NCBI GenBank assembly: GCA_037131245.1
Contig: JBAXRK010000002.1
Location: 28,143 to 92,142 of the forward strand
Direction: 5' to 3'
Length of the DNA: 64,000 bases
Origin: Candidatus Omnitrophota bacterium
GTDB lineage: Bacteria > Omnitrophota > Gorgyraeia > Zapsychrales > Fredricksoniimonadaceae
Positions 1 through 64,000 of this stretch are shown here, in pieces. The first letter of the stretch is position 1; each line of letters opens with the position of its first letter. A program made the position numbers and the translations under genes. The notes under the pieces were generated by a model. That model was not told where the DNA came from and made no database searches. It was given only the letters and a program-made list of their open reading frames with translations.

Positions 1-39
1 CGGGCTTTTGGTATTTTTGAATAATGATAAGAGGACGTC

Positions 40-687
40 GTGAGGGTGTATCGCCGCAGGATATCCGTGCTTTTGGTGGCGGGGCTGGTCATGATAGCGG
101 CCGTTTTGTTACGAACGGGGCGAGCCGACGCGGGAACGCAAGTGACGTTCAAGCATATACCTCTCGAGTATATCGTGGCGTTGGGTGATCCGGCGGCAAG
201 TTCCGGGAGCGGGGCGCAATCATGGGGTTTGTGGCAGCAGGACCCGGGTCCCCGGGGATGCATGTTGAAAGATTATGGAACGCTGAAGGCTTCCGGCGGG
301 ATCGCGCCAGCCCAATGGAAATATGACGAAAAAGACTGGTGGCTGGAGGAGCATGGCGCCATCATGGAAAAGCCGGTCTTCCCGCTTCCTTCAGGGAAAT
401 ATGTGGTGACGGGGGGCCGGGACGTGACGGCCGTGTTGACCGTTTATCCCGCCAATAAAGATGGCGCGGTTCGTTGGGAACTTGATAGAGGCGCAAAGCT
501 TTCGGATGTAACGCATTTGCCATGTCATGCGGCGCGGTATACGCCGGAGAAAGATGGCGAGGCCTGTTCGCCGGCTACGGTGCAAAGCGAGGTTTTTCCT
601 GTTGCGCCGGGGATCCCGATGCCGCCGGTCAAAGGCTGTAAGAAACAGGAGTATCAGGTCCTTTTTGTGGTCGGTGTAGCGGTTTAA
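40..687 (+). CDS. hypothetical secreted or signal-anchored protein
   Basis: 215-aa ORF with a probable GTG start at 40, 4 nt after an AAGAGGA Shine-Dalgarno. N-terminal hydrophobic segment LLVAGLVMIAAVLL. No family recognised. Confidence 0.4.
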   Translation: MRVYRRRISVLLVAGLVMIAAVLLRTGRADAGTQVTFKHIPLEYIVALGDPAASSGSGAQSWGLWQQDPGPRGCMLKDYGTLKASGGIAPAQWKYDEKDWWLEEHGAIMEKPVFPLPSGKYVVTGGRDVTAVLTVYPANKDGAVRWELDRGAKLSDVTHLPCHAARYTPEKDGEACSPATVQSEVFPVAPGIPMPPVKGCKKQEYQVLFVVGVAV

Positions 688-701
688 TATCGGAGGGCGC
701 G

Positions 702-1268
702 ATGAGTAAAAAAGTTCTGGTTATCCTGGCGGATGGTTTTGAAGAAGTTGAAGCGATCGCTCCGATCGATATTTTGCGGCGCGCGGGGCTCGAGGTGGTA
801 GTGGCCGGTCTTTCCGGACGGGAACAGATCAGCGCGAGGGGTCTACGCGTGACGTGCGACGCTTTACTGAGTGATGTGCGCGATCAGACCGCTTCATTTG
901 ACGCTTGTATTCTGCCTGGCGGCGGCAAAGGAGCCGAGAACCTCGCCGCGTCCCGGGTTGTTGGCGATGTGGTGGTAAGCATGCATAAAGCAGGGAAACT
1001 GATCGCAGCTATTTGTGCTTCTCCGGCGGTGGTGCTTGCTCCGCTGGGCATCCTGGAAGGCCGTAAGGCCACGTGTTATCCGGGCACTCAGAAATTTCTT
1101 GGCGCTGGCGTTGAATACCGCGAAGAGAACGTGGTTAAAGATGGTAATATCCTCACCAGCCGTGGCCCCGGTACGGCGCTTGTTTTCGGGTTGGCGGTCC
1201 TTGAGTCTTTGTGTGGCCCGGCATCGCGCGATAAGATCGCCCGTGACATGCTTGTTGCGGGTGAATAG
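702..1268 (+). CDS. DJ-1/PfpI family protein (ThiJ/YajL-like glyoxalase/deglycase fold)
   Basis: 188 aa. VLVILADGFEEVEAIAPIDILRRAG at the N-terminus and a nucleophile-elbow AAICASP conserved-Cys motif typical of the DJ-1 superfamily. Confidence 0.8.
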   Translation: MSKKVLVILADGFEEVEAIAPIDILRRAGLEVVVAGLSGREQISARGLRVTCDALLSDVRDQTASFDACILPGGGKGAENLAASRVVGDVVVSMHKAGKLIAAICASPAVVLAPLGILEGRKATCYPGTQKFLGAGVEYREENVVKDGNILTSRGPGTALVFGLAVLESLCGPASRDKIARDMLVAGE

Positions 1269-1289
1269 TTAAGGAGTGTTTGTTAGATC

Positions 1290-2834
1290 ATGAGGCTTAT
1301 TCGGTCTTTTTTGTTTTTTTGTTTGTGTTTAACGAGCGTATCGTTTCCCGTAGCTGCTTCCGAGGGCAGGGTGTCCGCCCGCGTCAAGTTCCAGGACGTG
1401 GCTGACAAGGCCAAGGCCTTGGCACAGAGCCCTTATCAGGCACCGGGCCAGGACCTGCCTGATGCGCTGAAAAAAATGGGCTATGACCAGTGGCGGGATA
1501 TCCGCTTTAAACCCGCCCGAAGCCTTTGGGCCGGCCAGCCTTTTTCCGTCCAGTTCTTTCATCCCGGTTTTCTTTATCTCCATCCTGTCATGATCCATAA
1601 CGTTGATGATAACGGCACCCATCAGGTCCCGTTCTCGACGGATCTTTTTGATTACGCTGTTAAGGGCGTGAAAGACCCTTTGACCGGTGATTACGGGTTC
1701 GCGGGATTTCGGATCCATTATCCGTTGAATACGCCGAAGTATGCCGATGAGCTGGTGGCGTTCCTGGGTGCCAGTTATTTTCGGGCTTTGGGCAAAGGCC
1801 TCGCTTACGGTTTGTCGGCCCGCGGCTTGGCGGTCAATACGGCGGAGGATATGGGTGAAGAGTTTCCCCTATTTCGTGAGTTCTGGATCGTCCGCCCTTT
1901 GCCCGGGGCGAAAGCGCTGACGTTTTATGCTTTGCTCGACAGCGACAGTGTCACGGGCGCGTATGAGTTTGTTGTTACGCCTGGTGAAGAAACGCAGATG
2001 AAGATCACGTGCAGTCTTTTTGTCCGCCAGCATATTCAGAAACTGGGCATCGCGCCGCTGACGTCCATGTTTTTTTACGGGGAGGGCCAGGGCCCCAAGG
2101 GTGACGTTGATTTCCGTCCGGAGGTCCATGATTCTGATGGATTGTTCGTGCATGCCCGTACCGGGGAATGGATCTGGCATCCTTTGGTGAACCCGTCGCG
2201 GTTATTGTTCAATGTTTTTGGCGGCGACCAGCCGTACGGGTTCGGGCTCATGCAGCGCGATACGGATTTTGATCATTACCAGGATCTCGAAGCCCGTTAT
2301 GAAAAGCGGCCGAGCGCGTGGGTGACGCCACTGGGTGATTGGGGGCGGGGGCATTTAGAGCTGGTCCAACTTCCCACCAAGGATGAGTATAACGACAATA
2401 TCGTTTCGTATTGGGTGCCGGAGCGGGGGTTCGAGCGCGGCGATGCCGTGACCTACGCTTATACGCTTTCATGGCATTCCGCCCGGACGGAACGTTCCGG
2501 CCAAGGTTTTGTGACGGCGACCAGAGCCGTTAACAAACCGGACGGCAAGATGTTCCTCATCGATTTTGCCGGCGAAAGTTTAAAGGGCTTGCCCGCCGGA
2601 GCGCAGCTTACGCCCGATGTCTGGGTTAGCCGCGGCGCCAGGATAACCAGCACCCAGTTGATGACCAATCCGTCAACGGGCGGTTGGCGGCTCGTTTTGC
2701 AAGTCCAGTGGGATAGCCCCGGATTCCTCGAGGGCATGTCGCCGCACCAGAAGCCGGCTGTTGAATTCCGCTCGTTCCTTAAGGCCGGCGCGCGCCCGGT
2801 CACCGAGACCTGGAGTTATACGTACCTGCCATGA
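1290..2834 (+). CDS. opgG: periplasmic glucan biosynthesis protein OpgG (MdoG)
   Basis: 514 aa with a signal peptide. FREFWIVRP and other OpgG/OpgD hallmark stretches. AAGGAG RBS at 1271-1276. 4-nt overlap (ATGA) with the downstream opgH. Confidence 0.8.
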   Translation: MRLIRSFLFFCLCLTSVSFPVAASEGRVSARVKFQDVADKAKALAQSPYQAPGQDLPDALKKMGYDQWRDIRFKPARSLWAGQPFSVQFFHPGFLYLHPVMIHNVDDNGTHQVPFSTDLFDYAVKGVKDPLTGDYGFAGFRIHYPLNTPKYADELVAFLGASYFRALGKGLAYGLSARGLAVNTAEDMGEEFPLFREFWIVRPLPGAKALTFYALLDSDSVTGAYEFVVTPGEETQMKITCSLFVRQHIQKLGIAPLTSMFFYGEGQGPKGDVDFRPEVHDSDGLFVHARTGEWIWHPLVNPSRLLFNVFGGDQPYGFGLMQRDTDFDHYQDLEARYEKRPSAWVTPLGDWGRGHLELVQLPTKDEYNDNIVSYWVPERGFERGDAVTYAYTLSWHSARTERSGQGFVTATRAVNKPDGKMFLIDFAGESLKGLPAGAQLTPDVWVSRGARITSTQLMTNPSTGGWRLVLQVQWDSPGFLEGMSPHQKPAVEFRSFLKAGARPVTETWSYTYLP

Positions 2835-4690
2835 TCCGCGCGCATAAACAACCCCCTTTACATCGGACCCCTATGTCGTACCGGCCGTTAATGTCGCCGG
2901 TGTTCCGCAGCGGGAGCCAGGCCGCGGTCCTGGCGGTGCGCCGCGCTGTCTTCTTTTCGCTCATTGCCGCCTCCACGTATGCCGCCGGATCGACGTTCAC
3001 CACCATCATGAGTGCTGGCGGGTTGACGCCCTTGTCATTGGCGATCATCGGTATTTACATTTGCCTTTTCGGTTGGATCTCTTTCAATTTCTGGACAGTG
3101 ATCTTCGGTTTTCTGATGGCCCTGCGCAAGAAAGATGATTCGCTCCCGCTTTCGCCTGACGTCCAGCCGATCGCGCCCGCAACCCGCGTGGCGCTCATTA
3201 TGCCTGTTTATAACGAGGAAATGGCGCGGATCTATTCTTCGCTGCGGGCGACCTATGAATCGTTGCGGGAGACGGGGCAGCTGGAGCGTTTTGATATTTT
3301 TATCCTGAGCGATTCCGTCCAGAGCGAGTATGTTTTGATGGAAGAAACCGCCTGGTCCGAGCTGTGCCGGGATGTCGGCGGCTTCGGCCGTGTTTTTTAC
3401 CGCCGGCGCAAGTTGCGTATCCATAAGAAAAGCGGGAACGTCAGTGATTTCTGCCGCCGCTGGGGCAGCCAGTATAAATATATGATCATTTTTGACGCCG
3501 ATAGCCTGATGGAGGGCGAGCTGCTCGTCAGGCTGGTCAATGCGATGGAAGCGCGTGATGATGTCGGCATCCTGCAGACTGCGCCGGCCGCCATGAATCA
3601 GGCTAGCCTGGTGTCGCGCTTGCAGCAGTTCGCCAGTTATGTTTACGGGCCTTTGTTTTTTTCGGGGTTGCGGTTCTGGCAGCTTGATGAGTCCGGTTAC
3701 TGGGGGCATAACGCGATCGTGCGCATGGCGCCGTTCATGAAATACTGCTGCCTGCCCAAGCTTTCCGGAGGGCCGCCGTTCGGCGGGGAGATCCTCAGCC
3801 ATGATTTCGTGGAAGCCGCCCTGATGCGCCGGGCGGGGTGGGGGGTGTGGCTGGCCCATGAACTCGAGGGGAGTTACGAGGAGCTGCCGCCCAACCTTCT
3901 GGAGGAACTCGAGCGTGACCGTCGCTGGTGCCAGGGCAATATTCAGCATCTTCGCCTGATGTTCATGCGCGGGATCGCGTTTGGCCACCGGGTCCTTTTT
4001 CTTAACGGCAACCTGTTCTATTTCTCGTCGTTCTTGTGGTTCCTTCTTCTGGTTTTGATGACGGCTCACGCGGTGGCGAATTTCTTTCATACGACGGTGT
4101 ATTTCCTGCCTTCGGAAAGGACATTGTTCCCTCACTGGCCGGTGCAGTATCGCGCTTTATCGATCCAGTTGCTGATGGTGACGGCCGTGTTCTTGTTCAT
4201 CCCCAAGGTCTTGAGCGTTGTCCTCATCGCCCTTTCTCCGGGTAAGGCCGCGCGCTTCGGTGGTTTGCCAAGGCTGGTAGCCAGCGTCCTTCTGGAAACA
4301 CTCTTCTCGACGTTGTTGGCGCCACTTAGAATGATCTTTCACACCTGGTATGTGGTCCTTAATCTGGTAGGGCAGAAACTGGTCTGGAAAAGCCAGGTGC
4401 GCCGCTCGAGCCGGACATCGTTCGCGGAAGCGTTCCGGGCTTACGGGTTGGGGACGGCGGGTGCCCTTCTTTGGGGGGGCATTGCCTACGCGGTGAACAA
4501 AACGTTGTTCTGGTGGGTTTCGGTGATCGTCCTGCCTCTTCTTTTTGCGGTCCCGATATCGGTGTTCTGCAGTTACCCCACGTTGGGAGGTTTCTTTCGT
4601 CAGCGCGGCTTGTTCTTGACGCCAGGAGAAGTTGCGCCTTCCAAGGTCTTGCGGCGTTTTCAGGAACTTTTTTTTAAGAATATGGAATAG
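2831..4690 (+). CDS. opgH: glucans biosynthesis glucosyltransferase OpgH (MdoH), GT2 family
   Basis: 619 aa, multi-TM. GT2 catalytic signatures (FDADS, QxxRW as RDRRWCQGN). Translationally coupled to opgG. Confidence 0.85.
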   Translation: MIRAHKQPPLHRTPMSYRPLMSPVFRSGSQAAVLAVRRAVFFSLIAASTYAAGSTFTTIMSAGGLTPLSLAIIGIYICLFGWISFNFWTVIFGFLMALRKKDDSLPLSPDVQPIAPATRVALIMPVYNEEMARIYSSLRATYESLRETGQLERFDIFILSDSVQSEYVLMEETAWSELCRDVGGFGRVFYRRRKLRIHKKSGNVSDFCRRWGSQYKYMIIFDADSLMEGELLVRLVNAMEARDDVGILQTAPAAMNQASLVSRLQQFASYVYGPLFFSGLRFWQLDESGYWGHNAIVRMAPFMKYCCLPKLSGGPPFGGEILSHDFVEAALMRRAGWGVWLAHELEGSYEELPPNLLEELERDRRWCQGNIQHLRLMFMRGIAFGHRVLFLNGNLFYFSSFLWFLLLVLMTAHAVANFFHTTVYFLPSERTLFPHWPVQYRALSIQLLMVTAVFLFIPKVLSVVLIALSPGKAARFGGLPRLVASVLLETLFSTLLAPLRMIFHTWYVVLNLVGQKLVWKSQVRRSSRTSFAEAFRAYGLGTAGALLWGGIAYAVNKTLFWWVSVIVLPLLFAVPISVFCSYPTLGGFFRQRGLFLTPGEVAPSKVLRRFQELFFKNME

Positions 4691-4726
4691 GGCGGGGTCA
4701 CGAAGGAAGAAGGAGGCCTGAGCCGC

Positions 4727-5407
4727 TCAATCGTCGGAGATCTTTTCCATCATGGACAGCAGCCGGGGAAAGCGCGCTTTGTAATCCTGGCGCGCGCGGT
4801 GGATCACGTCGCAGGCTTCTTCATGGCTGTAGATGTGGGTGATCTCGCAGGAGCGTTCATCCGTTCCCGGAAGATCCTTGTAGGTCAGAAAATAATGCTT
4901 GAGCCGGTCGACGAATTCGCGCGGGCAGTCTTCCAGCCTGGTCCAGCGGCTGTGCAGGGCATCCCCGAGCATGACCGCGATGATCTTGTCGTCGGCCTGG
5001 CCGTGGTCGATCATGCGGAAACCCCCGATGGGCAGCGCCCGCACAATAATGTCGCCGTGGGTGATCACTTTCTCGGTCAGCACACAGATGTCCAGCGGGT
5101 CCTGGTCGCCGATGATGTTAGGGCGGCCGGTGCGTTCCTGGCAGAGCCCGGCGACGGCCTCTCCGCAGAAGGTCTGCGGGATGAACCCGTAAAGGGTGGG
5201 GCAGACGCTGGAATATTTTTGCGGCCGGTCGACTTTCAGAAAACCGCTTTTTTTGTCGATCTCGTATTTTACGGTGTCTGAGGGCACGGACTCGATATAG
5301 GTATTGACGATCATCGGGGCGTCATTACCGACGGGTATCCCGTGCCATGGGTGCGAGCGCAGGAGAAGGGTCAGGTCTTGCCAGAGGTCATTGAGTTCAG
5401 CGTTCAT
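4727..5407 (-). CDS. ppa: inorganic pyrophosphatase (family I, extended form)
   Basis: 226 aa. DQDPLDICVL (DxDPxDxxV) and the KVxRxL / DHxxxDDKIIAV motifs of soluble PPases. ATG start confirmed on the minus strand at 5405-5407. Confidence 0.75.
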   Translation of the reverse strand: MNAELNDLWQDLTLLLRSHPWHGIPVGNDAPMIVNTYIESVPSDTVKYEIDKKSGFLKVDRPQKYSSVCPTLYGFIPQTFCGEAVAGLCQERTGRPNIIGDQDPLDICVLTEKVITHGDIIVRALPIGGFRMIDHGQADDKIIAVMLGDALHSRWTRLEDCPREFVDRLKHYFLTYKDLPGTDERSCEITHIYSHEEACDVIHRARQDYKARFPRLLSMMEKISDD

Positions 5408-5651
5408 TGTTTGGTTTCGGGCTTTCGATCGTGTCCGCGTTACTGGTTGTGATATCGTTGGCCACGTCTTTCCTGGTGGCGGGTTTAGCCGGTGGCTGGG
5501 TTTGAGGGTTTTGGGCGTTCAAGGCCCGGGCTCTTTTTTGGGCTTCGTGTTCTTCGTGGTATTTTTTGGGGTCGATATTGATCACGGCCATTGCAGTCGA
5601 GAACGGCGCGATAACGAGAGCAGCGGTGATGATGAGCGTGGTTCTTTTCAT
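5397..5651 (-). CDS. small secreted hypothetical protein
   Basis: 84 aa. MKRTTLIITAALVIAPFSTAMA signal peptide. An AGGAGG RBS immediately upstream on the minus strand. Overlaps the ppa start by 11 nt. Confidence 0.35.
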   Translation of the reverse strand: MKRTTLIITAALVIAPFSTAMAVINIDPKKYHEEHEAQKRARALNAQNPQTQPPAKPATRKDVANDITTSNADTIESPKPNNER

Positions 5652-5761
5652 GGGGAACCTCCTGTTGGATCGATTTTTGTAGTAGTTTATGCTTCATCCC
5701 GGAGGATTTCAATACTTTCTTGAAATGAAACTGTTGTTCTTGGGGGGCCTTGAATAATATG

Positions 5762-5789
5762 TTGACCGCAGCGTTGAAAGTGCTAAGCT
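5762..5789 (+). promoter_or_regulatory. weak candidate promoter upstream of udg
   Basis: TTGACC (5762-5767), a 16-nt spacer, then TAAGCT (5784-5789), in the divergent intergenic region. Confidence 0.2.
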
Positions 5790-5843
5790 TGAATTAGAGA
5801 GAAGCCCTTGAGTTAGTTGCTTGGTGAGGGCTTGGTTCGTTGA

Positions 5844-5880
5844 CCCCTGGATGATTGAACACGTCCAGGGGTTTCTTTTT
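5844..5880 (+). terminator. terminator-like hairpin in the udg leader (possible attenuator)
   Basis: CCCCTGGA-N12-TCCAGGGG perfect 8-bp stem followed by TTTCTTTTT, 13 nt before the udg ATG. Confidence 0.3.
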
Positions 5881-5892
5881 GGCAAGAGGCCT

Positions 5893-6504
5893 ATGCAAAA
5901 ACTTATTGCTCATATTGAAGAGCTTCGCCGCTGCCGGCTTTGTCCGCAGATGATCCCGCCGGTTGTTAGCGGCGGCGCGGTGGTCAGCCGGGTGTTACTG
6001 GTCGGCCAGGCGCCGGGTGATAAGGAGCCGAAGCTGGGCCGTCCGTTCGCCTGGACCGCTGGTAAGACGCTGTTCCGCTGGTTCAATGAAGCGACGGGGC
6101 TTACCGAGGCGCAGTTCCGTGCCTCGATCTATATGGCCGCGGTATGCCGGTGTTTTCCCGGTAAGAAAGCTACAGGTGGCGATCGTGTCCCTTCTCCTGA
6201 TGAGATCGTCAATTGCGCCCGTTGGCTGGACCGCGAGCTGGAGATCCTTCGTCCCGAGTTGGTTATTCCGGTGGGGAAGCTGGCGATCGGGCAATTTATT
6301 CCCGCCGGCAAGCTCGATGAGCTGATCGGCCGCTCTTTTCGGGCAGAACGGGCCGGCTGCTCCTTTGATGTTATTCCTTTGCCGCACCCTTCCGGCGCGT
6401 CGCCCTGGCATCGCATGGAGCCGGGCAAGACCTATTTGGGAAAGTCCCTTAAATTGATCGCGGCGCATCCGGCGCTGAGGAGTTTATGTCATTTAAAGCC
6501 TTAG
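5893..6504 (+). CDS. udg: uracil-DNA glycosylase superfamily protein (family 4/5-like)
   Basis: The track ORF 5821-6504 was re-started at ATG 5893 (MQKLIAHIEELRRCRLCPQ...), in frame. LLVGQAPGDKEP matches the GxAPG motif-A of UDG families 4/5. A C-terminal HPSG-containing motif B is present. Confidence 0.65.
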   Translation: MQKLIAHIEELRRCRLCPQMIPPVVSGGAVVSRVLLVGQAPGDKEPKLGRPFAWTAGKTLFRWFNEATGLTEAQFRASIYMAAVCRCFPGKKATGGDRVPSPDEIVNCARWLDRELEILRPELVIPVGKLAIGQFIPAGKLDELIGRSFRAERAGCSFDVIPLPHPSGASPWHRMEPGKTYLGKSLKLIAAHPALRSLCHLKP

Positions 6505-7748
6505 GCCTCTCATCCGACTTGCTGGCTGCCGTTAAAGTCGCCGGCTATGAAACGCCCACGCCGGTCCAGGAGAAAGTGATCCCCTATATTTTAAAGGGCC
6601 GCGACCTGATCGCCCAGGCACGGACGGGGACGGGCAAGACGGCCGGTTTTACGTTGCCACTGTTGCAGTTGCTGCGGCTGACCGCTGACGGGAACAAGAG
6701 GGCGCTTCGGGTGCTGGTCCTGGCGCCGACCCGCGAACTGGCCATGCAAGTGGAGCGCGCTTTTAAGGATCATGGGCGTCAGCTGATCCGGCCGCCGCGC
6801 ACGATCACGTTGATCGGCGGGATGAATATCGACCTGCAGATCAGGAACCTGCATCACGGGGCGGATATCGCGGTTGCCACGCCCGGCAGGTTGCTAGACC
6901 TCGTCGGGCGCGGGGCGGTCGACCTTTCTTGTCTTAAGGTCCTTGTTATTGATGAAGCCGACAAGATGTTCGACCTGGGTTTTGCCGGTGAGCTTGAAGC
7001 GGTCCTCAAGGCTTTGCCGGCGGAGCGTCAGAACCTATTATTTTCGGCCACGATCGATGAAAGGGTCGCGGCTTTGGCCGGTGGTTTCCTGCGCGATCCG
7101 GTCCGGATCAAAGCGGAAGACGGAGCGCCCGCGGCGGAGAGGATCCATCAGCGGGTGGTTGCGGTCAACCGCAATCAGCGCGGGCCTTTGCTCCGGCATT
7201 TGATCCTGGTCGAGCAATGGGGGCAGGCCCTGGTTTTTGTGGCCAGCGTCCGGGACGCGGATATGATCGTCGTGAAATTGCTGAAAGCGGGGATCAGCGC
7301 CAATGCGTTCCATGGCGGCCTGACACAGGCGCAGCGTGAAGGCGTATTGAAAGATTTTAAGCAGAAAAAGTTCAAGGTGCTGCTGGCGACCGATCTGGCG
7401 GCTCGTGGGCTGGATATCTTTAAATTGCCCGTGGTGGTTAATTATGATCTGCCGCGTTCGGCGGATGATTATATCCATCGTATCGGCCGTACAGCCCGGG
7501 CCGGTGAAAAGGGCGTGGCGGTTTCTTTTGTGGGCCATGAAGATCAGGCGCATTTCGCGCTGATCGAAAAAAGGGCGCGGGTCCGGCTTCCGAGAGAGGC
7601 CATACCCGGTTTTGAATTGACGGGAGATCCTTTGCCTATGGCGCAAGGCCTGCCGCCGGTCAAAGGCCGCCGGATGAGCAAGAAAGACAAGGCTCGGGCA
7701 TTGGCGGCGCGGGAAAAGGGAGGGCGGCATGTCAGCCACGGCGGATGA
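6486..7748 (+). CDS. DEAD-box ATP-dependent RNA helicase
   Basis: 420 aa. Q-motif, Walker A AQARTGTGKT, VIDEAD box, SAT and HRIGRTARAG motifs. GAGGAG RBS upstream. Confidence 0.85.
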   Translation: MSFKALGLSSDLLAAVKVAGYETPTPVQEKVIPYILKGRDLIAQARTGTGKTAGFTLPLLQLLRLTADGNKRALRVLVLAPTRELAMQVERAFKDHGRQLIRPPRTITLIGGMNIDLQIRNLHHGADIAVATPGRLLDLVGRGAVDLSCLKVLVIDEADKMFDLGFAGELEAVLKALPAERQNLLFSATIDERVAALAGGFLRDPVRIKAEDGAPAAERIHQRVVAVNRNQRGPLLRHLILVEQWGQALVFVASVRDADMIVVKLLKAGISANAFHGGLTQAQREGVLKDFKQKKFKVLLATDLAARGLDIFKLPVVVNYDLPRSADDYIHRIGRTARAGEKGVAVSFVGHEDQAHFALIEKRARVRLPREAIPGFELTGDPLPMAQGLPPVKGRRMSKKDKARALAAREKGGRHVSHGG

Positions 7749-7785
7749 CCCTTTCGAGAAGCAGCCAGGTAATGAGAATGCCGCC

Positions 7786-7905
7786 ATGAACCGTCGTGAT
7801 TGCCCGCATTGCGGCTTGTGGTTCCGTTTCGACGAAGCAAAACCAGCCGGGAAAAACAGCGTGCGCTGCCCCAACTGCGGCTGGGAGATCCCCTCCGCGG
7901 CCTAG
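7786..7905 (+). CDS. small zinc-ribbon protein (39 aa, two CPxCG knuckles)
   Basis: Below the 60-aa cutoff, so not in the ORF track. Read directly from sequence as MNRRDCPHCGLWFRFDEAKPAGKNSVRCPNCGWEIPSAA, ending in TAG at 7903-7905. Sits in the helicase-desaturase gap in a third frame. Confidence 0.35.
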   Translation: MNRRDCPHCGLWFRFDEAKPAGKNSVRCPNCGWEIPSAA

Positions 7906-7978
7906 TTCTCTTCTACAAAGTATTTGTAATCGATCGCGTCATTGGTACGACTTTAATGTCGAAGGAAGGTGTGTGCCG

Positions 7979-8974
7979 ATGAAGTGGTATGAGGTGGTCA
8001 GCCGATATGAAACACCGCGTTTGCGCAGCAGTGTCTGGCAGCTGGTCAACACGTTGGTGCCTTACGCCTGCCTGTGGTATTTAATGTTCCTGAGTTTGCG
8101 TTTTTCCTATTGGTTGACCCTGGCCCTGGCGGTTCCGGCGGCGGGGCTTCTGGTTCGGGTGTTCATTATTTTTCATGACTGCGTTCACGGGTCATTCTTG
8201 CGTTCCGCCAAAGCTAACCGGGTCCTTGGTTTTTTGATGGGTGTCCTGGTATTTACCGCGTACGCTCCCTGGCGGGAAGAACATAACCGGCATCATATGT
8301 CGTCGGGAAACCTTGACGATCGCGGTTTTGGCTGCATCTGGACGATGACGGTCAATGAGTACCGGCAGGCCCCGCGCTTGACGCGCTGGGGCTACCGTTT
8401 GTTGCGCAATCCCCTTTTATTATTCACGATCATCCCGCCGTTCCTGTTTTTGGTCCTGCATCGGTTTCCGTCAAAACTAACCGGTGCTGAGGTGCGCCGG
8501 GAGATCCATCTCACTAATTTCGGGATCGCGGCTCTTGCCGGCGCTTTGATCGTTTGTGTCGGTTGGAAAGCGTATCTGCTGGTCCAGTTGCCGGCGATCA
8601 TTCTGGCTTCTATTGCCGGGGTCTGGATGTTCTATGTGCAGCATCAGTTCGAAGGGGCTTATTGGCAACGCCGGGATGACTGGGATTACGTGACCGCGGC
8701 GCTTAAAGGCAGCTCTTTTTACAAACTGCCGAAAGTCCTGCAATGGTTCACCGGGAATATCGGGTTCCACCATATCCATCATTTGAGCCCCCGGATCCCG
8801 AATTATCTTCTTGAAAAATGTTACCGGGAGAATCCGCTCTTTCAGCAGATCCATCCGGTAACCTTGTGGTCGAGCTTTCATTCGCTGGCATTCCGTTTAT
8901 GGGATGAAGAGCATTGCCGGTTGGTCGGGTTCGGGCATCTTGAGCGGTTGAAAGCGTCCGGCGCATCATCGTGA
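7979..8974 (+). CDS. membrane fatty-acid desaturase (three His-box di-iron enzyme)
   Basis: Re-started at ATG 7979 (MKWYEVVS...), in frame with track ORF 7796-8974. His boxes HDCVHG, HNRHH and HHIHH with intervening TM segments. Confidence 0.75.
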   Translation: MKWYEVVSRYETPRLRSSVWQLVNTLVPYACLWYLMFLSLRFSYWLTLALAVPAAGLLVRVFIIFHDCVHGSFLRSAKANRVLGFLMGVLVFTAYAPWREEHNRHHMSSGNLDDRGFGCIWTMTVNEYRQAPRLTRWGYRLLRNPLLLFTIIPPFLFLVLHRFPSKLTGAEVRREIHLTNFGIAALAGALIVCVGWKAYLLVQLPAIILASIAGVWMFYVQHQFEGAYWQRRDDWDYVTAALKGSSFYKLPKVLQWFTGNIGFHHIHHLSPRIPNYLLEKCYRENPLFQQIHPVTLWSSFHSLAFRLWDEEHCRLVGFGHLERLKASGASS

Positions 8975-9017
8975 GGATTTGTGTTGCGCTGTTCCATGTT
9001 TCATCAATAATGGGTTC

Positions 9018-10520
9018 ATGGCCCATGTAAACGTTCCCAAGCGTTACATCCTGGCGATCGACCAGGGCACCACCGGTTCGCGCGCGTTCATTTTCGATCA
9101 TCAGGGCCGGGCTATCGCGTCCGCCTATCAGGAATTCCCTCAATATTATCCGAAACCCGGCTGGGTCGAGCACGACGGGGAAGAGATCTTTTCTTCCGTT
9201 GTTTCGGTCATTAAGAAAGCCGTCGCTTCCGCCCGAATTAACCCCGCCGCGATCGCGGCTATCGGCATCACCAATCAACGTGAAACGACACTGCTCTGGG
9301 ACCGCCGCACGGGCAAGCCCTGCCATCGGGCGATCGTCTGGCAATGCCGCCGTACCGCGGCTTTTTGCGATGGCCTTAAGAAGCACGCGGCTTTGATCAA
9401 AAGGACCACCGGGCTGGTGGTGGACGCTTATTTCTCCGGGAGCAAAGTGCGCTGGTTGCTCGACCATGTGCCTAGCTTGCGGGCCAAAGCCCGTCAGGGG
9501 CATATTGCTTTTGGCACGATCGATTCCTGGCTGGTCTACAAACTTACCGGTGGCGCCGCGCATGTGACGGACATGACCAACGCCAGCCGTACGATGCTCT
9601 TCGATATCAAGGCCCGTCGCTGGAGTCGGCCTTTATTAAAATTGCTGAACGTCCCGGAAAACATCCTTCCGTCGGTCCGGAATTCCGCGGCGGTGTTTGG
9701 CCATACGGCAGCTATGGCCGGTTTGCCGGCCGGCATTCCTATTACGTCGGTCATGGGTGACCAGCAGGCCGCTCTTTATGGCCAGGGCTGTTTTACCGCC
9801 GGGACGGCCAAGAACACGTACGGGACGGGCTGTTTCATGTTGTTTAACACCGGCAAGAAATGCATTCATTCAACGGGGGGCTTGCTCACGACCCTGGCCT
9901 GTGATGTTCAGGGGATGCCGGTCTTTGCGTTGGAGGGATCGGTCTTTATCGCGGGTGCTGTGGTGCAATGGCTGCGCGATGAGCTCAAAGTGATCCCGGA
10001 TGCTGAGTCGGCGGAGACGATGGTCGCTGGCCTCAAGGACACGAATGGTGTCTATATGGTGCCGGCTTTTGTGGGCTTGGGGGCGCCGCACTGGGAACCT
10101 CACGCGCGCGGCATTATCACCGGGCTGACGCGCGGCGCGAATGCCCGGCATATCGTCAGGGCTTCTTTAGAGGCGATCGCGTATCAGATCAAGGATGTGT
10201 TCGACCTGATGCAGAAAGAGGCCGGCTTTCCGGTGCGCCTGCTGGCAGTTGATGGCGGGGCTTGCCGCAACGGATTTTTGATGCAGTTCCAGGCGGATAT
10301 CCTTGGCGCGAAGGTGGTGCGCCCGGTGATGGTCGACTCGACCGCGGCGGGTGCCGCGTATCTGGCGGGGATTGCGATCGGTTTATGGCGGCCGTCTGAC
10401 CTCGCCCGTTTGAAGAAGGTCGAGCGGGTGTTCCGGCCTTCCATGCCCCGGGAGGATGTCCGGGCGCGTTACGAGGGTTGGCAAAAGGCCGTGGCCCAGG
10501 CCTTGTCGGGGCACCGATGA
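9018..10520 (+). CDS. glpK: glycerol kinase
   Basis: Re-started at ATG 9018 (MAHVNVPKRYILAIDQGTTGSRA...). FGGY-family sugar kinase signatures throughout, ~500 aa. Confidence 0.85.
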   Translation: MAHVNVPKRYILAIDQGTTGSRAFIFDHQGRAIASAYQEFPQYYPKPGWVEHDGEEIFSSVVSVIKKAVASARINPAAIAAIGITNQRETTLLWDRRTGKPCHRAIVWQCRRTAAFCDGLKKHAALIKRTTGLVVDAYFSGSKVRWLLDHVPSLRAKARQGHIAFGTIDSWLVYKLTGGAAHVTDMTNASRTMLFDIKARRWSRPLLKLLNVPENILPSVRNSAAVFGHTAAMAGLPAGIPITSVMGDQQAALYGQGCFTAGTAKNTYGTGCFMLFNTGKKCIHSTGGLLTTLACDVQGMPVFALEGSVFIAGAVVQWLRDELKVIPDAESAETMVAGLKDTNGVYMVPAFVGLGAPHWEPHARGIITGLTRGANARHIVRASLEAIAYQIKDVFDLMQKEAGFPVRLLAVDGGACRNGFLMQFQADILGAKVVRPVMVDSTAAGAAYLAGIAIGLWRPSDLARLKKVERVFRPSMPREDVRARYEGWQKAVAQALSGHR

Positions 10521-12010
10521 TCCGCGATATTTCCCGCCTTGAGAATAAAACTTTTGACGTGCTTATTGTCGGTGGCGGCATTAACGGCGCGGCTATCGCG
10601 CATCTGGCCGCGGCTTGCGGCGCTTCGGTCGCGCTGCTGGAGAAAGATGATTTTGCTGCCGGCACGTCCAGCCGTTCCAGCAAGCTTTTGCACGGCGGCA
10701 TTCGGTATCTGGAACATTTTGAGTTCGATCTGGTGGCGGAGTCGTTGCGTGAGAGGGCTTTGCAGTTAAAGACCGCGCCGCATTTGACCGGCGCTTTGCG
10801 TTTTGTGATCCCGGTTTATAAAGATAGCCCGCGGCCCTTGTGGATGATGAAGGTGGGGGTTCGTCTTTATGATCTTTTAAGCGGGCGGGACCGACTTGGG
10901 CTGCCCCGTTATTTATCGACAGAGGATGTAGTGAAGGAGGCGCCCGGCATCAGCCGGGAGGGTTTGACCGGTGGCGTTGAGTATTGGGACGCGCAGATGG
11001 ATGATGCCCGCCTCTGCCTGGAAAATGTTTTGATGGCCGACACGTTCGGCGCGGTGGCGGCGAATAATGTTGAGGTGGAGCAGTTTATCCTGGAGGCCGG
11101 ACGCGCCGTCGGCGTTCAGGCCCGGGACCGTTCGGCCGGGCGCTCGTTCGCGGTGAAGGGGCGGACGGTCATTCTGGCGGCTGGCCCATGGTCGGATAGC
11201 CTGATCCGGAAGCTGGACCCCGCCGCGCCACGCCGTTTACGCCCGACCAAGGGCGTGCACATTGTTTATCAGGGTCAGGTGTCGTCGAGCGCTTTTTTGC
11301 TGCAGGGTCACAGCGACGGACGGGTTTTCTTTGTGATCCCTTACAAGGGCCATACCTTGATCGGCACGACCGATACGGACTATACCGGTGATCCCGGTTC
11401 GGTGTCCGTTGAGGAAGAAGACCTTCATTATCTTTTGACCGAAGCGGCGCGGGTTTTCCCTCGGCTGACGTTTGAGCGCTCCCGGATCCTGTCGTCTTTC
11501 GCGGGTGTCAGGCCTTTGGTCGCGGAGAAGGGCCATCCCTCGAAGGTCTCCCGCCGTCACGTGGTTGAGCGTTTGAAGAACGGCGCCTTCGCGGTGATGG
11601 GCGGAAAGTACACGACCTATCGCGCGATCGCCGAGGACACGTTGCGGCTCGCGCTGCCTGATCGATGGCGGTGCCGTCCGCCGATGAAGGATTATATTCT
11701 TTTCGGCAGCGGTTCCCTGGAAAAAGCGGCCGTTTGCGCGTCGCGTTATGGTCTTTCGGCCGATACGGTGGCATACTTGCAGGGGGTCTATGGCAGCCGG
11801 GCGGAAGATGTTTTGGCCCTGACGCACGGCCGGCCGGAGCTTAAAGCGGTTGTTTGTTCCTGCTCGCCGGCCATCGCGGCCCAGGTGGTCTATGCCCGGG
11901 ATGTCGAGATGGCCCGGGATGTGGATGATGTCCTGGAACGCCGGCTGGGGGTGTCGTACCTTGGTTGCCGGAATGAGGGTTGCCGGCAGCGGTATTGCCA
12001 ATATTTCTAA
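10517..12010 (+). CDS. glpD: FAD-dependent glycerol-3-phosphate dehydrogenase
   Basis: Start at ATG 10517 overlaps the glpK stop (ATGA). FDVLIVGGGINGAAIA dinucleotide-binding motif and the GlpD/GlpA family body. Confidence 0.8.
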   Translation: MIRDISRLENKTFDVLIVGGGINGAAIAHLAAACGASVALLEKDDFAAGTSSRSSKLLHGGIRYLEHFEFDLVAESLRERALQLKTAPHLTGALRFVIPVYKDSPRPLWMMKVGVRLYDLLSGRDRLGLPRYLSTEDVVKEAPGISREGLTGGVEYWDAQMDDARLCLENVLMADTFGAVAANNVEVEQFILEAGRAVGVQARDRSAGRSFAVKGRTVILAAGPWSDSLIRKLDPAAPRRLRPTKGVHIVYQGQVSSSAFLLQGHSDGRVFFVIPYKGHTLIGTTDTDYTGDPGSVSVEEEDLHYLLTEAARVFPRLTFERSRILSSFAGVRPLVAEKGHPSKVSRRHVVERLKNGAFAVMGGKYTTYRAIAEDTLRLALPDRWRCRPPMKDYILFGSGSLEKAAVCASRYGLSADTVAYLQGVYGSRAEDVLALTHGRPELKAVVCSCSPAIAAQVVYARDVEMARDVDDVLERRLGVSYLGCRNEGCRQRYCQYF

Positions 12011-12017
12011 CTATTCT

Positions 12018-12046
12018 ATTTTTTAAAGTGAGGACAGGGTTATAAT
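12018..12046 (+). promoter_or_regulatory. candidate promoter of the fatty-acid oxidation operon
   Basis: Perfect TATAAT at 12041-12046 in an AT-rich gap 34 nt upstream of the fadB/J-type gene. The -35 element is poor (ATTTTT). Confidence 0.3.
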
Positions 12047-12079
12047 AAAAGTAGTACAAACAAACTTTAGAGGTGACTT

Positions 12080-14191
12080 ATGAATGTTATTTACAAAGAA
12101 GAGAATAACATCGCAACCATCACCTTTGATCAGCCAGATTCCAGAGTCAATGTCCTCAATACCGCCACCCTGCTCGAGTTCGAGCATATCATCGACCAGT
12201 TAAGCAGCCCCAGCCTTCTCAAAGCCGTTATCATTCAAAGCGCCAAGAAAGATATTTTTATCGCCGGCGCTGACATCAAGGAGATCGAGACCATTACGGA
12301 AGTGGCCGACGGAAAGGCCAAATCGCAGGCCGGGCAGCGCATTTTTAACAAACTTGAAGACCTGCCGATGGCGACTGTCGCGGTCATTGACGGGGCGGCA
12401 TTGGGTGGCGGTTGCGAGCTGGCTTTGGCTTGCCGGTACCGTGTAGCGACCTTTAGCGACAAGGTGCGGATCGGGGTCCCTGAAGTGAATCTTGGCTTTG
12501 TTCCCGGTTTTGGCGGGACATATCGTTTGCCTAAATTGCTTGGCTTGCAGGGGGCGCTCAAGCTGATCCTGGGCGGCAGCCCGGTGGACAGCCGGGTAGC
12601 GCTTAAAATGGGCCTGGTCGACCGGCTGTATTCCCAGCAAGGGCTGGCGGCGCGCGTGCGCGAGTTTATTGACGAGGTCACGGCGGCCAGCAAGCGGCGC
12701 AAATATCCGGTGATCGCGCCCAAGGGGTTCAACGCGTTCCTGGAAAAAACATCGCTCGGCCGCGGGTTTATTTTCAGCAAATCCCGCGAGAGTGTACTTA
12801 AAGTTTCCAAAGGGTTTTATCCCGCTCCGGTCAAGGCGCTCGATGTTGTTCGCGTAACATGTGGGGTATCTCGCCGGAAAGCGCTGGATATTGAATCAAC
12901 AGCTTTCGCCGAGCTGGCGGTGACCCCGATCTCCAAGAATCTGGTGAGCCTTTTTTATCTTTCCGAGAAATTCAAGAAGCTTTCTGTGCCTGGAGCAACG
13001 GTGGTGCCCGCGGCGGTCGCCAAGGCCGGGGTCATCGGCGCCGGTATCATGGGCGGCGGGATCGCGCAGCTGTTAAGCAACCGGGGTGTCTGGGTCAGGC
13101 TTAAAGATATCAATCATGACGCGATCGGCAAGGGGCTAAAAGCCGCCTGGGATGTTTATAAGGAGGCGCTGAAGCGTAAGAAGATGAAACAGGGTGAAGC
13201 GGCGGCGCGCATGGCGATGATCTCGGGCACGCTCGATCATAGCGGCCTTAGGGACGCCGATATCGTTATAGAAGCAGTGGTTGAGAATATGGAGATCAAG
13301 AAGAAGGTTTTCGGCGAGCTTAGCCGCCAGGTTTCGCCCAAAACCATCCTGGCGTCGAATACGTCGTCGCTGTCGGTCAGCGAAATGGGCAGCGCGGTAG
13401 CGGATCCTTCAAAAATGATCGGGTTCCATTTCTTTAATCCGGTGCATCGCATGCCGCTGCTGGAGATCATCACGACGCCAAAAACGTCGCAGGAAACACT
13501 GGTGACGACGCTCGAGTTCGCCAAGCGCCTGGGCAAAACGCCGATCATTGTTAAGGACGCGCCGGGTTTTCTGGTCAACCGCATCCTGCTGGCGTATATC
13601 AATGAAGCGGGGCGGGTGCTGGAAGAGGGTGGGGATATCGAGGGGCTCGACAGGCTGGTGACCGATTTCGGGATGCCGATGGGTCCGTTCACTCTTTCCG
13701 ATGAGGTCGGGCTCGACGTTGGCGTGAAAGTGTTGCATATCCTGGAGGCGGGCTTAGGCGCGCGTTTCAAGTCGTGCGCGATCTTCGACAAGGTTTTTGA
13801 ATTGAAATTGCTGGGTAAGAAGTCCGGGCAGGGTTTTTATATCCATGGCAAACGCCGGCAGGTCAATCCTAAAGTCCAGGCGCTGGTCAAGGGAGGCGCA
13901 CCGGATAAAGACGCCCTCAAGCGGATGATCTACATCATGATCAATGAAGCCGCGCGGATCATCGAAGAAGGCGTGGTCGACGGGGCGGATACGGTCGATA
14001 TCGGGATGATCATGGGGACCGGGTTCCCGCCGTTCCGCGGCGGCTTGTTGCGTTATGCTGATTCGCTGGGGATCGACACACTGGTCGGTGAATTGCAGGC
14101 GCTCGAAGAGCGTTTCAAGGACGGACGTTTCAAGCCGGCGGCGTACCTGCTTGGTTTGCAGAAACAGAAGACGTCGTTTTATCCGGCCTGA
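12080..14191 (+). CDS. fatty-acid oxidation complex alpha subunit (enoyl-CoA hydratase / 3-hydroxyacyl-CoA dehydrogenase, FadB/FadJ type)
   Basis: 703 aa. N-terminal crotonase fold, central NAD-binding GVIGAGIMGGGIA, C-terminal 3HCDH domain. AGAGGTGA RBS. Confidence 0.85.
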   Translation: MNVIYKEENNIATITFDQPDSRVNVLNTATLLEFEHIIDQLSSPSLLKAVIIQSAKKDIFIAGADIKEIETITEVADGKAKSQAGQRIFNKLEDLPMATVAVIDGAALGGGCELALACRYRVATFSDKVRIGVPEVNLGFVPGFGGTYRLPKLLGLQGALKLILGGSPVDSRVALKMGLVDRLYSQQGLAARVREFIDEVTAASKRRKYPVIAPKGFNAFLEKTSLGRGFIFSKSRESVLKVSKGFYPAPVKALDVVRVTCGVSRRKALDIESTAFAELAVTPISKNLVSLFYLSEKFKKLSVPGATVVPAAVAKAGVIGAGIMGGGIAQLLSNRGVWVRLKDINHDAIGKGLKAAWDVYKEALKRKKMKQGEAAARMAMISGTLDHSGLRDADIVIEAVVENMEIKKKVFGELSRQVSPKTILASNTSSLSVSEMGSAVADPSKMIGFHFFNPVHRMPLLEIITTPKTSQETLVTTLEFAKRLGKTPIIVKDAPGFLVNRILLAYINEAGRVLEEGGDIEGLDRLVTDFGMPMGPFTLSDEVGLDVGVKVLHILEAGLGARFKSCAIFDKVFELKLLGKKSGQGFYIHGKRRQVNPKVQALVKGGAPDKDALKRMIYIMINEAARIIEEGVVDGADTVDIGMIMGTGFPPFRGGLLRYADSLGIDTLVGELQALEERFKDGRFKPAAYLLGLQKQKTSFYPA

Positions 14192-14221
14192 AGCCGGTAA
14201 GGTGCCATCAAGGGGGATTCT

Positions 14222-15703
14222 ATGGCTTCCTGGAAGAACATAACGGCTTTATCGTACCCGCAGATCCGTGAATTACAGGATCGCAAGCTACGTCATTTTT
14301 TCCGCACGCAGGTATATCCCTTCAGTGCTTATTATCGCCGGATCTTTGATGAGCAGAAGATCCATCCGCGCCATATCCAGGGCATCAGTGACCTGAAGCA
14401 CCTGCCTTTTACCAGCAAGCTCGACTTGGTTGCGGATGACAACCCGCAGCGGTTCATGGATTATATTCTCAAGCCAGACCAGGAAAAGATCCGCGCGTCT
14501 TGGCCGAAGTATAAACTGGCGGGCCTCGCCCTCAAGTCGCTGCTGCGGGGCAAAGAGGAGGTCATGGCCGGACTGGCGAAGGAATACCGCCCGATCTTCA
14601 TGACCTTTACCACCGGAACGGCCCATTCGCCGGTTCCGGTGACGTATAGCCGCTATGACCTGGACAATCTTTGTATTTCCGGCAGCCGCATGGTGAGCCT
14701 CTTTGACATCAAGTCTGACGAACGCATCATGAATATCTTTCCGTTCGCGCCGCACCTGGCGTTCTGGCAGACGTTCTTCGGCGCGCTGGAGGCGGATGTT
14801 TTCGCGCTGAGTACCGGCGGCGGCAAGGTGATGGGGACAGAAGGGAACCTGACGGCCATCAAGCGCACCAAACCGTCGGTGATCCTGGGTGTGCCCAGTT
14901 ATATTTATCACATGGTCCGGGTCGCGCAGGAACGCAAATACGACTTGTCGTATATCAAGAAGGTGGTGCTGGGCGCCGGCCGGGTGACGGCGGAATACAA
15001 GTTAAAGCTTTCCACGATGCTGGCGGATTGCGGCGCCAAAGACGTGCTGATCTTCGGGACTTATGGTTTTACCGAGGCGCGCATGGCCTGGGCCGAATGC
15101 CCGACAGACAACAAATTGTCGAGTGGCTATCATTTGTACCCGGACAAGGAGATCTTCGAGATCATCGATCCCAAGACCGGCACGGTCCTTGATGACGGGG
15201 CGGACGGCGAGATCGTTTATACGCCCCTTGACTCGAGGGCTTCCGTGATCCTGCGTTACCGCACGGGGGATTTCGTAAAAGGCGGCATCAGCCATGAGCC
15301 CTGCCCGCATTGCGGCCGGATGACCCTGCGGCTGTCGAGCGATATTTCCCGTTTGTCGGATATCAAGGGGCTGGAGCTCGCCAAGATCAAGGGCGTGCTG
15401 GTGAATATGGACCATTTCGCGCAGGCGCTCAACGGCATGCCCGAGATCGATGAATGGCAGATCGAGATCCGTAAGCATAACAATGATCCCCACGACAGCG
15501 ACGAGCTGGTGGTTTATGTGGCGCACCGCAAGGAACTTAATGAGGCGGCGTTCGCGGATCAGTTGAAAGACCGTTTGATGGGGACGACGGAACTGGCGCC
15601 TAATGAGGTGAAGTTCATTCCGCTGGCGGAAATGGTAAAACGGCTGGAACTTGAAACAGCTAACAAGGAAAAACGGATCCTGGACAACAGGCCGAAAAGC
15701 TAA
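14222..15703 (+). CDS. adenylate-forming enzyme, phenylacetate-CoA ligase (PaaK) / CoF390-synthetase-like
   Basis: 493 aa. TTGTAHSPVPV resembles the PaaK-family P-loop. Placed inside a beta-oxidation operon, which suggests acyl-CoA ligase function. Assignment by resemblance only. Confidence 0.5.
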   Translation: MASWKNITALSYPQIRELQDRKLRHFFRTQVYPFSAYYRRIFDEQKIHPRHIQGISDLKHLPFTSKLDLVADDNPQRFMDYILKPDQEKIRASWPKYKLAGLALKSLLRGKEEVMAGLAKEYRPIFMTFTTGTAHSPVPVTYSRYDLDNLCISGSRMVSLFDIKSDERIMNIFPFAPHLAFWQTFFGALEADVFALSTGGGKVMGTEGNLTAIKRTKPSVILGVPSYIYHMVRVAQERKYDLSYIKKVVLGAGRVTAEYKLKLSTMLADCGAKDVLIFGTYGFTEARMAWAECPTDNKLSSGYHLYPDKEIFEIIDPKTGTVLDDGADGEIVYTPLDSRASVILRYRTGDFVKGGISHEPCPHCGRMTLRLSSDISRLSDIKGLELAKIKGVLVNMDHFAQALNGMPEIDEWQIEIRKHNNDPHDSDELVVYVAHRKELNEAAFADQLKDRLMGTTELAPNEVKFIPLAEMVKRLELETANKEKRILDNRPKS

Positions 15704-15708
15704 AGCAA

Positions 15709-15755
15709 GCTCCCATCTGCCCGTCAGCCAGTTGGCTGTCGCGGCATCTGGGAGC
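15709..15755 (+). terminator. intra-operon nested stem-loop between PaaK-like gene and thiolase gene
   Basis: Outer stem GCTCCCA/TGGGAGC. Inner perfect stem CAGCCA-gt-TGGCTG. Followed by ATAAAATTTT. Confidence 0.3.
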
Positions 15756-15781
15756 ATAAAATTTTCACGGAGGAAAATTTT

Positions 15782-17059
15782 ATGGAACGTATCGCGATCA
15801 TCGACGGAGTAAGGACGCCATTTTGCAAGATGGGGACGGACTTCAATTTCATGAGCGCGCAGGAGCTCGGGCGCATTGCCGCCCGCGAGCTGATCGAGCG
15901 TACCGGATTCGACGTCCGCCATATTGACGAGGTCATTTTCGGCTGCGTTGGGCAGCCGGCCGACGCAGCGAATATCGCGCGGGTCATCGGCTTGCTGGCG
16001 GGCGTTCCCCAATCGACGCCGGCCTTCACGGTGCATCGTAATTGCGCTTCCGGCATAGAAGCGGTGGTGTCCGCGGCCGTCAAGATCCGGGCCGGTGAAG
16101 GCCGCTGCATGCTGGTCGGTGGCACGGAATCGATGAGCAATATCCCGCTTTTTTTCAGCAAGGCGTCCCAGGAGCTTTTCATGGAGCTGGGCCGTGCCAA
16201 AACCTTGTTGGCAAAACTCGCGGTGATGGCTAAATTCTGCCCGCATCATTTTTCACCTGTGGTCGGTTTACAGCTGGGGCTGACTGACCCGATCTGCAGC
16301 CTGAACATGGGGCAGACGGCGGAAGTCCTGGTGCAGGAATTCGGCATTACCCGACGGGAGCAGGACCAGTTCTCGCTGGAAAGCCATTTGAAAGCGCTCG
16401 CCTCCCGGGCCATCCTGGCGGAAGAGATCGTGCCGGTTATCCCGGGGCCGAAATACACCAAAGCCACTACCATGGATAACGGGCCGCGGGAGGGGCAGAC
16501 GATCGAAGCGCTGACCAAGCTCCGGCCTTTCTTTGATAAAGCGACTGGTACGATCACGGCGGGGAATTCCAGCCAGATCACGGACGGCGCGGCCGCCCTG
16601 CTGGTGGCTTCCGAAAGCCGGGCCAAAGAGCTGGGGTTAAAGCCGCTGGGGTATGTGCGGGCTTTCGCTTATGCCGGGGTTGAACCGTCCCGGATGGGTA
16701 TTGGGCCGGCGCACGCGATCCCTCTGGCACTTAAGAAAGCAGGCCTGAAATTATCTGACATGCAGGCTATTGAGATCAATGAGGCCTTTGCCGCCCAGGT
16801 CATTGCGTGCATGAAAGCGCTGGCGTCACCGGCCTTCGCGGCAAAGTTCGGGTTCGAAGGGTTTACGGGCGAGATCGATCCGGCGAAGCTTAACAAACAT
16901 GGCGGGGGCGTGGCGCTGGGGCATCCGGTAGGCACCACGGGCGCGCGGATCATTCTGACCACGCTTAAGCGGTTACAAAGGGAGAATCAGGATTTCGGCG
17001 TGGCGTCGCTTTGTATCGGGGGAGGCCAGGGTGCGGCGGTGGTCCTGGAACGGGCGTAG
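15782..17059 (+). CDS. acetyl-CoA acyltransferase / 3-ketoacyl-CoA thiolase
   Basis: 425 aa. Thiolase catalytic Cys context NCASG, C-terminal GHPVGTTGARI and CIGGGQG motifs. GGAGG RBS. Confidence 0.85.
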   Translation: MERIAIIDGVRTPFCKMGTDFNFMSAQELGRIAARELIERTGFDVRHIDEVIFGCVGQPADAANIARVIGLLAGVPQSTPAFTVHRNCASGIEAVVSAAVKIRAGEGRCMLVGGTESMSNIPLFFSKASQELFMELGRAKTLLAKLAVMAKFCPHHFSPVVGLQLGLTDPICSLNMGQTAEVLVQEFGITRREQDQFSLESHLKALASRAILAEEIVPVIPGPKYTKATTMDNGPREGQTIEALTKLRPFFDKATGTITAGNSSQITDGAAALLVASESRAKELGLKPLGYVRAFAYAGVEPSRMGIGPAHAIPLALKKAGLKLSDMQAIEINEAFAAQVIACMKALASPAFAAKFGFEGFTGEIDPAKLNKHGGGVALGHPVGTTGARIILTTLKRLQRENQDFGVASLCIGGGQGAAVVLERA

Positions 17060-17089
17060 TATCGGGGAAAAATTTATAAGGAGATACCT

Positions 17090-18943
17090 ATGAGCATGTT
17101 CGATAAAAATATCAGCAAGGAAAAACTTCAGTCCCTGGAGTTTGCCGAGGCGGCGCGCGAGCAGCAGTGGCAGTTTCCCAGTTTCGCGCTCAAGCTTTTT
17201 CACGGCAGCGTGGCCTGGTCGCTGATCCACCCTTTTCCGGAACAGTCCGCCGAAGAGAAGAAGGCCGGCGATGAATACCTGGCTAAGATGGAGAAGTTCT
17301 TGCGTGAGAACCTCAATCCCGATGAGGTTGACCGCACGGGGCTGATCCCCGAGAAGGTTTATAAGGGCCTGGGCGAGCTCAAGGCGTTCGCGCTCAAGAT
17401 CCCCAAAGAGTACGGCGGGATGGAATTTAGCCAATACAATTATAACCGCATTATGCACCTGGTCGCCAGTTACTGCGGTTCGACGGCGGTGCTTTTGTCG
17501 GCGCATCAAAGCATCGGCGTGCCGCAGCCGCTGAAATTGTTCGGCACCCCCGAGCAGAAGAATAAGTACCTGCCGCTGTTTGCCAAAGGCGCGATCTCGG
17601 CGTTCGCCTTGACCGAACCGACGGTCGGTTCCGATCCGCGCAAGATGCTCACCACCGCGACACCGACGGAAGACGGGAAGCATTTTATTATCAACGGCGA
17701 AAAGCTCTGGTGTACTAACGGCCTGATCGCCGACGTTATCGCGGTGATGGCGGTCACCCCGCCCAAGATCGTCAAGGGCAAAGAGGTCAAGCAGATCACG
17801 GCGTTCATCGTGGAGGGCAAAACGCCGGGGATCGAGAAGGTCCACCGCTGTGATTTCATGGGATTACATGGCATTCAGATCGGGCTCATCCGGTTCAATA
17901 ATGTGAAAGTACCGCGCGAGAATATCATCCTTGGTGAAGGCGAAGGGCTGAAGCTGGCGCTGATGACGCTGAATGTCGGCCGCCTCACCTTGCCGGCCGC
18001 ATCCGTCGGCATCGCCAAGTGGTGCATGTTCGTTACCCGTGAGTGGGCGAAAAAACGCCAGCAGTGGGGCGCGCCGATCGGGGAGCATGAATCCGTGGCG
18101 CTGAAGATGTCCTATATTGCCAGCCATACATTCGCGCTTGACGCGGTCACCTGGCTGACTTCCGCGATGGCCGACGATAAGCATCGCGATATTCGCCTGG
18201 AAGCGGCGCTGGCCAAGTTGTTCTCGACCGAGGTTTCCTGGAAGATCGCGGATGAAACCTTGCAGATCCGTGGCGGCAGCGGGTATGAATCCAGCTCTTC
18301 ACTCAAGCGTCGCGGCGTGGACGATTGGCCCGTGGAGCGGGTGCTGCGTGACGTGCGCATCAACCGGATCATCGAGGGTACCAGTGAGATCATGCACCTG
18401 TTCATCGCCCGCGAAGCGCTCGACCCGCATTTGTCGTATTTAAAGCCGCTGCTTAGCGGCCGTACGCCGATCCTGGCCAAGCTGGGCGCGGCCCTCAAGA
18501 TGATGGCCCATTACGCGGTGTGGTATCCGGGCCTGTGGGGCGGATTCTTCACCCCGCCCGAGATCGGCAGTTTGCCGGGCCCGCTGCAGCCGCAGATGAT
18601 GTATGTGCGCAGGGCCAGCCGCCGCTTGGCGCGCGGGACCTTCCATCAGATGGTCATTTATCAGCAGAAGCTCGAGAGCAAGCAGAGCATCCTCAACCGC
18701 ATCGTTGATATCGGGACGGAGCTCTTTTCAATTTCCGCGGTTTGCTCATACGCGGTGATGTTGCACAAGAACGGCCAGGAGAATGCGCTCGACCTGGCGG
18801 TGGCCTATTGCCTGGAATCCCGTAAAAGGGTTGATGCTCTTTTCCTGGAGGCCGGCTCGAACCATGACAAGGTCAGTTTGAAGCTCGCGAAAAATGTCCT
18901 TGGCGGAGAGTTTAAATGGATGGAGAACGAAGTTATAAAATAA
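17090..18943 (+). CDS. large acyl-CoA dehydrogenase (FadE-like)
   Basis: 617 aa. ACAD N/M/C domains (FALTEP..GSD, QIRGGSGY) with a C-terminal extension. AAGGAGA RBS. Confidence 0.8.
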   Translation: MSMFDKNISKEKLQSLEFAEAAREQQWQFPSFALKLFHGSVAWSLIHPFPEQSAEEKKAGDEYLAKMEKFLRENLNPDEVDRTGLIPEKVYKGLGELKAFALKIPKEYGGMEFSQYNYNRIMHLVASYCGSTAVLLSAHQSIGVPQPLKLFGTPEQKNKYLPLFAKGAISAFALTEPTVGSDPRKMLTTATPTEDGKHFIINGEKLWCTNGLIADVIAVMAVTPPKIVKGKEVKQITAFIVEGKTPGIEKVHRCDFMGLHGIQIGLIRFNNVKVPRENIILGEGEGLKLALMTLNVGRLTLPAASVGIAKWCMFVTREWAKKRQQWGAPIGEHESVALKMSYIASHTFALDAVTWLTSAMADDKHRDIRLEAALAKLFSTEVSWKIADETLQIRGGSGYESSSSLKRRGVDDWPVERVLRDVRINRIIEGTSEIMHLFIAREALDPHLSYLKPLLSGRTPILAKLGAALKMMAHYAVWYPGLWGGFFTPPEIGSLPGPLQPQMMYVRRASRRLARGTFHQMVIYQQKLESKQSILNRIVDIGTELFSISAVCSYAVMLHKNGQENALDLAVAYCLESRKRVDALFLEAGSNHDKVSLKLAKNVLGGEFKWMENEVIK

Positions 18944-21027
18944 GCGCCGACCCGTCTTTCTTCAACAAGCGGGCGGTCGTCAAGGAGATCACGATCTTCG
19001 GCGGTCTTAGCTGGCTGACGGTCAACCGCATCGCGCGCCTGGTCGAGCTTGTTGAGTTCCCTAAAGGGAGCCTGATCTGCCGGCAGGGCGCGCCCGCGGA
19101 CGCGTTCTACGCTATGGTTTCCGGCCGGGTCACGTCTTACCAGGTGGACGCCCGGGGGCAGAAGGACGTGGTTGACGTCCTGGTGCGCGGCATGCATTTC
19201 GGCACCATTTCCGCCCTGACGGGCGAGAACCATTCGCATACCTACCAGGCGGTCAATGATTCCCTGGTGCTCAAGATCAAAAAGGAAGATTTCGCCGAGC
19301 TCTTGCAGGTCACGCCTAAACTGGCGCTGGCGCTTAGCGTCAATCTGTCCCTGAAGGCCCGCGAGCGGTCGCCTGTCCCGTCGGGATCACACGAGAACGC
19401 GCTGATCGCGGTCTACGCCCCGTCCGGGGGGAACGCCAGCGGTGCTTATGCCGCCAGCCTGGCCTCGTCGCTGAAAGACCAGGCGCACGGGAGCAAGGTC
19501 TTGCTGCTGCGTTTTTCATCTGATCCGTCTTCATCCCTGTTGAATTTACAGGATATTATTTCCGATCATCAGCGCAGTTTGCAGGCTGTGTCCCAGGGCA
19601 ATACAACAGTAGATACGCTGGAGGTCCGGTTCGACCCGAAGGATCCGGGGATCAGCGGGCGTATCGGCCAGTTCGCGGGCTGGTTCGTTAAGGATTATGA
19701 GCGCATTGTTTTTGACCTTTCCGGGCCGATGGAGGACGCGGTCATCAAGCTGCTGATCCAGTCGGATATTATCCATTTGTCCGTCCGGGCCCTGGAGGCG
19801 GAGCTGGAACTGGCACGGCAGGCTATTGAGGTCCTTTCACGGGAGTTGAAGGAGGAATTCAGCCCCGATAAAGTGCGGGCGGTCATTGACGGCCAGCCGG
19901 GAGAAGGGGCGCTTAAGCCGGAAGATATCCGCAAGGTCCTTAATTACGATTCGTTTGTGGTCCTGCCTTATCTGGAGGCTGACTATATTCTGGCCGTGCA
20001 AAGGCTGGGCCGGCAGATCACCGGCACCATGATCGGGCTGGTCCTCGGCGGCGGCGCGGCGCTGGGCATGGCTCATGTGGGCGTGATCCGGGTGCTGGAG
20101 CGCGAGAAGATACCGGTCGACGTGGTGGTCGGCAGCAGCATGGGGGCGCTGATCGGCGGCTTATGGGTTTCCGGCCACAACGCGGATGATCTGGAGAAGA
20201 TCGCCCGGGAATTTTCCAATCAGGCCGGCCTGCTGAAACTTTTTGACCCGCCGGTGCAGCGCGGGCTGGTGCTCCTGGTCATTATTTGCGTGTTCTGGCT
20301 GCTGGGCTACGGGTTGCTGGCGGCGTTCCTGATCTTCATGCTGATCCCGCTGGGTGTGGTGCCGGTCTCCGGTGTGGTGAAGGGCAAGGCTATCGGCCGG
20401 TGGCTTAAGAGCAAATTCGGCCGGGCGGCTTTCCATGATACGTCCGTGCCGCTGCGGGTGGTGGGCTATGACCTGCTGCACCGGCGCGAGATCGTGATCG
20501 ACCAGGGCATTATTATGGACGCGGTTTTTAAAAGCATCGCGATCCCGGGCATTATTCCGCCGGTTACTGAGGCGGGGCAGATGGTTATTGATGGCGGGGT
20601 TTTAAACCCCCTGCCGGTGAATGTGCTCACCGACATGGGCATTAAGCGCATCATCGCGGTCAATGTGCTGCAGTCGCCCGAAGAGGTTTGCTGGGGTGAA
20701 GAATGGAGCATCAAGCGCTACCGGCATATGGCCCGGGTCCCGTTCAAGCGCCATCCATGGAAATTCATTTCGTTGCGCCTGGGCGGCTTCCTGGGAAAAT
20801 TCTTATCGCCTAACATCGCGGATATTATTGTCCGCACCTTACAGGCCTCCGAGTATATCTTCGCCGAGAACAGCGGCCGGCAGGCCAATGTGCTGATCCA
20901 CCCCGACCTTCGGGGCATTCAGTGGTTCGAGCTTTACGAAGTCGATAAACTCATCCAGCGCGGGCACGAGGCCGCGATGCAGCATTTACCCGCCATGAAA
21001 GCCATGGTCAAGAAGGAGAAACAATGA
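18916..21027 (+). CDS. cyclic-nucleotide-binding domain / patatin-like phospholipase fusion
   Basis: 703 aa. N-terminal CAP-type cNMP-binding domain (FGGLSWLTVNRIARLVELVEFPKGSLICRQGAPADAFYAMVSGRV). C-terminal patatin signatures: GGGAALG (GxGxxG), GSSMG (GxSxG) and DGG. A hydrophobic hairpin is inserted between the GxSxG and DGG motifs. Overlaps the ACAD stop by 28 nt. Confidence 0.7.
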   Translation: MDGERSYKISADPSFFNKRAVVKEITIFGGLSWLTVNRIARLVELVEFPKGSLICRQGAPADAFYAMVSGRVTSYQVDARGQKDVVDVLVRGMHFGTISALTGENHSHTYQAVNDSLVLKIKKEDFAELLQVTPKLALALSVNLSLKARERSPVPSGSHENALIAVYAPSGGNASGAYAASLASSLKDQAHGSKVLLLRFSSDPSSSLLNLQDIISDHQRSLQAVSQGNTTVDTLEVRFDPKDPGISGRIGQFAGWFVKDYERIVFDLSGPMEDAVIKLLIQSDIIHLSVRALEAELELARQAIEVLSRELKEEFSPDKVRAVIDGQPGEGALKPEDIRKVLNYDSFVVLPYLEADYILAVQRLGRQITGTMIGLVLGGGAALGMAHVGVIRVLEREKIPVDVVVGSSMGALIGGLWVSGHNADDLEKIAREFSNQAGLLKLFDPPVQRGLVLLVIICVFWLLGYGLLAAFLIFMLIPLGVVPVSGVVKGKAIGRWLKSKFGRAAFHDTSVPLRVVGYDLLHRREIVIDQGIIMDAVFKSIAIPGIIPPVTEAGQMVIDGGVLNPLPVNVLTDMGIKRIIAVNVLQSPEEVCWGEEWSIKRYRHMARVPFKRHPWKFISLRLGGFLGKFLSPNIADIIVRTLQASEYIFAENSGRQANVLIHPDLRGIQWFELYEVDKLIQRGHEAAMQHLPAMKAMVKKEKQ

Positions 21028-21395
21028 AAACCATTCTGATCGTTGAAGATACCCAGGATTACGCGGACGCCCTTTCCTTCATCCTGTCACGGAAAGGCTT
21101 TAACGTTGCCCTGGCGCCCGATGGAGCGACCGGCGTCACCAAAGCCGTCAGGCTTAAGCCCGACCTGATCCTGATGGACGTGATGCTGCCCGACCAGGAC
21201 GGCGCGGAGACGGTCACGCAGATCCGGGAACATCAGGCCCTATCCGGCATTCCTATCGTTTTCCTGACCGCGCTTACCTCTGATAACAAGCCTGGCGACC
21301 AAACGATCGTGGTCCATGACCGGCCTTATCCGGCGCTTTCCAAAATGCTGGGGCAGGATGAGATCGTCAAGCGGGTCGAGCAATTCCTCGCTTAA
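21024..21395 (+). CDS. stand-alone response-regulator receiver (CheY-like REC) protein
   Basis: 123 aa. ILIVEDTQD, phospho-acceptor context LILMDVMLPDQDG, then LTA..K. No output domain. ATGA overlap with the upstream gene. Confidence 0.75.
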   Translation: MKTILIVEDTQDYADALSFILSRKGFNVALAPDGATGVTKAVRLKPDLILMDVMLPDQDGAETVTQIREHQALSGIPIVFLTALTSDNKPGDQTIVVHDRPYPALSKMLGQDEIVKRVEQFLA

Positions 21396-21456
21396 AGCGA
21401 TCCTCCATCATCATCTAAGTCTCGACGGTACTTATATAGATAATCCTTTAATTTTG

Positions 21457-21485
21457 TTGGGTTACCTAGTAAAATTTGTTAGTAT
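21457..21485 (+). promoter_or_regulatory. candidate promoter of the multihaem cytochrome operon
   Basis: TTGGGT, a 17-nt spacer, then TAGTAT (21480-21485), in a 100-nt AT-rich gap. The ATG at 21498 is only ~6 nt past the predicted TSS, giving a very short leader. Confidence 0.25.
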
Positions 21486-21497
21486 TTTACAGGTAAA

Positions 21498-23081
21498 ATG
21501 ATAAATATAAGCCCTTCAAAATTAGCCGTGATCGCAGGCCTGGCCATTCTTCTGGTGGCGGCGATCCTCTATAAGCAGTCGATCGAAAAAGTGGTCATGC
21601 CCGGCCGCCTGGCCGAGGCCCATGCCAAGTATGAGAGCCAATGCATCAAATGTCATTCCGCTTTCAAAAAAGGTGAGCAGAATGCCCTGTGCCTCGATTG
21701 CCATAAAGACGTCGCCGGCGACTTAAAGGTGCATCAGGGTTTGCACGGCCAGATCGTGGCCATTTCGAGCAAGGATTGTAAATCCTGCCATCCCGACCAT
21801 ATGGGCCGGTCTTTTGTTATCGCCCGCCTGGATAAAGCCACCTTCAAACACGACTGGACAGACTTTCCCTTGCACGACGCGCACGCGGGCCTGAGCGTGA
21901 CCTGCGACGCCTGCCATACGGCCGGTAAAAAACATCGAGATGCTCCGAAGGATTGTTTCAGCTGCCATCAGAAGGACGATCATCATAAGGGCGCCCTGGG
22001 CAAGAATTGCGCGGATTGCCACAAGGAAACGGCCTGGAAGGAAACGTATTTCAATCATGCCAAGACGCACTTTTTATTGACGGGCAAGCATCAGAAGGTG
22101 GCTTGCAATGCCTGTCATACCAACGAGACGTATAAGAATACGCCGCTCGACTGCAAGTCCTGCCATATGATCAACGATGTCCACGCCAGCCCTAAGGAAG
22201 AGCGCTGTGAACGCTGTCATAATCCGGAGGATTGGAAAAAGGTCACCTTTTTGCATGATACGGCTACCAAGTATCCTTTGAAAGGCGCGCATGTTCAGGC
22301 GGCCTGCGCCGCTTGCCATAAAGCGAACCTGTTCACCGTTAAGACAGGAACGCAATGCGTTGACTGCCATAAGGTTGATGATGTGCATAAAGAAAAGAAC
22401 GGTGTTAAATGCGCGTCCTGCCATACCGAGAATGACTGGAAGAAAGTGACGTTCGACCATGATCGCGATACGCATTTCAAGCTGTCGGGCCGGCATGGCA
22501 AGACCCAGTGTGATGCTTGCCATAAAGCGCCGTCCCTGGACATGAAAGTTGATAAAGTCTGTAACGCCTGCCACGAGTCGCGGGATGTGCATAAGGGGCA
22601 GGTCGGTGTTGATTGCCAGGTGTGCCATAACGAAGCGGGGTGGAAGGAAAGCATTAAGTTCGATCATGACCTGGGCGGTTTTCCGTTGATCGGCCAGCAC
22701 ACGGTCCTTGCCTGTAGTCAATGTCACAAGACCATGGCTTTTAAAGATGCCAAGATCGATTGTAATTCCTGTCATGCCAAAGAGGACGTTCACAAGAAAG
22801 GGTTGGGGACCGAGTGCGCGGATTGCCATAATCCCAACGGGTGGAAGTTCTGGCAGTTCGACCACGATACGCAAACGAAATACAAGCTTGAAGGGCCGCA
22901 CGCGGGGATCAAGTGCCAGGCCTGCCACTATCAGCCGATGGGTAAAGTGGTAACGGCGTCGACGAATTGTATCGCCTGCCACGAGAAGGACGATGCTCAC
23001 AAGGGGCAGTTCGGGGAGAACTGCGAGCAATGCCACGCGGTCGATTCGTTCAAGAAATATTTCAAGGGGAGAAAGAACTGA
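21498..23081 (+). CDS. multihaem cytochrome c (~21 CxxCH motifs), signal-anchored
   Basis: 527 aa. N-terminal TM/signal segment. 21 CxxCH motifs counted by hand (CIKCH, CLDCH, CKSCH ... CEQCH). Very haem-dense. Confidence 0.85.
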   Translation: MINISPSKLAVIAGLAILLVAAILYKQSIEKVVMPGRLAEAHAKYESQCIKCHSAFKKGEQNALCLDCHKDVAGDLKVHQGLHGQIVAISSKDCKSCHPDHMGRSFVIARLDKATFKHDWTDFPLHDAHAGLSVTCDACHTAGKKHRDAPKDCFSCHQKDDHHKGALGKNCADCHKETAWKETYFNHAKTHFLLTGKHQKVACNACHTNETYKNTPLDCKSCHMINDVHASPKEERCERCHNPEDWKKVTFLHDTATKYPLKGAHVQAACAACHKANLFTVKTGTQCVDCHKVDDVHKEKNGVKCASCHTENDWKKVTFDHDRDTHFKLSGRHGKTQCDACHKAPSLDMKVDKVCNACHESRDVHKGQVGVDCQVCHNEAGWKESIKFDHDLGGFPLIGQHTVLACSQCHKTMAFKDAKIDCNSCHAKEDVHKKGLGTECADCHNPNGWKFWQFDHDTQTKYKLEGPHAGIKCQACHYQPMGKVVTASTNCIACHEKDDAHKGQFGENCEQCHAVDSFKKYFKGRKN

Positions 23082-26000
23082 TGCGACATCTATTCTTGAC
23101 GGGCTTGCTGATGGTGTTCGTTGTGGCGGGCGCTGGCGCGGCGCTGGCTGCCGATGCGCCGGCGTTCGACCATTTCGCGACCGGCTATCCTCTTAATGGC
23201 GCGCATCGGGGGATCTCTTGCGATAAATGCCATATCCGCGGGGTGTTCAAAGGGACGCCGAAAGTGTGCGGTTCCTGCCATATTTCCGGCGGCTCTTTCG
23301 CGGCGACGCCCAAATCGGCGAATCATATTCAGAGCAGTGAGCGTTGCGATGATTGCCATTCCACGGACAGTTTCAGCCACGCGACGATCAACCATGCCCT
23401 TTTTACCGGCACGTGTTCGAGTTGTCATAATGGCACGATCGCGACGGGAAAATCGGCGGCGCATATCCCCTCATCAAGCGCTTGCGCGACCTGCCATGCC
23501 ACCAGTGCCTGGGTCCCGACGAAACGCATTGATCATGCTTTTGTCGTTGGCACCTGCGCGAGCTGCCATAACGGGTCAACCGCGACGGGAAAACCGGCGA
23601 CTCACCTGGCGACGAACGCGGCGTGCAGCACCTGCCATGGCACGTCCAGTTGGGCGACATCATCTTTTGATCATAGCGGGATCAGCGGGGTGTGTTCTTC
23701 CTGCCATAATGGAACAACGGCCACGGGAAAGTCCGCGACGCATGTGGCGACCAGCACGAATTGCAGTGCCTGCCATGGCACGGCTAATTGGGCGATCAAT
23801 CGTTTTGACCACACCCAAGCCAGCGGTGCCTGCTCGAGTTGTCATAATGGGACGGCGGCGACGGGTAAGGCGGCGACGCATATCGCGTCCGCCAGCACGT
23901 GCGCCAGCTGCCATTCGACGTCTTCCTGGACGGCGGGGACCAAGGTGGACCATGCTTTTGTCACGGGGACTTGCGCCAACTGTCATAACGGCACGTCGGC
24001 CACCGGAAAACCGGCTACGCACGTTGCCACGACGGCTAATTGCAGCAGCTGTCACAGCACGGCCAGTTGGGCGGTGGCGTCGTTCACGCATGCCGCGGTT
24101 TCCGGAAGTTGTGCAAGCTGCCATAATGGTACAACGGCGACAGGGAAATCGCCGACGCATGTCGCGACCAGTACGAATTGCAGTGCCTGTCACGGGACGT
24201 CCCATTGGGCGGTGACCTCTTTTGATCATACCCAGGCGGTGGGGGCCTGTTCCAGTTGCCATAATGGGACGGCGGCGACGGGAAAGCCGGCCACGCATAT
24301 CGCGTCTGCCAGCACTTGCGCCAGTTGTCATTCGACCTCTTCCTGGACGGCGGGGACCAAGGTGGACCATGCTTTTGTTACGGGGACTTGCGCGAGCTGC
24401 CATAACGGGACGACCGCGACCGGTAAATCGCCGACGCATATCGCCACCTCTGGCAGCTGTAATGCCTGCCATGGCACGTCCAGCTGGGTTATGTCGACCT
24501 TTGATCATAGCCAGGCCAGCGGAACCTGTTCGAGTTGCCATAACGGGACAGCGGCAACGGGTAAGCCGGCGACGCATATTGGCTCTGCCAGCACCTGCGC
24601 CAGCTGTCATAATACGACGGCCTGGACGCCCTTGACCCGGATGGACCATACGGCCGCGACCGGGACCTGCGCGAATTGTCATAACGGGACGGCAGCAACG
24701 GGCAAGCCGGCCACGCATGTGGCGACGACGGGCAGTTGTGATGCCTGCCATTCAACCTCCAGCTGGGTGGTTTCTTCTTTCGATCACAGCAAAGCCAGCG
24801 GCACGTGCGTGAGCTGCCATAATGGAACGACCGCGACGGGGAAATCGGCCACGCATGTGGCGACCAGTACGAATTGCACCGCTTGTCACAATACGAACAA
24901 TTGGGTGGTGACGGCTTTTGATCATACGCAAGCAGTTGGCACGTGTTCAACCTGCCATAATGGGACGGCGGCAACGGGTAAGTCGGCGACGCACATTGCT
25001 TCCGCCAGCACTTGCGCGAGTTGCCACTCGACAGCCACTTGGTCGCCGGCGACCCGCGTGGACCATACGGCGGTGACCGGGACTTGCGCCAGCTGCCATA
25101 ACGGGACGACGGCCACCGGTAAACCGGCGACGCACGTGCCGACAACGGCTAGCTGTAATACGTGCCACGGCACTTCCAGTTGGGTTGTTGCGGCCTTTAA
25201 TCATAGCGGGGTGACGGGTACATGCGCGAGTTGTCATAACGGGACGACGGCGACCGGTAAATCGGCGACGCACGTGCCGACCAGTACCAATTGTAGCGCT
25301 TGTCATAACACGAACAACTGGGTGGTGACGGCTTTCGATCACAGCCAGGCGGTAGGTGCGTGTTCCACCTGTCATAACGGGACGGCCGCGACCGGTAAAT
25401 CGCCGACACATATTGCTTCAGCCAGCACCTGCGCCAGCTGCCATAACACGACAGTGTGGAGCCCGGTGACACGGGTGGACCATACGGCGGTGAGCGGCAC
25501 CTGCGCGAGCTGTCATAACGGGACAGCGGCCACAGGCAAGCCGGCCACGCATATTGCCACCACCGGTAATTGTGATGCTTGCCATTCAACCTCCAGCTGG
25601 GTGGTGGCGACGTTCGACCACAGCAAAGCCAGCGGCACGTGCGTGAGCTGCCATAACGGGACGACGGCGACGGGCAAGTCGGCCACGCACGTGGCGACCA
25701 GCACGAATTGCAGCGCCTGCCACAATACGAATAATTGGGTTGTAACGGCTTTCGACCATAGCCAGGCGGTTGGCACATGCTCAACGTGCCATAACGGGAC
25801 AGCGGCGACGGGGAAGTCGGCGACGCATATTGCTTCAGCCAGCACCTGCGCGAGCTGCCATTCAACGTCGGTGTGGAGCCCGGTAACGCGGGTGGACCAT
25901 ACGGCGGTGACCGGCACGTGCGCCAGCTGCCATAATGGCACGGCCGCGACAGGGAAGCCGGCCACGCATGTGGCGACCACGAGCAATTGCAATGCCTGCC

Positions 26001-27166
26001 ACGGAACGAGTTCCTGGCTTATTTCCCGGTTCGATCATTCCCAGGCAACGGGGACCTGCGTCAGCTGCCATAACGGGACGGCAGCGACCGGTAAATCGCC
26101 CACGCATATCACCACGTCAACCGCTTGCGCGAACTGCCATAATACGACGGCCTGGAGCCCGGTGACACGGGTGGACCACACGTCGGTGACCGGCACGTGC
26201 GCGAGCTGCCATAACGGAACGAAGGCGACAGGCAAGTCGGCCACGCATATCGCGACATCGGGTGCTTGTGACGCGTGTCATAACGCGACGGCCTGGACGC
26301 CGGTAACGCGGATCGACCATACGCTGGTCACCGGCACGTGTGTTTCCTGCCATAACGGCACGGCAGCAACGGGTAAGTCGGTCACGCATATCAGCACGTC
26401 GACCGCTTGCGCGAACTGTCATAATACGACGGCCTGGAGCCCGGTGACACGGGTGGACCATACGGCCGTGACCGGCAGCTGCTCTAGCTGTCATAACGGA
26501 ACGGCGGCGACCGGGAAAACACCGACGCATATCAATACCACGAATGCTTGCGACAGCTGTCATTCCACAACCACCTGGACGGCGGTCACGCGCGTGGATC
26601 ATACGGCGGTGGTCGGGACCTGCGCGAGCTGCCATAACGGGACGATCGCGACAGGAAAGACGCCCACCCATATCCCGTCTTCCACCAGCTGTGGTTCCTG
26701 CCATAACACGAATGCCTGGTTACCGGCGGTTTTCGACCATACCGGTGTGGCGCAGACCTGCGTGACCTGCCATAATGGCACAACCGTGGCCGGCAAGTCG
26801 GCGAGCCATATGAGCACAACGAACAGCTGCAACCTGTGCCATTCCACCGTGGCCTGGGTACCGGTCGCCCGCGTTGACCACACGGCGGTCAGCGGCACCT
26901 GCTACAGTTGCCATAACGGGACGGTAGCGACGGGTAAGGGCCCGTTGCATATGAATACGAGCAACACGTGTACCAATTGCCATTCCACGTCGAACTGGAC
27001 GGTAGCGGATAATAGGGTGAGCCATACGGATGTTATCGGGACCTGCACCAGCTGCCATGACGGGCTGACGCATGACGGCATGACCGTTCAGGGTAAGCCG
27101 CGCGGCCATCCGGCGACAAACAAGGATTGCGGCGCTTGCCATTCAACAAGAACCTTTAGTATGTAA
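23081..27166 (+). CDS. giant tandem-repeat multihaem cytochrome c (~1361 aa, ~57 CxxCH motifs)
   Basis: Start ATG 23081 overlaps the upstream TGA by 1 nt, in frame with track ORF 22967. Signal peptide MRHLFLTGLLMVFVVAGAGAALAA. Body built of ~46-47-aa Thr/Ser/Asn-rich modules, each with two CxxCH (TCxSCHNGTxATGK...CxxCH.T..W). Manual count ~57 haem motifs. Confidence 0.85.
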   Translation: MRHLFLTGLLMVFVVAGAGAALAADAPAFDHFATGYPLNGAHRGISCDKCHIRGVFKGTPKVCGSCHISGGSFAATPKSANHIQSSERCDDCHSTDSFSHATINHALFTGTCSSCHNGTIATGKSAAHIPSSSACATCHATSAWVPTKRIDHAFVVGTCASCHNGSTATGKPATHLATNAACSTCHGTSSWATSSFDHSGISGVCSSCHNGTTATGKSATHVATSTNCSACHGTANWAINRFDHTQASGACSSCHNGTAATGKAATHIASASTCASCHSTSSWTAGTKVDHAFVTGTCANCHNGTSATGKPATHVATTANCSSCHSTASWAVASFTHAAVSGSCASCHNGTTATGKSPTHVATSTNCSACHGTSHWAVTSFDHTQAVGACSSCHNGTAATGKPATHIASASTCASCHSTSSWTAGTKVDHAFVTGTCASCHNGTTATGKSPTHIATSGSCNACHGTSSWVMSTFDHSQASGTCSSCHNGTAATGKPATHIGSASTCASCHNTTAWTPLTRMDHTAATGTCANCHNGTAATGKPATHVATTGSCDACHSTSSWVVSSFDHSKASGTCVSCHNGTTATGKSATHVATSTNCTACHNTNNWVVTAFDHTQAVGTCSTCHNGTAATGKSATHIASASTCASCHSTATWSPATRVDHTAVTGTCASCHNGTTATGKPATHVPTTASCNTCHGTSSWVVAAFNHSGVTGTCASCHNGTTATGKSATHVPTSTNCSACHNTNNWVVTAFDHSQAVGACSTCHNGTAATGKSPTHIASASTCASCHNTTVWSPVTRVDHTAVSGTCASCHNGTAATGKPATHIATTGNCDACHSTSSWVVATFDHSKASGTCVSCHNGTTATGKSATHVATSTNCSACHNTNNWVVTAFDHSQAVGTCSTCHNGTAATGKSATHIASASTCASCHSTSVWSPVTRVDHTAVTGTCASCHNGTAATGKPATHVATTSNCNACHGTSSWLISRFDHSQATGTCVSCHNGTAATGKSPTHITTSTACANCHNTTAWSPVTRVDHTSVTGTCASCHNGTKATGKSATHIATSGACDACHNATAWTPVTRIDHTLVTGTCVSCHNGTAATGKSVTHISTSTACANCHNTTAWSPVTRVDHTAVTGSCSSCHNGTAATGKTPTHINTTNACDSCHSTTTWTAVTRVDHTAVVGTCASCHNGTIATGKTPTHIPSSTSCGSCHNTNAWLPAVFDHTGVAQTCVTCHNGTTVAGKSASHMSTTNSCNLCHSTVAWVPVARVDHTAVSGTCYSCHNGTVATGKGPLHMNTSNTCTNCHSTSNWTVADNRVSHTDVIGTCTSCHDGLTHDGMTVQGKPRGHPATNKDCGACHSTRTFSM
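23410..26950. repeat. coding tandem repeat array (~140-nt double-haem module; 3-module ~417-nt higher-order repeat) inside the giant cytochrome gene
   Basis: Protein-level periodicity of 46-47 aa with module types A/B/C recurring as ABC-ABC. DNA copies e.g. 24779-25200 vs 25613-26030 are ~85% identical. The array generates many spurious long ORFs in all other frames. Confidence 0.8.
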
Positions 27167-27178
27167 TAGAGGGTGACA

Positions 27179-29317
27179 ATGAAATTGTTCAGAACGATGT
27201 TGTTCCTGATAGCGGCGGTATTTTGCCTGGCCGCGCCTGTTCATGCCAGCGCGTTGGAAGAGGTGAGGATACAAGTTCTGCCTGATGGGTATGAACTATC
27301 CCTTAATTCTCTTTACGCGTTTCAATTACGCAATCTGTCTCCGGTCGGCAAGGCGCGGAAATTCGATATTCAGCTAAAGACCCTGAATTATTCGACCCTC
27401 TCCCAGGAAGGCCGGGATGATATTAATAACGGGGTGATCCCTGCCTGGGACAAGTCGACGGGCCTGCCGCTGAAGGATTTGCATTTTGACGGTGACGACC
27501 AGGAGAATCCCAAGTTAATGATCGAGTTTACCGAGGATGTCCAGATCGATGTGCGTGGTACCGGGGATCAGAAAACCCTGATCATCCGGGTGACGACCGA
27601 CCAGCCGCCGGCGAGTGTGGTGCTTGGCGGGCAACAGGGGGTGGCGATCCCCTTGCCTGACGTCAAGGATGCCGGTGCGGAGTCCGAGGCGCCGCTCATG
27701 GCACAAGCCAAAGAGGCCTTGATGAAAGGCGAGTATGATATGGCGGCCGAGCTTTATCTGAAGGTGCTCTTGACCGCCAAAGGCCCCTTGAAACAACAAG
27801 CCCGAGAATTGCTTGGCGTTGCCCGTGAACGTAATGGCCAGCTGCCCCATGCTGCGGCCGAGTATCAGACCTATCTTAGGGAATATCCTAAAGGTCCCGA
27901 TGCCGACCGCGTGCGCCAGCGCTTGGCCGGCGTGGTAACGGCCGATATGGAACCGCGGACGGCTTTGAAGGAGCCGCTGACGCCCGCCCAGAAAGCCCGG
28001 GCCGAGCAGGCTTTATGGACATCGCAGATCTTTGGCAGCATGTCGCAGTTCTATTACTGGGATTCGCTCAAGATCAAGGGCGGCAAATTCCGCCAGAGCG
28101 TTAATTATCTTTCCAATGACGTGGACCTTAACGGCCGCTTCAAAAGCAAGGACATGGATGTGAACGCCCGCTTTACCGGCGGTACTTTGCAGAATTACCG
28201 TGAGGGCGGCGTTGACGAGGACCGCATCAGCGCGATGTCGGTGGAAGTTAATATGAAAGAGAAGGGGCTTTATACCCGGGTGGGCCGCCAGTCGCTCTCG
28301 ACCGGCGGGGTGCTGGGGCGTTTTGACGGTGTGCAGGTGTCCCAGCGGATCAGGCCCGGCATCAAGCTTAACGGCGTTTACGGCTTTCCGGTGGATACGG
28401 TCAAGATGCCGGAGATCGTGGCGCAGAAGCATTTCGCGGGGGTCAGCATCGATTGGGGCCAGCCAAAAGCCAAGTGGAACTTTAATACCTACGCGATCGA
28501 GCAGTGGAATACGGGCTTGGTGGACCGTCAAGCGGTCGGCGGTGAAATGCGTTATTTTGACATGCAGAAGGCTTTTTTCACCATGCTTGATTATGATACC
28601 TACTTCAAGCAGATCAATATCGCGTCGTTCAACGGGCACTGGAGTTTGCCTACCAAGACCTCGCTGACTTTTGCCGGGGATTACCGCAAGACGCCGCTAT
28701 TGACCGTCAATAATTCCGTTCAGGGGACGGGGTTCGTTGAGATCTCGGACCTGACGGACCGTTTTACCCGTAAAGAATTGCGTCAGTTAGCGCTGGATCG
28801 TACGACCAATAGCAAGTCGCTCTCGGCCGGGATCAGCCAGGACTTGCGCGCGAATTTACAGTGGACGGCGGACGTTTCGGTTTCCGCGATCGAAGGCACG
28901 ATGTCGACGCCGGCGATCACCCTGGTGGAAGGGTCGGACGCGGTGGCCCCGGATTACACGTATTCAACCGAACTTATCGCGAGCAATGTGTTCAAGGAAG
29001 AAGATTCGATCATTTTCGGGTTGGGTTATACCGATTCCGCGGCGAGCAATGACAATTCGATGAACATCAACTGGCGTTATCCGCTGACGTCGCGGATACG
29101 CTTTAACCAGAAGCTGCATATCGCGTTCCGGACAGCGAAGGAATCGACCGACCGGCGGCTAACGACCCGGCCGACCGCGCACCTGGACATACGGTTGACC
29201 AAGTCGGCGAACCTGGAACTGGAAGCCGGAACGGAATGGGTGACCGAGATATCGGCCGGCCAGCGGACCAAGTCGCTGGAAGAGTTCGCGACGATCGGTT
29301 ACCGGCTCAGCTTTTAA
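27179..29317 (+). CDS. outer-membrane beta-barrel-like protein with N-terminal TPR-like region (candidate porin partner of the cytochromes)
   Basis: Start moved to ATG 27179 (MKLFRTMLFLIAAVFCLAAPVHA signal peptide) with an AGAGGGTGA RBS. C-terminus GYRLSF has the aromatic terminal residue typical of OM beta-barrels. Alternating amphipathic strands in the C-terminal ~450 aa. Confidence 0.5.
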   Translation: MKLFRTMLFLIAAVFCLAAPVHASALEEVRIQVLPDGYELSLNSLYAFQLRNLSPVGKARKFDIQLKTLNYSTLSQEGRDDINNGVIPAWDKSTGLPLKDLHFDGDDQENPKLMIEFTEDVQIDVRGTGDQKTLIIRVTTDQPPASVVLGGQQGVAIPLPDVKDAGAESEAPLMAQAKEALMKGEYDMAAELYLKVLLTAKGPLKQQARELLGVARERNGQLPHAAAEYQTYLREYPKGPDADRVRQRLAGVVTADMEPRTALKEPLTPAQKARAEQALWTSQIFGSMSQFYYWDSLKIKGGKFRQSVNYLSNDVDLNGRFKSKDMDVNARFTGGTLQNYREGGVDEDRISAMSVEVNMKEKGLYTRVGRQSLSTGGVLGRFDGVQVSQRIRPGIKLNGVYGFPVDTVKMPEIVAQKHFAGVSIDWGQPKAKWNFNTYAIEQWNTGLVDRQAVGGEMRYFDMQKAFFTMLDYDTYFKQINIASFNGHWSLPTKTSLTFAGDYRKTPLLTVNNSVQGTGFVEISDLTDRFTRKELRQLALDRTTNSKSLSAGISQDLRANLQWTADVSVSAIEGTMSTPAITLVEGSDAVAPDYTYSTELIASNVFKEEDSIIFGLGYTDSAASNDNSMNINWRYPLTSRIRFNQKLHIAFRTAKESTDRRLTTRPTAHLDIRLTKSANLELEAGTEWVTEISAGQRTKSLEEFATIGYRLSF

Positions 29318-29325
29318 CAGGCAGG

Positions 29326-31239
29326 ATGGTCGCATTGAAGGCAGTTTTAATCGCATTATTATTTCTGGCGTGCGCGGGGGAGTGTCTTGCCGCTGTTGCC
29401 GAAAGCCCGGTGGCTCCGTCGCAGGCGCTCGAAGATGCCAAGCGCGCGGTGCGCCTGAGGGATTACAAAAAAGCATTCAACTTCTTTACCGACGCGGCGC
29501 GCCAGGGCAATGCCCAGGCGCAGTTCAACCTGGCGATGATGTATGAAAGCGGCCGGGGCACGCCCGCCGATCGCGATGCCGCGCTTAGCTGGTACAAGGC
29601 CGCGGCCCTCCTGAAATACGCTCCCGCCATTGAAAAAATCGACGAGCTTAAGAAACAGGGCGAAGATATCCGGCGTAACCCTGACGCTTCCAAAGAAGAG
29701 CAGTTGTTGGCGGCGATCCGGGAGAATAGTGCTGACGATGTGTCGCGCCTGCTGGGTGCCGGCGTTAATATCAATTACCAGGATAAATACGGGCAGACCG
29801 CTTTGATCGTGGCGGTAGAGGCCGGGCCTGACAGCCTGGACCTGGTGCGCCGGCTGGTCGCCAAAGGCGCGGGCCTGGAAGCGCAAGGTAAGGACGGGCG
29901 CAACGCGCTGTTGACGGCGACGCTGAGAAAAAATATTGAGGCGGCGCGTTTTTTGCTGGGATCCGGGGCGTTGGTTGACGCGGCCGATGCCCAGGGGGTG
30001 ACCGCGCTGATGCTGGCCGCGCAGCTTGATGACGCGGCGATGGTCAATTTGCTTATTGAAAAGAAAGCCGATCCGAAGAAGGTTAACGCGGCCGGGCATG
30101 GGGCGCTGGAGATCGCGCTGCTTAAGAAGCATGATGATATCGCCCGCCTTCTTCTGGCGACGGGCAAAGTGGCCCTGCCGCCGCAATTCAAGGATCCCGA
30201 CGCGGTAAAAGCCGTGGCGGCCAGGCTTAAGGATATGAAAGAGGCCAACAAGGGGACGCCGTTCGAGAAATGGACGCCCCTGATGCTGGCGTCATGGCGG
30301 GGAGAAAAAGAGATCGTGGTTTTGTTGCTGTCGCAGGGGGAAGCCGTCGACACCTTGAGCGATGACGGTTACACCGCGTTAAGCCGGGCGGCCTGGCAGG
30401 GGCACGCGGATATTGTGGAGCTGTTGCTGAAGGCCGGGGCGAAGAGCGACGCCGTTCCGGACCAGGCAAAAGCCTCGCCGCTGATCCTGGCGGCGGCCAA
30501 CGGGCATGAGGAGGCGCTGGCGCGCTTGATCGCCAGCAGTGGTTACGCGCCGGCGCGCGCGGCAATTTTTAAGGCAGCTTTAGCCGCCGCTGTCAAGAAC
30601 GGCCACGGGGCGGCAGCTAAATGTTTACTTGAGGCGGGGGTTCCGCTGGGTTCATCCGAAGCCGGTGGTTCGCCGCTGTTATCCGCGGCGGCCAGCGGGG
30701 ATGTTAATCTTATCGAGATCTTTCTGGACCATCAGGCTGACGTTAATGGAGCTGACAGCACGGGCCGGACGGCGTTGATGATCGCTGCCGAGAACGGCCA
30801 GGCCGACGCGGTAAAAGTCCTGCTGGCGCGCCACGCGGCGCTGGATGCCCAAAATAATGATGGGTATTCGGCGCTGTCTTTCGCGGCGCGCGCGGGTAAA
30901 GCCGATGCGGCCGCGCTGTTGCTGGCAGCCGGAAGCCGGGTTGACCTCGTGGGCATTCGTGGTGATACGCCCTTGATCCTGGCGGCGGATGCCGGCGCCG
31001 GGGAAGTGGCGCGGCTTTTGCTGGAACATAAGGCCTCGGTGGACATGGCCAATAAAGCGGGGGATACGCCGCTGCTCATCGCGGTCAAGCGCGACGATCG
31101 CGCCATGGCCGCGCTGTTTCTGGAACACGGGGCTAATCCGTACCTGTCGGTGAAGACCGTCGATAATTCCAGCGAGGCCATGAGAGCGCTGCTGGATAAA
31201 CATAAAAGTGTCAAGAATTGGCTGATGAAGCTCCTATGA
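29326..31239 (+). CDS. secreted Sel1-repeat / ankyrin-repeat protein
   Basis: Start ATG 29326 (MVALKAVLIALLFLACAGECLA signal peptide). Sel1-like repeat AQAQFNLAMMYESGRGTPADRDAALSWYKAAA. At least 10 ankyrin repeats (GxTALMxAAxxGHxxxVxxLLxxGA pattern) through the C-terminus. Confidence 0.75.
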   Translation: MVALKAVLIALLFLACAGECLAAVAESPVAPSQALEDAKRAVRLRDYKKAFNFFTDAARQGNAQAQFNLAMMYESGRGTPADRDAALSWYKAAALLKYAPAIEKIDELKKQGEDIRRNPDASKEEQLLAAIRENSADDVSRLLGAGVNINYQDKYGQTALIVAVEAGPDSLDLVRRLVAKGAGLEAQGKDGRNALLTATLRKNIEAARFLLGSGALVDAADAQGVTALMLAAQLDDAAMVNLLIEKKADPKKVNAAGHGALEIALLKKHDDIARLLLATGKVALPPQFKDPDAVKAVAARLKDMKEANKGTPFEKWTPLMLASWRGEKEIVVLLLSQGEAVDTLSDDGYTALSRAAWQGHADIVELLLKAGAKSDAVPDQAKASPLILAAANGHEEALARLIASSGYAPARAAIFKAALAAAVKNGHGAAAKCLLEAGVPLGSSEAGGSPLLSAAASGDVNLIEIFLDHQADVNGADSTGRTALMIAAENGQADAVKVLLARHAALDAQNNDGYSALSFAARAGKADAAALLLAAGSRVDLVGIRGDTPLILAADAGAGEVARLLLEHKASVDMANKAGDTPLLIAVKRDDRAMAALFLEHGANPYLSVKTVDNSSEAMRALLDKHKSVKNWLMKLL

Positions 31240-32108
31240 TAGAAAAGATAAAATCTTTTTACGCCAAAAGAATTTACAGCCGGCTTTTACCGGCCTTCTC
31301 GGTTTTTGTTTGCCTCGTCCTGCTGATCGGCTGGCGGCTTAGCCGCCATGAGCTGATCACGCCCAAACATGGCGCCGGTTACCTGCTCGGCCCGGTCGGT
31401 GTCATTTTGGTCATTGTCCTGATGATCTATCCGCTCAAGAAAAGGATCAAGACCTTGGCTGTTCCGGGCAGCGCCAAACAATGGTTCCAGTTCCACATGT
31501 TCCTTGGCGTGGTCGGGCCGCTTTTTATCCTTTATCATGCCAATTTTCATTTCGGGGCGCTTAACAGCAATGTTGCCCTTCTGTCGCTGTTGATCGTTTC
31601 GGCCAGCGGGGTGGTCGGAAAATATTTCTACGGACGGATCCATCGCACGCTCTACGGTGAGCGCACCAGTTTGCTGGAGCTACAGAAAACCTTCGACCAG
31701 CAGAAGGAAGAGGTTGAGATCCATCTGGGGATCATCCCCGGTGTCCGCGAGGAGCTCGGCCGGTTCGCGGCGAAAGTGTCCACGCCGACCAAGGAATTGA
31801 TGCTTAGTTTTAAACGTTTGTGCCTGGTGCGCTGGGAAGCGCAGGTGGTGCGCTGGAAGATCAGGGGCCTGATCATCTCTTTCCTTGATCAGCATGCCAA
31901 AGAGCGCCAGTGGAGCCCCCTGCGTAAGCGCCTGATGCGCGCGCAGATGGCTCGTAAAACGCTCAAGTTCCTTGGCCAGACGCTAAAGGTCGCGGAGTTC
32001 AACTTTTATGAACGGGTGTTCTCTTATTGGCATATGCTCCATCTGCCGCTGGTTTTTATCCTCGCCTTTGCTGTCCTTTTTCATGTTTTAGCCGTGAACC
32101 GGTATTAA
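31236..32108 (+). CDS. integral membrane protein with intramembrane His pairs (possible b-type haem / redox partner)
   Basis: ATG 31236 overlaps the ankyrin gene stop (ATGA). About 5 TM helices. TM3 carries FQFH...LYH (His i, i+14) and the last TM carries WHMLH...FH. No family assignable. Confidence 0.45.
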   Translation: MIEKIKSFYAKRIYSRLLPAFSVFVCLVLLIGWRLSRHELITPKHGAGYLLGPVGVILVIVLMIYPLKKRIKTLAVPGSAKQWFQFHMFLGVVGPLFILYHANFHFGALNSNVALLSLLIVSASGVVGKYFYGRIHRTLYGERTSLLELQKTFDQQKEEVEIHLGIIPGVREELGRFAAKVSTPTKELMLSFKRLCLVRWEAQVVRWKIRGLIISFLDQHAKERQWSPLRKRLMRAQMARKTLKFLGQTLKVAEFNFYERVFSYWHMLHLPLVFILAFAVLFHVLAVNRY

Positions 32109-32136
32109 GGAAAGCAACTGTTCTTTCCGTTTTTAA
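32109..32136 (+). terminator. rho-independent terminator after the cytochrome gene cluster
   Basis: GGAAAG-caactgtt-CTTTCC perfect 6-bp stem directly after the stop at 32108, followed by GTTTTTAATCGATTTTTTATGGTTTTTTTT. Confidence 0.55.
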
Positions 32137-32266
32137 TCGATTTTTTATGGTTTTTTTTGCTCCGCGGGTTGCATTTACACCCTGGATGTGTTAACCTTTC
32201 GGGTATGTAAGACGTTCTTCGTGATTATCTTGATTCTCCAATTTTGTTCCCCAAGGAGGCCCCTAT

Positions 32267-33679
32267 ATGCTTAAAGAGAACGCGACAACATTCCGCCGTA
32301 TTATGATCTTGGTCGATTTTTCGTTTTTGATCGCGGCCTTTTTCATCGCCTACTTTTGGCGCAGCAGCATTCATGACCTTGAACCGCTCAGAGCTTATTT
32401 GTGGATCCTGCCAACCATGCTGCTGGTTTGGACGGGCGGCCTTTTTGCCATGGGTATTTATGAATCGTTCCGTTTGCGCAGCGCGTTTGAACTCGCGGGG
32501 CGTATTATCCTGGTGGGAACTCTTGGCCTGTTGCTCTTTAGCTCGCTGAACTACCTGGTTGGGATCAATTACGTTTCCCGTTCGTTCACCATTGCCGCGT
32601 TCGGGTTGGGGACTCTTTTCCTGATCCTCGAGCGCGTTATTGTGGTCACCGCTTTTCGCGTCCTTCGTTCCGGCGGTTATAATTTTCGTAATATTATTGT
32701 TGTCGGTACCGGCCCGCGCGCGGTGCATTTTATCCGCGGCATCAAGGACCATGCCGAGTTCGGGCTACAGATCATCGGGATCATCGATGATGACCCCTCC
32801 AAGGTGGGGCAGGATTTTGAAGGGTACAAGGTTATCGGCACGATCAAAGATATTTCTTCTATCCTGCTTACCGGTGGCATTACCGTGGACCAGGTGGTGT
32901 TCATTGTGCCGCGCCGCTGGATCGATCGTATCCAGGAGCCGGTGCTTTTCTGCGAAACCGTGGGTATTTCCGTTAATGTGGCGGTGGATTTCTTCGACCT
33001 TCAGTTCATCCAGGGCAAGGAAACCTCGATCTTCGGCATGCCTTTTTTGATGTTCGATTCCACCCCCGGCCAGGACGGGCAGCTTTTTGTTAAACGGCTG
33101 ATGGATATTGTGCTTTCCGGTACAGCGCTTCTTTTGCTAAGCCCGTTGTTCCTTATTGTCGGCCTGCTGATCAAACTAACGTCGCCCGGTCCGGTGCTGT
33201 TTCGCCAGCAGCGCAGCACGCTTAATCACCGCACCTTCGCGCTTTATAAATTCCGTACCATGTACCAGGATGCCGAGGCCCGCCTGGAGGAACTTAAGAA
33301 GTTCAATCAGATGGAAGGCCCGGTGTTCAAGATGGATAATGACCCGCGCATCACGCCGCTGGGGCAGTTCCTGCGCAAGACCAGTATTGATGAATTGCCG
33401 CAGTTGTGGAATATCCTGTGGGGCCAGATGAGCATTGTGGGCCCGCGCCCGCCGTTACCGCGCGAGGTTGAGGAATACGATCCCTGGCAGCGCCGCCGGC
33501 TTAGCATGCGCCCGGGCCTGACCTGCTTGTGGCAGATCAGCGGCCGCAACAAGATCACGAACTTTGACCAGTGGATGCGCCTGGACCTGGAGTATATTGA
33601 TAACTGGTCCATTTGGCTGGACCTGAAGATCATATTAAAAACATTTCCGGTGGTGCTTTTCGGCATCGGCGCGAAATAA
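32267..33679 (+). CDS. polyprenyl-phosphate hexose-1-phosphate transferase (WbaP/EpsB-type initiating sugar transferase)
   Basis: 470 aa. 4-5 N-terminal TM helices. C-terminal bacterial sugar-transferase domain ([37 protein letters not shown] ... [13 protein letters not shown]). AAGGAGG RBS. Confidence 0.8.
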
Positions 33680-33692
33680 AGGAGATCGGCTT

Positions 33693-34055
33693 ATGGCACC
33701 GCATAAAGCAGTTCCGCGCCCCTGGGGTTCTTACACGGTCATCGACAAGGGGAATGGTTTCAAGGTCAAGCTAGTTGAAGTGCTCCCCGGCAAGCGTTTG
33801 AGTTTGCAGAGCCACGAGCATCGCAGCGAGCACTGGGTGGTGGTGCAGGGCACGGCCAAGATCACCAATGGCCGCAACACGCTTTTCTTAGACGAGAACC
33901 AGAGCACGTATATCCCCAAGAAGACGCTGCATCGGCTGGAGAATCCTGAAGCGCGCCGGAAATTGCGCATTATTGAAGTGCAGTGCGGCGGCTATACCGG
34001 GGAAGACGATATCAAGCGTTTTGACGACGATCACGGCCGGCCGGTGGAAGCGTGA
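33693..34055 (+). CDS. cupin-domain protein (mannose-6-phosphate isomerase type II C-terminal-like)
   Basis: 120 aa. [21 protein letters not shown] cupin motif 1. AAGGAGA RBS. Confidence 0.6.
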
Positions 34056-34915
34056 AGGGCATTATCCTCGCGGGCGGCACGGCGACGCGCCTTTTTCCCA
34101 TTACCAAGTCGGTTTCCAAGCAGCTCCTGCCGGTTTACGACAAGCCGATGATCTATTATCCGCTGTCGGTCTTGATGCTCGCCGGTATCCGGGAGATCCT
34201 GATCATTTCAACCCCGCAGGCTTTGCCGCAGTTCGAACAGCTTTTTGGCGACGGCAGCGACCTGGGCCTTAAGATCAGCTACGCCGCGCAGCCCAAGCCG
34301 CGGGGGCTGGCCGATGCTTTTATTGTGGGGGCCGATTTTATCGGGCGCGATAGCGTGGCTTTGGTTTTGGGCGATAATATTTTCTTCGGGCATGACCTTT
34401 ACGCGTCGCTGCAGCAGGCGGCCAAGCGGACGGCGGGCGCGACGGTTTTCGGTTATTACGTTAAAGACCCTGAACGCTATGGCGTGGTGGAATTCGATGC
34501 CAATGGCAAGGCGCTTTCTATTGAGGAAAAACCTTTAAAGCCGCGTTCCCGCTGGGCGGTGACGGGGCTTTATTTTTATGATAATCAGGTGCTTGAGATC
34601 GCCCGCAAGGTGAAGCCTTCGGCGCGCGGCGAGGTTGAGATCACGGATATCAATAATGCTTATTTGGAAAAGGGCCAGTTGCAGGTGGAACGACTGGGCC
34701 GCGGGTTTGCCTGGCTGGATACCGGCACCTATGAATCATTGATCGACGCGTCGGTGTTCATCAAGACGGTCGAGGACCGGCAGGGGCTTAAGATCGCCTG
34801 TATCGAGGAGATCGCGTACCGGATGGGCTATATTAAGAAAGACCAGTTGCTCCGCCTGGGGGCGGCGATTAAAACGTCCTACGGCGATTATCTTAAGCTG
34901 GTGGCCGAGGAATAA
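34052..34915 (+). CDS. rmlA: glucose-1-phosphate thymidylyltransferase
   Basis: GTG start overlapping the cupin stop. [38 protein letters not shown] is a near-canonical RmlA N-terminus. 287 aa. Confidence 0.9.
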
Positions 34916-34916
34916 T

Positions 34917-35486
34917 ATGCCGTTTACGTTCACGCCTACCGCGATCGCGGATGTCATTGAAGTTGAACCGAAGCAGTTCCCGGATGGCCGGGGATTCTTT
35001 GCTGAACTTTATAAAAGCACGGATTTTAAGGCGGCGGGTATTACCGTCGGCTTATGCCAGGTGAATCAGTCCCGGTCGCAAAAAAATGTTTTGCGTGGCC
35101 TGCATTATCAGCTGAAGCCCCAAGCGCAGGCCAAACTGGTGGCGGTGCTGCGCGGCGAGATCTTCGATGTGGCGGTGGATATCCGCAAAGGCTCCCCGAC
35201 TTTTGGCCATTGGGTGGGTGCGACACTTTCCGAAACGAATAAAAAGATGCTTTACCTTCCCGAAGGCTTCGCGCACGGTTTCTGTGCTATTTCCGACGAG
35301 GTCGAGATCATGTATTTTTGTTCCAATGAGTACGCGGCGGCTTGCGAGCGCAGTATTATCTGGAACGATCCGGCGATCGGCATCACCTGGCCGGTGGCGG
35401 CGCCTATCTTGTCGCCCAAGGATGCCGGCGGTGTTCTGCTGGCCGCGGCCGAGACCAATTTCGAATACCGGAAAGCCTGTTCATGA
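34917..35486 (+). CDS. rmlC: dTDP-4-dehydrorhamnose 3,5-epimerase
   Basis: 189 aa. RGLHYQ, FAHGF and cupin-fold RmlC signature residues. Confidence 0.85.
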   Translation: MPFTFTPTAIADVIEVEPKQFPDGRGFFAELYKSTDFKAAGITVGLCQVNQSRSQKNVLRGLHYQLKPQAQAKLVAVLRGEIFDVAVDIRKGSPTFGHWVGATLSETNKKMLYLPEGFAHGFCAISDEVEIMYFCSNEYAAACERSIIWNDPAIGITWPVAAPILSPKDAGGVLLAAAETNFEYRKACS

Positions 35487-36343
35487 AGAAAGTGGTCATT
35501 TTCGGTGGCGACGGGCAGCTTGGCAGCGAGTTCCAGCAACGGTTGCGGAGGTTGCAGGTGCCTTTTGTCGCGGCCGATATCGCCCAGTGCGATATTACCA
35601 AGGCATTCGCTGTTGAACATTTTCTGGAAGAGCAAAAGCCCGACCTGCTGATCAATTGCGCGGCGTACAATCAGGTGGACCTGGCGGAGGATAACCCCGA
35701 GGCGGCGTTCGCGGTGAATGCCAAGGCGCCGGGCATCCTGGCACGGGCCTGCGCGGGGCGCGGTATTTTTCTGGTGCATTACAGTACCGATTACGTTTTT
35801 GACGGGACCAAGGGCCTGCTTTATACGGAGCAGGACGCGCCTAACCCGCTGGGCGTTTACGGCGCCAGCAAGCTGGAAGGCGAGCGGCAGGTGCAGGCCG
35901 CGGGCGGGAATTTTCTGATCTTCCGCCTTAGCTGGGTGATCGGGCCGGGGCAGCAGAATTTTCTATACAAATTACGCCAGTGGGCAGAAAAGAACGATAC
36001 CCTTAAGATCACCGAGGATGAAGTGTCGGTGCCGACCTTTACCCGGACGGTGGTTGATGTCACGCTGGCGGCCCGTAGCGCGGGGCTGAAGGGCTTGTGG
36101 CATCTGACCAATTCGGGGCAGGCGTCGCGCTTTGAACTGGCGACCGAATTCTTCCGGCTGGCGGGCATTAAAAAGACACTGATTCCTGTTCCGGTGAGCA
36201 GTTTCAATTTAAGGGCCCTTCGGCCGCCCTGTTCGGCAATGTCGAGCGCGGCCCTTGCCAAGGCGCTGGGCATTGTTATTCCCGACTGGCGGGCCGGGTT
36301 GAAGAAATACATGAGCGAACAGATAGAAGGGGCTGTGGGATGA
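35483..36343 (+). CDS. rmlD: dTDP-4-dehydrorhamnose reductase
   Basis: Start ATG 35483 (MKKVVIFGGDGQLG), in frame with track ORF 35342 and overlapping the rmlC stop. YSTDYVFDG active-site region. Confidence 0.85.
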   Translation: MKKVVIFGGDGQLGSEFQQRLRRLQVPFVAADIAQCDITKAFAVEHFLEEQKPDLLINCAAYNQVDLAEDNPEAAFAVNAKAPGILARACAGRGIFLVHYSTDYVFDGTKGLLYTEQDAPNPLGVYGASKLEGERQVQAAGGNFLIFRLSWVIGPGQQNFLYKLRQWAEKNDTLKITEDEVSVPTFTRTVVDVTLAARSAGLKGLWHLTNSGQASRFELATEFFRLAGIKKTLIPVPVSSFNLRALRPPCSAMSSAALAKALGIVIPDWRAGLKKYMSEQIEGAVG

Positions 36344-37323
36344 TGAAAATCTTTGTGACCGGCGGATCGGGATTTATCGGGTCGAACTTTATCCATTACC
36401 TGCTTGGCGCGCGCGGGGACGTGGAGCTGGTTAATTTCGACGCGCTGACTTATGCCGGCAATCCCGACAATCTGGCGGCTCTTAAGGGCCAGGCGCGGCT
36501 GACGTTCATTAAAGGCAATATCACGCATCATGACGCGGTGCGCGCGGCCATGCAGGGTGCGCAGGCGGTGGTGCATTTCGCGGCGGAGTCGCATGTGGAC
36601 CGCAGCATCACGGGCCCCGAGATCTTCACCCAGACCAATGTGTTGGGCACGCAGGTGCTGCTGGATATAGCGCGCGAGCTGGGCATCAAGCGTTTTGTGC
36701 ATGTATCGACCGACGAGGTTTACGGCTCGCTGGGCGCGACGGGCTATTTTATGGAAGATACACCGCTGGCGCCCAATAGCCCTTATTCCGCCAGCAAGGC
36801 CGGCAGCGACCTTCTGGTGCGGGCGTATTTTCATACCTTCGGTTTCCCCGGGATCATTACCCGCTGTTCCAATAATTACGGGCCGTATCAGTTTCCGGAG
36901 AAACTTATTCCACTGATGATCTCGAATGCCCTCGAGGGCAAACGCCTGCCGGTTTACGGCGATGGGCTTAATGTGCGCGACTGGCTTTATGTGGAAGACC
37001 ATTGCCGGGCCATCGCGGCTGTTCTTGACCGCGGCAAGCTGGGCGAGGTGTATAACATCGGCGGGCATAATGAGTGGAAGAACATCGACATTGTTAAGCT
37101 GATCTTAAAGGAACTCGGCAAGCCCGAGAGCCTTATTGAATTCGTGCCCGACCGGCTGGGCCATGACCGCCGTTATGCCATTGACCCCGCCAAGATCGGC
37201 CGTGAGCTGGGGTGGCAGCCCACCATTCTTTTTCCCGAAGGCATTAAACATACCATTGCGTGGTATGTGAACAATCCACAATGGATCGCCCGCATCAAGA
37301 GCGGGGCGTACCGTAATTCGTGA
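36340..37323 (+). CDS. rmlB: dTDP-glucose 4,6-dehydratase
   Basis: 327 aa. VTGGSGFIGSNF Rossmann motif and the YSASKAGSD catalytic YxxxK. Overlaps rmlD by 4 nt. Confidence 0.9.
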   Translation: MMKIFVTGGSGFIGSNFIHYLLGARGDVELVNFDALTYAGNPDNLAALKGQARLTFIKGNITHHDAVRAAMQGAQAVVHFAAESHVDRSITGPEIFTQTNVLGTQVLLDIARELGIKRFVHVSTDEVYGSLGATGYFMEDTPLAPNSPYSASKAGSDLLVRAYFHTFGFPGIITRCSNNYGPYQFPEKLIPLMISNALEGKRLPVYGDGLNVRDWLYVEDHCRAIAAVLDRGKLGEVYNIGGHNEWKNIDIVKLILKELGKPESLIEFVPDRLGHDRRYAIDPAKIGRELGWQPTILFPEGIKHTIAWYVNNPQWIARIKSGAYRNS

Positions 37324-37362
37324 TTTGTTGCGTATATTTAACAAATATGTTATATTATTGAC

Positions 37363-38001
37363 ATGAGAATTGCTGATTTTGTCAATAAGTACCAACATGT
37401 GCCGATCCTAACGACCGATCTCTTGTTGACTGGAGTGGCTGATCCGGCTTCTTTGCGTGTTCAACTGGCGCGCTGGGTAAAGGCCGGGCATTTGCTTTCT
37501 TTACGAAGCGGCGTTTATGTTCTGGCTCCGTATTTTCAGAAGGTTGTGCCGACCGTTTATTTTCTGGCGCAAGCGTTGAAAGAGCCCTCATATGTGAGCC
37601 TGGAGAAAGCCCTGGAATTTCACGGGCTTATTCCGGAGGCGGTTTTTACGGTTACGTCGGTGACAACCCGTCGACCGGGGTCGCTGGTAACGCCGCTGGG
37701 ACGGTTCGATTTTCAGCATATCCGGGCCGGATTGTTCTGGGGTTATTTTGCGGTCACCATCGGCGCTCAAACCGGGTTCATGGCTTATCCGGAGAAAGCC
37801 CTGCTTGATCTTTTTTATCTGAGGGCACCGGGGGTGACGCGCGATTATCTGGAAGGTTTGCGTTTGCAGAACATGGAAAAAATTGATACCGGGCGGCTTC
37901 TTGAGTACGCCCAAAAGTTTGGCAAGCCGGGGATGCTGCGCGCGGCCGGGATGGTCGCCGCTTACAAGAAGGAAATGCTGGCGCAGGAGAAGTCTGTATG
38001 A
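37363..38001 (+). CDS. abiEi: type IV toxin-antitoxin system AbiEi-family antitoxin / transcriptional regulator
   Basis: 212 aa. N-terminal AbiEi_4-like pattern (LLSLRSGVYVLAPYF). AT-rich promoter-like island at 37324-37362. 4-nt overlap with the downstream AbiEii gene. Confidence 0.6.
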   Translation: MRIADFVNKYQHVPILTTDLLLTGVADPASLRVQLARWVKAGHLLSLRSGVYVLAPYFQKVVPTVYFLAQALKEPSYVSLEKALEFHGLIPEAVFTVTSVTTRRPGSLVTPLGRFDFQHIRAGLFWGYFAVTIGAQTGFMAYPEKALLDLFYLRAPGVTRDYLEGLRLQNMEKIDTGRLLEYAQKFGKPGMLRAAGMVAAYKKEMLAQEKSV

Positions 38002-38801
38002 AGGATCATTGTTTGGAGCTGACGGCCAGGCAGTCAACGCCGGCATCAAAATATAATATCCTTAGGGAATATGCCCAGGCTTATGTGCTTAAGCTGCTTC
38101 AGGATGCCGGGCAATTTCGCCATTATGCTTTTGTCGGCGGGACAGCGTTGCGGTTCCTTTATGATCTGCCGCGGTTTTCCGAGGATCTTGATTTCTCCGT
38201 GGTCACGCCCTCGCCGCTGGCGTTCGGCGATTTGATGGCCAGGATCAAGCGGGACCTGTTGCTGGCGGGGTATCAGGCGGATGTTGTCTATAACGATACC
38301 AGGACGGTATGGTCGGCTTTTATTAAATTCGAGGGTTTGCTGTTCGAGGCCAGGCTTTCGCCCATGAAGAGCGCCAAGTTCTCCATCAAGGTTGATATTG
38401 ATACCAAACCTCCCGCGGGCGCCGTGGTGGTGACGACGCTGGTGAACAAGTTTTTCCCGGTCGCGTTCTTGACCTACGACCTTCCGTCGCTGTTTGCGGG
38501 TAAGACGCACGCGATCTTGTGCCGCACGTATATCAAGGGCAGGGACTTTTATGATGTCGCCTGGTATTTGTCGAGGAAGAAGGGGTTGCAGCCGAATATG
38601 AACCTGCTTGCGGCGGCATTGGCACAGACGGGTTGGGCGGGAGAGCCGGTAACCGAGGCGTCCTGGCGAAAGGTGTTGGGTCAGCGGGTAGCGCAGGCCG
38701 ACTGGAAGGTTGTGGAGCGGGATGTGGTTAATTTTCTTGAACGGCCGGATGACCTTCAGGTGTTGACTCGGGAGAATTTGCTGGCTTTGATCGGGGTGTG
38801 A
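37998..38801 (+). CDS. abiEii: nucleotidyltransferase AbiEii-family toxin (DUF1814)
   Basis: 267 aa. YAFVGGTALRFLYDLPRFSEDLDFSV is the hallmark AbiEii/NTase motif. Confidence 0.7.
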   Translation: MKDHCLELTARQSTPASKYNILREYAQAYVLKLLQDAGQFRHYAFVGGTALRFLYDLPRFSEDLDFSVVTPSPLAFGDLMARIKRDLLLAGYQADVVYNDTRTVWSAFIKFEGLLFEARLSPMKSAKFSIKVDIDTKPPAGAVVVTTLVNKFFPVAFLTYDLPSLFAGKTHAILCRTYIKGRDFYDVAWYLSRKKGLQPNMNLLAAALAQTGWAGEPVTEASWRKVLGQRVAQADWKVVERDVVNFLERPDDLQVLTRENLLALIGV

Positions 38802-38902
38802 TTTATTTGTCCCGTTTTTCAAATTTTTGCCAAGTGTGTCGGCATTTATCATGTTTCGGATATTGGCGCTCTGGCTTATTTTAAATGTGCCCCGGGCCTT
38901 TT

Positions 38903-38952
38903 ATATGGCTGACTTTGTGTTAGTTGACGCATAAAATATGGCTTACTTTGTG
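38903..38952 (+). promoter_or_regulatory. tandem 17-nt direct repeats in the 5' region of the polysaccharide-export operon (candidate regulator binding site)
   Basis: ATATGGCTGACTTTGTG at 38903-38919 and ATATGGCTTACTTTGTG at 38936-38952, 16/17 identical, spaced 33 nt start-to-start. They lie in a 300-nt AT-rich intergenic region upstream of the ATG at 39110. Confidence 0.35.
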
Positions 38953-39109
38953 AATATTGTGATGCGCTACGCGAGAATTAAGTGTGTGTTATCGTAATTC
39001 AAGATTATTTGCATGGGGTACATTGACTTTCGGCATTTCATAGGACATACTTTTGCCTGAATTCCCTATATATTGAATTTTTGTCAGCCCAAATAGAGGA
39101 GATGGTTGT

Positions 39110-40561
39110 ATGAAACATAAACTTCTTTGCATCGCGTTGATCCTATTGCTGGCATGCGGCCATGCGACGTTGGCGCTGGCCCAGGGGGCACCCGCGGCTG
39201 GCGCGGCGGTTACCTCGGCGATCGCCGGGTTGACGGCTTCTGCTGCAGGGGTGCCAGCGGTAACAGCCACGGCTTCTGCGACGGAGAAGTTTTCCACGGA
39301 TTACCGCATTGACCCCGAGAATGTGCTTATTGTTGAGGTGTATTACGGCAAAGACGAGAAGTTCTCCCGGCAGGTGCGCGTGTCATCGACCGGCGATATC
39401 AACCTGCCTTATGTCGGGGACGTAGCGGCGGCGGGATTAACGGTAGGCGACCTTCAGAAAAAGATCAACAAGCTCTTCGATAAGGGGGAATCCATTCCGC
39501 CCCAATCGAACGTGCTGGTCCAGGAGTACAGTACGGTCAGCATCCTGGGCGAGGTGAAAATGCCCGGGGCCTACCCGATCAAAAGCACGCTCACCGTCCT
39601 TGAGCTTATTTCGCTGGCGCAGGGTTTAAACGAATCGGCTTCCGCCAATGAAGTGAAGGTCATCCATACCAATCTTGACGGCACAAAAACAACGAACGCG
39701 GTGCGCGTTTACGATATCATGAACAAGGGCGCCGCGCTGGGCGATAATATTTTCCTGCATTCACGCGATGTGGTGATCGTCCCCAAGAGCATCGTGACGA
39801 TCGTCGGCGAGGTCAAAGCCCCGGGCTCATTTCCTATCCGCGGCTATTTGAGCCTGGTCGAGTTGGTGGCGCTCGCTGGCGGTTTTAATGATGTTGCCTC
39901 TCCCAATGAAGTAAAGATCATCCATACGAATGCTGACGGCACCAAAACCCAAAGGGTCGCGGCGCTTTACGACATCATGAACCGGCAGGCGATCGATAAC
40001 GACAATCTCCTGCTTTCGTCAGGGGATGTGGTGATCGTCCCTAAAAGCATGGTGACGATCATGGGCGAAGTCAAATTCCCGGGGACCTTTCCGATCCGCA
40101 GTTATCTGACGGCCAGTGAGCTCATCGCGCTCGCCGGGGGTTTTAATGATGTGGCTTCTCCCAGTGAAGTTAAGATCATTCATACGCATGCCGATGGCAC
40201 CAAGACTCAACGCCTGGCCCCGCTTTACGCCACCATGAGCAAGGATGGGACTGATAGCGACAATCTGCTGCTTTCGGCCGGAGACATGGTGATCGTTGCC
40301 AAAAGCACGGTGACCATTATCGGCGAAGTTACCAAGCCGGGTGTGTATCCGACCCGCGGGCACTTGACACTCATTGACCTGGTGGCGATGGCTGAAGGCT
40401 TTACCAAGTTTGCCGCGCCCAATGAAGTCAAAGTGATTCATAACGATACGACCGGGCGCAAGAGTGAGCGTACCGTTCCGGTTTATGATATGATGAAAAA
40501 AGGTGCCATCGATGATGACAGTTTGCTGCTTGCTAACGGAGATGTGATCTTCGTTCGTTAA
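39110..40561 (+). CDS. polysaccharide export lipoprotein with four tandem SLBB (soluble-ligand-binding beta-grasp) repeats
   Basis: 483 aa. Signal peptide with an LLAC lipobox. Four ~86-aa repeats (NEVKxIHTxxDGTKT...GDxVIVPKSxVTIxGEVKxPGxxP). AGAGGAG RBS. Confidence 0.65.
   Translation: MKHKLLCIALILLLACGHATLALAQGAPAAGAAVTSAIAGLTASAAGVPAVTATASATEKFSTDYRIDPENVLIVEVYYGKDEKFSRQVRVSSTGDINLPYVGDVAAAGLTVGDLQKKINKLFDKGESIPPQSNVLVQEYSTVSILGEVKMPGAYPIKSTLTVLELISLAQGLNESASANEVKVIHTNLDGTKTTNAVRVYDIMNKGAALGDNIFLHSRDVVIVPKSIVTIVGEVKAPGSFPIRGYLSLVELVALAGGFNDVASPNEVKIIHTNADGTKTQRVAALYDIMNRQAIDNDNLLLSSGDVVIVPKSMVTIMGEVKFPGTFPIRSYLTASELIALAGGFNDVASPSEVKIIHTHADGTKTQRLAPLYATMSKDGTDSDNLLLSAGDMVIVAKSTVTIIGEVTKPGVYPTRGHLTLIDLVAMAEGFTKFAAPNEVKVIHNDTTGRKSERTVPVYDMMKKGAIDDDSLLLANGDVIFVR
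39560..40555. repeat. 4 x 258-nt coding tandem repeat (SLBB modules)
   Basis: Repeat landmarks NEVK(V/I)IH at ~39646, ~39904, ~40162 and ~40420, i.e. an exact 258-nt period. Confidence 0.6.
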
Positions 40562-40578
40562 TAGTGTTGAAAGGTTTT

Positions 40579-41628
40579 ATGAAGGTATTGATCCTGGGGG
40601 ATACCGACCCATTTATTTATAACATTATCAGGTCGTTGCTTCCTTTTAAGATCGATTGTCATGTGTTTGCCCGCAAAAGAATGTGGGCTGTCTCCTTGTC
40701 GAAACATTGCCGGGGTTATATCGATGTGTCCGGTTTGTCCGACGAGGCGGTGCTCGACCGGATCAACAGCTACTGCGTCAGCCAGGGCATCAGCGTGGTC
40801 ATCCCGGGAGATTTTCGGGGCAGCCGTATCCTGGTGGCGCGACGCGATCGGCTGGCCGCCGGAGTTTCATTGTTCCCCTCCGCCGACATGGCGACCCTGG
40901 AAACATTGCACAACAAACAGTCCTTTGCCCGTCTGCTTAAGACATTGGGTATTCCCCAGCCTAAAATGGTTATTGTTGACAGTTTTTCCCAACTTGAAGC
41001 TTTGGATACCAGATTTCCATGCATTGCGAAACAGGTGCACGGCGAAGGCGGGTCTTTTGAGCGGTACTTGAAGAATGACCGGGAGGCTTTATTGGCTAGC
41101 GGCCGGTCAGCTGCCGATTTTCCTTTGATGGTACAGGAATTTATTCCGGGAACGGACCTGTGCCTGAATATTTTTGCGCGGCAGGGGAAAGTGTTGGCCT
41201 GCACGATGCAGGAATATGTAACGCCCGAGAAAATGAGATTCTTTTCGTCCGGGGCCCTGCTGGAGCTGGGGCAAAAAATTGTGGCGGCAGTAAATTTCGA
41301 GGGGGTCCTGAATTTTGATATCCGGCGTGACAGCCGGGATGGCAGTTTCAAGTTTATCGAGTGCAATCCGCGGTTTTGGGGGTCGATGTATGCCACCACC
41401 TGCCGGGGCATGAATTTCCCCGCGCTTGGCCTTGGGCTGCTTGCAACGCCGGAACCGCTGCAACATGACAGTGGTGATAATGAATACCTGGTGACGCGCC
41501 CGGCGGCGCGCAAATTACTTAAGGGGGCTTTGGCGTGGCGGGATATCCCGCGGCTTACTCGTGATGACCTTAAGGGCCAGTTCGCGGATCCTCTTTCATT
41601 TCTTTACACGGTCTTCTTATGGAGTTGA
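40579..41628 (+). CDS. ATP-grasp domain enzyme
   Basis: Start moved to ATG 40579 (MKVLILGDTDP). Pre-ATP-grasp and ATP-grasp regions with the C-terminal FIECNPRFWGS motif. Confidence 0.6.
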   Translation: MKVLILGDTDPFIYNIIRSLLPFKIDCHVFARKRMWAVSLSKHCRGYIDVSGLSDEAVLDRINSYCVSQGISVVIPGDFRGSRILVARRDRLAAGVSLFPSADMATLETLHNKQSFARLLKTLGIPQPKMVIVDSFSQLEALDTRFPCIAKQVHGEGGSFERYLKNDREALLASGRSAADFPLMVQEFIPGTDLCLNIFARQGKVLACTMQEYVTPEKMRFFSSGALLELGQKIVAAVNFEGVLNFDIRRDSRDGSFKFIECNPRFWGSMYATTCRGMNFPALGLGLLATPEPLQHDSGDNEYLVTRPAARKLLKGALAWRDIPRLTRDDLKGQFADPLSFLYTVFLWS

Positions 41629-41633
41629 AATAA

Positions 41634-42782
41634 ATGCCTGCAGCACCCGGTATCGATGGCCTCCGTATAGAGGTCGTTGGCAGTATTGATGACTTCCTTG
41701 CCCTGAAACCACAGTGGGACTCTTTGGCCGCTTCGATGGAGCGCGCGGTGGTTTTTTTTACGCATGACTGGATCAGGATATGGATCGAGTCCTTCGCCGC
41801 GGACAAGCCTTTGTATATTATTTTGGTCCACGATGGCCCGCAGCTGATCGGGATCCTGCCGCTTTATAAAGAAATATACTTTACCCTCAAGATCTTTCGT
41901 CAGGTCTGCTTGCATTCACTGACTAATAGTTGTTCGGCAGTTTCCGGGGTTATCGCCCGGCAGGCGGATATGGCCCGGGTGCTGGAGGCGGTGGTCTCTT
42001 TCCTGGGCCGGGAACAGCGTCATTTTTCGAGAGTGATCCTTGAGTTCGTTCCGTCGGACCTTGGGGTCGTGGAGCCTCTGCAGCAGGCCTGCGCGAAGGG
42101 CTGGGCGCAGATCTCGGTCAAACCATGGAACGGTTCATATTATCTGGATATCGACGGTGATTTTGAGGCGTACTCTAAAGGCTTGGGGAAAAGTTCCCGC
42201 AAGAATTTGAGGCAAAAGACAAACTGGATGGAGAAAGAAGGCGGTGTCAGGCGGGAAGTTTGTCAGGACTATGACCCGGAGGTCTTTCAACGGTTCCTGG
42301 ACCTGGAGGATACCGGTTGGAAGAAAGAGCTCGGGCGTCCGATCAAATGCTGTCCCAAGAGTTCTGAATTTTACCGTTGCGTGGCCAGGACGTTCGGCCC
42401 CAAAGGCCAGTTTTTGATGTTAAGCCTTTTTGTGAATAATAAGCCGGCGGCCATGTATTGTGTCGTGACCCATAACGGCACTGGCCATGCTTTAAAGAAT
42501 GCCGTGAATTACGATGAGCAGGGTTTTGTGAGGTTTTCGCCGGGACAGATGATCAGCCAGGATATGATCCGCGCTTTTTTTGAGCGGGGGTTGAAGCGGC
42601 TGGATTTTTACGGTTGTTGTTATCCGTATCAATCCCATTGGGCCGACAAGGTCAACCGGAAGCACGAGATCACGATCCTTAAGCGCAGCGACTTTTTGTC
42701 ACGCTTGTGTTTTTGGGCCAAGGACCGGCTGAAAAAGCATTCTTCGTCCTGTGGCAGCGAGGACGGATTAAAAAAGATCTGA
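41634..42782 (+). CDS. FemAB-like / CelD-like GNAT acyltransferase (Acetyltransf_6)
   Basis: 382 aa. Architecture and C-terminal region resemble the FemAB-related proteins found in PEP-CTERM/exosortase-type EPS loci. Assignment by resemblance. Confidence 0.5.
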   Translation: MPAAPGIDGLRIEVVGSIDDFLALKPQWDSLAASMERAVVFFTHDWIRIWIESFAADKPLYIILVHDGPQLIGILPLYKEIYFTLKIFRQVCLHSLTNSCSAVSGVIARQADMARVLEAVVSFLGREQRHFSRVILEFVPSDLGVVEPLQQACAKGWAQISVKPWNGSYYLDIDGDFEAYSKGLGKSSRKNLRQKTNWMEKEGGVRREVCQDYDPEVFQRFLDLEDTGWKKELGRPIKCCPKSSEFYRCVARTFGPKGQFLMLSLFVNNKPAAMYCVVTHNGTGHALKNAVNYDEQGFVRFSPGQMISQDMIRAFFERGLKRLDFYGCCYPYQSHWADKVNRKHEITILKRSDFLSRLCFWAKDRLKKHSSSCGSEDGLKKI

Positions 42783-42792
42783 GATAAGCCAC

Positions 42793-44037
42793 ATGAGTTT
42801 ACCGGCTGATACAAAAGTAGACCTGGGTTTTTCCCCCTGTTCGCCTCTTTTTCTTCCCTGGTTTCATTTCCCGGATGACGGATCCCCGGTTCATCGCCTG
42901 CATAAACTGGCTTTTGCCTGTCAATGGCAGCGTCGGCAGAAGCTCAAACTGGTCATTAAAGCTGTTTTATGGCCCGTTCAGGCGGCCCTTGAGGCGGCCC
43001 GCAATGTGAAGGAACACGGCGAGCTGATCCGGCAGGCTCATGGCCTCAGCCCGCTGGCGCAATGGTGTCGGATGGTTTACCTGGCGAATGTCTACAATAT
43101 TTCACCGAACTCATTTTACGATTACCGACTTTTTGAAGATCAGAATTTTAAGAAAGCCAGCCTTTTTATTCAGACATGGGAGATGGACGCGTTATATCCG
43201 CAGCTGTTCAAAGGGGTCGACAACGGGATCATCGACGAGAAAACGGTTTTCCTGCGGCAATGCGCGCAGCGCGGCCTTCCCGCGCCGTCGATTACGGCGG
43301 TATTTTCCGGCAGCGGCCAGGTTGACTGGCTGGAAGGCCGGCCCGACGACCTGCCTCTCTGCGACCTGTTCATCAAGTTCACCAGCGAGTCGTGCGGCAC
43401 GGGAGCGGAGGCATGGGTTTACGATAGCGCGGCCCGTGTTTGGCGCCGCGACCTTCAGGCCTGGGATCAGGCAGAGTTCATCAACTATTGCTGTGAACGA
43501 AGCGTTAAGGATCAAAGGCCGGTTCTGCTTCAACGGCGTTTGGTTAACAGCCCTGAGATCGTCGCATTTAGCACCGGCGCTTTGTGCACGTTTCGCGTGA
43601 TCACGTATTTGACGCCCGATGGCAAGGCCGCGTTATTTGCGGCCGGATTGAAGATGCCGATCGGCAAGACGGATGTTGATAATGTGTCTTATCTGGGCGG
43701 GATCGCTGCCGGGGTTGATCTGGAAGAGGGCGTTTTAAGGACGGCCAGAGGCACAAAGTATGGCGCAACATTGATGGAGGTTCATCCCGATACCAAGGCC
43801 CGGATCGCCGGCCACCGGTTGGCCTGCTGGCAGGAGATCGTGAGCATTAGCAAGAAAGCACAGGAAAGTTTTTCGGGGTTTTGGTCGGTCGGGTGGGATA
43901 TTGCGATGACCAAAGACGGTCCGGTCATTATTGAAGGCAACACGTATTATGGGTATGATCTGCTTCAATTGATGGTACAGCAGCCTTTAGGCGAAACGGT
44001 TTTCCCATCGCTCTGTCTTAAGGCAATGGGGAAATAG
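42793..44037 (+). CDS. sugar-transfer-associated ATP-grasp-like protein, paralog 1
   Basis: 414 aa. Clear paralog of the 45035-46264 product (shared N-terminal HRLH and C-terminal FSGFWSVGWDIAMTKDGPVIIEGNTYYGYDL vs FPEIWSVGWDIAMTDQGLVMIEGNTDYGLLL). C-terminal E.N..(Y/P)G resembles the ATP-grasp Mg-binding loop. Confidence 0.5.
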   Translation: MSLPADTKVDLGFSPCSPLFLPWFHFPDDGSPVHRLHKLAFACQWQRRQKLKLVIKAVLWPVQAALEAARNVKEHGELIRQAHGLSPLAQWCRMVYLANVYNISPNSFYDYRLFEDQNFKKASLFIQTWEMDALYPQLFKGVDNGIIDEKTVFLRQCAQRGLPAPSITAVFSGSGQVDWLEGRPDDLPLCDLFIKFTSESCGTGAEAWVYDSAARVWRRDLQAWDQAEFINYCCERSVKDQRPVLLQRRLVNSPEIVAFSTGALCTFRVITYLTPDGKAALFAAGLKMPIGKTDVDNVSYLGGIAAGVDLEEGVLRTARGTKYGATLMEVHPDTKARIAGHRLACWQEIVSISKKAQESFSGFWSVGWDIAMTKDGPVIIEGNTYYGYDLLQLMVQQPLGETVFPSLCLKAMGK

Positions 44038-44042
44038 CCGCT

Positions 44043-45035
44043 ATGGGTATCAAAAAAGTCAAAGATCAGTCAATAGAAACACTGCGGGGTATCGCGGTCA
44101 TCCTGGTGGTGGCGGGTTTTATTGTGCAGGGCGAGTATGCCTTTGTGGGGAGCGGCACGCGGTTCCAGTCGTGGCTGTATTTCATTTATAACTGCCTTGT
44201 GCCCGTTCGCATGCCGCTTTTTACCGTAATTTCGGCGTATCTTTACGCGCATTCCCCCGCCACACGCGAAACGCTGGGCAAGCTGATCCGCGGCAAGTTC
44301 AGCCGGCTGGGGTATCCGTTCTTTGTTGTGTCAACCATCCAATACGTGATCCTTTCCCTCCTGCATGTTCAGGGAGATAACCCGATAGGCGAGATCTACC
44401 GGATCTACCTGTGGCCGTTCCATCAATTCTGGTTTATCTGGGCGATCTTTTGGATCTTTATGCTTATTGGCTACCTGGATTCGATCAAGGCGCTGGAGAC
44501 CACAAGACAATGGTTCGCCTGGCTGGCGCTGTTCACCGTTTGTAATATCGCGCTTGATCCGCCTACACTTCTGGGTTTAAGCGGGATCAATTACCTTTTG
44601 CCGTTCTTCCTGCTGGGATATGGTATCAGCCGGTTCGCGAAAGAGCTTTTTACGCCCCGGATGATCGTTCTTTATACGGTGATGACGCTTTTGACCTACG
44701 CTGTTTATATTTACTTTCGTAAAATACCCCATAGCGGGCCATTTTACAAAACGCTGGCCCTGGCGTGTTCTTTTTCGGTCGTCCCGCTGGTGGTCCATTT
44801 TCGCCGGAATGTCCCGTGGCTAGCCGCCATTGGGTACTACGCGTTCGGGATCCATATTTTCTGCCGCATCGCTATTGCTTTTTTTCAGGTGTTATTAAAG
44901 CGGCTGAATTATAATAATGAACAATTCAATTTCGTGATCCTGCTGGGCGCGGGGATCGTTTGCGCTATCGGTATTCAGCGTCTTGTTGAGCGGGTGCCGG
45001 TGGCAAGAAAATATATCCTGGGGATGAAAGACTGA
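44043..45035 (+). CDS. acyltransferase family 3 membrane O-acyltransferase
   Basis: 330 aa. About 10 TM helices. N-terminal ETLRGIAVILVVAGF motif typical of the Acyl_transf_3 family. Confidence 0.6.
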   Translation: MGIKKVKDQSIETLRGIAVILVVAGFIVQGEYAFVGSGTRFQSWLYFIYNCLVPVRMPLFTVISAYLYAHSPATRETLGKLIRGKFSRLGYPFFVVSTIQYVILSLLHVQGDNPIGEIYRIYLWPFHQFWFIWAIFWIFMLIGYLDSIKALETTRQWFAWLALFTVCNIALDPPTLLGLSGINYLLPFFLLGYGISRFAKELFTPRMIVLYTVMTLLTYAVYIYFRKIPHSGPFYKTLALACSFSVVPLVVHFRRNVPWLAAIGYYAFGIHIFCRIAIAFFQVLLKRLNYNNEQFNFVILLGAGIVCAIGIQRLVERVPVARKYILGMKD

Positions 45036-46264
45036 TGTTTTCCAATTACTGCTCGCCTGTCCGTTTTCCGTGGCTCCGTATTAAGGATGACGGGACGCCC
45101 GTTAACCGCCTGCATTGCTTGATCTATGATCTGCAGTGGAAGAGGGGCGTTAAGGCCAAACTTCTGCTTAAAGCTGTTTTATGGCCGCTTAAGGCTTTCC
45201 TGATGGCGTTCCACGACGCATTTCTTTACGGGCTAACCGTTGAGCGCGATTTTGGGATTAGTCGTTGGAAGCAATGGTGGCGCATGTTCTATTTGGCGAA
45301 CTTCTATAATCTTTCGCCGTATGTTTTTTATAAGTTCGGTTTTTATAAAGACAGTCATTACGCCAGGGCGGCCGCGTTTATTCAGCATATCGAGATGGAT
45401 GCGATGTATCAGGCATTATTTAGTGGCGTTGATAACGGGATCATTGATGACAAGTTAAGGTTTTACGCGCGTTGCCGGGAACGCGGGATCCCGGTCCTTT
45501 TTGTCGAGGTCGTATTCCAGGATGATGGTCGGATCGAATGGCCTGCTGGCGCGGCGAAAAGTTTCCCTTTGTGTGATCTTTTTTTGAAGTATACCAATTC
45601 TTCGCTGGGTGTTGGGGCGGAGGCCTGGAAATACGATGCTGCCGCCCGAACCTGGCAGCGGGACGGCATTTCACTTGATGAACGCTTGTTCATCGCCTAT
45701 TGCGTGAAGAAATCCCGTGCGGAACGCAAACCGGTCCTGGTTCAGCGCCGGCTGGTGAATTCGCCTGAGATAGTTCAGTTTACAACCGGCGCGCTAAGCA
45801 CCTTCCGGGTGGTCACCTATGTCGGGCCTGATGGAAAGATCGGGATCCTATCCGCCGGACTTAAAATGCCGGTGGGGGCGATGGAGGTTGACAATTCCAG
45901 GGCTGGCGGTATTGTGGCCGGGATCGAGCTTGAAACGGGTGTGCTGATGCCGGCGTCCAGCCGGAGTTTCCCTGGGCAGTTAATGCCGCAACATCCAGAT
46001 ACGGGCGCCACCATCTCTGGTCATCGCTTATCTTGCTGGCAGGAAGTGCGGGTGTTAAGCCTTAAAGCCCAGGCGGCTTTTCCCGAGATATGGTCGGTCG
46101 GCTGGGATATCGCCATGACCGATCAGGGCTTGGTAATGATCGAGGGGAATACCGATTATGGCTTACTGCTGGCCCAGCGTTGCATAACCCAGCCGCTGGG
46201 CGAGACAATTTTCCCGACGCTTTGTTTAAATATCCTGGAGAAGAAGTCATGCGCCCGGTCGTGA
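45035..46264 (+). CDS. sugar-transfer-associated ATP-grasp-like protein, paralog 2
   Basis: 409 aa. Paralogous to the 42793-44037 product along its full length. Confidence 0.5.
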   Translation: MFSNYCSPVRFPWLRIKDDGTPVNRLHCLIYDLQWKRGVKAKLLLKAVLWPLKAFLMAFHDAFLYGLTVERDFGISRWKQWWRMFYLANFYNLSPYVFYKFGFYKDSHYARAAAFIQHIEMDAMYQALFSGVDNGIIDDKLRFYARCRERGIPVLFVEVVFQDDGRIEWPAGAAKSFPLCDLFLKYTNSSLGVGAEAWKYDAAARTWQRDGISLDERLFIAYCVKKSRAERKPVLVQRRLVNSPEIVQFTTGALSTFRVVTYVGPDGKIGILSAGLKMPVGAMEVDNSRAGGIVAGIELETGVLMPASSRSFPGQLMPQHPDTGATISGHRLSCWQEVRVLSLKAQAAFPEIWSVGWDIAMTDQGLVMIEGNTDYGLLLAQRCITQPLGETIFPTLCLNILEKKSCARS

Positions 46265-46902
46265 AGATCCTGCTGGTCCTGGCTGCCCTGACCGTTTCAG
46301 GGCTTTTGCTTTACTGGGTTAAATGCCAGTTGGGTGTGAACGTTATCGATGGGTTCCGTTGGGAAGACCGTATCCCGGCGCTTGAGGTGTTCCAGAAGCA
46401 TATCAAGATTGTGCATCCTAAGCCGGGGGAAGAGTTATTTACGGCGACGTTTGAAAATGAGGTGGCCCTGAAGCCCTGGTGGAAGGCTTATGTGCTGGGC
46501 AAAGGACTGGTAGGGGAGCGGCTTTCTCTTGAAGGCCGGGGCGGCTCCAAAGCCCTTGAGATGGCCAATTTATCGGAACTTTTCTGGGTGAAGGAGTACG
46601 ACCACTGGGTGGGGGTTAAGCCGGGTGAGGTGTTCGCTTACCAGGGGTATTGCCGTTTTCCGGCTGGGGCAACGGAGAAGAGGCGGGCTTTTATGGGCAT
46701 TGCCCTTCATGATGCCGCCCGTAAGCCCGTTAAATGGAATGCCGCTGAAAGCACTGTTACTGCCGCGGGTGGCGCTGATTGGCAGGAGCTATCCGGCCGG
46801 CTGGTTGTTCCGGAAGGCGTCGCTTTGATCCGTTTTCGTATTTCCGGTGATCAGCAGGGACCTATCCTGTTTGATGATATCCGCTTGTGGCGGGAAAAAT
46901 AA
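46249..46902 (+). CDS. membrane-anchored hypothetical protein with carbohydrate-binding-module-like C-terminus
   Basis: Start ATG 46249 (MRPVVKILLVLAALTVSGLLLYW), in frame with track ORF 46090. The C-terminal GPILFDDIRLW resembles the terminal strand of galactose-binding-like CBMs. Confidence 0.4.
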   Translation: MRPVVKILLVLAALTVSGLLLYWVKCQLGVNVIDGFRWEDRIPALEVFQKHIKIVHPKPGEELFTATFENEVALKPWWKAYVLGKGLVGERLSLEGRGGSKALEMANLSELFWVKEYDHWVGVKPGEVFAYQGYCRFPAGATEKRRAFMGIALHDAARKPVKWNAAESTVTAAGGADWQELSGRLVVPEGVALIRFRISGDQQGPILFDDIRLWREK

Positions 46903-46925
46903 TCTCCCTGAAACAGTACCTCGCC

Positions 46926-46954
46926 TTGACATTCATCAATTCATAGTACATACT
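46926..46954 (+). promoter_or_regulatory. putative sigma70-type promoter upstream of the HTH regulator gene
   Basis: TTGACA (46926-46931), a 17-nt spacer, then CATACT (46949-46954), in an AT-rich 130-nt intergenic gap. Confidence 0.3.
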
Positions 46955-47044
46955 TCTATCTATATTTTCACATTTTAGTGGAATTTCCGCAGGGATTAAG
47001 CGATTATAAACGATTTTAATTGATTCACGGGGGTGCTTGCTTTT

Positions 47045-47227
47045 ATGAAGCCAATGATCAGTAATGAAGACAAGTTTTTAACGACTACACAAGCGGCTGG
47101 GCTGCTTAGTGTTAGCGTTTCAACCCTCAAAAAATTCGTTGGCACCGGCCGGATCAGGGCGATCAAAACCCCTGGCGGTCATTACAGGATCCGCAAGAAG
47201 GATCTGATGGAGAATTTGTATGCCTAA
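47045..47227 (+). CDS. excisionase/MerR-superfamily helix-turn-helix DNA-binding protein
   Basis: About 60 aa. LTTTQAAGLLSVSVSTLKKFVGTGRIRAIKTPGGHYRIRKKDL matches the HTH_17 excisionase-family DNA-binding domain. Start alternatives are GTG 47033, ATG 47045 and ATG 47054. Confidence 0.55.
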   Translation: MKPMISNEDKFLTTTQAAGLLSVSVSTLKKFVGTGRIRAIKTPGGHYRIRKKDLMENLYA

Positions 47228-47252
47228 GACTAAGAAAATCATGGAGGAAAGA

Positions 47253-48386
47253 ATGAATAAACTTAATATTGGCCTATTCAGCGCAAGTTTGGTTTCTTTT
47301 TTGGCAATGTCTGTTCCCGGTTATGCCTATATGTGGCAGGGCGTAGAAATAACCCCCAGAGTCGGCCTTGAGGAGACATACGACAGCAATATTACCAGTG
47401 CCAGTTCGAACAAAATGAGTGACATGCTGACCAATGCTACCCTGGGGCTTGAGATCAAGAAGGAAGAGAAGAACAGCCTTGCCCAGCTGGACATGTCGCT
47501 GGCCCGCCAGATGTTCGCCCAACATTCGGAGTTTGATAGTAATTCGGTCAATCTAAATGGCCGATACAGTGTTGACCTGTCGAAATATGGGTCGTTGACG
47601 GTTGAGGATAATTTTTCCAGGGCGGATTCGTTCTCGACCTTCAACCAGCAGTTTGGCGGGACTAGCGGCCTTTACACCAGAAAGATCAATGATTTCGACA
47701 CCGAGTATAAGCATGATGTCAGCACGGAACTCGCGCTCAGGCTTAATTACCATAATACGCTATCTTATTATCCTTCATCGATCCAGTCCGATAGCGTCAG
47801 TCACGCGATCGGCGCGGGGGTGGATTATTCGTTCAGTTCAGCGAACATGGTTAGCGCGGATTATAAACACATTACTAATGATTTCCGGCCGGGTCCTATG
47901 GCCCATGTCAATGAGGTAACGGCGAATTACCGGCATTATTTCACGCCGCAACTTTTCTCGGATATTGCCGCCGGCGTTGATATGATCAACAATTATCTTA
48001 AGGTTAATAAGTCCTATCCTTTGGTGAAGGCAACGCTGACCAGGAATACGGACCGGAATACTACGTTCAGTGTTTCGCTGGAGCAGAAACATGAATTAGC
48101 GACTACGTCAGAGGATGTTTTTAGTAATTGGGTATTGTCGGGAAAGGTTGTCAAACAATTGAAAGAACGGCTTAAGGGTGACGCTACTGTGTTTTATGGT
48201 TCTGGCAAGTATCTAGGCAGTGGACATAAACTTGTTCTCGGCGGAGTAGATGCGGGTGTTAATTATGAAATCACCAAGAATATGAATTGGCGGTGCGGGT
48301 ACCTTTTTTCGAAACAAAATACTTTTGCTGGGGAAGGCGATTACACTAAGAACATGGTTTACACCGGGATAGTTCTTAGATTTTAA
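47253..48386 (+). CDS. outer-membrane beta-barrel protein of the polysaccharide locus (EpsL-like)
   Basis: Start chosen at ATG 47253 (MNKLNIGLFSASLVSFLAMSVPGYA signal peptide) behind a GGAGG RBS. In frame with track ORF 47220. C-terminal YTGIVLRF beta-barrel signature. Confidence 0.5.
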   Translation: MNKLNIGLFSASLVSFLAMSVPGYAYMWQGVEITPRVGLEETYDSNITSASSNKMSDMLTNATLGLEIKKEEKNSLAQLDMSLARQMFAQHSEFDSNSVNLNGRYSVDLSKYGSLTVEDNFSRADSFSTFNQQFGGTSGLYTRKINDFDTEYKHDVSTELALRLNYHNTLSYYPSSIQSDSVSHAIGAGVDYSFSSANMVSADYKHITNDFRPGPMAHVNEVTANYRHYFTPQLFSDIAAGVDMINNYLKVNKSYPLVKATLTRNTDRNTTFSVSLEQKHELATTSEDVFSNWVLSGKVVKQLKERLKGDATVFYGSGKYLGSGHKLVLGGVDAGVNYEITKNMNWRCGYLFSKQNTFAGEGDYTKNMVYTGIVLRF

Positions 48387-48410
48387 AAGAATTAAATTCC
48401 AGGAGGCGTA

Positions 48411-49151
48411 ATGAAGAGAACAGATAAAGTTCAACCGGCAGGTGCGGTTTTATTGACGGCTATGATCTATTTGATCACTGCCGGTGTCAGCGTGACCCTG
48501 GCGGAAGATGGAGCGCTTGATCCGCTTAAGGTCATTAGCAATGAAATGGCGGCTCATGTGGTAGTGGAAAGTAAGGCCGATGCCTCCGATGGCAAGAAAA
48601 ACGAAGACGCGAAAAGGGAGATCCCTTGCCTTGATACGAGCGCAGCGGTCGGCCCCTACACGATCGGTGTTGAGGATATTTTAAGGATCGAGGTGCTTAA
48701 GCCGGAGACTATCAATAACCAGGTGAACGTGTCACCTGACGGCTCGGTCAGTTTTCCTTATATAGGTAGCGTTATGGTCAAAGGGCGTACGGTTGACCAG
48801 GTGCAGGAGGAAATACAGACCCGTTTGGGCAATGGGTACATGAAATATCCTCTGGTATCGGTAACGTTGATCGATTCCCGTAGTCGGAAGTTCTTTGTGT
48901 ACGGTGAAGTACTAAAGCCCGGTGCTTATGCGATCGAAGAGAACATGTCAGTTCTGCGTGCTATCTCCATGGCTGGCGGGTTCACTCGTTTTGGTTCATC
49001 CAGCCGTGTGAAGGTGCTCCGTCCCCGCAAAAGCGGGCCGAGTTATGAGCCTATTAAGATCAAGATCACGGCGGTTATGGATGGTGATTGCAGTGAGGAC
49101 TTAATGATCAAGTCCGGCGATGTGGTAGTGGTTTCTGAAGGCGTTTTTTAA
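48411..49151 (+). CDS. wza: periplasmic polysaccharide export protein (Wza/GumB-like: Poly_export + SLBB)
   Basis: 246 aa. Signal peptide. YTIGVEDILRIEV...VSPDGSVSFPYIGSVMVKGRTVDQVQEEI poly-export motif followed by one SLBB domain. AGGAGG RBS. Confidence 0.7.
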   Translation: MKRTDKVQPAGAVLLTAMIYLITAGVSVTLAEDGALDPLKVISNEMAAHVVVESKADASDGKKNEDAKREIPCLDTSAAVGPYTIGVEDILRIEVLKPETINNQVNVSPDGSVSFPYIGSVMVKGRTVDQVQEEIQTRLGNGYMKYPLVSVTLIDSRSRKFFVYGEVLKPGAYAIEENMSVLRAISMAGGFTRFGSSSRVKVLRPRKSGPSYEPIKIKITAVMDGDCSEDLMIKSGDVVVVSEGVF

Positions 49152-49162
49152 TATTGGGAATG

Positions 49163-49223
49163 AACTCCAATCCGCTCGTCAGGCTGTGGGCCTGTCGTAG
49201 CGGATTGGAGTTAAAAAAATTTT
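49163..49223 (+). terminator. large perfect hairpin plus A/T tract between wza-like gene and chain-length determinant gene
   Basis: AACTCCAATCCGCT (49163-49176) pairs with AGCGGATTGGAGTT (49199-49212). The 22-nt loop contains an inner CAGGC/GCCTG stem. Followed by AAAAAAATTTT. Confidence 0.35.
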
Positions 49224-49251
49224 AGCAGAAAATTTTTTTAAGGAGATCAAG

Positions 49252-50841
49252 ATGCAAACGGAAGAATTAACCAGCAGTTCACTTCGTGATTATGTGCGGA
49301 TCCTTTTTCGCCGTAAAGATGCGGTCATTATGTCGATGGTCACTGTTATCTCGGTTGTGCTTTGGGGTTTGCTGCTGCAGACACCGGTTTACGAGGCACA
49401 GGTTAAGATGCTTATTTCGGCTGAGAAGCAGGTGCAGTCGCCTTATTTCAGGGAATTAATGGGCGACCGTAATACCGAAGCTTCTGTTACACAGAGCGAG
49501 ATCGTGATCTCAAGGCCGGTGCTGGAGCGTGTGGTCAGGGCGCTTTCGCTACATTTACGCCCGGCAGATTATGAAAGAAAATATGCTTCACCGTTGAAAA
49601 AGCTGGTCATGGATTTTCAAGTAAAGCACGTTCAGCCGAAGAAGAGTTCATTGAGTCCTGAGGAAACAGAGAAGCTGGCTTTTAATAGAACGATCGCAGG
49701 GCTCAAAAAGAGCATTAAGGTTGTGCCAGTTCGCGATACCAATATTTTTGTTATTAGTGTCCGTGATGTTGACCCTGTTGTTGCAGCATCGATCGCTAAT
49801 GTGGCAAGTCGCTCGTATATCGTTTTCGACCTTGAACAGCAATTAGCCGAGCTAACGCAGAAATATGGTGAAAAGCATCCGGCCGTATTGCAGCTGCAGG
49901 ATAACATAAACCGTTTACTAAAGAGTTTGAATGCTGAGGCATTATCAAATAGCGATGCGATCGGTCCGGCGAGTGTCAAGATCATCGAACAGGCCTCAGT
50001 GCCATTAAAAACGACCGGGAATTCTCGTATTACCATGTTTTTGTTAGGCATTTTAGTCAGTGTTTTATTGGGGATCTTCCTGGCGTTCGTGTTTGAGTAT
50101 ATGGATCCTTCATTTCATTCTGCCGGAGATGTCGAACGGGAATTGAAGCTTTCTGTTCTTGGCAATGTTCCCTTGCGTAAGCGGCGTGAAAGCAAGCTGA
50201 TCACCCCCGCTGACCAGAACGCTTTTGTTCATGCATTTCAGGAGATTTGCGATCAGATCCGTTTCCAGATCGCCGATAAAGGTATCAAGTCCATTCTGGT
50301 TGTTTCCTCTGGAAGTAAAGAGGGCACGTCAACATTAACGGCGAATCTGGGCTTATTCCTGGCTCAACGAGCGGGTTACGAGGTTTTGGTTATCGATACT
50401 AATTTGCGTAATCCGTCTCAGCACAATTTTTTCAAATTGGGGAATATTGCCGGTTTCGCGGAGATCGTTGAAGGGAAAGTTGGCTTTGAAGCCGCGATTA
50501 AGTCTGTTGGAAAGAAGCTTAATGTGATCGTTGCTGGAAAAACGGCTGTCAACCCAGCCATTCTTATTGATTCTCCTAAGGTTAAAGAGCTTCTGTCCGC
50601 GGCTTCCAAAATATATCAGGTCGTGTTGGTGGATGGTCCTAATTTGGCCAGCCATCGTGATGCTCTGGCTTTGGCGGCGCTTACAGATGCTGCTGTTCTG
50701 GTGATTAGCGAAGGGCAGACACGCCGCCAGGTTATTAAAGCGACAGTGGAGCCGCTGGTGGAACGTAAAACGAATATTCTCGGCGCTATTGTTAATAGAA
50801 GGCGTTTTGATATTCCGAAATTCATTTACGACAGGCTTTAA
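49252..50841 (+). CDS. polysaccharide chain-length determinant (Wzz domain) fused to BY-kinase-like P-loop ATPase domain with degenerate Walker A
   Basis: 529 aa. N-terminal TM plus Wzz region (LRDYVRILFRRKDAVIMSMVTVISVVL). Second TM, then a C-terminal MinD/BY-kinase-like domain. The P-loop reads VVSSGSKEGTST (no GKS/T lysine). Walker B-like VVLVDGPN. Confidence 0.65.
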   Translation: MQTEELTSSSLRDYVRILFRRKDAVIMSMVTVISVVLWGLLLQTPVYEAQVKMLISAEKQVQSPYFRELMGDRNTEASVTQSEIVISRPVLERVVRALSLHLRPADYERKYASPLKKLVMDFQVKHVQPKKSSLSPEETEKLAFNRTIAGLKKSIKVVPVRDTNIFVISVRDVDPVVAASIANVASRSYIVFDLEQQLAELTQKYGEKHPAVLQLQDNINRLLKSLNAEALSNSDAIGPASVKIIEQASVPLKTTGNSRITMFLLGILVSVLLGIFLAFVFEYMDPSFHSAGDVERELKLSVLGNVPLRKRRESKLITPADQNAFVHAFQEICDQIRFQIADKGIKSILVVSSGSKEGTSTLTANLGLFLAQRAGYEVLVIDTNLRNPSQHNFFKLGNIAGFAEIVEGKVGFEAAIKSVGKKLNVIVAGKTAVNPAILIDSPKVKELLSAASKIYQVVLVDGPNLASHRDALALAALTDAAVLVISEGQTRRQVIKATVEPLVERKTNILGAIVNRRRFDIPKFIYDRL

Positions 50842-51596
50842 TGAATTGCTTGTTCGGCGGCGATCAGTTAAGGGTTATTTATTATCACCGGGTTGTTGAA
50901 GACGGGGTGCCGACTGATATTCGTGAGCCGGGCATGTTCGTGACCCGCGCGGCTTTTGACGCGCAGATCAGGCATTTGAAAGATCGATATTGCGCAGTAT
51001 CAGAAGATCAGGTTGTTGCGGCTGTTAATGGAAAGTCAAAGCTCCCGGAAAAAGCGGTCTGGGTTACCTTTGACGACGGGTATAAAGATAATTTTACGCT
51101 GGGCTATCCTGTTTTGAAGAAATACGGGGTCCCGGCCACTTTTTTTGTTACGACAGGTTATTTGAACGGCCAGTTCTTTCCGGCGGATTTTAAGGCGGCC
51201 CGTGATCTGTTCATGACTTGGGATGATGTTTGTTCTTTGAGTCGGGATGGTTTCGCTATTGGAGCGCATACGGTTTCGCATCCGTCGGCCAGGCAGCTTT
51301 CCGAGGCCGAGCTGGAACGGGAAGTGGCCGATTCCAAGAAAGAGATCGAACAGCGCGTGGGGATCACGGTGCGCTCTTTTGCGTATCCTTTTGGCAAACA
51401 GATCAATGTAGACGCTGTTATTGGGACGCCGGTCTTAAAAAGGAACGGGTTAGAACTAGCGGTAACAACGTCCGGCGGTGTTAACAAAGATATTGTTGCC
51501 GGGCGTTATGAGGTGAAGCGATTTGGGGCGAGTAGTAGGGATAATATGTTGAAGTTTTGGATTAAAGTCGCATTTTCAGGGGCATGGCAAACATAA
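50841..51596 (+). CDS. polysaccharide deacetylase (NodB homology domain)
   Basis: 251 aa. TFDDGY motif 1, HTVSHP motif and the rest of the NodB fold. TAATG overlap with the upstream gene. Confidence 0.75.
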   Translation: MNCLFGGDQLRVIYYHRVVEDGVPTDIREPGMFVTRAAFDAQIRHLKDRYCAVSEDQVVAAVNGKSKLPEKAVWVTFDDGYKDNFTLGYPVLKKYGVPATFFVTTGYLNGQFFPADFKAARDLFMTWDDVCSLSRDGFAIGAHTVSHPSARQLSEAELEREVADSKKEIEQRVGITVRSFAYPFGKQINVDAVIGTPVLKRNGLELAVTTSGGVNKDIVAGRYEVKRFGASSRDNMLKFWIKVAFSGAWQT

Positions 51597-51605
51597 GGAA
51601 AAACT

Positions 51606-52691
51606 ATGAAGAAAGCATTGATCACAGGGGCAACAGGGCAGGACGGAGCGTATCTTTCAGAATTATTGCTGGCCAAGGGCTACGAAGTTCACGGCATAAA
51701 GCGCCGCAGTTCTCTTTTTAATACGCATCGCGTGGATCATTTGTATCAGGATCCGCACGAGAAAGTCGTTAAATTCAAGCTGCATTACGGCGATCTGACG
51801 GATTCCACCAACATTATCCGTATCGTCCAGGATGTTCAGCCCGATGAGATCTATAACCTCGCCGCGCAGTCGCATGTGCAGGTTTCTTTTGAGACGCCTG
51901 AATATACGGCAAACTCAGACGCTATTGGTACACTGCGTTTGCTTGAAGCCATCCGCATCCTGAAGCTTGAGAAAAAGACCCGTTTTTATCAGGCGTCTAC
52001 CTCCGAACTTTACGGCAAGGTGCAGGAAACGCCTCAGAAAGAGACCACGCCGTTCTATCCGCGCAGCCCTTACGCGGCGGCGAAGATCTATGCGTACTGG
52101 ATCACGGTCAATTACCGTGAAGGGTATAACATGTTCGCCTGCAATGGCATTTTGTTCAATCATGAGTCTCCGCTTCGTGGTGAGACCTTTGTTACCCGCA
52201 AGATCACTCGCGCGGCCGCCCGTATCAAGATGGGGCTTCAGAAGAAGCTTTATCTCGGTAACTTGAATTCCAAGCGTGACTGGGGCCATGCCAAGGATTA
52301 TGTTGAGGGCATGTGGATGATTCTGCAGCAGGACACACCCGACGATTTTGTGCTGGCTACCGGTGAAACCCATTCGGTGCGTGAGTTCGTGGGCTTGGCT
52401 TTTGCCCAGCTGGGCATTGAAGTGACCTGGCAGGGTGAGGGTGTTAATGAGAAGGGCCTTAATAAAGCTACCGGGGACATTATTGTTGAGGTTGATCCGC
52501 GGTATTTCCGTCCGACGGAGGTTGACCTTTTGCTGGGCGACCCCACCAAGGCCAGAACAAAACTTGGTTGGAAACCGAAATACACGCTGGCTACCCTTAT
52601 TAAAGAGATGGTCGATACCGACCTTTCCGAGACCAAGAAAGAGATCTTCCTTAAGAGCGAAGGTTTCCGTACCATGAACTTTCACGAATAA
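51606..52691 (+). CDS. gmd: GDP-mannose 4,6-dehydratase
   Basis: 361 aa. [35 protein letters not shown] is a near-canonical Gmd N-terminus. AAGGAAA RBS. Confidence 0.9.
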
Positions 52692-52717
52692 CGGATTCAG
52701 CCTGCTTTCTGTCGCGG

Positions 52718-52745
52718 TTGACATCACGGCATAAATATGTAATAA
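52718..52745 (+). promoter_or_regulatory. putative sigma70 promoter for the inserted AAA ATPase gene
   Basis: TTGACA (52718-52723), a 16-nt spacer, then TAATAA (52740-52745), in a ~100-nt AT-rich gap. A TGCCA-N7-TGGCA inverted repeat lies just downstream. Confidence 0.4.
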
Positions 52746-52788
52746 TTGCCATGTAAGTTGGCATTTATCATATTATTGATAGAGGAAC

Positions 52789-53931
52789 ATGGCGGATAAA
52801 AAGTCAGTATATATTGATCGGATCATTGATCTGGCGGCACTTCTGGAAAAGAAGTCGATCTTTCTTTTCGGGCCAAGGCAAACAGGCAAAAGCGCTCTGA
52901 TCCGGCATTTATTATTGGAGCACCGGATCTATAATTTGCTCGAGCATGATACGTTCCTGAAACTTAGCCGCACGCCCCAGTTGATACGCCAGCAGTGCAC
53001 CTCCCGGGACAAGGTGATCGTGATCGACGAGATCCAGCGTTTGCCGTCGTTGCTTGATGAAGTGCATTTGTTGATCGAAGAGCGGGGCATTCATTTTCTG
53101 CTAACCGGATCGAGCGCCAGGAAATTAAGAAGGGGCGGCGTGAATTTACTGGGCGGCCGTGCCAGGGAAAAGCATTTATTCCCTTTGAGTTTCAGGGAGT
53201 TGGGACCGAAGTTCGATCTGACGCGGGCGTTGAATTTCGGGATGTTGCCGTCCATTTATTTCTCGGATGCTCCGGAAGAGGATCTTGAAGCCTATGCGGG
53301 GGCGTATTTAAAGACCGAGATCGCCGATGAAGGCGCAACCCGTAATATTCCGGCTTTCAGCCGTTTCCTGGAAGTTGCCGCTGTATGTAACGGGCAAATG
53401 GTCAATTATTCAAATATTGCCAACGATGCCCAGGTGCCGCGCAGTACGGTTCAGGAATATTTTCAGATCTTAAAAGATACCCTTATTGCGTACGAGTTGC
53501 CGGCCTGGAGAGGGTCCACCAAAAGGAAGCCGGTATCTACGTCGAAGTTTTATTTTTTTGATGTCGGCCTGGCGCGTTACCTGCAAAATCGGAAGCAAAT
53601 TGTTCCCGGGTCAAAGGAATACGGGGAATGTTTTGAAGCTTATATATTCCAGGAGCTGAAAGTCTATTCGGCGTATAAGGGGCGCGGTGAATTGGCCTAT
53701 TGGCGATCGGTGTCCGGGTATGAAGTGGATTTTATTGTAGATGATGAGATCGCGATCGAAGTAAAGGCGACGGCTAATGTAGGGGCCGGCGAGCTGAAGG
53801 GCCTCAAGGCCATTCGCGACGAACAGAAATTAAAACGGTATGTTTTGGCGTGCTGTGTGGACACGCCGCGCGTGGTTGACGGCATTCACATTATGCCCTG
53901 GCGCATGGCGTTAAACGAGTTGTGGACGTAA
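52789..53931 (+). CDS. AAA-family ATPase (DUF4143-containing ATP-binding protein)
   Basis: 380 aa. Walker A GPRQTGKS, Walker B VIVIDEIQ. C-terminal DUF4143-like region. AGAGGAA RBS. Confidence 0.65.
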   Translation: MADKKSVYIDRIIDLAALLEKKSIFLFGPRQTGKSALIRHLLLEHRIYNLLEHDTFLKLSRTPQLIRQQCTSRDKVIVIDEIQRLPSLLDEVHLLIEERGIHFLLTGSSARKLRRGGVNLLGGRAREKHLFPLSFRELGPKFDLTRALNFGMLPSIYFSDAPEEDLEAYAGAYLKTEIADEGATRNIPAFSRFLEVAAVCNGQMVNYSNIANDAQVPRSTVQEYFQILKDTLIAYELPAWRGSTKRKPVSTSKFYFFDVGLARYLQNRKQIVPGSKEYGECFEAYIFQELKVYSAYKGRGELAYWRSVSGYEVDFIVDDEIAIEVKATANVGAGELKGLKAIRDEQKLKRYVLACCVDTPRVVDGIHIMPWRMALNELWT

Positions 53932-53943
53932 AGAGAGGGATCG

Positions 53944-54987
53944 ATGGATAAGGATAAGAAGATTTTCGTGGCCGGCCACCGGGGCATGGTGGGTTCGGCG
54001 ATATGTCGCAAGCTTAATGCCGATGGGTTCCTTAATGTTGTAACAAAGACCCATCAGGAGCTCGACCTTACCCGTCAGCAGGATGTGGAGCGGTTTTTTG
54101 ATAAGGAGCAGCCAAAGTATGTGTTCCTGGCAGCGGCGCGGGTGGGAGGCATTCTGGCGAACAGCACGTATACGGCTGATTTTATTTATCAGAATATCAT
54201 GATCGCGGCGAACGTTGTGCAGGCGAGCTATAAGTTCAAGGTTGCCAAACTGTTGAACCTGGGTTCTACCTGCATTTACCCTAAGCATGCGCCTCAGCCC
54301 ATGAAAGAAGAGCATTTGCTTTCCGGCGCACTTGAACCTACCAATGAAGCGTATGCGGTGGCCAAGATATCGGCTATCAAGCTTTGCCGCTATTATAACG
54401 AGCAGTATGGCACTAATTTCATGTCGGTGATGCCCACCAACTTGTACGGTATTAACGACAATTATAATTTTGAAGGCTCGCATTTATTGCCGGCTTTTAT
54501 CCGTAAGTTCCATCTTGCGAAATTACTTAAGCAGGGCGATCTGGCGGCGATCAAGGCCGATTTCCAAAAGCGGGGGGCACCGGCCGGGGCTAAAAGATCA
54601 TCGGATGATATTGTGACTGCTTTGAAAGACATCGGTGTGACCGCCGAGGCATTAACTTTGTGGGGCAGCGGTACGCCTTATCGTGAATTGCTTTATGCCG
54701 ATGACCTGGCCGAGGCCTGCGTTTATTTGATGAATACTTACGACGCGGCCAAAGTGGGGGAGTTTGTGAATGTCGGCACCGGCGAGGATCTGCAGATCAA
54801 GGATATCGCGAAACTCGTTAAGGAAGTTGTTGGGTTTAAGGGAGATATTAGTTGGAACACAGCGAAGCCGGATGGCACACCAAAGAAGCTGGCTGACGTT
54901 TCCCGGATCAATGCCCTGGGGTGGAAAGCGAAGACCTCGTTGAAAGAGGGTATCCTATTGGCCTACAAAGACTATCTGGGATCATAA
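53944..54987 (+). CDS. fcl: GDP-L-fucose synthase (GDP-4-keto-6-deoxymannose 3,5-epimerase/4-reductase)
   Basis: 347 aa. KIFVAGHRGMVGSAICRKL N-terminus and the YAVAKIS catalytic YxxxK. Confidence 0.85.
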   Translation: MDKDKKIFVAGHRGMVGSAICRKLNADGFLNVVTKTHQELDLTRQQDVERFFDKEQPKYVFLAAARVGGILANSTYTADFIYQNIMIAANVVQASYKFKVAKLLNLGSTCIYPKHAPQPMKEEHLLSGALEPTNEAYAVAKISAIKLCRYYNEQYGTNFMSVMPTNLYGINDNYNFEGSHLLPAFIRKFHLAKLLKQGDLAAIKADFQKRGAPAGAKRSSDDIVTALKDIGVTAEALTLWGSGTPYRELLYADDLAEACVYLMNTYDAAKVGEFVNVGTGEDLQIKDIAKLVKEVVGFKGDISWNTAKPDGTPKKLADVSRINALGWKAKTSLKEGILLAYKDYLGS

Positions 54988-54988
54988 A

Positions 54989-55915
54989 ATGAAATGTCTT
55001 ATAACAGGTATATCTGGGTTTGTTGGCGCTCACTTGGTAGAGGCATTATTGGCGCAGGGGCATTCGATTGTCGGGATCGATGCTATCGCGCCTGCTAATT
55101 TATCTGGTGTGCGTTTTTATCAGGCATCCTTAATGGATAGTGTCGCGCTTAAGGCGGTTATTAACGATGTGGCGCCAGAAAGGATCATCCATTTGGCTTC
55201 GGCTAGTTCCGTTGGGACAAGTTGGGAGAAACCGGTGGATTGTTTCGTTAATAATACGAATATTTTCTTAAATCTTGTCGAGGCTGTGAGGTCTTCCAAG
55301 GTTTCTTGCCGTATTTTATCTGTCGGATCGTCCGAGGAATATGGTCCTGTAACCCAGAAGGATTTGCCGTTGAGCGAGGACCGCGCTCTTTACCCTATGA
55401 ATCCCTACGCCGTTGCGCGGGTCGCTCAAGAGCATCTTTCCAGGGTCTATTCTCAAGGGTATGGTTTGGATATTGTTTGTACCCGTTCATTTAATCATTT
55501 GGGCCCGGGGCAGAGCGACCGTTTTGTCGTGAGTTCTTTTGTGCGGCAGGCTGTTGAAGTTTCCAAAGGGAAGCGTTCGGCAGTTACTTGCGGGAGCCTG
55601 GATATTGTAAGAGATTTTGTGGATGTGCGGGATGTTGTGTCTGCCTATCAGCTTATTTTAGATAAAGGTGTTTCGGGGGGTATTTACAATGTGTGTAGCG
55701 GCCGGGGTGTTCTGTTAAAAGATATTCTTGCGACGATTTGCAATAAAGTCGGTGTACCAGCTTCTTTTTTGCGATCTGATCAATTGATCCGACCTATAGA
55801 TAACCCGGTTATTGTTGGTTGCAACGCCAAGTTAAAGCAGCTAGGGTTCTCCCCAGTGTATTCTTTAGATCGTTCTTTAGACGATCTCATTGGCTGGTGG
55901 AGAGAGAAAGCCTAG
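54989..55915 (+). CDS. NAD-dependent epimerase/dehydratase (possible GDP-6-deoxy-4-keto-mannose reductase, Rmd-like)
   Basis: 308 aa. ITGISGFVGAHL Rossmann motif and YAVARVAQE YxxxK. Location next to gmd/fcl suggests a GDP-sugar substrate. Confidence 0.55.
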   Translation: MKCLITGISGFVGAHLVEALLAQGHSIVGIDAIAPANLSGVRFYQASLMDSVALKAVINDVAPERIIHLASASSVGTSWEKPVDCFVNNTNIFLNLVEAVRSSKVSCRILSVGSSEEYGPVTQKDLPLSEDRALYPMNPYAVARVAQEHLSRVYSQGYGLDIVCTRSFNHLGPGQSDRFVVSSFVRQAVEVSKGKRSAVTCGSLDIVRDFVDVRDVVSAYQLILDKGVSGGIYNVCSGRGVLLKDILATICNKVGVPASFLRSDQLIRPIDNPVIVGCNAKLKQLGFSPVYSLDRSLDDLIGWWREKA

Positions 55916-55916
55916 T

Positions 55917-57443
55917 ATGCAGGTGCACGTAAAGACGACCACAAAGAAGCTACTAACCAACTCTGTTTACAACACCGTCTCCTGGTTTCTCATTGTTGCC
56001 ATAGGTATTCTTTTTACGCCGTTCATCGTCAAAAAGTTGACGATTGAAGGGTATGGTATTTACACGCTGTTGACGAGTTTGATCGGGTATTATGGCCTCT
56101 TGGACCTTGGGTTGGGTGACGGAGTTACAAAGTTCGTAGCTGAGTATAAAGCGCGCAATGATTGGGATGGGGTGAACAGGTCTGTAAATGCCGCTTTACT
56201 TATTCAGATCATCCTCGGCGCGATTGGTTCTGGGTGTCTTGTTTTTTTCGCGGATGGAATTTTACACTTATTAAAAGTTCCTGAGCAATTCTTTATCGCA
56301 GGGCAGCAAGGCGTTCGGTTTGTATCGATAGGGTTCTTTTTTACGATGTTGTCGGGAACTTTTAGCGCTGCTTTAAAAGGCCTGCAAAGTTATAAGCAAG
56401 TCAGTCAGGTCAATGTTTTCATGAACTTCGCGATGAATATCGCGATGATCCTGGTTCTCTTTCTTGGCGGGGGGTTGATCGGGGTTGTGATCCTGCCAAT
56501 GCTTTATTCAATGGTTTCCTTCGTCATTTATTGGGTGATCTTTTCAAAGCAGGTTCCGGGGTATAGGTTTGTTTGGTCGTTTGATAAGCAAAGTACAGTT
56601 TCGGTTTTCAATTATAGCGGGTTTTTGTTCCTATCTCGATTGTCCAATACGTTTAATAATTATGTCGTCAGGTTTGTCATAGGATTCTTTCTGGGCCCTG
56701 CGTTTGTCGCTTTCTACTTTATTCCTTCACGGGTAGTCCAGACTTTTGGTGGTTTGTTAGGCAGTCTCTTTGGGGTTATTTTCCCGTATACCAGTGAACT
56801 TAGTGCGGGGCAGGACCTGGAGAAGATCCAAAGGGTTTTTCTTAAGACAACGAAACTTTTTGTATCACTTTCGATGCCGGTATTCCTGGCTTTGGCGGTT
56901 TTCGCGGGCCCGATCTTAAATTTGTGGATGGGGCCGGAATTCGCTCAAAAAGGCTGGCGTGTCTTGATGGTGCTTTCTTTAGGGTCAATATTAGGCTCCA
57001 TAACGACGGTGCCTAATTTGATTGCAATGGGGCTTGGGCAATCCAAGATTATAAGTTTGTTCTCAGTCTTTACCGTACTTGCTTATGCGGTATTTATGCC
57101 ATTCTTTACAAAATGGTGGGGTATCGAAGGTGCCGCATGGGCTATTCTTTTTGCTCAGATCCCGGGGATATTCCTGGTTTTTTACGAGATTAAGAATATC
57201 TTTAAACTGCCATTGATGAGTAGTCTTTGGGAAATCCTGGCCTATCATTGCTTACCTATCGTGATCACATGTTTTTTGCTTATGACATTCCAAGGGATGC
57301 TCGGCTTTAATCGTACCTGTGTGTTCCTTGGGTTAGGCCTTTATTTTGCGTTGTATTTCGGTGGCATGTTACTTACTAATTGGTTGCCAGCCAAAGAAGT
57401 TTTCTCGCATTTCTTGAAGAAAGGGTCGAATGCAAGTACATAA
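55917..57443 (+). CDS. wzx: polysaccharide flippase (Wzx-type, MOP superfamily)
   Basis: Start ATG 55917, in frame with track ORF 55890. About 12-14 TM helices. Family-typical N-terminus (LLTNSVYNTVSWFL). Confidence 0.6.
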   Translation: MQVHVKTTTKKLLTNSVYNTVSWFLIVAIGILFTPFIVKKLTIEGYGIYTLLTSLIGYYGLLDLGLGDGVTKFVAEYKARNDWDGVNRSVNAALLIQIILGAIGSGCLVFFADGILHLLKVPEQFFIAGQQGVRFVSIGFFFTMLSGTFSAALKGLQSYKQVSQVNVFMNFAMNIAMILVLFLGGGLIGVVILPMLYSMVSFVIYWVIFSKQVPGYRFVWSFDKQSTVSVFNYSGFLFLSRLSNTFNNYVVRFVIGFFLGPAFVAFYFIPSRVVQTFGGLLGSLFGVIFPYTSELSAGQDLEKIQRVFLKTTKLFVSLSMPVFLALAVFAGPILNLWMGPEFAQKGWRVLMVLSLGSILGSITTVPNLIAMGLGQSKIISLFSVFTVLAYAVFMPFFTKWWGIEGAAWAILFAQIPGIFLVFYEIKNIFKLPLMSSLWEILAYHCLPIVITCFLLMTFQGMLGFNRTCVFLGLGLYFALYFGGMLLTNWLPAKEVFSHFLKKGSNAST

Positions 57444-58641
57444 TTTGCGTAGAAAGATCACAGAAAGGTGGCGGGCTCATTGGCTGACTGTTTTTGGTTA
57501 CCCTGTTATTCGCAATGCGAATAAGGTTAGGCATCAGGTCAACAAGAAGCGGGCGTTGCTGATTTATCTTGTGAATTCCTTTACACGTGATATGCGGGAT
57601 CCTCTTTATCGCCAGCATCAGAATTTGAAGCAGTGCAGGCAAATTGTTTCGGTCCTTGATGAAGCTGGTTATGTTGTAGATGTTGTTGATTATCGGGATG
57701 AGAAGTTCGTTCCACGAAGGGCGTATGATTTAGTGATTAGTCATAGAACCCGGCATCCTTACAACGTGGCTCTATTCGGTGATAAGGCTTATAAAGTGTA
57801 TTTGTCATCAGGGATGAGTCATTTTGTTCATAATTTGAATGTCATGCGACGGCACGCGGCTCTTTTAGAGAGGAGAGGCTCTAAACTTGATACAATAACA
57901 CTTAATACTGAGGATCTTTCTTTTCTTTCCAAAGCACAGGCTATTATTGGGTTTGGGAATGATTACACAATGGGCAGTTGGAAGGCAGTTTTTAGCGGAG
58001 ATATTTATCCGTTTAACAACTACGCTTTGGAAGATACGCAATTAGTTCTTGATAAAAAGAATTTTCACGATGCGCGCAAAAAGTTTCTTTTCTTCGCCAG
58101 TGGGCCGCAGTTAAGGAAAGGGCTGGATCTGTTGTTGGAGGCTTTTCTGATCAGACCAGAGTATGATTTATATGTATGCAGTCGTTTTCAGCAAGAAAAA
58201 GATTTTTGTAAATTGTATCATAAGGAATTATTTGAAACAGCGAATATTCATCCTGTTGGCTTTGTTAATATGAACAGTCAACGCTTTTATGAATTATGTG
58301 AGAAATGTGCGTATGTAATCTTGCCTTCGGCTGAAGAAGGGCAGGCAGGTTCGGTGGTTCAGTGCATGGCGGCCGGTCTTATCCCAGTTGTAACGCCTGA
58401 AGTAGGGATTGATGTCGAGGGGTATGGTGTTAGGTCTGATTTAAACTCTGTCGAAAATATTATTCGCGTACTTGATCAATTAGTTTGCGTCTCTGATCAG
58501 GAATTGCGGGAGCAAACAATAAGAACGCGGCAGATATGCGATGAGCAGTATAGTGAGCCGGCCTTCATCAATAGATGGAGGAAGATTATAACTGATATCG
58601 ATGGTGTGCGGGCCCCTGGTAAAGTTTCATTGCGTCAATAA
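57430..58641 (+). CDS. putative glycosyltransferase (GT4-like C-terminal domain)
   Basis: 403 aa. The C-terminal half carries the E..G...V.CMAAGLIPVVT motif resembling the GT-B GT4 donor-binding domain. N-terminal half unassigned. Confidence 0.45.
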   Translation: MQVHNLRRKITERWRAHWLTVFGYPVIRNANKVRHQVNKKRALLIYLVNSFTRDMRDPLYRQHQNLKQCRQIVSVLDEAGYVVDVVDYRDEKFVPRRAYDLVISHRTRHPYNVALFGDKAYKVYLSSGMSHFVHNLNVMRRHAALLERRGSKLDTITLNTEDLSFLSKAQAIIGFGNDYTMGSWKAVFSGDIYPFNNYALEDTQLVLDKKNFHDARKKFLFFASGPQLRKGLDLLLEAFLIRPEYDLYVCSRFQQEKDFCKLYHKELFETANIHPVGFVNMNSQRFYELCEKCAYVILPSAEEGQAGSVVQCMAAGLIPVVTPEVGIDVEGYGVRSDLNSVENIIRVLDQLVCVSDQELREQTIRTRQICDEQYSEPAFINRWRKIITDIDGVRAPGKVSLRQ

Positions 58642-58666
58642 GGGGTTAGATCGCGGGGGGTTAGCA

Positions 58667-59779
58667 ATGGTTAAGGTCTTTTATGATGGCGCCATTTTCT
58701 ACAGGCAGAAACACGGTGGTGTTAGCGTTGTTTTCAGGGAGATTTTAAAAAGAATCCCCAAAGAAATTGATATTAAGTGCCGGTGTACTTTTCCTTCTGA
58801 TAACTGCCCTGCTGATATATCCGCCACGGTTAAGGCCGTTGTTCCTAGAGTTAGGCCTAGTCGGTTTTTTCCTTATATTTGGAATGTTGCTAACGTTCTG
58901 CATTGTAATGTTTTTAAGCCAGATATCTTCCATAGTACTTTTAATACCTCTGTGCCGGGATCCCGTCGCCTGAAGACAGTCTTTAGCGTTTACGATATGA
59001 TTATGGAGCGGTTTCCTATGGAGTTCTCCGGAAATAGATGGGGTGATTTGGTAAAGCTCAAAGAGCGCTTGGCTCGCCAGGCCGATGTTGTTCTCTGTAT
59101 TTCCGAGGCGACTAAGAGAGATGTTATAACATTGTATCCAGGGATTGATGAGCGTAAGGTTGTTAGTGTTTATTTGGCAGCTGATGAGGTTTTTTCAACG
59201 GATATTACCGTAGGAGAGAAAGGCACTTTTAGAGAGCAAAATAGGCTTGAGCGTCAATATTTGCTTTATGTTGGGTCGGTTGCCAATCCGTACAAGAACT
59301 TTGATCTTTTATTGAATGTTTACGCGACATCACCAGAGATCCATGACCGATTCGACCTTGTTGTCGTAAAACCGCATGGTTTTACAGAGCATCAATCGCA
59401 AATAGTTTCAAAGCTGGGGACAAAGATCAGGGCTTTTTCAGCGTTAAGAACTCCTGAGCTGAAAGCACTATATAATTGTGCTCGTGTTTTTGTATATCCG
59501 TCGAAATATGAGGGTTTTGGTATTCCCATCCTGGAAGCCATGGCTTGTGGAGTTCCAGTTTTAACGGCGAGAAGCTCTTCTCTGCCTGAGGTTGGTGGTG
59601 ATGCAGCTTTATACTTTGATCCAGATTCTTCTGATGATTTGCGCCACAATTTGCTACGCTTGCTGGATGATGATGCCCTGCGCAGCGGTTGCTTGCGCAA
59701 GATGGTGCCGAATGTGGAACGTTTTTCATGGGATAAGACGGCTCATGAGTACGCGGCAATTTATCGTCGACTGTGTTGA
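58667..59779 (+). CDS. glycosyltransferase family 4 (GT-B)
   Basis: Start ATG 58667, in frame with the track ORF. YPSKYEGFGIPILEAMACGVPVLTARSSSLPEVGGDAALYFDP is a canonical GT4 C-terminal motif. Confidence 0.75.
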   Translation: MVKVFYDGAIFYRQKHGGVSVVFREILKRIPKEIDIKCRCTFPSDNCPADISATVKAVVPRVRPSRFFPYIWNVANVLHCNVFKPDIFHSTFNTSVPGSRRLKTVFSVYDMIMERFPMEFSGNRWGDLVKLKERLARQADVVLCISEATKRDVITLYPGIDERKVVSVYLAADEVFSTDITVGEKGTFREQNRLERQYLLYVGSVANPYKNFDLLLNVYATSPEIHDRFDLVVVKPHGFTEHQSQIVSKLGTKIRAFSALRTPELKALYNCARVFVYPSKYEGFGIPILEAMACGVPVLTARSSSLPEVGGDAALYFDPDSSDDLRHNLLRLLDDDALRSGCLRKMVPNVERFSWDKTAHEYAAIYRRLC

Positions 59780-59874
59780 TGGGATTGATCGTTGAAAGGT
59801 CCTAAGGATGGTGTGTCATTGTGATCGGTAAAACCAGAGAATTCCTCGGAAGTCTTTTCGCCAGGCAGGGTTTT

Positions 59875-61146
59875 ATGAAGATCCTGCGCAATGGCGCGTG
59901 GGTTTCTTCCGACCGCATTCTCCGTCTTGGGTTCAGCCTGATTGTCGGGGCCTTAATGGCCCGGTATTTGACACCGAACTTATACGGGGCGTTTAACTAT
60001 GCCAGTAGTTTTGTGGCTTTGGTTTCAGTCTTTGCCACACTTGGACTTGAAAACATCGTGATCCGGGAGATCGTTAAGGCCCCGTCAAGAAGGGACGAGA
60101 TCCTGGGGACAGCGTTCTTTCTGAAATTATTCGGTGGTCTTTTTGTTATTTGCGTGACCGGTATTCTGATCCTTTTTGTCAGACCAGGCGATGCAATGGC
60201 AAGCGGGTTGGTCATCCTGACAGGATTAGCGTTTATTCCGCAAGCAATTTATACGATAGATTTTTATTTTCAAGCTGAGTTGAGATCGAAATATACCGTT
60301 ATTGCTAATTCTATAGCGTTCGTGACGTGTTCCATCGCTAAATTGACATTTATATATTTAGGAGCGTCGGTTTATGTCTTTGTGGCTCTTAGCTCGTTGG
60401 AAACACTGATCGGCGGGATTGGGATCTACATTTTTTATAAGAGGCTAGGTTTCAATCTTAGTGGTTGGCGGTTTGACCGCTCTGTTGCGTTTGGGCTGTT
60501 GAAAGACAGTTGGCCACTGATCTTTTCTGGTGTTGCGATCATGATCTATATGCGTATCGACCAGGTCATGGTGGGCAATATGCTGGGGAACACGTCATTG
60601 GGGCAGTATTCCGCGGCTGTGAAGATATCGGAGGTTTGGTATTTCTTGCCGTTGGCTATTGTGGCCTCGGTTTACCCGAAGATCGTTGAATTAAAGCAGA
60701 GGTCGGAGGCTGAGTATCACTTGCGATTACAGCAACTGTTTAATTTGATGTGTTTGATGGGTTATGTTGTCGGTGGGATTTTTTGTTTCGCCTCTAAGGA
60801 TATTATCGGTTTTGTCTTTGGTAAACAGTATGCGATGGCTAAAGACATTTTGTCGGTACATATATGGACCGGGCTCTTTATTGCGATTGGGGTAGCCCGA
60901 GGCAATTGGTTGATCAGTGAGAACCGAACCCGGTTCCAGTTTATGACTACGGCGATGGGTGCGGTGATTAATATTCTACTTAACATTGTCCTGATTAAGA
61001 GATATGGCGGCATCGGTGCGGCATGGGCCACGCTTATTTCCCAGGCCATCGTTGGTTATTTTTCAACCATTCTCATTGATAGAAAAATATTCTTGATGGA
61101 GACCCGCGCTCTTTTATTTGATTGGCGGGCCTTTGCTAAGCTATGA
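59875..61146 (+). CDS. second MOP-superfamily polysaccharide biosynthesis / flippase-like membrane protein
   Basis: Start at ATG 59875 (MKILRNGAWVSSDRILRLGFSLIVGALMARYLTP). An alternative is the GTG at 59821. About 12 TM helices. Confidence 0.55.
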   Translation: MKILRNGAWVSSDRILRLGFSLIVGALMARYLTPNLYGAFNYASSFVALVSVFATLGLENIVIREIVKAPSRRDEILGTAFFLKLFGGLFVICVTGILILFVRPGDAMASGLVILTGLAFIPQAIYTIDFYFQAELRSKYTVIANSIAFVTCSIAKLTFIYLGASVYVFVALSSLETLIGGIGIYIFYKRLGFNLSGWRFDRSVAFGLLKDSWPLIFSGVAIMIYMRIDQVMVGNMLGNTSLGQYSAAVKISEVWYFLPLAIVASVYPKIVELKQRSEAEYHLRLQQLFNLMCLMGYVVGGIFCFASKDIIGFVFGKQYAMAKDILSVHIWTGLFIAIGVARGNWLISENRTRFQFMTTAMGAVINILLNIVLIKRYGGIGAAWATLISQAIVGYFSTILIDRKIFLMETRALLFDWRAFAKL

Positions 61147-62078
61147 CGGAAAACACCTTTAAAACACCCGTTTTATTCCTGGTTTTTAATCGCCCTTCGA
61201 CAGCGCGCAGGGTGTGGGAAGCTATTCGCCGTGCCCGGCCTGAGCGTTTGTTCATTGCGGCAGATGGCCCGCGTTTAAACAAGTCCGAGGACCTCGCTAA
61301 ATGCCGGGAAGTTAAAGACATTGTTTCCCTGGTCGATTGGCCCTGTGAAGTGAAGCTCCTTTACCGGGAAGAGAATTTGGGTTGTAAGCTGGCCATCAGC
61401 TCCGCGATTGACTGGTTCTTTAGTCAGGTAGAAGAAGGGATCATCCTGGAAGATGATTGCCTTCCCGATGCTACGTTCTTTCCCTATTGCCAGCAAATGC
61501 TGGCCCGTTATCGTGACGATCAGCGGATCATGGCTGTATCGGGCATTAATTTACAGTTTGGCCGTAAAAGAGGGGATGCCAGTTATTACTTCTCGAAGCA
61601 TATTCACGTTTGGGGTTGGGCTTCCTGGCGCAGGGCCTGGAAGCATTACGATGTAACGATCAAAGCCTGGCCGCAGTTTAGGGATGGTGGGTATCTTAAA
61701 GACTTATGGCATGATGATAAGAAAGTCCAATACTGGACACGGATATATGACTTTGTTTATGGTGGCGAGATCGACACCTGGGATTATCAGTGGGAATTCG
61801 CAATGTGGCAGCAGGGGGCTCTTAATGTGATGCCTTCGGTAAATCTGGTTTCTAATATTGGGTTTGGGTCTGACTCTACGCACACGGACGATACGCACGA
61901 GGTTGCAGATCTTAAGCTAGAACCAATGATCTTTCCTGTAAAGCACCCGGTATTTATTATCAGGGATAAAGAAGCAGATGATTTTACCGATTCTTTGGTG
62001 TATACCACAGGAAAGCCTTCTTTACGGGTAAGGGCATTACGTAAATTAAAAAGGCTCAAGAAAAAGCTGCGGATATGA
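61143..62078 (+). CDS. putative GT-A fold glycosyltransferase
   Basis: 311 aa. N-terminal PVLFLVFNRP...FIAADGPR resembles a GT2-like nucleotide-sugar-binding region. Acidic EDDC motif. Confidence 0.4.
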   Translation: MTENTFKTPVLFLVFNRPSTARRVWEAIRRARPERLFIAADGPRLNKSEDLAKCREVKDIVSLVDWPCEVKLLYREENLGCKLAISSAIDWFFSQVEEGIILEDDCLPDATFFPYCQQMLARYRDDQRIMAVSGINLQFGRKRGDASYYFSKHIHVWGWASWRRAWKHYDVTIKAWPQFRDGGYLKDLWHDDKKVQYWTRIYDFVYGGEIDTWDYQWEFAMWQQGALNVMPSVNLVSNIGFGSDSTHTDDTHEVADLKLEPMIFPVKHPVFIIRDKEADDFTDSLVYTTGKPSLRVRALRKLKRLKKKLRI

Positions 62079-63151
62079 AAAAAGTTTTGATCGTAAAGCC
62101 CGACGGGATTGGAGATTTTGTTATTTTTTCTGCTGTGCTGGCAGAATATGCGAGGCTTTATAAAGACAGCCAGCTCGATTTGCTTTGTCATCCAAATGTT
62201 AAGCTTTTAGCAGAGGCTATGCCGTATTTTAATCGTATTGATTGTGTCGAATGGGCTAGATTAGGCCGAAAGAAAGGGCTGTTTTATAAGATTGGGTTTC
62301 ATTTAAGGATGTTAATCAGGCATTATGATCTAGTTATTTATCCTCTTTATTCGCGAGAACATAAAGGGGACGTGATCGTCCGTTTTCTTCGAGCGAAGGA
62401 GAAAGTGGCGTTTGATGGCGGTCCGGCACGGGATATAGCTGACCGGGTTAAGCGGCGTAACCGATGGTACGCCCGGATCATTACGGCTGATCCAAGGGAA
62501 TGTTTGGAGATAGAACGGAATGCCGAATTCATTAATAAGATAGGCGGTAACGTTTCTTTACATGGCTTGGCGCCAAAGCTTTTTTTTACTCAAGAGGACA
62601 CGCTAGAATTTGATGACTTGTGCCGTTCGAATAGATTGAAGAGTAAGGAGTATATTTGTTTCTTCCCTGGTGCGGGAATGCCGATCCGGCATTGGGATCC
62701 AAAGGAGTGGATATCGTTGATCGGCAATCTACGCCGGCAAAGACCGACCCAGACATTTGTTTTTCTGGGGGGGGAAGCGGATCGGGGCGTTGTAAACAAG
62801 ATATTGTCTGGTCTTCAGGCCGATGGTTGCATGGTAGACCTTGTTGGAAAGCTAGGGCTGCGTTTAACGGCTAAGGTGATCGAGGGAGCCCAGTTGCTGG
62901 TATCAATGGAGACTTCAGCTGTTCATATTGCCGCGGCTGTTGGTACGCCCAATGTATGTCTTATTGGCGGCGGGCATTTTGGCAGGTTTTACCCGTATGG
63001 TGATCTTGCAAAGAACAGGATCGTTTTTAAGAAGATGGATTGTTTTGGGTGTAACTGGAACTGTAGATATTCTAGGATTAGATGTATTCTGGAAATTTCA
63101 CATTTGCATGTATCCACTGAAGTTGAAAGGGCTGGTTATGCGCGGGATTAA
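62075..63151 (+). CDS. glycosyltransferase family 9 (heptosyltransferase-like)
   Basis: 358 aa. KILIVKPDGIGDFV N-terminus and the C-terminal GxxxxxVSxxTSAVHIAAAVGTP motif of GT9. Confidence 0.65.
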   Translation: MKKVLIVKPDGIGDFVIFSAVLAEYARLYKDSQLDLLCHPNVKLLAEAMPYFNRIDCVEWARLGRKKGLFYKIGFHLRMLIRHYDLVIYPLYSREHKGDVIVRFLRAKEKVAFDGGPARDIADRVKRRNRWYARIITADPRECLEIERNAEFINKIGGNVSLHGLAPKLFFTQEDTLEFDDLCRSNRLKSKEYICFFPGAGMPIRHWDPKEWISLIGNLRRQRPTQTFVFLGGEADRGVVNKILSGLQADGCMVDLVGKLGLRLTAKVIEGAQLLVSMETSAVHIAAAVGTPNVCLIGGGHFGRFYPYGDLAKNRIVFKKMDCFGCNWNCRYSRIRCILEISHLHVSTEVERAGYARD

Positions 63152-64000
63152 GCTATTTCTTACTTTAACTTCAGCGTTGGTTGTGGCGATGGGCCTTTTG
63201 AAGGTTTTCGATAGGTTTAGCCATCCCTTTGTTTTGTTGTCGATTGTTTTTATGTTCTTTATTTTTATGCTTGCTGCGCTTGCTCTAAGAAAGAAACATT
63301 TATTGCTTTATCCGGTCCTTTTTGCATTTCCTGTGATGGAGTTGCGATTTCCTGACGTTAGCGTCTTTGCTTTTATTTTGATACCGGTAGCACTGATCTT
63401 TTCGAATGAATTGGGTAAATTTATTTCCAAGAAATGGGATTGGCGCTATGCAATACCCCTGATGATCTTTTTAGGTATCTTCATCTTTACAACCTTAACC
63501 GCTCCATATAAGTTTGAAGCCATTCGGCACGCATCATTTTTCATCCCAGCGATTCTTTTATATCTTGTTTTGTGTTCCATGATGAAGACAGTCAAGGACT
63601 TTGAGATGCTTTGGTGTTCAATGATTCTAATGTGTAGCTTTGCTGTTGCAATATCAGTGATCCAGTTGATCTTTGGAATTAACGCGGTCAAGTTTTTCTT
63701 CTTTGAGTACAATGTGAACGTGGATATGTATGGTGCCGCACGTAGAATTCCAAGTATGTTTAGCGACGCGCAAGTAGCAGGGCAATATTTTGCGGTTATG
63801 GCTTTGGCATTAAGTGCGTATGCAACTTTGGGGTTTAAATGGGCGAGATACGCTAAATTATTAGCTTTCGGTGTTATTGCGTGTCAACTTCTTACGATTA
63901 GTCGTTCAGCGACTTTTGGCTTGGTTTTGGGTTGGGCATTTGTAAAGTTTCTTAGTGGAGCTCAACGGTTAATCTTCATGATATTGCTTTTTGGGGTAAT
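63138..64000 (+). CDS. Wzy-type polymerase / O-antigen-ligase-family membrane protein (3' truncated by window end)
   Basis: ATG ~63138 (MRGIKLFLTLTSALVV...). Multi-TM. The RRIPSMFSDAQVAGQYFAVMALAL stretch resembles the Wzy_C motif. No stop before position 64000. Confidence 0.5.
   Translation, partial: MRGIKLFLTLTSALVVAMGLLKVFDRFSHPFVLLSIVFMFFIFMLAALALRKKHLLLYPVLFAFPVMELRFPDVSVFAFILIPVALIFSNELGKFISKKWDWRYAIPLMIFLGIFIFTTLTAPYKFEAIRHASFFIPAILLYLVLCSMMKTVKDFEMLWCSMILMCSFAVAISVIQLIFGINAVKFFFFEYNVNVDMYGAARRIPSMFSDAQVAGQYFAVMALALSAYATLGFKWARYAKLLAFGVIACQLLTISRSATFGLVLGWAFVKFLSGAQRLIFMILLFGV

Follow-up and report, generated by a model that had tools for sequence, protein, structure and literature searches.

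What is the role of a gene that joins a cyclic-nucleotide-binding (CNB) type domain to a patatin lipase, and that overlaps the last of a run of genes for fatty-acid and glycerol breakdown? We addressed this question for a 703-residue protein encoded on a Candidatus Omnitrophota contig, of which a stretch of 64,000 nucleotides (the window) was analysed. Domain identities, motif states and the conserved gene neighbourhood are shown by the data; substrate class, the direction of regulation, the nature of the ligand and the roles in dimerisation and anchoring are inferred. The protein is identical to P0001, from a Candidatus Omnitrophota MAG, which NCBI annotates as a "patatin-like phospholipase family protein", and no biochemical data on members of the family were found in the literature. 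A first-pass annotation of the DNA had suggested a second-messenger-gated lipase that feeds the adjacent catabolic enzymes. The domain architecture was recovered in our searches, with both cNMP_binding and Patatin exceeding their Pfam thresholds, and the protein has three parts: a sensor domain with an altered cassette, a middle domain that is ParA-like but degenerate, and the patatin lipase itself (Table 1). We regard it as an uncharacterised variant of the CNB-regulated patatin lipases.

Table 1. Features of the lipase locus, numbered from the first nucleotide of the window.
Feature	Position	Residues	Strand	Basis or remark
glpK, glycerol kinase	8979-10520		+	profile matches
glpD, glycerol-3-phosphate dehydrogenase	10478-12010		+	profile matches
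FadJ/FadB multifunctional enoyl-CoA hydratase / 3-hydroxyacyl-CoA dehydrogenase	12080..14191		+	profile matches
AMP-binding acyl-CoA ligase (PaaK/FlxY-like)	14222..15703		+	profile matches; homologue adjoins lipase gene in L090
Thiolase (FadA/FadI-like)	15782..17059		+	domain/family profile matches
Acyl-CoA dehydrogenase (ACAD)	17090..18943	617 aa	+	conserved upstream partner of lipase gene
CNB-like/ParA-like/patatin (lipase) gene	18916..21027	703 aa	+	ATG start; ORF present
CNB-like domain, beta-barrel + C-helix	18955..19365	~14-150	+	Pfam, Foldseek, pLDDT
Phosphate-binding-cassette equivalent, FGTISALTGENHSHTYQA	19198..19251	95-112	+	alignment to CAP, Plasmodium PKG
Degenerate ParA/MinD-type P-loop domain	19393..20025	~160-370	+	family profile vs PDB
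Patatin catalytic domain	20029..20685	~372-590	+	Pfam, PlpD alignment, Foldseek
Hydrophobic helical hairpin in patatin domain	20251..20358	446-481	+	between FDPP and PVSGVV
C-terminal helical extension	20677..21015	~588-700	+	columns conserved across family
Single-domain response-regulator receiver	21024..21395		+	Response_reg match, E 2.6e-19

The catalytic domain is matched by Pfam Patatin (PF01734, residues 375-571, 92.6 bits against a cutoff of 27.7, E 4.7e-26). Its closest counterparts by sequence and fold are the bacterial RssA/YchK-type "NTE family" and PlpD (PDB 5fqu/5fya), which share the same motif order. PlpD was the best structural match (Foldseek, TM 0.82-0.84), and the 5fqu sequence aligned to the domain with an E value of 4.6e-27 and the motifs in register. 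PlpD is the secreted passenger of a type Vd autotransporter, whereas the Omnitrophota protein is cytoplasmic and carries sensor and scaffold domains. The nucleophile Ser408 (nt 20137-20139) lies in GSSMG and aligns with GTSMG of PlpD, while Asp559 (nt 20590-20592) lies in a DGG that aligns with the PlpD DGG, and both residues are invariant in 103 of 103 sequences. The first-pass assignment of these two motifs, which a misaligned Ser or Asp would have contradicted, is thus upheld, and the hydrolase is apparently active.

The glycine-rich motif had likewise been described as retained. It is present, as GGGAALG, but without the Arg/Lys of GGxR/KG. Among PNPLA sequences, phospholipases usually have Arg/Lys where this motif has Leu, as in the GGGGARG of eukaryotic NTE/PNPLA6-7, and the Leu may point to neutral lipids. 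The best NCBIfam match was RssA, of the bacterial "NTE family" (E 7e-27); the protein is not RssA itself, since it scores 94 bits with a model whose equivalog cutoff is 272. A weak match to the RssA C-terminus covers residues 486-700, and AlphaFold2 predicts helices at 588-605, 614-630, 634-654 and 676-699 in the C-terminal extension. The inserted hydrophobic hairpin noted in the first pass is real, with two 16-residue helices predicted by AlphaFold2 (447-462 and 466-481), and is an insertion that 63 of 120 close homologues have and the other 57 lack. The hairpin inserts of the homologues have a mean Kyte-Doolittle hydropathy of ~2.

NTE/PNPLA6 and PNPLA7 likewise carry their CNB domain(s) ahead of a patatin domain that has a Ser/Asp dyad. 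These eukaryotic proteins begin with a transmembrane helix, possess three CNB domains and lack a ParA-like domain, whereas the Omnitrophota protein combines a single CNB domain, its cassette of the His type, with a degenerate P-loop domain set between sensor and lipase and a hairpin within the patatin domain. Among named bacterial proteins the nearest CNB plus patatin precedent, likened by description only, would be Mycobacterium tuberculosis Rv2565, whose esterase domain we take to be NTE/patatin-like. In published lists, Rv2565 appears among the esterases of phosphatidylcholine metabolism (PMC10865251) and among the proteins with PF00027 (PMC4886424). NTE/PNPLA6 and PNPLA7 are membrane-bound, their catalytic region contacts lipid surfaces, and the regulatory role of their CNB domains is still unsettled (PMC9025805, PMC5704489, PMC7103881, PMC9319352).

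Comparison of the N-terminal domain with CNB structures and sequences confirms the fold and reveals changes in the ligand-binding cassette. The domain is matched by cNMP_binding (PF00027, residues 46-131, 74.8 bits against a cutoff of 27.5, E 5.6e-21), superimposes on the MloK1 CNBD (TM 0.86) and also matches DNR in Foldseek, and has a pLDDT of 83-91 in the AlphaFold2 prediction. Alignment to CAP (E72 and R82) and to Plasmodium PKG (FGE...PRSAT) places Thr97 at the ribose-contacting Glu position of cAMP/cGMP binders and His106 at the phosphate-contacting Arg position. Relatives have Ile/Val at position 97, where none of the 120 close homologues carries Glu, and all 120 have His at the Arg position. 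Across the wider set of 102 representatives, this position holds His in 80 and Arg in only 9. The first-pass annotation held that loss of the conserved cassette residues would speak against its reading, and with both the Glu and the Arg gone this is, at least in part, what we find. Since an invariant His replaces the Arg and no ribose-binding Glu is present, the sensor ligand is probably not canonical cAMP/cGMP but some other small molecule.

Genuine gating by cAMP or cGMP, in which a cyclase gene elsewhere in the genome would supply the cyclic nucleotide that the His-type cassette still binds, seems improbable to us. Neither signature contact is retained, the replacements are fixed throughout the clade, and no nucleotide cyclase gene was found in the window, so the description "second-messenger-gated" is not supported as it was put. 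The Pfam score is nevertheless well above threshold, the fold matches ligand-bound CNB domains, the cassette glycines are kept, as is the Ser/Thr that follows the Arg position, and a minority of distant family members have a canonical FGE...R[ST]AT cassette. A cyclic nucleotide is still conceivable because the invariant basic residues K50, R71 and R91 could bind phosphate, and R71 and R91 might stand in for the missing Arg. Set against this, the single-domain protein of solved CNB fold that is nearest in sequence is DNR, described as a haem-based NO sensor rather than a cNMP binder. The trypanosomatid cAMP-independent PKA regulatory subunit provides a precedent for a change of CNB ligand only, with other replacement residues and another output domain; its cassette lacks the Arg and binds purine nucleosides (PMC10959531). 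CNB domains of this kind, without the Arg and binding nucleosides (6h4g, 6hyi), were among the Foldseek matches.

The region between sensor and lipase, previously passed over as an uncharacterised linker of ~220 residues, is a degenerate ParA/MinD-type P-loop domain. Its family profile matches the ParA-family ATPase 3ea0 (E 2e-18), as well as MinD, Soj, FlhG and FleN, and PF13614 (AAA_31) is matched by the middle domain of 21 of 25 family members; the middle domain of the 703-residue protein itself gave no match in the same search. The domain is homologous to the ParA/MinD/TadZ-type NTPases, but it is fused between sensor and lipase rather than free-standing, and the Walker A lysine has been lost in the protein and its clade. 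The Walker A equivalent reads SGGNASG, against a family consensus of KGSGSST. A GK[ST] motif is intact in 21 of 102 representatives, some distant family members among them, and absent in 73.

The genes upstream follow the order given in the first-pass annotation, and its 28-nt overlap between the ACAD and lipase genes is borne out by the ORF coordinates. GGAGAG, a Shine-Dalgarno-like sequence, lies 5 nt upstream of the lipase ATG. No convincing intergenic terminator was found from 7.8 to 21.4 kb, and a fatty-acid desaturase gene heads the same gene string. The ACAD itself matched the ACAD9/VLCAD-type C-terminal domain weakly and below threshold (24.7 bits, cutoff 27.8).

At 49 of 68 species-level Omnitrophota loci the lipase gene directly follows an ACAD gene on the same strand, most commonly with a projected 28-nt overlap (20 of the 49). 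fadJ lies within 6 kb upstream at 22 of 80 loci, and two (L011 and L014) have the order fadJ-ligase-thiolase-ACAD-lipase. No beta-oxidation gene was found within 6 kb of the lipase gene at 19 of the 68 loci. Since in many genomes ACAD alone adjoins the lipase gene, with no ligase, the adjacency might be inherited synteny rather than function. The shuffled gene orders of distant relatives argue against this: among three relatives at about 30% identity, the order is lipase-ligase-thiolase-fadJ-ACAD in L090, lipase-3HCDH-ECH-acyl-CoA synthetase in L091, and glpK-GDPD-lipase-3HCDH-ECH-ETFbeta-ETFalpha, then one unannotated gene and acyl-CoA synthetase, in L089. Glycerol genes are linked to the lipase gene as glpK and glpD in this genome only, with glpK also in L089, where a glycerophosphodiesterase gene (GDPD) accompanies it. 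The pairing in most loci and the shuffled orders support the proposed functional link between the lipase and the neighbouring genes of fatty-acid and glycerol catabolism.

The same enzyme could instead serve membrane-lipid homeostasis in the manner of NTE/PNPLA6-7, deacylating the cell's own phospholipids or lysophospholipids for turnover or remodelling, with ACAD merely disposing of the fatty acids. The CNB plus patatin logic is shared with PNPLA6/7, enzymes that hydrolyse PC and LPC (PMC9025805, PMC5704489), and the RssA match, the desaturase gene and the housekeeping synteny of four of six annotated homologue loci, where the lipase gene sits between biosynthetic and haem-biosynthesis genes, also fit. 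We give this role a minor though real chance, as complete catabolic sets (ligase, thiolase, FadJ, ACAD, ETF, GlpK and GDPD) recur beside the lipase gene in varied orders, which points to breakdown of the lipase products. The homeostatic and catabolic readings can both hold.

The receiver gene downstream, whose coupling to the lipase gene had been singled out, overlaps it by 4 nt (ATGA), is preceded by an AGGAG motif and encodes an intact receiver (E8, D9, D52, T82 and K107). Among the genomes examined this arrangement is specific to this one: no receiver gene lies downstream of the lipase gene at the loci of 80 other species, nor in P0002, the closest relative (69% identity). Phosphorylation control of the lipase through the receiver, for example if it docked onto the ParA-like domain in the manner of TadZ/CpaE-type proteins, is very unlikely on these counts, despite the intact, overlapping gene. 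In an ACAD-less subclade (L008, L034, L059, L062, L081, L087), receiver genes do precede the lipase gene, at distances of 0.65-1.9 kb, and the REC-like plus ParA protein 3fkq is, weakly, among the PDB relatives of the middle domain (E 0.06). However, with receiver genes as abundant as they are, chance would give about two independent adjacencies, and the window contains no histidine kinase gene.

The first-pass annotation had also offered a CBASS CapV-like effector, and a Pycsar-like one can be considered with it: a nucleotide-activated, membrane-disrupting protein of abortive infection, perhaps wired to the receiver. The patatin fold is common to CapV and CapE (Foldseek E ~1e-9 to 1e-10, TM ~0.6), the CNB fold is shared with Pycsar PycTIR and resembles the CNB part of the PADLOC PycTIR models (E 1e-10), and an AbiE toxin-antitoxin pair lies 16 kb away. 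Neither a CD-NTase nor a cyclase gene was found in the window, however, and the PADLOC patatin-effector models did not match the patatin domain. The family is widespread in Omnitrophota, its context at the four housekeeping loci is not that of a defence island, the lipase gene is linked to beta-oxidation genes, and the receiver is not conserved beside it. This candidate is largely refuted, and we find an effector of either type scarcely credible.

We therefore favour, as a reasonably probable reading, a cytoplasmic, membrane-anchored patatin hydrolase that forms the lipolytic entry step of a lipid-catabolic module and is gated by a non-canonical CNB-like sensor. The 34-residue hairpin, gained by part of the family, may serve as a monotopic anchor that holds the active-site face in a lipid surface, where the Ser408/Asp559 dyad would release fatty acids from glycerolipids, putatively phospholipids or lysophospholipids and possibly acylglycerols. 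The sensor presumably restrains lipase activity and would answer to a small molecule that is probably not cAMP or cGMP, while the middle domain most likely acts as a nucleotide-independent dimerisation or coupling scaffold linking sensor and lipase. Freed fatty acids would pass to the acyl-CoA ligase, ACAD, FadJ and thiolase encoded alongside, and the glycerol backbone to GlpK and GlpD. Because the gene adjoins fatty-acid-burning genes in most of the related genomes examined, the lipase probably supplies their fatty acids.

The lipase open reading frame is real, and a GGAGAG motif lies 5 nt 5' of its start codon. It overlaps the acyl-CoA dehydrogenase (ACAD) gene upstream by 28 nt and the receiver gene downstream by 4 nt (ATGA). 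The genes leading up to ACAD encode, in order, a Delta5-type fatty-acid desaturase, GlpK, GlpD, a FadJ/FadB-type multifunctional enzyme, a PaaK/FlxY-like AMP-binding ligase and a thiolase; from GlpK onwards, this gene order is as described in the first-pass annotation, and so is the 28-nt overlap. A promoter and terminator scan across 5.4–23.2 kb returned weak matches within genes only and none in the intergenic gaps, so the operon boundaries are not defined by the scan. The protein is identical to a Candidatus Omnitrophota MAG database entry, which NCBI names 'patatin-like phospholipase family protein'. Automated annotations already name parts of the architecture, as 'phospholipase RssA/CRP-like cAMP-binding protein' at JGI and once as 'BcsQ' for the middle domain.

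Pfam searches confirmed the proposed fusion of a cyclic-nucleotide-binding (CNB) domain to a patatin domain, with cNMP_binding (PF00027, residues 46–131, 74.8 bits against a cutoff of 27.5) and Patatin (PF01734, residues 375–571, 92.6 bits against a cutoff of 27.7) both above threshold. The solved structure closest to the patatin part is Pseudomonas PlpD (E 4.6e-27), in whose alignment GSSMG lies opposite GTSMG and IDGGV opposite VDGGM. The GxSxG and DGG motifs noted earlier therefore do place the catalytic Ser and Asp on those of PlpD. Ser408 and Asp559 are invariant in 103/103 aligned family representatives, and the dyad is apparently active. With 62 homologues as input, AlphaFold2 gave a confident model (mean pLDDT 83, pTM 0.76), and a Foldseek comparison of this model to the PDB gave PlpD as the best match (TM 0.82–0.84), with CapV and CapE reaching only TM ~0.6. 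The score against the RssA equivalog (NCBIfam NF007623) was 94.4 bits, below the cutoff of 272. The glycine-rich oxyanion motif reads GGGAALG, in which the glycines are kept and the Arg/Lys of GGxR/KG is replaced by Leu; residues at this position among 102 representatives include L (26), F (25), R (18), Y (15) and K (9). The position is hydrophobic in mammalian neutral-lipid lipases such as ATGL and basic in PNPLA6-9, and the Leu provides a lead on the substrate class.

The N-terminal domain has the CNB β-barrel fold (TM 0.86 to the MloK1 CNB domain by Foldseek), and its phosphate-binding cassette is non-canonical. In a profile alignment to E. coli CAP, Thr97 falls at Glu72 and His106 at Arg82; in HMMER alignments to Plasmodium PKG, these two residues coincide with the Glu of FGE and the Arg of PRSAT. 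Both the cassette Arg that contacts the cyclic phosphate and the FGE Glu that contacts the ribose 2'-OH are absent from the window protein; the conserved residues on which a cyclic-nucleotide assignment would depend are at least partly missing. The change is fixed, with His106 found in 120/120 close homologues, in which position 97 is Ile (90), Val (29) or Thr (1) and never Glu. Across 102 broader representatives, the Arg position holds His in 80 and Arg in nine. These Arg-type members are the most distant of the family, and one, the protein P0244 with two CNB domains, has a different genomic context. Among single-domain solved proteins, the closest sequence match was the sensor domain of DNR, which is a haem-based NO sensor and is not known to bind cNMPs. 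Structural matches include the trypanosome PKA regulatory subunit, in which the Arg is lost and purine nucleosides are bound (PMC10959531). Three basic residues, K50, R71 and R91, are invariant in the CNB domain and might stand in for the missing Arg, so that the domain may yet bind a cyclic nucleotide. Judged from these alignments, the domain does not appear to be a canonical cNMP binder, and canonical second-messenger gating is doubtful.

The region between the two domains had been taken for an uncharacterised linker and is instead a domain. For several homologues a precomputed PF13614 (AAA_31) match is on record at this location, and a profile of the middle region from 25 family members matched the ParA-family ATPase 3ea0 at E 2e-18, followed by MinD, Soj, FlhG and FleN. 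Searched one by one, 21 of the 25 members match PF13614; the segment from the window protein itself gives no match. In place of the deviant Walker A KGGxGK[ST], the window protein has SGGNASG and its clade KGSGSST, and the catalytic Lys is absent. When 102 representatives clustered at 50% identity were inspected, 21 had GK[ST], eight had GR[ST] and 73 had neither. Since the profile matches ParA/MinD while GK[ST] is mostly missing, the middle region is, by sequence profile, a degenerate ParA/MinD-type P-loop fold, in which the nucleotide-binding lysine has been lost in most lineages, including that of the window protein. We infer that this domain acts as a scaffold or in dimerisation.

The hydrophobic hairpin reported within the patatin domain is also real, although it is clade-specific, being found in 63/120 close homologues and missing from 57/120, and so common to only about half of them. 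Residues 446–481 are predicted as two 16-residue helices in the AlphaFold2 model. In the alignment of the 120 close homologues, the hairpin is an insertion of 34–38 residues (49 in one) located exactly between FDPP and P-x-SGL. The insertion keeps a hydrophobic character over its whole length (mean Kyte-Doolittle ~2) and is poorly conserved in sequence. Because both ends rejoin one globular domain and a full crossing of the membrane would normally take longer arms, the hairpin is probably a monotopic or re-entrant anchor that was acquired within the family.

We compared the gene neighbourhood, which proved the most telling line of evidence, across one genome per species, comprising 80 homologue loci (denoted by L numbers), nearly all from Omnitrophota MAGs. 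Of the 68 loci whose upstream sequence was long enough to judge, 49 have a same-strand ACAD as the immediate upstream neighbour of the lipase, as shown by tblastn with the window proteins. The projected 28-nt ACAD/lipase overlap is the commonest arrangement (20 loci) and is kept in a relative of 69% identity. The fadJ gene is within 6 kb in 22 loci, and the order fadJ-ligase-thiolase-ACAD-lipase is seen in L011 and L014. A thiolase or ligase hidden in the ~2 kb fadJ-ACAD gap of distant loci was considered and discarded, as L045 has PsbP-like and tRNA-methyltransferase genes there. The association is not universal, with no β-oxidation gene within 6 kb in 19/68 loci. Three relatives at ~30% identity keep the association in differing gene orders: lipase-ligase-thiolase-fadJ-ACAD in L090; lipase-3HCDH-ECH-acyl-CoA synthetase-(one unannotated gene)-MFS transporter in L091; and glycerol kinase-glycerophosphodiesterase-lipase-3HCDH-ECH-ETFbeta-ETFalpha-(one unannotated gene)-acyl-CoA synthetase in L089 (4672–15385), where the lipase has 31% identity and an intact Walker A GKT. 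A linkage that outlasts rearrangement argues well for a functional connection, and these shuffled orders, together with the frequent upstream ACAD, support the earlier suggestion that the lipase feeds β-oxidation. In some genomes the linkage extends to glycerol-pathway genes. The L089 set is the most complete for phospholipid catabolism that we saw, and is what consuming both products of phospholipid deacylation would need. PilZ-domain genes are located upstream in L089 and L091.

A hemC/cobA/hemD fusion, hemB and hemL come after the ACAD-lipase pair in 4/6 annotated homologue loci, and biosynthetic genes precede the pair in most of those annotated loci. The context is one of housekeeping synteny, not an island. 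In L003-L005, L007 and L045, the lipase is followed by a fusion of porphobilinogen deaminase, uroporphyrinogen methyltransferase and uroporphyrinogen-III synthase (~675–700 aa), then hemB and hemL; this three-domain porphyrin-biosynthesis fusion is itself unusual. Many carriers of the locus (L009-L088) were deposited as 'uncultured Planctomycetales bacterium', and L071 as 'Lysobacterales'. These titles on Omnitrophota-type loci are probably labelling or binning artefacts.

The first-pass annotation had also offered an alternative, in which the protein is a CBASS CapV-like effector and its coupling to the receiver gene is notable. The receiver matches PF00072 at E 2.6e-19 with E8, D9, D52, T82 and K107 in place. 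It lies immediately 3' of the lipase only in the source genome (two assemblies, L001 and L002), and a tblastn search of 88 loci found none downstream of the lipase. It is absent from that position in the loci of 80 other species and in the closest relative, at 69% identity. A subclade without ACAD has receiver genes 0.65–1.9 kb upstream of the lipase (L008, L034, L059, L062, L081, L087). In L008 these genes (5831–7210) encode a double-receiver protein and a single-domain receiver, with PsbP-like and tRNA methyltransferase genes upstream and otherwise similar synteny. Receiver genes are so abundant that chance alone would yield about two independent adjacencies; we take the coupling to be incidental and rule it out as a conserved feature.

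The wider defence reading fared no better. A Pfam scan of window ORFs of at least 150 aa (essentially the plus-strand gene set, with one minus-strand gene) found no nucleotide cyclase, CD-NTase or histidine kinase, and no CD-NTase was found in the homologue contexts examined. PADLOC, run on the key proteins, returned no patatin-effector match at E ≤ 0.01, and the CNB part alone resembled PycTIR models (E 1e-10). Given the scanned ORFs, the PADLOC result and the housekeeping context, we rejected a CBASS or Pycsar role. The idea of a second-messenger-gated lipase is left divided: its tie to β-oxidation stands, while the gating itself is weakened by the replaced cassette Glu and Arg and by the lack of a cyclase in the ORFs scanned.

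We propose that the lipase would be cytoplasmic, because it has no N-terminal hydrophobic segment, and that the hairpin would hold it on a lipid surface. There, it would release fatty acids from glycerolipids for the ligase, ACAD, FadJ and thiolase, with the backbone passing to GlpK and GlpD. The sensor would restrain or trigger lipolysis on a small-molecule cue, and the ParA-like domain would couple sensor to lipase. We regard this overall picture, of an anchored lipase under sensor control whose products enter β-oxidation, as moderately probable, and are far less sure of any one ligand. It is conceivable, if on the unlikely side, that the His-type cassette (GE[PN]HS) defines a new class of CNB-fold sensor, which binds a non-cyclic metabolite of lipid catabolism (for example acyl-CoA, CoA, a fatty acid, or a nucleoside or nucleotide reporting energy state) and switches the anchored lipase on or off via a dead ParA-like dimerisation module. 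If so, Omnitrophota and related lineages with the family would have a dedicated metabolite-gated lipolysis switch ahead of β-oxidation.

Several other features of the window are of interest. The helicase and desaturase genes stand head-to-tail directly before glpK, an arrangement seen in the source genome only, and the desaturase-headed string might also serve membrane remodelling or cold adaptation. Directly after the receiver are two very large multihaem cytochromes (Pfam families cytochrome c7, c3 and MtrC/MtrF-like); in one public assembly, unannotated minus-strand ORFs are called over this region, which looks like mis-annotation. Ankyrin repeats, as in the protein following the TPR protein, are often tied to host interaction. 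The AbiE pair is flanked by dTDP-rhamnose genes and a polysaccharide export gene. Over the long polysaccharide-biosynthesis cluster, G+C falls from ~0.57 to 0.43–0.50, and the cluster may have been horizontally acquired.

Positions of the lipase gene, its immediate neighbours and other features in the window.
Feature	Position (nt)	Strand	Details
DEAD-box helicase and Delta5-type fatty-acid desaturase	6486–8974	+	DesA model E 3e-126, just under cutoff
Acyl-CoA dehydrogenase (ACAD)	17090–18943		617 aa
Lipase (CNB-like, ParA-like and patatin domains)	18916–21027	+	703 aa, ATG start
Receiver	21024–21395		123 aa
Multihaem c-type cytochrome	21498–23081	+	527 aa, 21 CxxCH motifs
Multihaem c-type cytochrome	22967–27166	+	~1,380–1,400 aa, 57 CxxCH motifs
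TPR protein, then Sel1 and multi-ankyrin-repeat protein	27173–31239	+	714 aa, then 667 aa
AbiEi antitoxin / AbiEii nucleotidyltransferase toxin pair	37363–38801	+	PADLOC E 2e-51 and 1e-65
Polysaccharide cluster	~41600–64000		Two 'sugar-transfer associated' ATP-grasp genes, flippases, glycosyltransferases, deacetylase, export proteins

Comparison with known systems places the protein closest in design to the eukaryotic NTE/PNPLA6-7 enzymes, which likewise combine CNB domain(s) with a patatin domain and are membrane-bound (PMC9025805, PMC5704489, PMC7103881, PMC9319352). Those enzymes carry an N-terminal TM helix and three CNB domains and lack a ParA-like domain, whereas the window protein has a single CNB domain, adds the ParA-like domain and shows no hydrophobic segment at its N terminus. 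RssA and PlpD have the nearest bacterial patatin domains, although the protein falls far below the RssA equivalog cutoff. The nearest named bacterial CNB-domain esterase, by description only, is M. tuberculosis Rv2565 (PMC10865251, PMC4886424). Our literature search found no paper on the three-domain family, the His-type cassette or Omnitrophota patatins.

The phylum Omnitrophota is large and uncultured, and its members are ultra-small bacteria that may depend on hosts. In the main survey of their metabolism, lipids, lipases and phospholipases go unmentioned, and fatty acids come up once, in connection with short-chain acids (PMC10066038). The practical value of our analysis is modest, an annotation-level advance and not a new kind of system. 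Two of its features are concrete and testable, namely the fixed replacement of Arg by His and the dead ParA-like spacer, and the sensor domain represents a second natural CNB fold with a probably changed ligand, after that of trypanosome PKA. In this family the NTE/PNPLA6-7 design, whose CNB domains have a putative regulatory role, has a relative that is bacterial and tractable. If the proposed picture is correct, the lipase would catalyse the opening, regulated reaction of lipid breakdown in Omnitrophota.

Follow-up and report, generated by a model that had tools for sequence, protein, structure and literature searches.

Does the exceptionally long multihaem cytochrome gene found in DNA of a Candidatus Omnitrophota bacterium represent a recently amplified and possibly misassembled repeat array, or an established component of a known electron transfer system? 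We addressed this question in the 64,000-nt stretch of DNA that carries the gene (hereafter the window). The repeats are real, and the gene is a further member of a class of cytochromes that has already been described, that of the PCC3 porin-cytochrome clusters (He et al., 2017, Front Microbiol 8:1584, PMC5566968; Hoover et al., 2023, PMC9900912).

Haem content and module structure of the giant cytochrome

The open reading frame of the giant cytochrome is unbroken over 4086 nt, and its ATG start codon shares one base with the stop codon of the upstream gene (TGATG; Table 1). All 114 cysteines of the protein lie inside CxxCH motifs, which follow each other at a spacing of 23–24 aa nearly without exception. 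With 57 haems in 1361 residues (23.9 aa per haem), nearly every residue would serve haem binding. Beyond the motifs the protein contains 61 histidines, with exactly one in each of 52 of the 57 post-motif intervals, and this points to bis-His ligation. The mature chain is predicted to be secreted, with 1338 residues carrying 57 covalently bound c-type haems. No lipobox cysteine is present in the signal region, nor did reading of the sequence reveal a recognizable secretion signal beyond Sec. The initial motif spacing of 16 aa is common to all 16 family members for which spacings were listed, as well as to the close relatives L026 and L037.

Table 1. Features of the giant cytochrome gene and its cluster, in window coordinates.
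Feature	Position	Strand	Remarks
Periplasmic multihaem cytochrome	21498–23081	+	527 aa, 21 CxxCH; N-terminal hydrophobic helix (signal peptide or signal anchor)
Giant multihaem cytochrome gene	23081–27166	+	1361 aa, 57 CxxCH, ~170 kDa with haems
Sec signal peptide MRHLFLTGLLMVFVVAGAGAALA, followed by ADAP	23081–23149	+	Read from the sequence; inferred cleavage site
N-terminal head, haems 1–3	23150–23413	+	Motif spacing 16, 26, 23
Array of 26 di-haem modules	23414–27043	+	46–48 aa each, haems 4–55
Units U1 (23555–23971) and U2 (23972–24388)	23555–24388	+	Each C-A-B, 417 nt, six haems
Exact repeat, 41 nt	23921–23961	.	Partner 24338–24378; Logan k=31 contig ends inside, at 23950
Two-module C-B unit, no A module	24389–24667	+	Breaks the 417-nt register
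Units U3 (24668–25084), U4 (25085–25501) and U5 (25502–25918)	24668–25918	+	
Tail of eight less regular modules	25919–27043	+	One C-type, the rest mostly B-like
Exact repeats, 31–41 nt	26420–26466	.	Partners 26138–26178 and 25457–25488; Logan k=31 contig begins inside, at 26437
C-terminal end, haems 56 and 57	27044–27166	+	
Outer-membrane protein	27173–29317	+	Signal peptide, β-sandwich (aa 28–141), TPR (aa 173–257), predicted 22-strand β-barrel (aa 283–713), C-terminal Phe
Secreted Sel1 and ankyrin-repeat protein	29326–31239	+	637 aa (start as in public gene calls)
Conserved PCC3 inner-membrane protein	31236–32108	+	290 aa; five hydrophobic helices read by eye
Terminator-like hairpin and T-run	32109–32128	+	Directly 3' of the last gene; possible operon end, consensus match only

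The original prediction described the protein as extremely rich in Thr, Ser and Asn and unlike typical multihaem cytochromes. These three residues make up 36.5% of the chain (Thr, Ala, Ser, Gly, His and Cys together 70%), and both this fraction and the haem density are far above those of ordinary multihaem cytochromes. The same traits are, however, already hallmarks of the PCC3 extracellular cytochromes, which are rich in Thr, Ser, Ala and Gly, contain internal repeats and have 22–39 aa per haem (PMC5566968).

The protein scores above the curated thresholds for the cytochrome c7/paired-CXXCH domain superfamily: Cytochrome_C7 (Pfam PF14522) matches in 18 stretches (E=1.3e-79, 262.4 bits, cut-off 24.8) and Paired_CXXCH_1 (PF09699) with E=4e-42 (142.1 bits, cut-off 20.6). 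A match to Pfam PBECR1 (E=3.4e-4, 21.5 bits, cut-off 27.6) was dismissed as compositional or partial, as were matches to the NrfH, TmcA, HmcA and OmcA models, all below their cut-offs.

The predicted double-haem modules of 46–47 aa are readily recognized, with 26 modules of 46–48 aa fitting the proposed motif. Three variants (A, B and C) had been expected to recur at least five times in units of ~139 aa (~417 nt), and five full units are present, with a single two-module interruption. By identity, the modules are ordered B, CAB-CAB, CB, CAB-CAB-CAB, C, followed by a seven-module tail of which five are B-like. Tandem Repeats Finder reproduces the period of 417 nt (2.5 copies at 23534–24577, score 1117; 3.9 copies at 24499–26106, score 1735) and reports further periods of 279 and 138–141 within the gene, the first of which is due to the C-B unit. 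The best self-identity of 417-nt segments is 0.80 at an offset of 417 and 0.85 at an offset of 834, against a median of 0.30 over all offsets and a maximum of 0.43 in 20 codon shuffles. The segments 24779–25200 and 25613–26030, put at ~85% identity in the original prediction, align at 83.5%.

Units U1 and U2 are 78% identical at the nucleotide and 82% at the amino acid level (dS 0.9). The closest pair is U3 and U5 (84% and 93%, respectively, dN/dS 0.054). The five final modules of the tail correspond position by position to a C-terminal fragment from the nearest relative, L035 (71% amino acid identity over 234 codons). Modules are up to 98% identical to each other within the giant cytochrome and at most 61% identical to modules of the relative L026, which indicates that the expansion is lineage-specific. 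For a stretch of two repeat units (278 aa), AlphaFold2 gave a model with a mean pLDDT of 50.7 and a pTM of 0.23, values too low for a fold comparison; its alignment had 23 rows, combining repeats from the window with segments of homologues, and the loci of relatives supplied only 15 rows suitable for a deeper one.

In one public gene call, on the ENA contig, both cytochrome genes are replaced by antisense ORFs. We rejected these (e.g. 22074–23036 and 23660–24751, minus strand) as genes, as they are Arg-rich, mirror the frame of the haem motifs and face a plus frame with dN/dS far below 1. The missing plus-strand call explains, at least in part, why an exact database look-up of the giant protein gave no match. 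As gene callers can put antisense ORFs in place of such genes, surveys of predicted proteins will miss them.

The gene cluster and its relatives

In PCC3 clusters, a very large multihaem cytochrome is presumed to conduct electrons through the outer membrane and further outward (He et al., 2017; Hoover et al., 2023), although a 2025 description calls the system "functionally unverified". Two of its partners are a periplasmic cytochrome of about 21 haems (18–27, published median 21) and a five-helix membrane protein of ~300 aa in which helix 4 bears SGXXG and helices 3 and 5 each bear WX3HX13H (PMC5566968). Both have a counterpart in the window (Table 1). The 21-haem cytochrome, with a conserved QSIEKVxMPG...HAKYE stretch after its N-terminal helix, is 42–50% identical to an 18-, 21- or 24-haem protein at the equivalent position in 28 genome loci (44% to the Ferribacterium homologue), and none of the matches in a contig scan anchored on it came from a close relative (identity 50% at most). 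The inner-membrane protein carries WFQFH-x13-H (helix 3), SGVVG (helix 4) and WHMLH-x13-H (helix 5); of the five helices, a simple hydropathy scan picked up the first four only. Identity to the Ferribacterium counterpart is 31% (E=7e-42). A protein with two copies of WX3HX13H is present in 27 of the 28 loci, L016 having one copy within a fused ORF.

The outer-membrane protein, whose TPR domain would face the periplasm, has its homologues in the porins encoded at PCC3 loci. Its AlphaFold2 model (mean pLDDT 83.4) retrieved porins and usher barrels with Foldseek (E 1e-11 to 1e-7, with low TM-scores), and on this model the adjacent outer-membrane β-barrel of a PCC3 cluster appears to be present. 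Homologues of the ankyrin/Sel1 protein adjoin seven other PCC3 loci.

All four PCC3 components are homologous to the set of Ferribacterium limneticum and to those of the 28 loci, which include Gallionellaceae, Azonexus and Bradyrhizobium, PCC3 hosts according to He et al. (2017) or their close kin. The usual gene order is membrane protein, periplasmic cytochrome, large cytochrome, porin, whereas in the window it is periplasmic cytochrome, large cytochrome, porin, ankyrin/Sel1 protein, membrane protein. This order is shared by L035, whose porin is 66% identical and which is represented only by a Logan contig beginning part-way through the giant gene. Judged by its predicted gene products, the cluster is a rearranged PCC3 variant with all components present. 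All its genes run in the same direction with hardly any space between them: the first two overlap by 1 nt, gaps of 6 and 8 nt follow, and the last two genes overlap by 4 nt. Scans for promoters and terminators returned matches at the consensus level only, with 17 terminator-like sites found and 13.4 expected.

More than 2000 homologues of the giant cytochrome were identified, those listed carrying 25–94 haems. The large cytochromes of relatives have 11–106 haems (23 and 41 in those of the same subfamily) and higher-order repeats of 2–14 haems, the six-haem block of three modules being the commonest size (27 of 100 independently expanded relatives). Comparable periodicity is already visible in published RADAR output, as diagonals at 47 aa and, on a second level, at 138 aa (supplement to He et al., 2017, PMC5566968). 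Over its full length the giant cytochrome is no more than 44–48% identical to any database protein, and among the 120 homologues listed it has the tightest haem spacing and the highest T+S+N fraction.

Taken together, the product of the giant gene is quite probably the large cytochrome of a PCC3-type porin-cytochrome system, with a predicted location at the cell surface. The rearranged gene order and a host from outside the taxa used to define PCC3 count against this reading. PCC3 is widespread, the marker membrane protein alone forming 2294 clusters (50% identity) at E<=1e-3. A literature search for Omnitrophota with multihaem cytochromes or extracellular electron transfer returned nothing relevant. 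A host of Omnitrophota affinity is new for PCC3, which was defined in Alpha-, Beta- and Gammaproteobacteria, and extends its range.

The 57-haem protein could also be periplasmic and act mainly as an electron store (capacitor) or redox buffer instead of an external wire. Charge storage by many haems has been raised in the literature (PMC9900912), and a Sec signal without a lipobox would suit such a location, but synteny with the outer-membrane barrel is kept in essentially every locus examined and the cluster already encodes another cytochrome, with 21 haems, large enough to bridge the periplasm. The range of 11–106 haems among relatives, moreover, fits the extension of a free-ended external chain better than a periplasm of fixed width. 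We consider a periplasmic store unlikely.

Age of the array and soundness of the assembly

The original prediction read the array as a recent tandem expansion, prone to recombination and to collapse in assembly, which would also allow for a wrong repeat number. The period-417 arrays do reach 85% DNA identity, but the units have diverged almost to saturation at synonymous sites (pS 0.52–0.72, dS 0.9–2.4) and the differences are concentrated at third codon positions. The dN/dS between units of 0.05–0.15 in the plus frame supports coding on the plus strand and selection on every unit. The youngest unit pairs (dS ~0.9) postdate the divergence from the nearest relative (dS ~1.46) by a modest margin only, and the expansion is therefore not recent. 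Truly recent duplications are seen in some relatives (836 identical nt in L023, 380 nt in L014), a precedent for such an event in this family.

One unit lacks an A module, as might be left by a collapse, but the modules of this C-B unit are only 78–79% identical to their best matches at the protein level and thus show no sign of a fresh junction. Likewise, Logan k=31 contigs break within the giant gene at exact repeats (Table 1), but the longest of these is 41 nt and no 55-nt k-mer is repeated. A 149-kb ENA contig equals the window base for base across the entire gene (22139 of 22139 bases matched), a 190-kb NCBI contig on public record has identical adjacent genes, and the reading frame is intact throughout. 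A recent or artefactual origin of the array is thus very unlikely. The assembly hazard is real only at small k, where it leads to fragmentation inside such repeat-built cytochrome genes and not to collapse.

An extended architecture, also part of the original prediction, agrees with the wire-like form that is the accepted reading for the PCC3 family. That the protein is instead a glycosylated filament or surface-layer-like structure in which haems are secondary, as its Thr/Ser/Asn content, 41 N-x-S/T sequons and a polysaccharide biosynthesis locus beginning 160 nt downstream of the cluster might suggest, is highly improbable: 26 of the 41 sequons are the CHNG(S/T) turn beside the haem His, where the Thr is not family-conserved (relatives often have CHDG or another residue for T; family consensus CHNGxxAxGK), extended D/E-x-N-x-S/T sequons and SLH or S-layer domains were not found, no oligosaccharyltransferase was seen among the scanned neighbours, the polysaccharide locus is absent beside L035 and L037, the two relatives with downstream genes read, and every Cys lies within a haem motif. 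O-glycosylation would nevertheless be compatible with the sequence.

Proposed function and comparison with known systems

[quoted passage not shown] By scaling from MtrA (10 haems over 80 Å), a linear chain could give a wire of up to ~50 nm. The protein probably grew by lineage-specific tandem duplication of the 46–47-aa di-haem module and subsequently of the three-module, six-haem block, after which the copies diverged at nearly all synonymous sites, with purifying selection holding the protein sequence.

Omnitrophota are known mostly for very small, possibly partner-dependent cells, and the wire might therefore serve a partner cell or mineral. Fe(II) oxidation is the role proposed for PCC3 in Proteobacteria. 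With low confidence, we suggest that a member of Omnitrophota may possess a complete PCC3 conduit with, on its outer side, a haem wire made of one polypeptide and up to ~50 nm long, possibly to exchange electrons directly with a partner cell or mineral and not to oxidize Fe(II), the six-haem block perhaps being a structural period of the wire. The giant cytochrome leaves the understanding of how such proteins work unchanged, but its unusual compactness (24 aa per haem) and regularity make it a clean candidate for expression and structure work.

Compared with the published PCC3 systems (He et al., 2017), the cluster has the same four partners, a similarly low number of residues per haem (23.9 versus 22–39), the same richness in Thr, Ser, Ala and Gly and repeats of ~47 aa, but here the membrane protein comes last, after the ankyrin/Sel1 gene. 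With the MtrA/MtoA/DmsE decahaem family (MtrCAB, 6R2Q; Edwards et al., 2020, PMC7198977) the giant cytochrome would share a bis-His haem chain with little secondary structure, and both are expected to occupy or traverse an outer-membrane barrel. Sequence similarity is weak but significant, with E=8.9e-6 to 6r2q_A and 225.7 bits to TIGR03508 (cut-off 192.2), the latter being the sum of 12 partial matches of which the best-scoring spans model positions 65–221 of 258. Membership of the DmsE/MtrA family (TIGR03508) was rejected, as the ~300-aa ten-haem chain is not matched end to end and the protein has 57 haems where the MtrA family has 10. The surface partner MtrC carries a lipobox, unlike the giant cytochrome. 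The MtrB barrel has 26 strands, whereas 22 are predicted here.

In Geobacter, cytochrome c7 polymers (e.g. the dodecahaem GSU1996) are periplasmic and repeat a three-haem domain. They resemble the giant cytochrome in joining small c7-type/paired-CXXCH haem domains in tandem on one chain, a likeness drawn from Pfam and NCBIfam c7 models only (TIGR04257 nanowire_3heme, E=1.1e-11); here, however, the module holds two haems, the haems are five-fold more numerous and the gene lies in a porin operon. With the OmcS, OmcE and OmcZ filaments the giant cytochrome shares the proposed long-range extracellular conduction along a continuous haem chain. None of their chains appeared among the PDB sequence matches to the giant cytochrome at E<=0.01, and no sequence relationship to these polymerizing subunits was found. 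Whereas OmcS, OmcE and OmcZ are non-covalent polymers of subunits with 4–8 haems, the length of the chain is here encoded in a single polypeptide.

Cluster membership of the giant cytochrome

The 57-haem cytochrome gene is an intact ORF, whose product of 1361 aa starts with a Sec-type signal peptide. All of its cysteines (114/114) lie within the 57 CxxCH motifs, which follow each other at 23 or 24 aa almost throughout. A further 61 histidines are found outside the motifs, with exactly one in 52 of the 57 post-motif intervals, as would be expected if each haem had bis-His ligation.

By definition, porin-cytochrome gene clusters of the PCC3 class combine a porin with extracellular and periplasmic multihaem cytochromes (median haem number of the periplasmic one, 21) and an inner-membrane protein of approximately 300 aa and five helices, in which helix 4 carries SGXXG and helices 3 and 5 each carry WX3HX13H (He et al., 2017; PMC5566968). 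The window encodes each of these four components, and the neighbors of the giant gene identify the system as PCC3. The membrane protein, for which Pfam gave no match, contains the motifs WFQFH-x13-H, SGVVG and WHMLH-x13-H. AlphaFold2 modeling of the porin (60-sequence alignment, mean pLDDT 83.4) predicts a β-sandwich (aa 28–141), the TPR region (aa 173–257) and a 22-strand β-barrel (aa 283–713); the chain terminates in Phe, and the model matches outer-membrane barrels in Foldseek.

Features of the window and its surroundings (window positions)
Feature	Position	Strand	Remarks
GlpK	8979–10520		
GlpK/GlpD	8979–12010		upstream of the cluster
Beta-oxidation set	12080–18943		FadB-like protein, acyl-CoA ligase, thiolase, acyl-CoA dehydrogenase
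cNMP-binding patatin-like phospholipase and stand-alone response-regulator receiver	18916–21395		703 aa and 123 aa; directly upstream of the cluster
Eleven antisense Arg-rich ORFs	21522–27142	minus	ENA contig gene calls (L031:4344–9964); examples 22074–23036 and 23660–24751
Periplasmic multihaem cytochrome	upstream of giant gene		527 aa, exactly 21 CxxCH; stop overlaps giant ATG by one base (TGATG)
Giant cytochrome	23081–27166	plus	
Porin/outer-membrane barrel protein	27173–29317	plus	714 aa, TPR region; 6 nt 3' of giant gene
Secreted Sel1/ankyrin protein	29326–31239	plus	after porin gene
Membrane protein	last gene of cluster		290 aa; overlaps Sel1/ankyrin gene by 4 nt
Polysaccharide synthesis and export locus	32267–64000		

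The counterparts in Ferribacterium limneticum are 31% identical for the membrane protein (E = 7e-42), 44% for the periplasmic cytochrome (E = 6e-132) and 23% over the full length for the porin (E = 4e-56). Matching homologues were found at 28 loci (genome representatives), including those of Gallionellaceae, Azonexus, Rubrivivax and Bradyrhizobium, in the order membrane protein, periplasmic cytochrome (18, 21 or 24 haems), large cytochrome (11–106 haems) and porin. The order in the window differs, as the membrane protein is found at the end, behind the ankyrin gene; the arrangement in the nearest relative (L035, a Logan contig with a 66% identical porin) is the same as that of the window. A further porin homologue (P0137, locus L034) adjoins the cytochrome c biogenesis genes ResB and CcsA, with no giant cytochrome beside it.

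The Sel1/ankyrin protein is absent from the PCC3 components listed by He et al. (2017), where ankyrin is not mentioned (PMC5566968). It may be a fifth PCC3 partner, perhaps a periplasmic chaperone or scaffold. Such a protein is also encoded beside the PCC3 loci L003, L005, L022, L024, L026, L035 and L037, and the loci with this neighbor have an 18- or 21-haem periplasmic cytochrome.

A sequence search of the PDB with the giant cytochrome gave weak matches only, the best being 9eov_A (E = 1.3e-6), annotated as MtrC, followed by 6r2q_A (E = 8.9e-6); the latter chain is labeled otherwise, but we regard it as MtrA from the MtrCAB complex. The AlphaFold2 model of two repeat units had a mean pLDDT of 50.7, which is too low for interpretation. 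AlphaFold2 models of other PCC3 cytochromes have been described as "long and mostly linear" (Hoover et al., PMC9900912), and scaling from MtrA, in which ten haems span 80 Å (PMC7198977), a chain of 57 haems would be approximately 50 nm long. The giant gene probably encodes the large cytochrome in an electron conduit of the PCC3 type that crosses the cell envelope, its identity being the firmer part of this reading and its function the less certain one; haem-site anatomy, selection, synteny, homology and the predicted barrel fold are the parts shown here. In such a conduit the membrane protein would couple to quinone, the 21-haem protein would span the periplasm, the path would thread through the barrel, and the 57-haem chain would be external, with a linear geometry. 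Alternatively, the 57-haem protein could act as a capacitor within the periplasm, which we consider unlikely.

Receiver or response-regulator genes near the cluster may point to regulation; L037 also has a receiver gene near its cluster, and in L035 the cluster is followed by a response regulator. The beta-oxidation set and GlpK/GlpD encoded further upstream represent quinone-reducing routes that, speculatively, could feed an outward electron conduit.

Structure, assembly and age of the repeat array

The double-haem module with the motif described in the original prediction was recovered: haems 4–55 form 26 di-haem modules of 46–48 aa each, which an all-against-all identity matrix separates into the three proposed variants A, B and C. 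Their order is B | CAB CAB | CB | CAB CAB CAB | C, and the array ends in a seven-module tail that includes five B-like modules. The three-module unit, described as recurring at least five times, was counted as five complete copies of 139 aa (417 nt; U1–U5), interrupted by one two-module unit. Tandem Repeats Finder reproduces the period of 417 (2.5 copies with a score of 1117, and 3.9 copies with a score of 1735) as well as periods of 279 and 138–141, and the self-identity of 417-nt windows reaches 0.85 at offset 834 and 0.80 at offset 417, against a median of 0.30 over all offsets and at most 0.43 in codon-shuffled controls. A pair of copies quoted as approximately 85% identical in DNA aligns at 83.5%.

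This repetitiveness had been regarded as an assembly hazard. The longest exact repeat inside the gene is 41 nt, and the gene contains 32 repeated 31-mers and no repeated 55-mers. Two contigs of run SRR12676967 from the Logan assemblies, for which k = 31 is used, break inside exact repeats, one stopping at 23950 and the other starting at 26437. A 149-kb ENA contig (L031) matches 22,139 bases of the window without a difference, the entire giant gene among them, and a 190-kb NCBI contig in public records carries neighboring genes identical to those of the window; the two assemblies are likely independent. The modules of the two-module unit reach only 78–79% protein identity to their best matches, so that this unit does not represent a fresh junction, and no sign of a collapsed array was found in the exact repeats, the contig comparison or the module identities. 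The hazard is therefore one of fragmentation at small k, and not of collapse.

Gene calling is affected as well. Both cytochrome genes are missing from the calls on the identical ENA contig, where antisense ORFs were called instead. The missing plus-strand calls help to explain why no exact database record of the giant protein was found and why the best database identity is only 44–48%.

The tandem expansion had also been proposed to be recent, which is at odds with the divergence of the units. Differences between the five units are concentrated at third codon positions (pS 0.52–0.72, dN/dS 0.05–0.15), and dS ranges from 0.9 to 2.4, values near saturation that allow a rough reading only. For comparison, the C-terminal 234 codons have a dS of approximately 1.46 to their positional counterpart in the nearest relative, with 29% of residues differing. 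The youngest duplications, U1/U2 and U3/U5 (dS approximately 0.9), are only somewhat younger than the split from this relative, and the other units are comparable to it. The data show that the duplications are old and that each unit has since been under strong purifying selection, and an array produced by recent expansion or mis-assembly is very improbable.

The subfamily of the window protein, defined by a common 23/23/23/24 spacing, includes relatives with 23 (L037) and 41 haems (L026). Within the window protein, module identity reaches 98%, against at most 61% to any module of L026, which indicates that each lineage expanded its array on its own. The array would have been built by an old and lineage-specific amplification, first of a di-haem module and then of a six-haem block. 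Duplication is ongoing in the family, though not recent in the giant gene: the giant genes of the relatives L023, L014, L017 and L009 contain very recent duplications, with exact repeats of 836, 380, 251 and 246 nt, respectively, and short-read assemblies of these genes are at real risk of repeat collapse.

Glycosylation and the polysaccharide locus

A glycosylated or surface-layer-like architecture had been suggested for the protein. It has 41 N-x-S/T sequons; 26 of them coincide with the CHNG[ST] turn that immediately follows a haem histidine, and none of the 41 has D/E at position −2, a requirement of bacterial PglB-type enzymes. Across the family, the consensus of this turn reads CHNGxxAxGK and CHDG often replaces CHNG, so that the sequon lacks conservation. 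From position 32267 on, the window encodes a generic locus for the synthesis and export of polysaccharide (WbaP-like transferase, dTDP-rhamnose enzymes, Wza-like exporters, flippase, GT1/GT4 transferases), in which no oligosaccharyltransferase was recognized. Glycosylation is thus unsupported, although O-glycosylation would still be compatible with the sequence, and a glycosylated structural protein is hardly credible. The locus also encodes enzymes for GDP-mannose-derived sugars, ATP-grasp and GNAT proteins, contains two of the Wza-like exporters, and has AbiEii-like and AAA/DUF4143 genes inserted; it was not found beside the clusters of the relatives L035 and L037.

Host and comparison with known PCC3 systems

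Two proteins encoded in the window, the porin and GlpK, have 100% identical counterparts in a MAG labeled Candidatus Omnitrophota bacterium, and the other named GlpK matches (66–72% identity) are all from Omnitrophica, bar one labeled only "bacterium". As PCC3 has been described only from Alpha-, Beta- and Gammaproteobacteria (PMC5566968), its presence in an Omnitrophota-labeled MAG is a taxonomic extension, subject to the caveats of MAG binning.

PCC3 extracellular cytochromes are enriched in Thr, Ser, Ala and Gly, have 22–39 aa per haem and consist of many repeats, each with at least one haem site; RADAR output in the supplement of the same study shows a repeat diagonal of approximately 47 aa in Leptothrix and a second-level diagonal of 138 aa in a Riftia endosymbiont (PMC5566968). 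Among the 120 matches listed, homologues range from 758 to 2378 aa, with 25 to 94 haems and a T+S+N fraction of 0.21 to 0.36; with a fraction of 0.365 and 23.9 aa per haem, the window protein marks the extreme of the range and does not fall outside it. The Thr/Ser/Asn richness noted in the original prediction is real, but what was seen as unlike typical multihaem cytochromes was already described as a family hallmark in 2017. Higher-order repeats (at least 65% identity over 100 aa) are the rule in the family, occurring in 100 of 140 members with units of 2, 4, 6, 10 or 12–14 haems, six being the commonest (27 of the 100). Two cytochromes exceed the record of 85 haems quoted in 2017: L028:11929–20295, from a soil Proteobacteria MAG, has 106 CxxCH in 2789 aa, and L022:11660–20359, from a Bradyrhizobium MAG, has at least 95 in an ORF that runs off the locus.

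The giant cytochrome is thus a new member of a family known for its unusual properties since 2017. What the present case adds is modest: an Omnitrophota host, a rearranged operon that includes the recurrent ankyrin/Sel1 partner, a giant cytochrome of extreme compactness, and the pitfalls that such genes hold for annotation and assembly.

Follow-up and report, generated by a model that had tools for sequence, protein, structure and literature searches.

The window, a 64,000-nucleotide stretch of DNA from a Candidatus Omnitrophota bacterium, contains six consecutive open reading frames (ORFs) on the plus strand at positions 40579–46902, called g1 to g6 here. They are flanked upstream by the gene of a Wza-like outer-membrane polysaccharide exporter (39110..40561, plus strand; Poly_export and four SLBB domains) and downstream by an HTH_17 gene and a gene for a β-barrel outer-membrane protein (OMP). 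The sequence-only reading had placed six adjacent or overlapping genes between an SLBB exporter and regulatory and OMP genes; the ORFs, the gaps and the flanks all match this description. Between the exporter and g6, the successive intergenic distances are 17, 5, 10, 5, −1 and −16 nt. The pairs g4/g5 and g5/g6 thus overlap, the largest separation is 17 nt, and 142 nt follow g6. The exporter and the six genes have a common GC3 of 0.61–0.66, and directly 3′ of g6 the GC3 falls from 0.61–0.71 to 0.40–0.60. The exporter gene probably opens the operon of g1 to g6. It contains three tandem 258-nt DNA repeats (39602–40375).

The locus in the window also has a priming phosphoglycosyltransferase (PGT), rmlACDB, GDP-fucose genes, two flippases and glycosyltransferases. 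The 10 kb downstream of the window contain Wzy_C, further glycosyltransferases, a third ATPgrasp_ST gene and an ATPgrasp_TupA gene (PF14305), and with g1, g3 and g5 the ATP-grasp genes of the locus number five. No gene for a uronic-acid-forming dehydrogenase or an aminosugar aminotransferase was found in the window. The deacetylase at 50841 is PgaB/IcaB-like, and no XrtA-system deacetylase model is among its matches listed.

The first gene, g1 (40579–41628, plus strand), encodes a carbamoyl-phosphate-synthase-like (PRK12767-like) ATP-grasp ligase of cytoplasmic type. Like g2, g3 and g5, it has no signal peptide or transmembrane (TM) segment. Matches to PF15632 (ATPgrasp_Ter, 44 bits) and PF02655 (33 bits) confirm the ATP-grasp ligase that had been proposed for this position. 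The score against NF009402 (PRK12767-like) is 68 bits, which is under the model cutoff. The E-x-N motif sits in FIECNPRF, and the PDB match is 2pn1 (E 1e-4).

The product of g2 (41634–42782, plus strand) is a long GNAT of the Acetyltransf_6 family (CelD/BcsL-type, FemAB-like). PF13480 (Acetyltransf_6) matches residues 187–333 with 75 bits against a cutoff of 22. The gene had been read as a FemAB/CelD-type GNAT, and the GNAT family holds. TIGR03019 (FemAB-related, XrtA/PEP-CTERM-associated), an HMM suggested as a check in that reading, gave nothing at E≤0.01, and the homology to the FemAB protein of the XrtA locus on plasmid pDV1 is remote, although full-length (hhalign 81.6%, E 1e-5, 272 columns). 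The Pfam search returned no match to PF02388, and neither sequence nor profile searches found a relative in the PDB. Only 7 close homologs of g2 were found; the nearest lies amid toxin–antitoxin genes, beside a fragment of a g2-type gene.

The genes g3 (42793–44037) and g5 (45035–46264), both on the plus strand, encode two paralogous ligases of the ATPgrasp_ST family (PF14397, "sugar-transfer associated" ATP-grasps). Their scores of 126 and 127 bits, respectively, lie far over the gathering cutoff of 31.4 bits and confirm the family. They gave no match to ATPgrasp_TupA (PF14305), PF14397 alone being reported for them by Pfam at E≤0.01; a partial match to TIGR02291 ("alpha-L-glutamate ligase-like") was also seen. 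The two proteins are 53% identical over 399 aa, with patches of similarity at the DNA level, and an E-G-N-T-x-Y-G loop is present in both. The earlier description of two paralogs with a C-terminal ATP-grasp-like loop on either side of an acyltransferase was thus accurate. Residues K150, D191, K195, R268, D369 and E381 of g3 are invariant. In a set of 32 sequences that includes g5, K150, D191, K195, D369 and E381 are without exception, and N383 is present in at least 90%. All family-conserved residues are retained in g5, and at these columns it differs from g3 by conservative changes only. As read from sequence, the catalytic motifs of both proteins are intact.

No PDB match was obtained in a sequence search with g3, and we found no solved structure of an ATPgrasp_ST protein. 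The AF2 model of g3 (pLDDT 92.7) shows a helical N-domain and an ATP-grasp core. Foldseek with this model returned RimK, Ddl, VanA and LysX (E 2e-7 to 1e-5). RimK, Ddl and LysX align to it with 10–17% identity over approximately 270–300 columns and a TM-score on the query of 0.33–0.40. The N-terminal ~160 residues are all-helical and lie outside the aligned core.

Between the paralogs, g4 (44043–45035, plus strand) encodes an integral-membrane acyltransferase-3 (AT3). PF01757 (Acyl_transf_3) scores 80 bits against a cutoff of 31 and covers residues 9–311 of 330. With around 10 hydrophobic segments the protein is polytopic, in line with the 10-TM acyltransferase proposed before. It consists of the AT3 domain alone, without an SGNH domain, and also gives a weak NolL-like match.

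The last gene, g6 (46249..46902, plus strand), encodes an N-terminally membrane-anchored protein with a β-sandwich like that of CBM_4_9/CBM22. Its mechanical ORF begins at 46090; the real start is at 46249 (MRPVVK..., with GGAGAAG before it), which gives a product of 217 aa, the same as in the NCBI gene call. The protein has a single N-terminal TM helix and is probably periplasmic. It has no Pfam or NCBIfam match itself, PF02018 included, but 25 of 40 members of its family match PF02018 (best E 6.6e-9). The family comprises proteins of ~210 aa without a model of their own (129 cluster representatives in an exhaustive phmmer search), with a conserved juxtamembrane motif, YWxKCQLGI. Foldseek with the AF2 model (pLDDT 92) returned CBM22, CBM27, CBM16 and CBM11 with E-values of 1e-8 to 1e-6, and CBM61 also aligned. 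This fold and the one TM helix bear out the CBM-like membrane protein described earlier. One homolog has a GT4 gene on one side and rml genes on the other; another adjoins pseudopilin-like genes, not sugar genes.

The homologs of single genes lie in varied surroundings. The six-gene arrangement was seen in none of the homolog loci searched by blastp, and conservation thus lends no backing to the idea of the six as one module. All that is found again among the sampled loci is a g1-type ATP-grasp together with a g2-type GNAT, in exopolysaccharide (EPS) loci of Chelatococcus, Skermanella and pDV1. The proteins g3 and g5 are mutually the closest known relatives. Their next-closest homologs (37–39% identity) lie outside polysaccharide loci: in two Nitrospira genomes, the homolog follows a Mur-ligase/peptidyl-tRNA-hydrolase fusion, and others adjoin PRiA4-like or housekeeping genes or stand isolated. 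ATPgrasp_ST also recurs within EPS loci of at least five unrelated lineages, among them two sampled homolog loci (L009 and L011), pDV1 and Shinella. The neighbors of the Shinella gene include a source of amine, a PLP decarboxylase, and a source of uronate, an NDP-sugar dehydrogenase.

We think it fairly probable that the six genes are an operon of accessory genes for decoration in a Wzx/Wzy-type EPS locus, probably co-transcribed with the Wza-like exporter. The set is an ordinary kind of accessory set, and it most likely adds an amino acid or amine, together with acyl groups, to the exported sugar polymer; the substrates are those we infer. Modification of the exported glycan had been strongly suggested in the sequence-only reading. 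The domains, the Wzx/Wzy-type locus, the exporter-linked packing and the carboxylate–amine ligase fold agree with it. The location of the nearest g3/g5 relatives, the lack in the window of genes for a uronic-acid-forming dehydrogenase or an aminosugar aminotransferase, the unrepeated arrangement and the g6 homolog beside pseudopilin-like genes count against it. The modeled folds, with g3 resembling RimK/Ddl and g6 resembling CBMs, fit a decoration role and lend it partial support.

A likeness to the EPS systems associated with exosortases had also been proposed. The bona fide XrtA locus of pDV1, which has the families of g1, g2, g3/g5 and g4, is a real precedent for this; the lack of a TIGR03019 match in g2 weakens the claim. 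The six genes could be the standard accessory set of an XrtA/PEP-CTERM system, and not a distinct variant, with the exosortase, the PEP-CTERM substrates and the regulators PrsK/PrsR elsewhere in the genome; we regard this as possible but doubtful. The exporter is over the TIGR03027 cutoff (192 bits, cutoff 180), but with a score that is summed over its four SLBB stretches. The OMP, chain-length and kinase proteins have XrtA-system models as their best or near-best matches, yet the scores for TIGR03016 (57 vs. a cutoff of 91), TIGR03007 (76 vs. 279) and TIGR03018 (83 vs. 231) are all under the cutoffs. ATPgrasp_ST is paired with PEP-CTERM or VPDSG-CTERM proteins in L011 and L009, and in Shinella it comes after a hydrolase/ACP/ligase/decarboxylase cassette, which, from the TIGRFAMs descriptions, is presumably typical of exosortase A loci. 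Against this, no exosortase was found among the scanned ORFs of 150 aa or more in the 64-kb window, nor in the 10 kb downstream, and the same regions yielded no EpsI and no PrsK/PrsR. No PEP-CTERM tail turned up when every ORF of 50 aa or more was scanned by regex, and the 10 kb downstream showed none either. The model searches and the tail scan agree with the earlier statement that the window holds no exosortase or PEP-CTERM protein.

In our view, the six genes are unlikely to be a mosaic in which accessory genes, each acquired independently and some possibly inactive, were collected where two polysaccharide loci of different origin meet. The fall in GC3 directly after g6, the insertion of a toxin–antitoxin pair and an AAA_14/DUF4143 gene in the locus, the quite different contexts of the homologs, with no conserved arrangement, and the toxin–antitoxin surroundings of the nearest g2 homolog would all fit such an origin. 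However, the six ORFs are all intact with their conserved motifs kept, they share composition and orientation at distances of no more than 17 nt with two overlaps, and the g1-type/g2-type pairing is found again elsewhere. Less probable still is a role of the ATPgrasp_ST paralogs away from sugars, in which they would attach amino acids to a protein or peptide, as RimK does, or make a small amide metabolite, with their position in the EPS locus incidental or regulatory. The top structural matches (RimK, Ddl and L-amino-acid ligases), the partial TIGR02291 match and the nearest homologs, with the conserved Mur-ligase fusion as neighbor in Nitrospira, point in this direction. The tight or overlapping spacing, the AT3 gene between the paralogs, the exporter upstream and the recurrence of ATPgrasp_ST in EPS loci of unrelated lineages argue against it, and no candidate gene for a peptide substrate was noticed among the called ORFs of the operon.

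For decoration of the exported polysaccharide, the following route can be proposed. The cytoplasmic ATP-grasp enzymes g1, g3 and g5 would couple a carboxylate, activated as its acyl-phosphate, to an amine. They would act prior to flipping, either on a nucleotide-sugar or on the undecaprenyl-PP-linked repeat unit. The likeliest product would be an amide of a sugar carboxyl group with an amino acid or amine; an amide of an amino acid with a sugar amino group is the alternative. The Fem-like GNAT g2 may transfer an acyl or aminoacyl group onto an amine in partnership with g1, as suggested by the recurrence of this pairing in other loci; aminoacyl-tRNA as its donor is pure conjecture. The AT3 protein g4 would O-acylate the glycan, and the anchored g6 may bind the growing polymer on the periplasmic side of the inner membrane. 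Since each is the closest known relative of the other, g3 and g5 presumably arose by local duplication, and they probably carry out two different ligations. Against a clear assignment to one polymer stands that the part of the locus matching the operon in composition (PGT, rml, exporter) lacks its own glycosyltransferase, flippase and polymerase.

The XrtA/PEP-CTERM EPS locus on pDV1 of Nitratidesulfovibrio (Desulfovibrio) vulgaris Hildenborough (NC_005863, about 46–85 kb) has members of the same families. Its ATPgrasp_ST protein is 25% identical to g3 over 95% of its length, its g1-like ATP-grasp matches with E 1e-16 and its g2-type GNAT with an hhalign value of 97.4%; it also has a FemAB-family protein and AT3-type acyltransferases. 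Deacetylase, OMP, chain-length and kinase genes, a flippase and glycosyltransferases are also present. The genes are scattered over about 30 kb in pDV1, whereas they are contiguous in the Omnitrophota locus. The latter has ATPgrasp_ST in duplicate and, in addition, the CBM-like anchored protein, and its g2 falls outside TIGR03019. The exosortase, EpsI, PrsK, XrtA-associated ATPase and sigma-54-interacting regulator of pDV1 were not found within reach of the six genes.

The literature searched yielded no mention of the PF14397 family by name and no biochemical study of the enzyme families of the set. The only biochemical precedent found for the proposed chemistry is Cj1438C, an amidoligase of the HS:2 capsule of Campylobacter jejuni, which uses ATP and an amine phosphate to amidate glucuronate at its C6 carboxylate (PMC11800379). 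This C-terminal domain of Cj1438 belongs to the ATPgrasp_TupA family and is fused to a GT2 domain (PMC11800379). The likeness lies in an ATP-grasp enzyme in a polysaccharide locus, TupA being a sister family of ATPgrasp_ST. However, g3 and g5 are stand-alone proteins of another Pfam family, with a helical N-terminal domain, and the TupA-like gene of the present locus lies outside the window.

The nearest solved folds are those of RimK, D-Ala-D-Ala ligase and LysX, which have the Lys, Asp and Glu-x-Asn nucleotide/Mg2+ ligand positions in common with g3. RimK is a poly-α-glutamate ligase that acts on a protein C-terminus; the solved enzymes work on proteins or amino acids, not on glycans. The β-sandwich of g6 aligns to the CBMs listed above. 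Known CBM22/CBM_4_9 modules are appendages of secreted glycoside hydrolases, whereas g6 is a stand-alone protein with an N-terminal anchor.

Six consecutive plus-strand genes at 40579–46902, here g1–g6, lie directly behind the gene of a Wza-like exporter; their existence and coordinates were borne out as the sequence-only reading had given them. In the Pfam and NCBIfam scans used for the domain calls, g1 (40579–41628, 349 aa) matched ATP-grasp families (PF15632, 44 bits; PF02655, 33 bits), and its best NCBIfam match, NF009402 “carbamoyl phosphate synthase-like protein” at 68 bits, fell under the model cutoff. The second gene, g2 (41634–42782, 382 aa), encodes a GNAT of PF13480 Acetyltransf_6 (75 bits). 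Two PF14397 (ATPgrasp_ST) paralogs, g3 (42793–44037, 414 aa, 126 bits) and g5 (45035–46264, 409 aa, 127 bits; cutoff 31.4), bracket g4 (44043–45035, 330 aa), which belongs to PF01757 Acyl_transf_3 (80 bits). Both family assignments had been proposed from the sequence, as had a C-terminal loop common to the two ~410-aa paralogs; the scans agree, and the loop is found in g3 and g5 as E-G-N-T-x-Y-G. The last gene, g6 (46249–46902, 217 aa), has no match in Pfam or NCBIfam. Its mechanical ORF opens at 46090, within g5, and the start at 46249 (MRPVVK, with GGAGAAG before it) gives a 217-aa product identical to the NCBI annotation. About ten hydrophobic segments were seen in g4 and a single N-terminal one in g6, with none in g1, g2, g3 or g5. 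The intergenic distances from the exporter through g6 are 17, 5, 10, 5, −1 and −16 nt, followed by 142 nt after g6. Antisense ORFs within genes (e.g. 40770–41513, minus strand) were taken as shadow ORFs. Promoter and terminator scans of the DNA did no better than shuffled sequence, and an Rfam search of the window gave no match.

Upstream of the six genes lie a priming phosphoglycosyltransferase (32267–33679), rmlA, rmlC, rmlD and rmlB (34052–37323), a type IV AbiEi/AbiEii toxin–antitoxin pair (37363–38801) and the exporter (39110–40561, 483 aa, four SLBB domains). The AbiEi/AbiEii pair, placed after rmlB and before the exporter, is an insertion in the polysaccharide region. Three tandem 258-nt direct repeats in the exporter gene (39602–40375, mutually 66–74 % identical) match duplicated SLBB domains, and the four-SLBB architecture therefore seems to be a product of internal duplication. 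Farther upstream, at 21498–31239, is a 1399-aa multihaem cytochrome that combines approximately 20 c7-type units with MtrC/MtrF-like domains. Its neighbors are a second haem protein, a 667-aa ankyrin-repeat protein and a protein of 714 aa whose match to BamD is weak. This neighborhood is unexpected for a genome labelled Candidatus Omnitrophota.

Downstream of g6, a small HTH_17/excisionase-type gene (47033–47227) overlaps the start of a β-barrel outer membrane protein gene (47220–48386) by 8 nt. The lower-GC part of the polysaccharide region begins with this small gene, which may be its dedicated regulator. Beyond these are a second, short Wza-like exporter, a Wzc-like kinase, a PgaB/IcaB-like deacetylase, two MOP flippases, two GT4 genes, one GT9 gene and the sugar genes gmd, fcl and an epimerase. 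An AAA_14/DUF4143 ATPase gene (52789–53931) is inserted between gmd and fcl and so splits the GDP-fucose genes. The 10 kb past the window carry Wzy_C, three GT2 genes and a third ATPgrasp_ST gene, then GT1, ATPgrasp_TupA and three more GT4 genes. The two ATP-grasp genes there (15116–16237 and 17481–18410 of the extended locus, L018) lie about 5–8 kb past the window's 3′ end. The third ATPgrasp_ST is very divergent, with 25 % identity to g3 over the C-terminal part only. Together with g1, g3 and g5, the whole locus thus has five ATP-grasp genes. The GC3 of the exporter and g1–g6 is 0.61–0.66, close to the 0.65–0.71 of the upstream genes (except the inserted AbiEi gene, 0.59), and it falls directly after g6 to 0.40–0.60. 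By composition the six genes thus group with the first exporter, at the point where a large polysaccharide region passes from one composition to another. The GC3 drop, the two exporters and the two flippases suggest that 32000–46900 and 46900–64000 are two adjoining polysaccharide gene sets of different origin.

The paralogs g3 and g5 share 53 % identity over 399 residues. The next best match is 49 %, so that each is the other's closest known relative, which argues for a local duplication. Ten residues are invariant in a 32-member alignment (K150, D191, K195, G202, Q247, R268, H331, P332, D369 and E381), and N383 is near-invariant. All eleven are retained in g5, and g3 and g5 differ at family-conserved columns by conservative changes only. 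The AlphaFold model of g3 (pLDDT 92.7, pTM 0.91) has an all-helical N-terminal region of approximately 160 residues followed by the ATP-grasp core. A Foldseek search of the PDB with this model returned RimK at the top (E 2e-7), then VanA, Ddl, LysX and L-amino-acid ligases, at 10–17 % identity. Since the conserved residues are intact and the model folds like the RimK/Ddl group, g3 and g5 look like active carboxylate–amine ligases. A profile search of PDB sequences with ATPgrasp_ST gave no relative, and we found no solved structure for the family. A literature search by name (PF14397, ATPgrasp_ST) found no mention, and neither the PDB nor the searched literature yielded biochemical or structural data for PF14397 or the long PF13480 GNATs. 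These ATP-grasp family definitions reportedly come from Iyer et al. 2009.

At the similarity level of g3 and g5, the ATPgrasp_ST family is sparse (71 clusters) and its contexts are mixed. A scan of the genome collection for g3 relatives with a narrowed alignment gave only 4 loci. Paired copies also occur in two other loci, L004 and L009. In the latter, a metagenomic polysaccharide locus (8509–17975), two genes for ATPgrasp_ST, two for ATPgrasp_TupA and one RimK-like gene again bring the ATP-grasp count to five; an aminotransferase accompanies them, and genes for a VPDSG-CTERM protein, a deacetylase, a GT2 and a flippase adjoin. A further polysaccharide locus with a relative (L011) carries a PEP-CTERM protein, GT4, a methyltransferase, a GNAT, an AsnB-like gene, a pyruvyl transferase and GT2. 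An ATPgrasp_ST relative also lies inside the XrtA (exosortase) exopolysaccharide locus of pDV1, a Desulfovibrio vulgaris Hildenborough plasmid. On a Shinella plasmid the gene is flanked by a PLP decarboxylase and an NDP-sugar dehydrogenase, with a hydrolase/ACP/ligase set upstream of the decarboxylase.

Other relatives lie outside polysaccharide loci. The homologs of two Nitrospira genomes come directly after a conserved protein in which a Mur ligase (M and C domains) is fused to peptidyl-tRNA hydrolase (L003 7870–9789 and L002 7894–9792, 76 % identical to each other), an unusual pairing that hints at a non-polysaccharide, peptide-related role for this branch. A PRiA4-like gene adjoins the relatives in L007 and L008; those in L010, among housekeeping genes, and in L006 are likewise outside such loci, and the Lichenicola relative sits amid SOS and mobile-element genes. 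These non-polysaccharide relatives include the closest full-length homologs with readable context (37–39 % identity), and their context is the main caution against presuming a sugar substrate for g3 and g5.

Only seven close relatives of g2 are detectable. They were seen in an O-antigen-like cluster (L012), a glycoside-hydrolase neighborhood (L013) and a toxin–antitoxin neighborhood (L014), and none of these three loci has ATP-grasp genes. In L014 (432–1757) an AAA_14/DUF4143-type gene adjoins the closest g2 homolog, and a short g2-like fragment is also present. The description of g2 as FemAB-like is fair at the superfamily level only: the NCBIfam scan gave no match to TIGR03019, the XrtA-associated FemAB-related model, yet the g2 family profile aligns with the XrtA-associated FemAB protein of pDV1 over 272 columns (hhalign 81.6 %, E 1e-5). 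By that scan it does not qualify as a member of the PEP-CTERM FemAB family. A search of plasmids with g1 gave more informative context than the g2 relatives. Its best match there (Chelatococcus, 31 % identity) is 5 kb from a g2-type GNAT (hhalign 97.8 %), both in an exopolysaccharide locus. The Skermanella relative directly follows such a GNAT (97.9 %), again in an exopolysaccharide locus. On pDV1 a g1-like ATP-grasp (E 1e-16) is two genes from a g2-type GNAT (97.4 %), the pair standing directly after two membrane acyltransferases within the XrtA locus. Found in four loci, this ATP-grasp/GNAT pairing is the best-supported functional link among the six genes.

A word-index search for g6 returned only g6 itself. 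The idea of an orphan was discarded, as exhaustive phmmer finds 129 cluster representatives, including 49 with values below 1e-10. The majority, approximately 210 aa long, have the layout of g6: an N-terminal anchor, a conserved juxtamembrane YWxKCQLGI motif and a domain of approximately 150 aa ending in FDDI. The g6 model (pLDDT 92) matches CBM22, CBM27, CBM16, CBM11 and CBM61 at E 1e-8 to 1e-6; PF02018 CBM_4_9 matches 25 of 40 family members and not g6 itself. The earlier label of a CBM-like membrane protein is therefore right. No Pfam or NCBIfam model covers the whole-length protein, and its CBM_4_9-like domain is divergent. A metagenome scan for relatives gave one locus. A polysaccharide cluster holds one homolog, with a GT4 gene on one side and rmlACD on the other; another homolog adjoins small pseudopilin-like genes.

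We propose g1, g3 and g5 as cytoplasmic enzymes whose substrates would be nucleotide-sugars or lipid-linked repeat units; they would make acyl-phosphates and then amides, most plausibly from sugar carboxylates and amino acids or amines. Jointly with g1, g2 may be the transferase for an acyl or aminoacyl group; O-acylation of the glycan would fall to g4, and binding of the polymer, outside the cytoplasmic membrane, to g6. The only biochemical precedent found for such amide chemistry is the TupA-like domain of Campylobacter jejuni Cj1438, which amidates capsule glucuronate using ATP (PMC11800379). We dropped the idea that this C-terminal domain is a PF14397 member because it is described as TupA-like (PMC11800379). 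The decarboxylase and sugar dehydrogenase around the Shinella ATPgrasp_ST fit Cj1438-type chemistry. The window has no uronate-forming or aminosugar-forming gene, which counts against this specific amide chemistry. A RimK-like role on a protein or metabolite was also considered; for it speak RimK as the closest fold, the Nitrospira pairing and the setting of the 37–39 % homologs, and against it the polysaccharide setting of g3 and g5.

The six genes could also be a non-functional mosaic, lying as they do at a compositional boundary. Against this stand the intact motifs and the operon-like packing. The analysis establishes these two features together with the families and folds, the predicted soluble or membrane nature of each product and the polysaccharide context; the roles proposed above are inferred. 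A further alternative is a complete XrtA system whose hallmark genes lie in another part of the genome, and pDV1 speaks for it. The absence of an exosortase or PEP-CTERM protein from the window, remarked on from the sequence, held and extends to the 10 kb downstream; neither stretch yielded an exosortase, EpsI, PrsK/PrsR or a protein with a PEP-CTERM tail. An exosortase just outside the window, as in pDV1, was thus discarded for that downstream 10 kb. A bolder extension of the proposed amide ligation, which we regard as improbable, is that the exopolysaccharide built by the locus bears peptides. The Fem-like transferase and as many as five ATP-grasp ligases would then attach to the lipid-linked repeat a short non-ribosomal peptide or a side chain with several amide bonds, giving a peptidoglycan-like glycopeptide polymer exported via a Wza-type channel. 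The system would be an exosortase-free XrtA-type derivative, in which the anchored CBM-like protein would be a new factor for handling in the periplasm.

When surface polysaccharides carry amide-linked amino acids and amines, their charge, antigenicity and susceptibility to phages or enzymes change. The C. jejuni amidoligase is the only characterised enzyme that we found to add them. PF14397 proteins and long PF13480 GNATs occur in exopolysaccharide loci, and the present locus is a reasonable entry for assigning their function. It holds a compact, intact set: two PF14397 paralogs, the recurring ATP-grasp/GNAT pair and an anchored CBM-like family that has no model of its own. In practice, its value lies in offering a compact system for testing two enzyme families on which we found no biochemical work.

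Among the closest known systems is that of pDV1, a bona fide XrtA exopolysaccharide locus with members of the g1–g5 families. All components come from known families, and no new kind of system is revealed. Surface-polysaccharide loci usually carry shuffled accessory sets of this sort. Particular to this locus are the absence of exosortase-system hallmarks within reach, the many ATP-grasp genes, the contiguous order, the tandem ATPgrasp_ST pair around the acyltransferase gene and the added anchored CBM-like protein.
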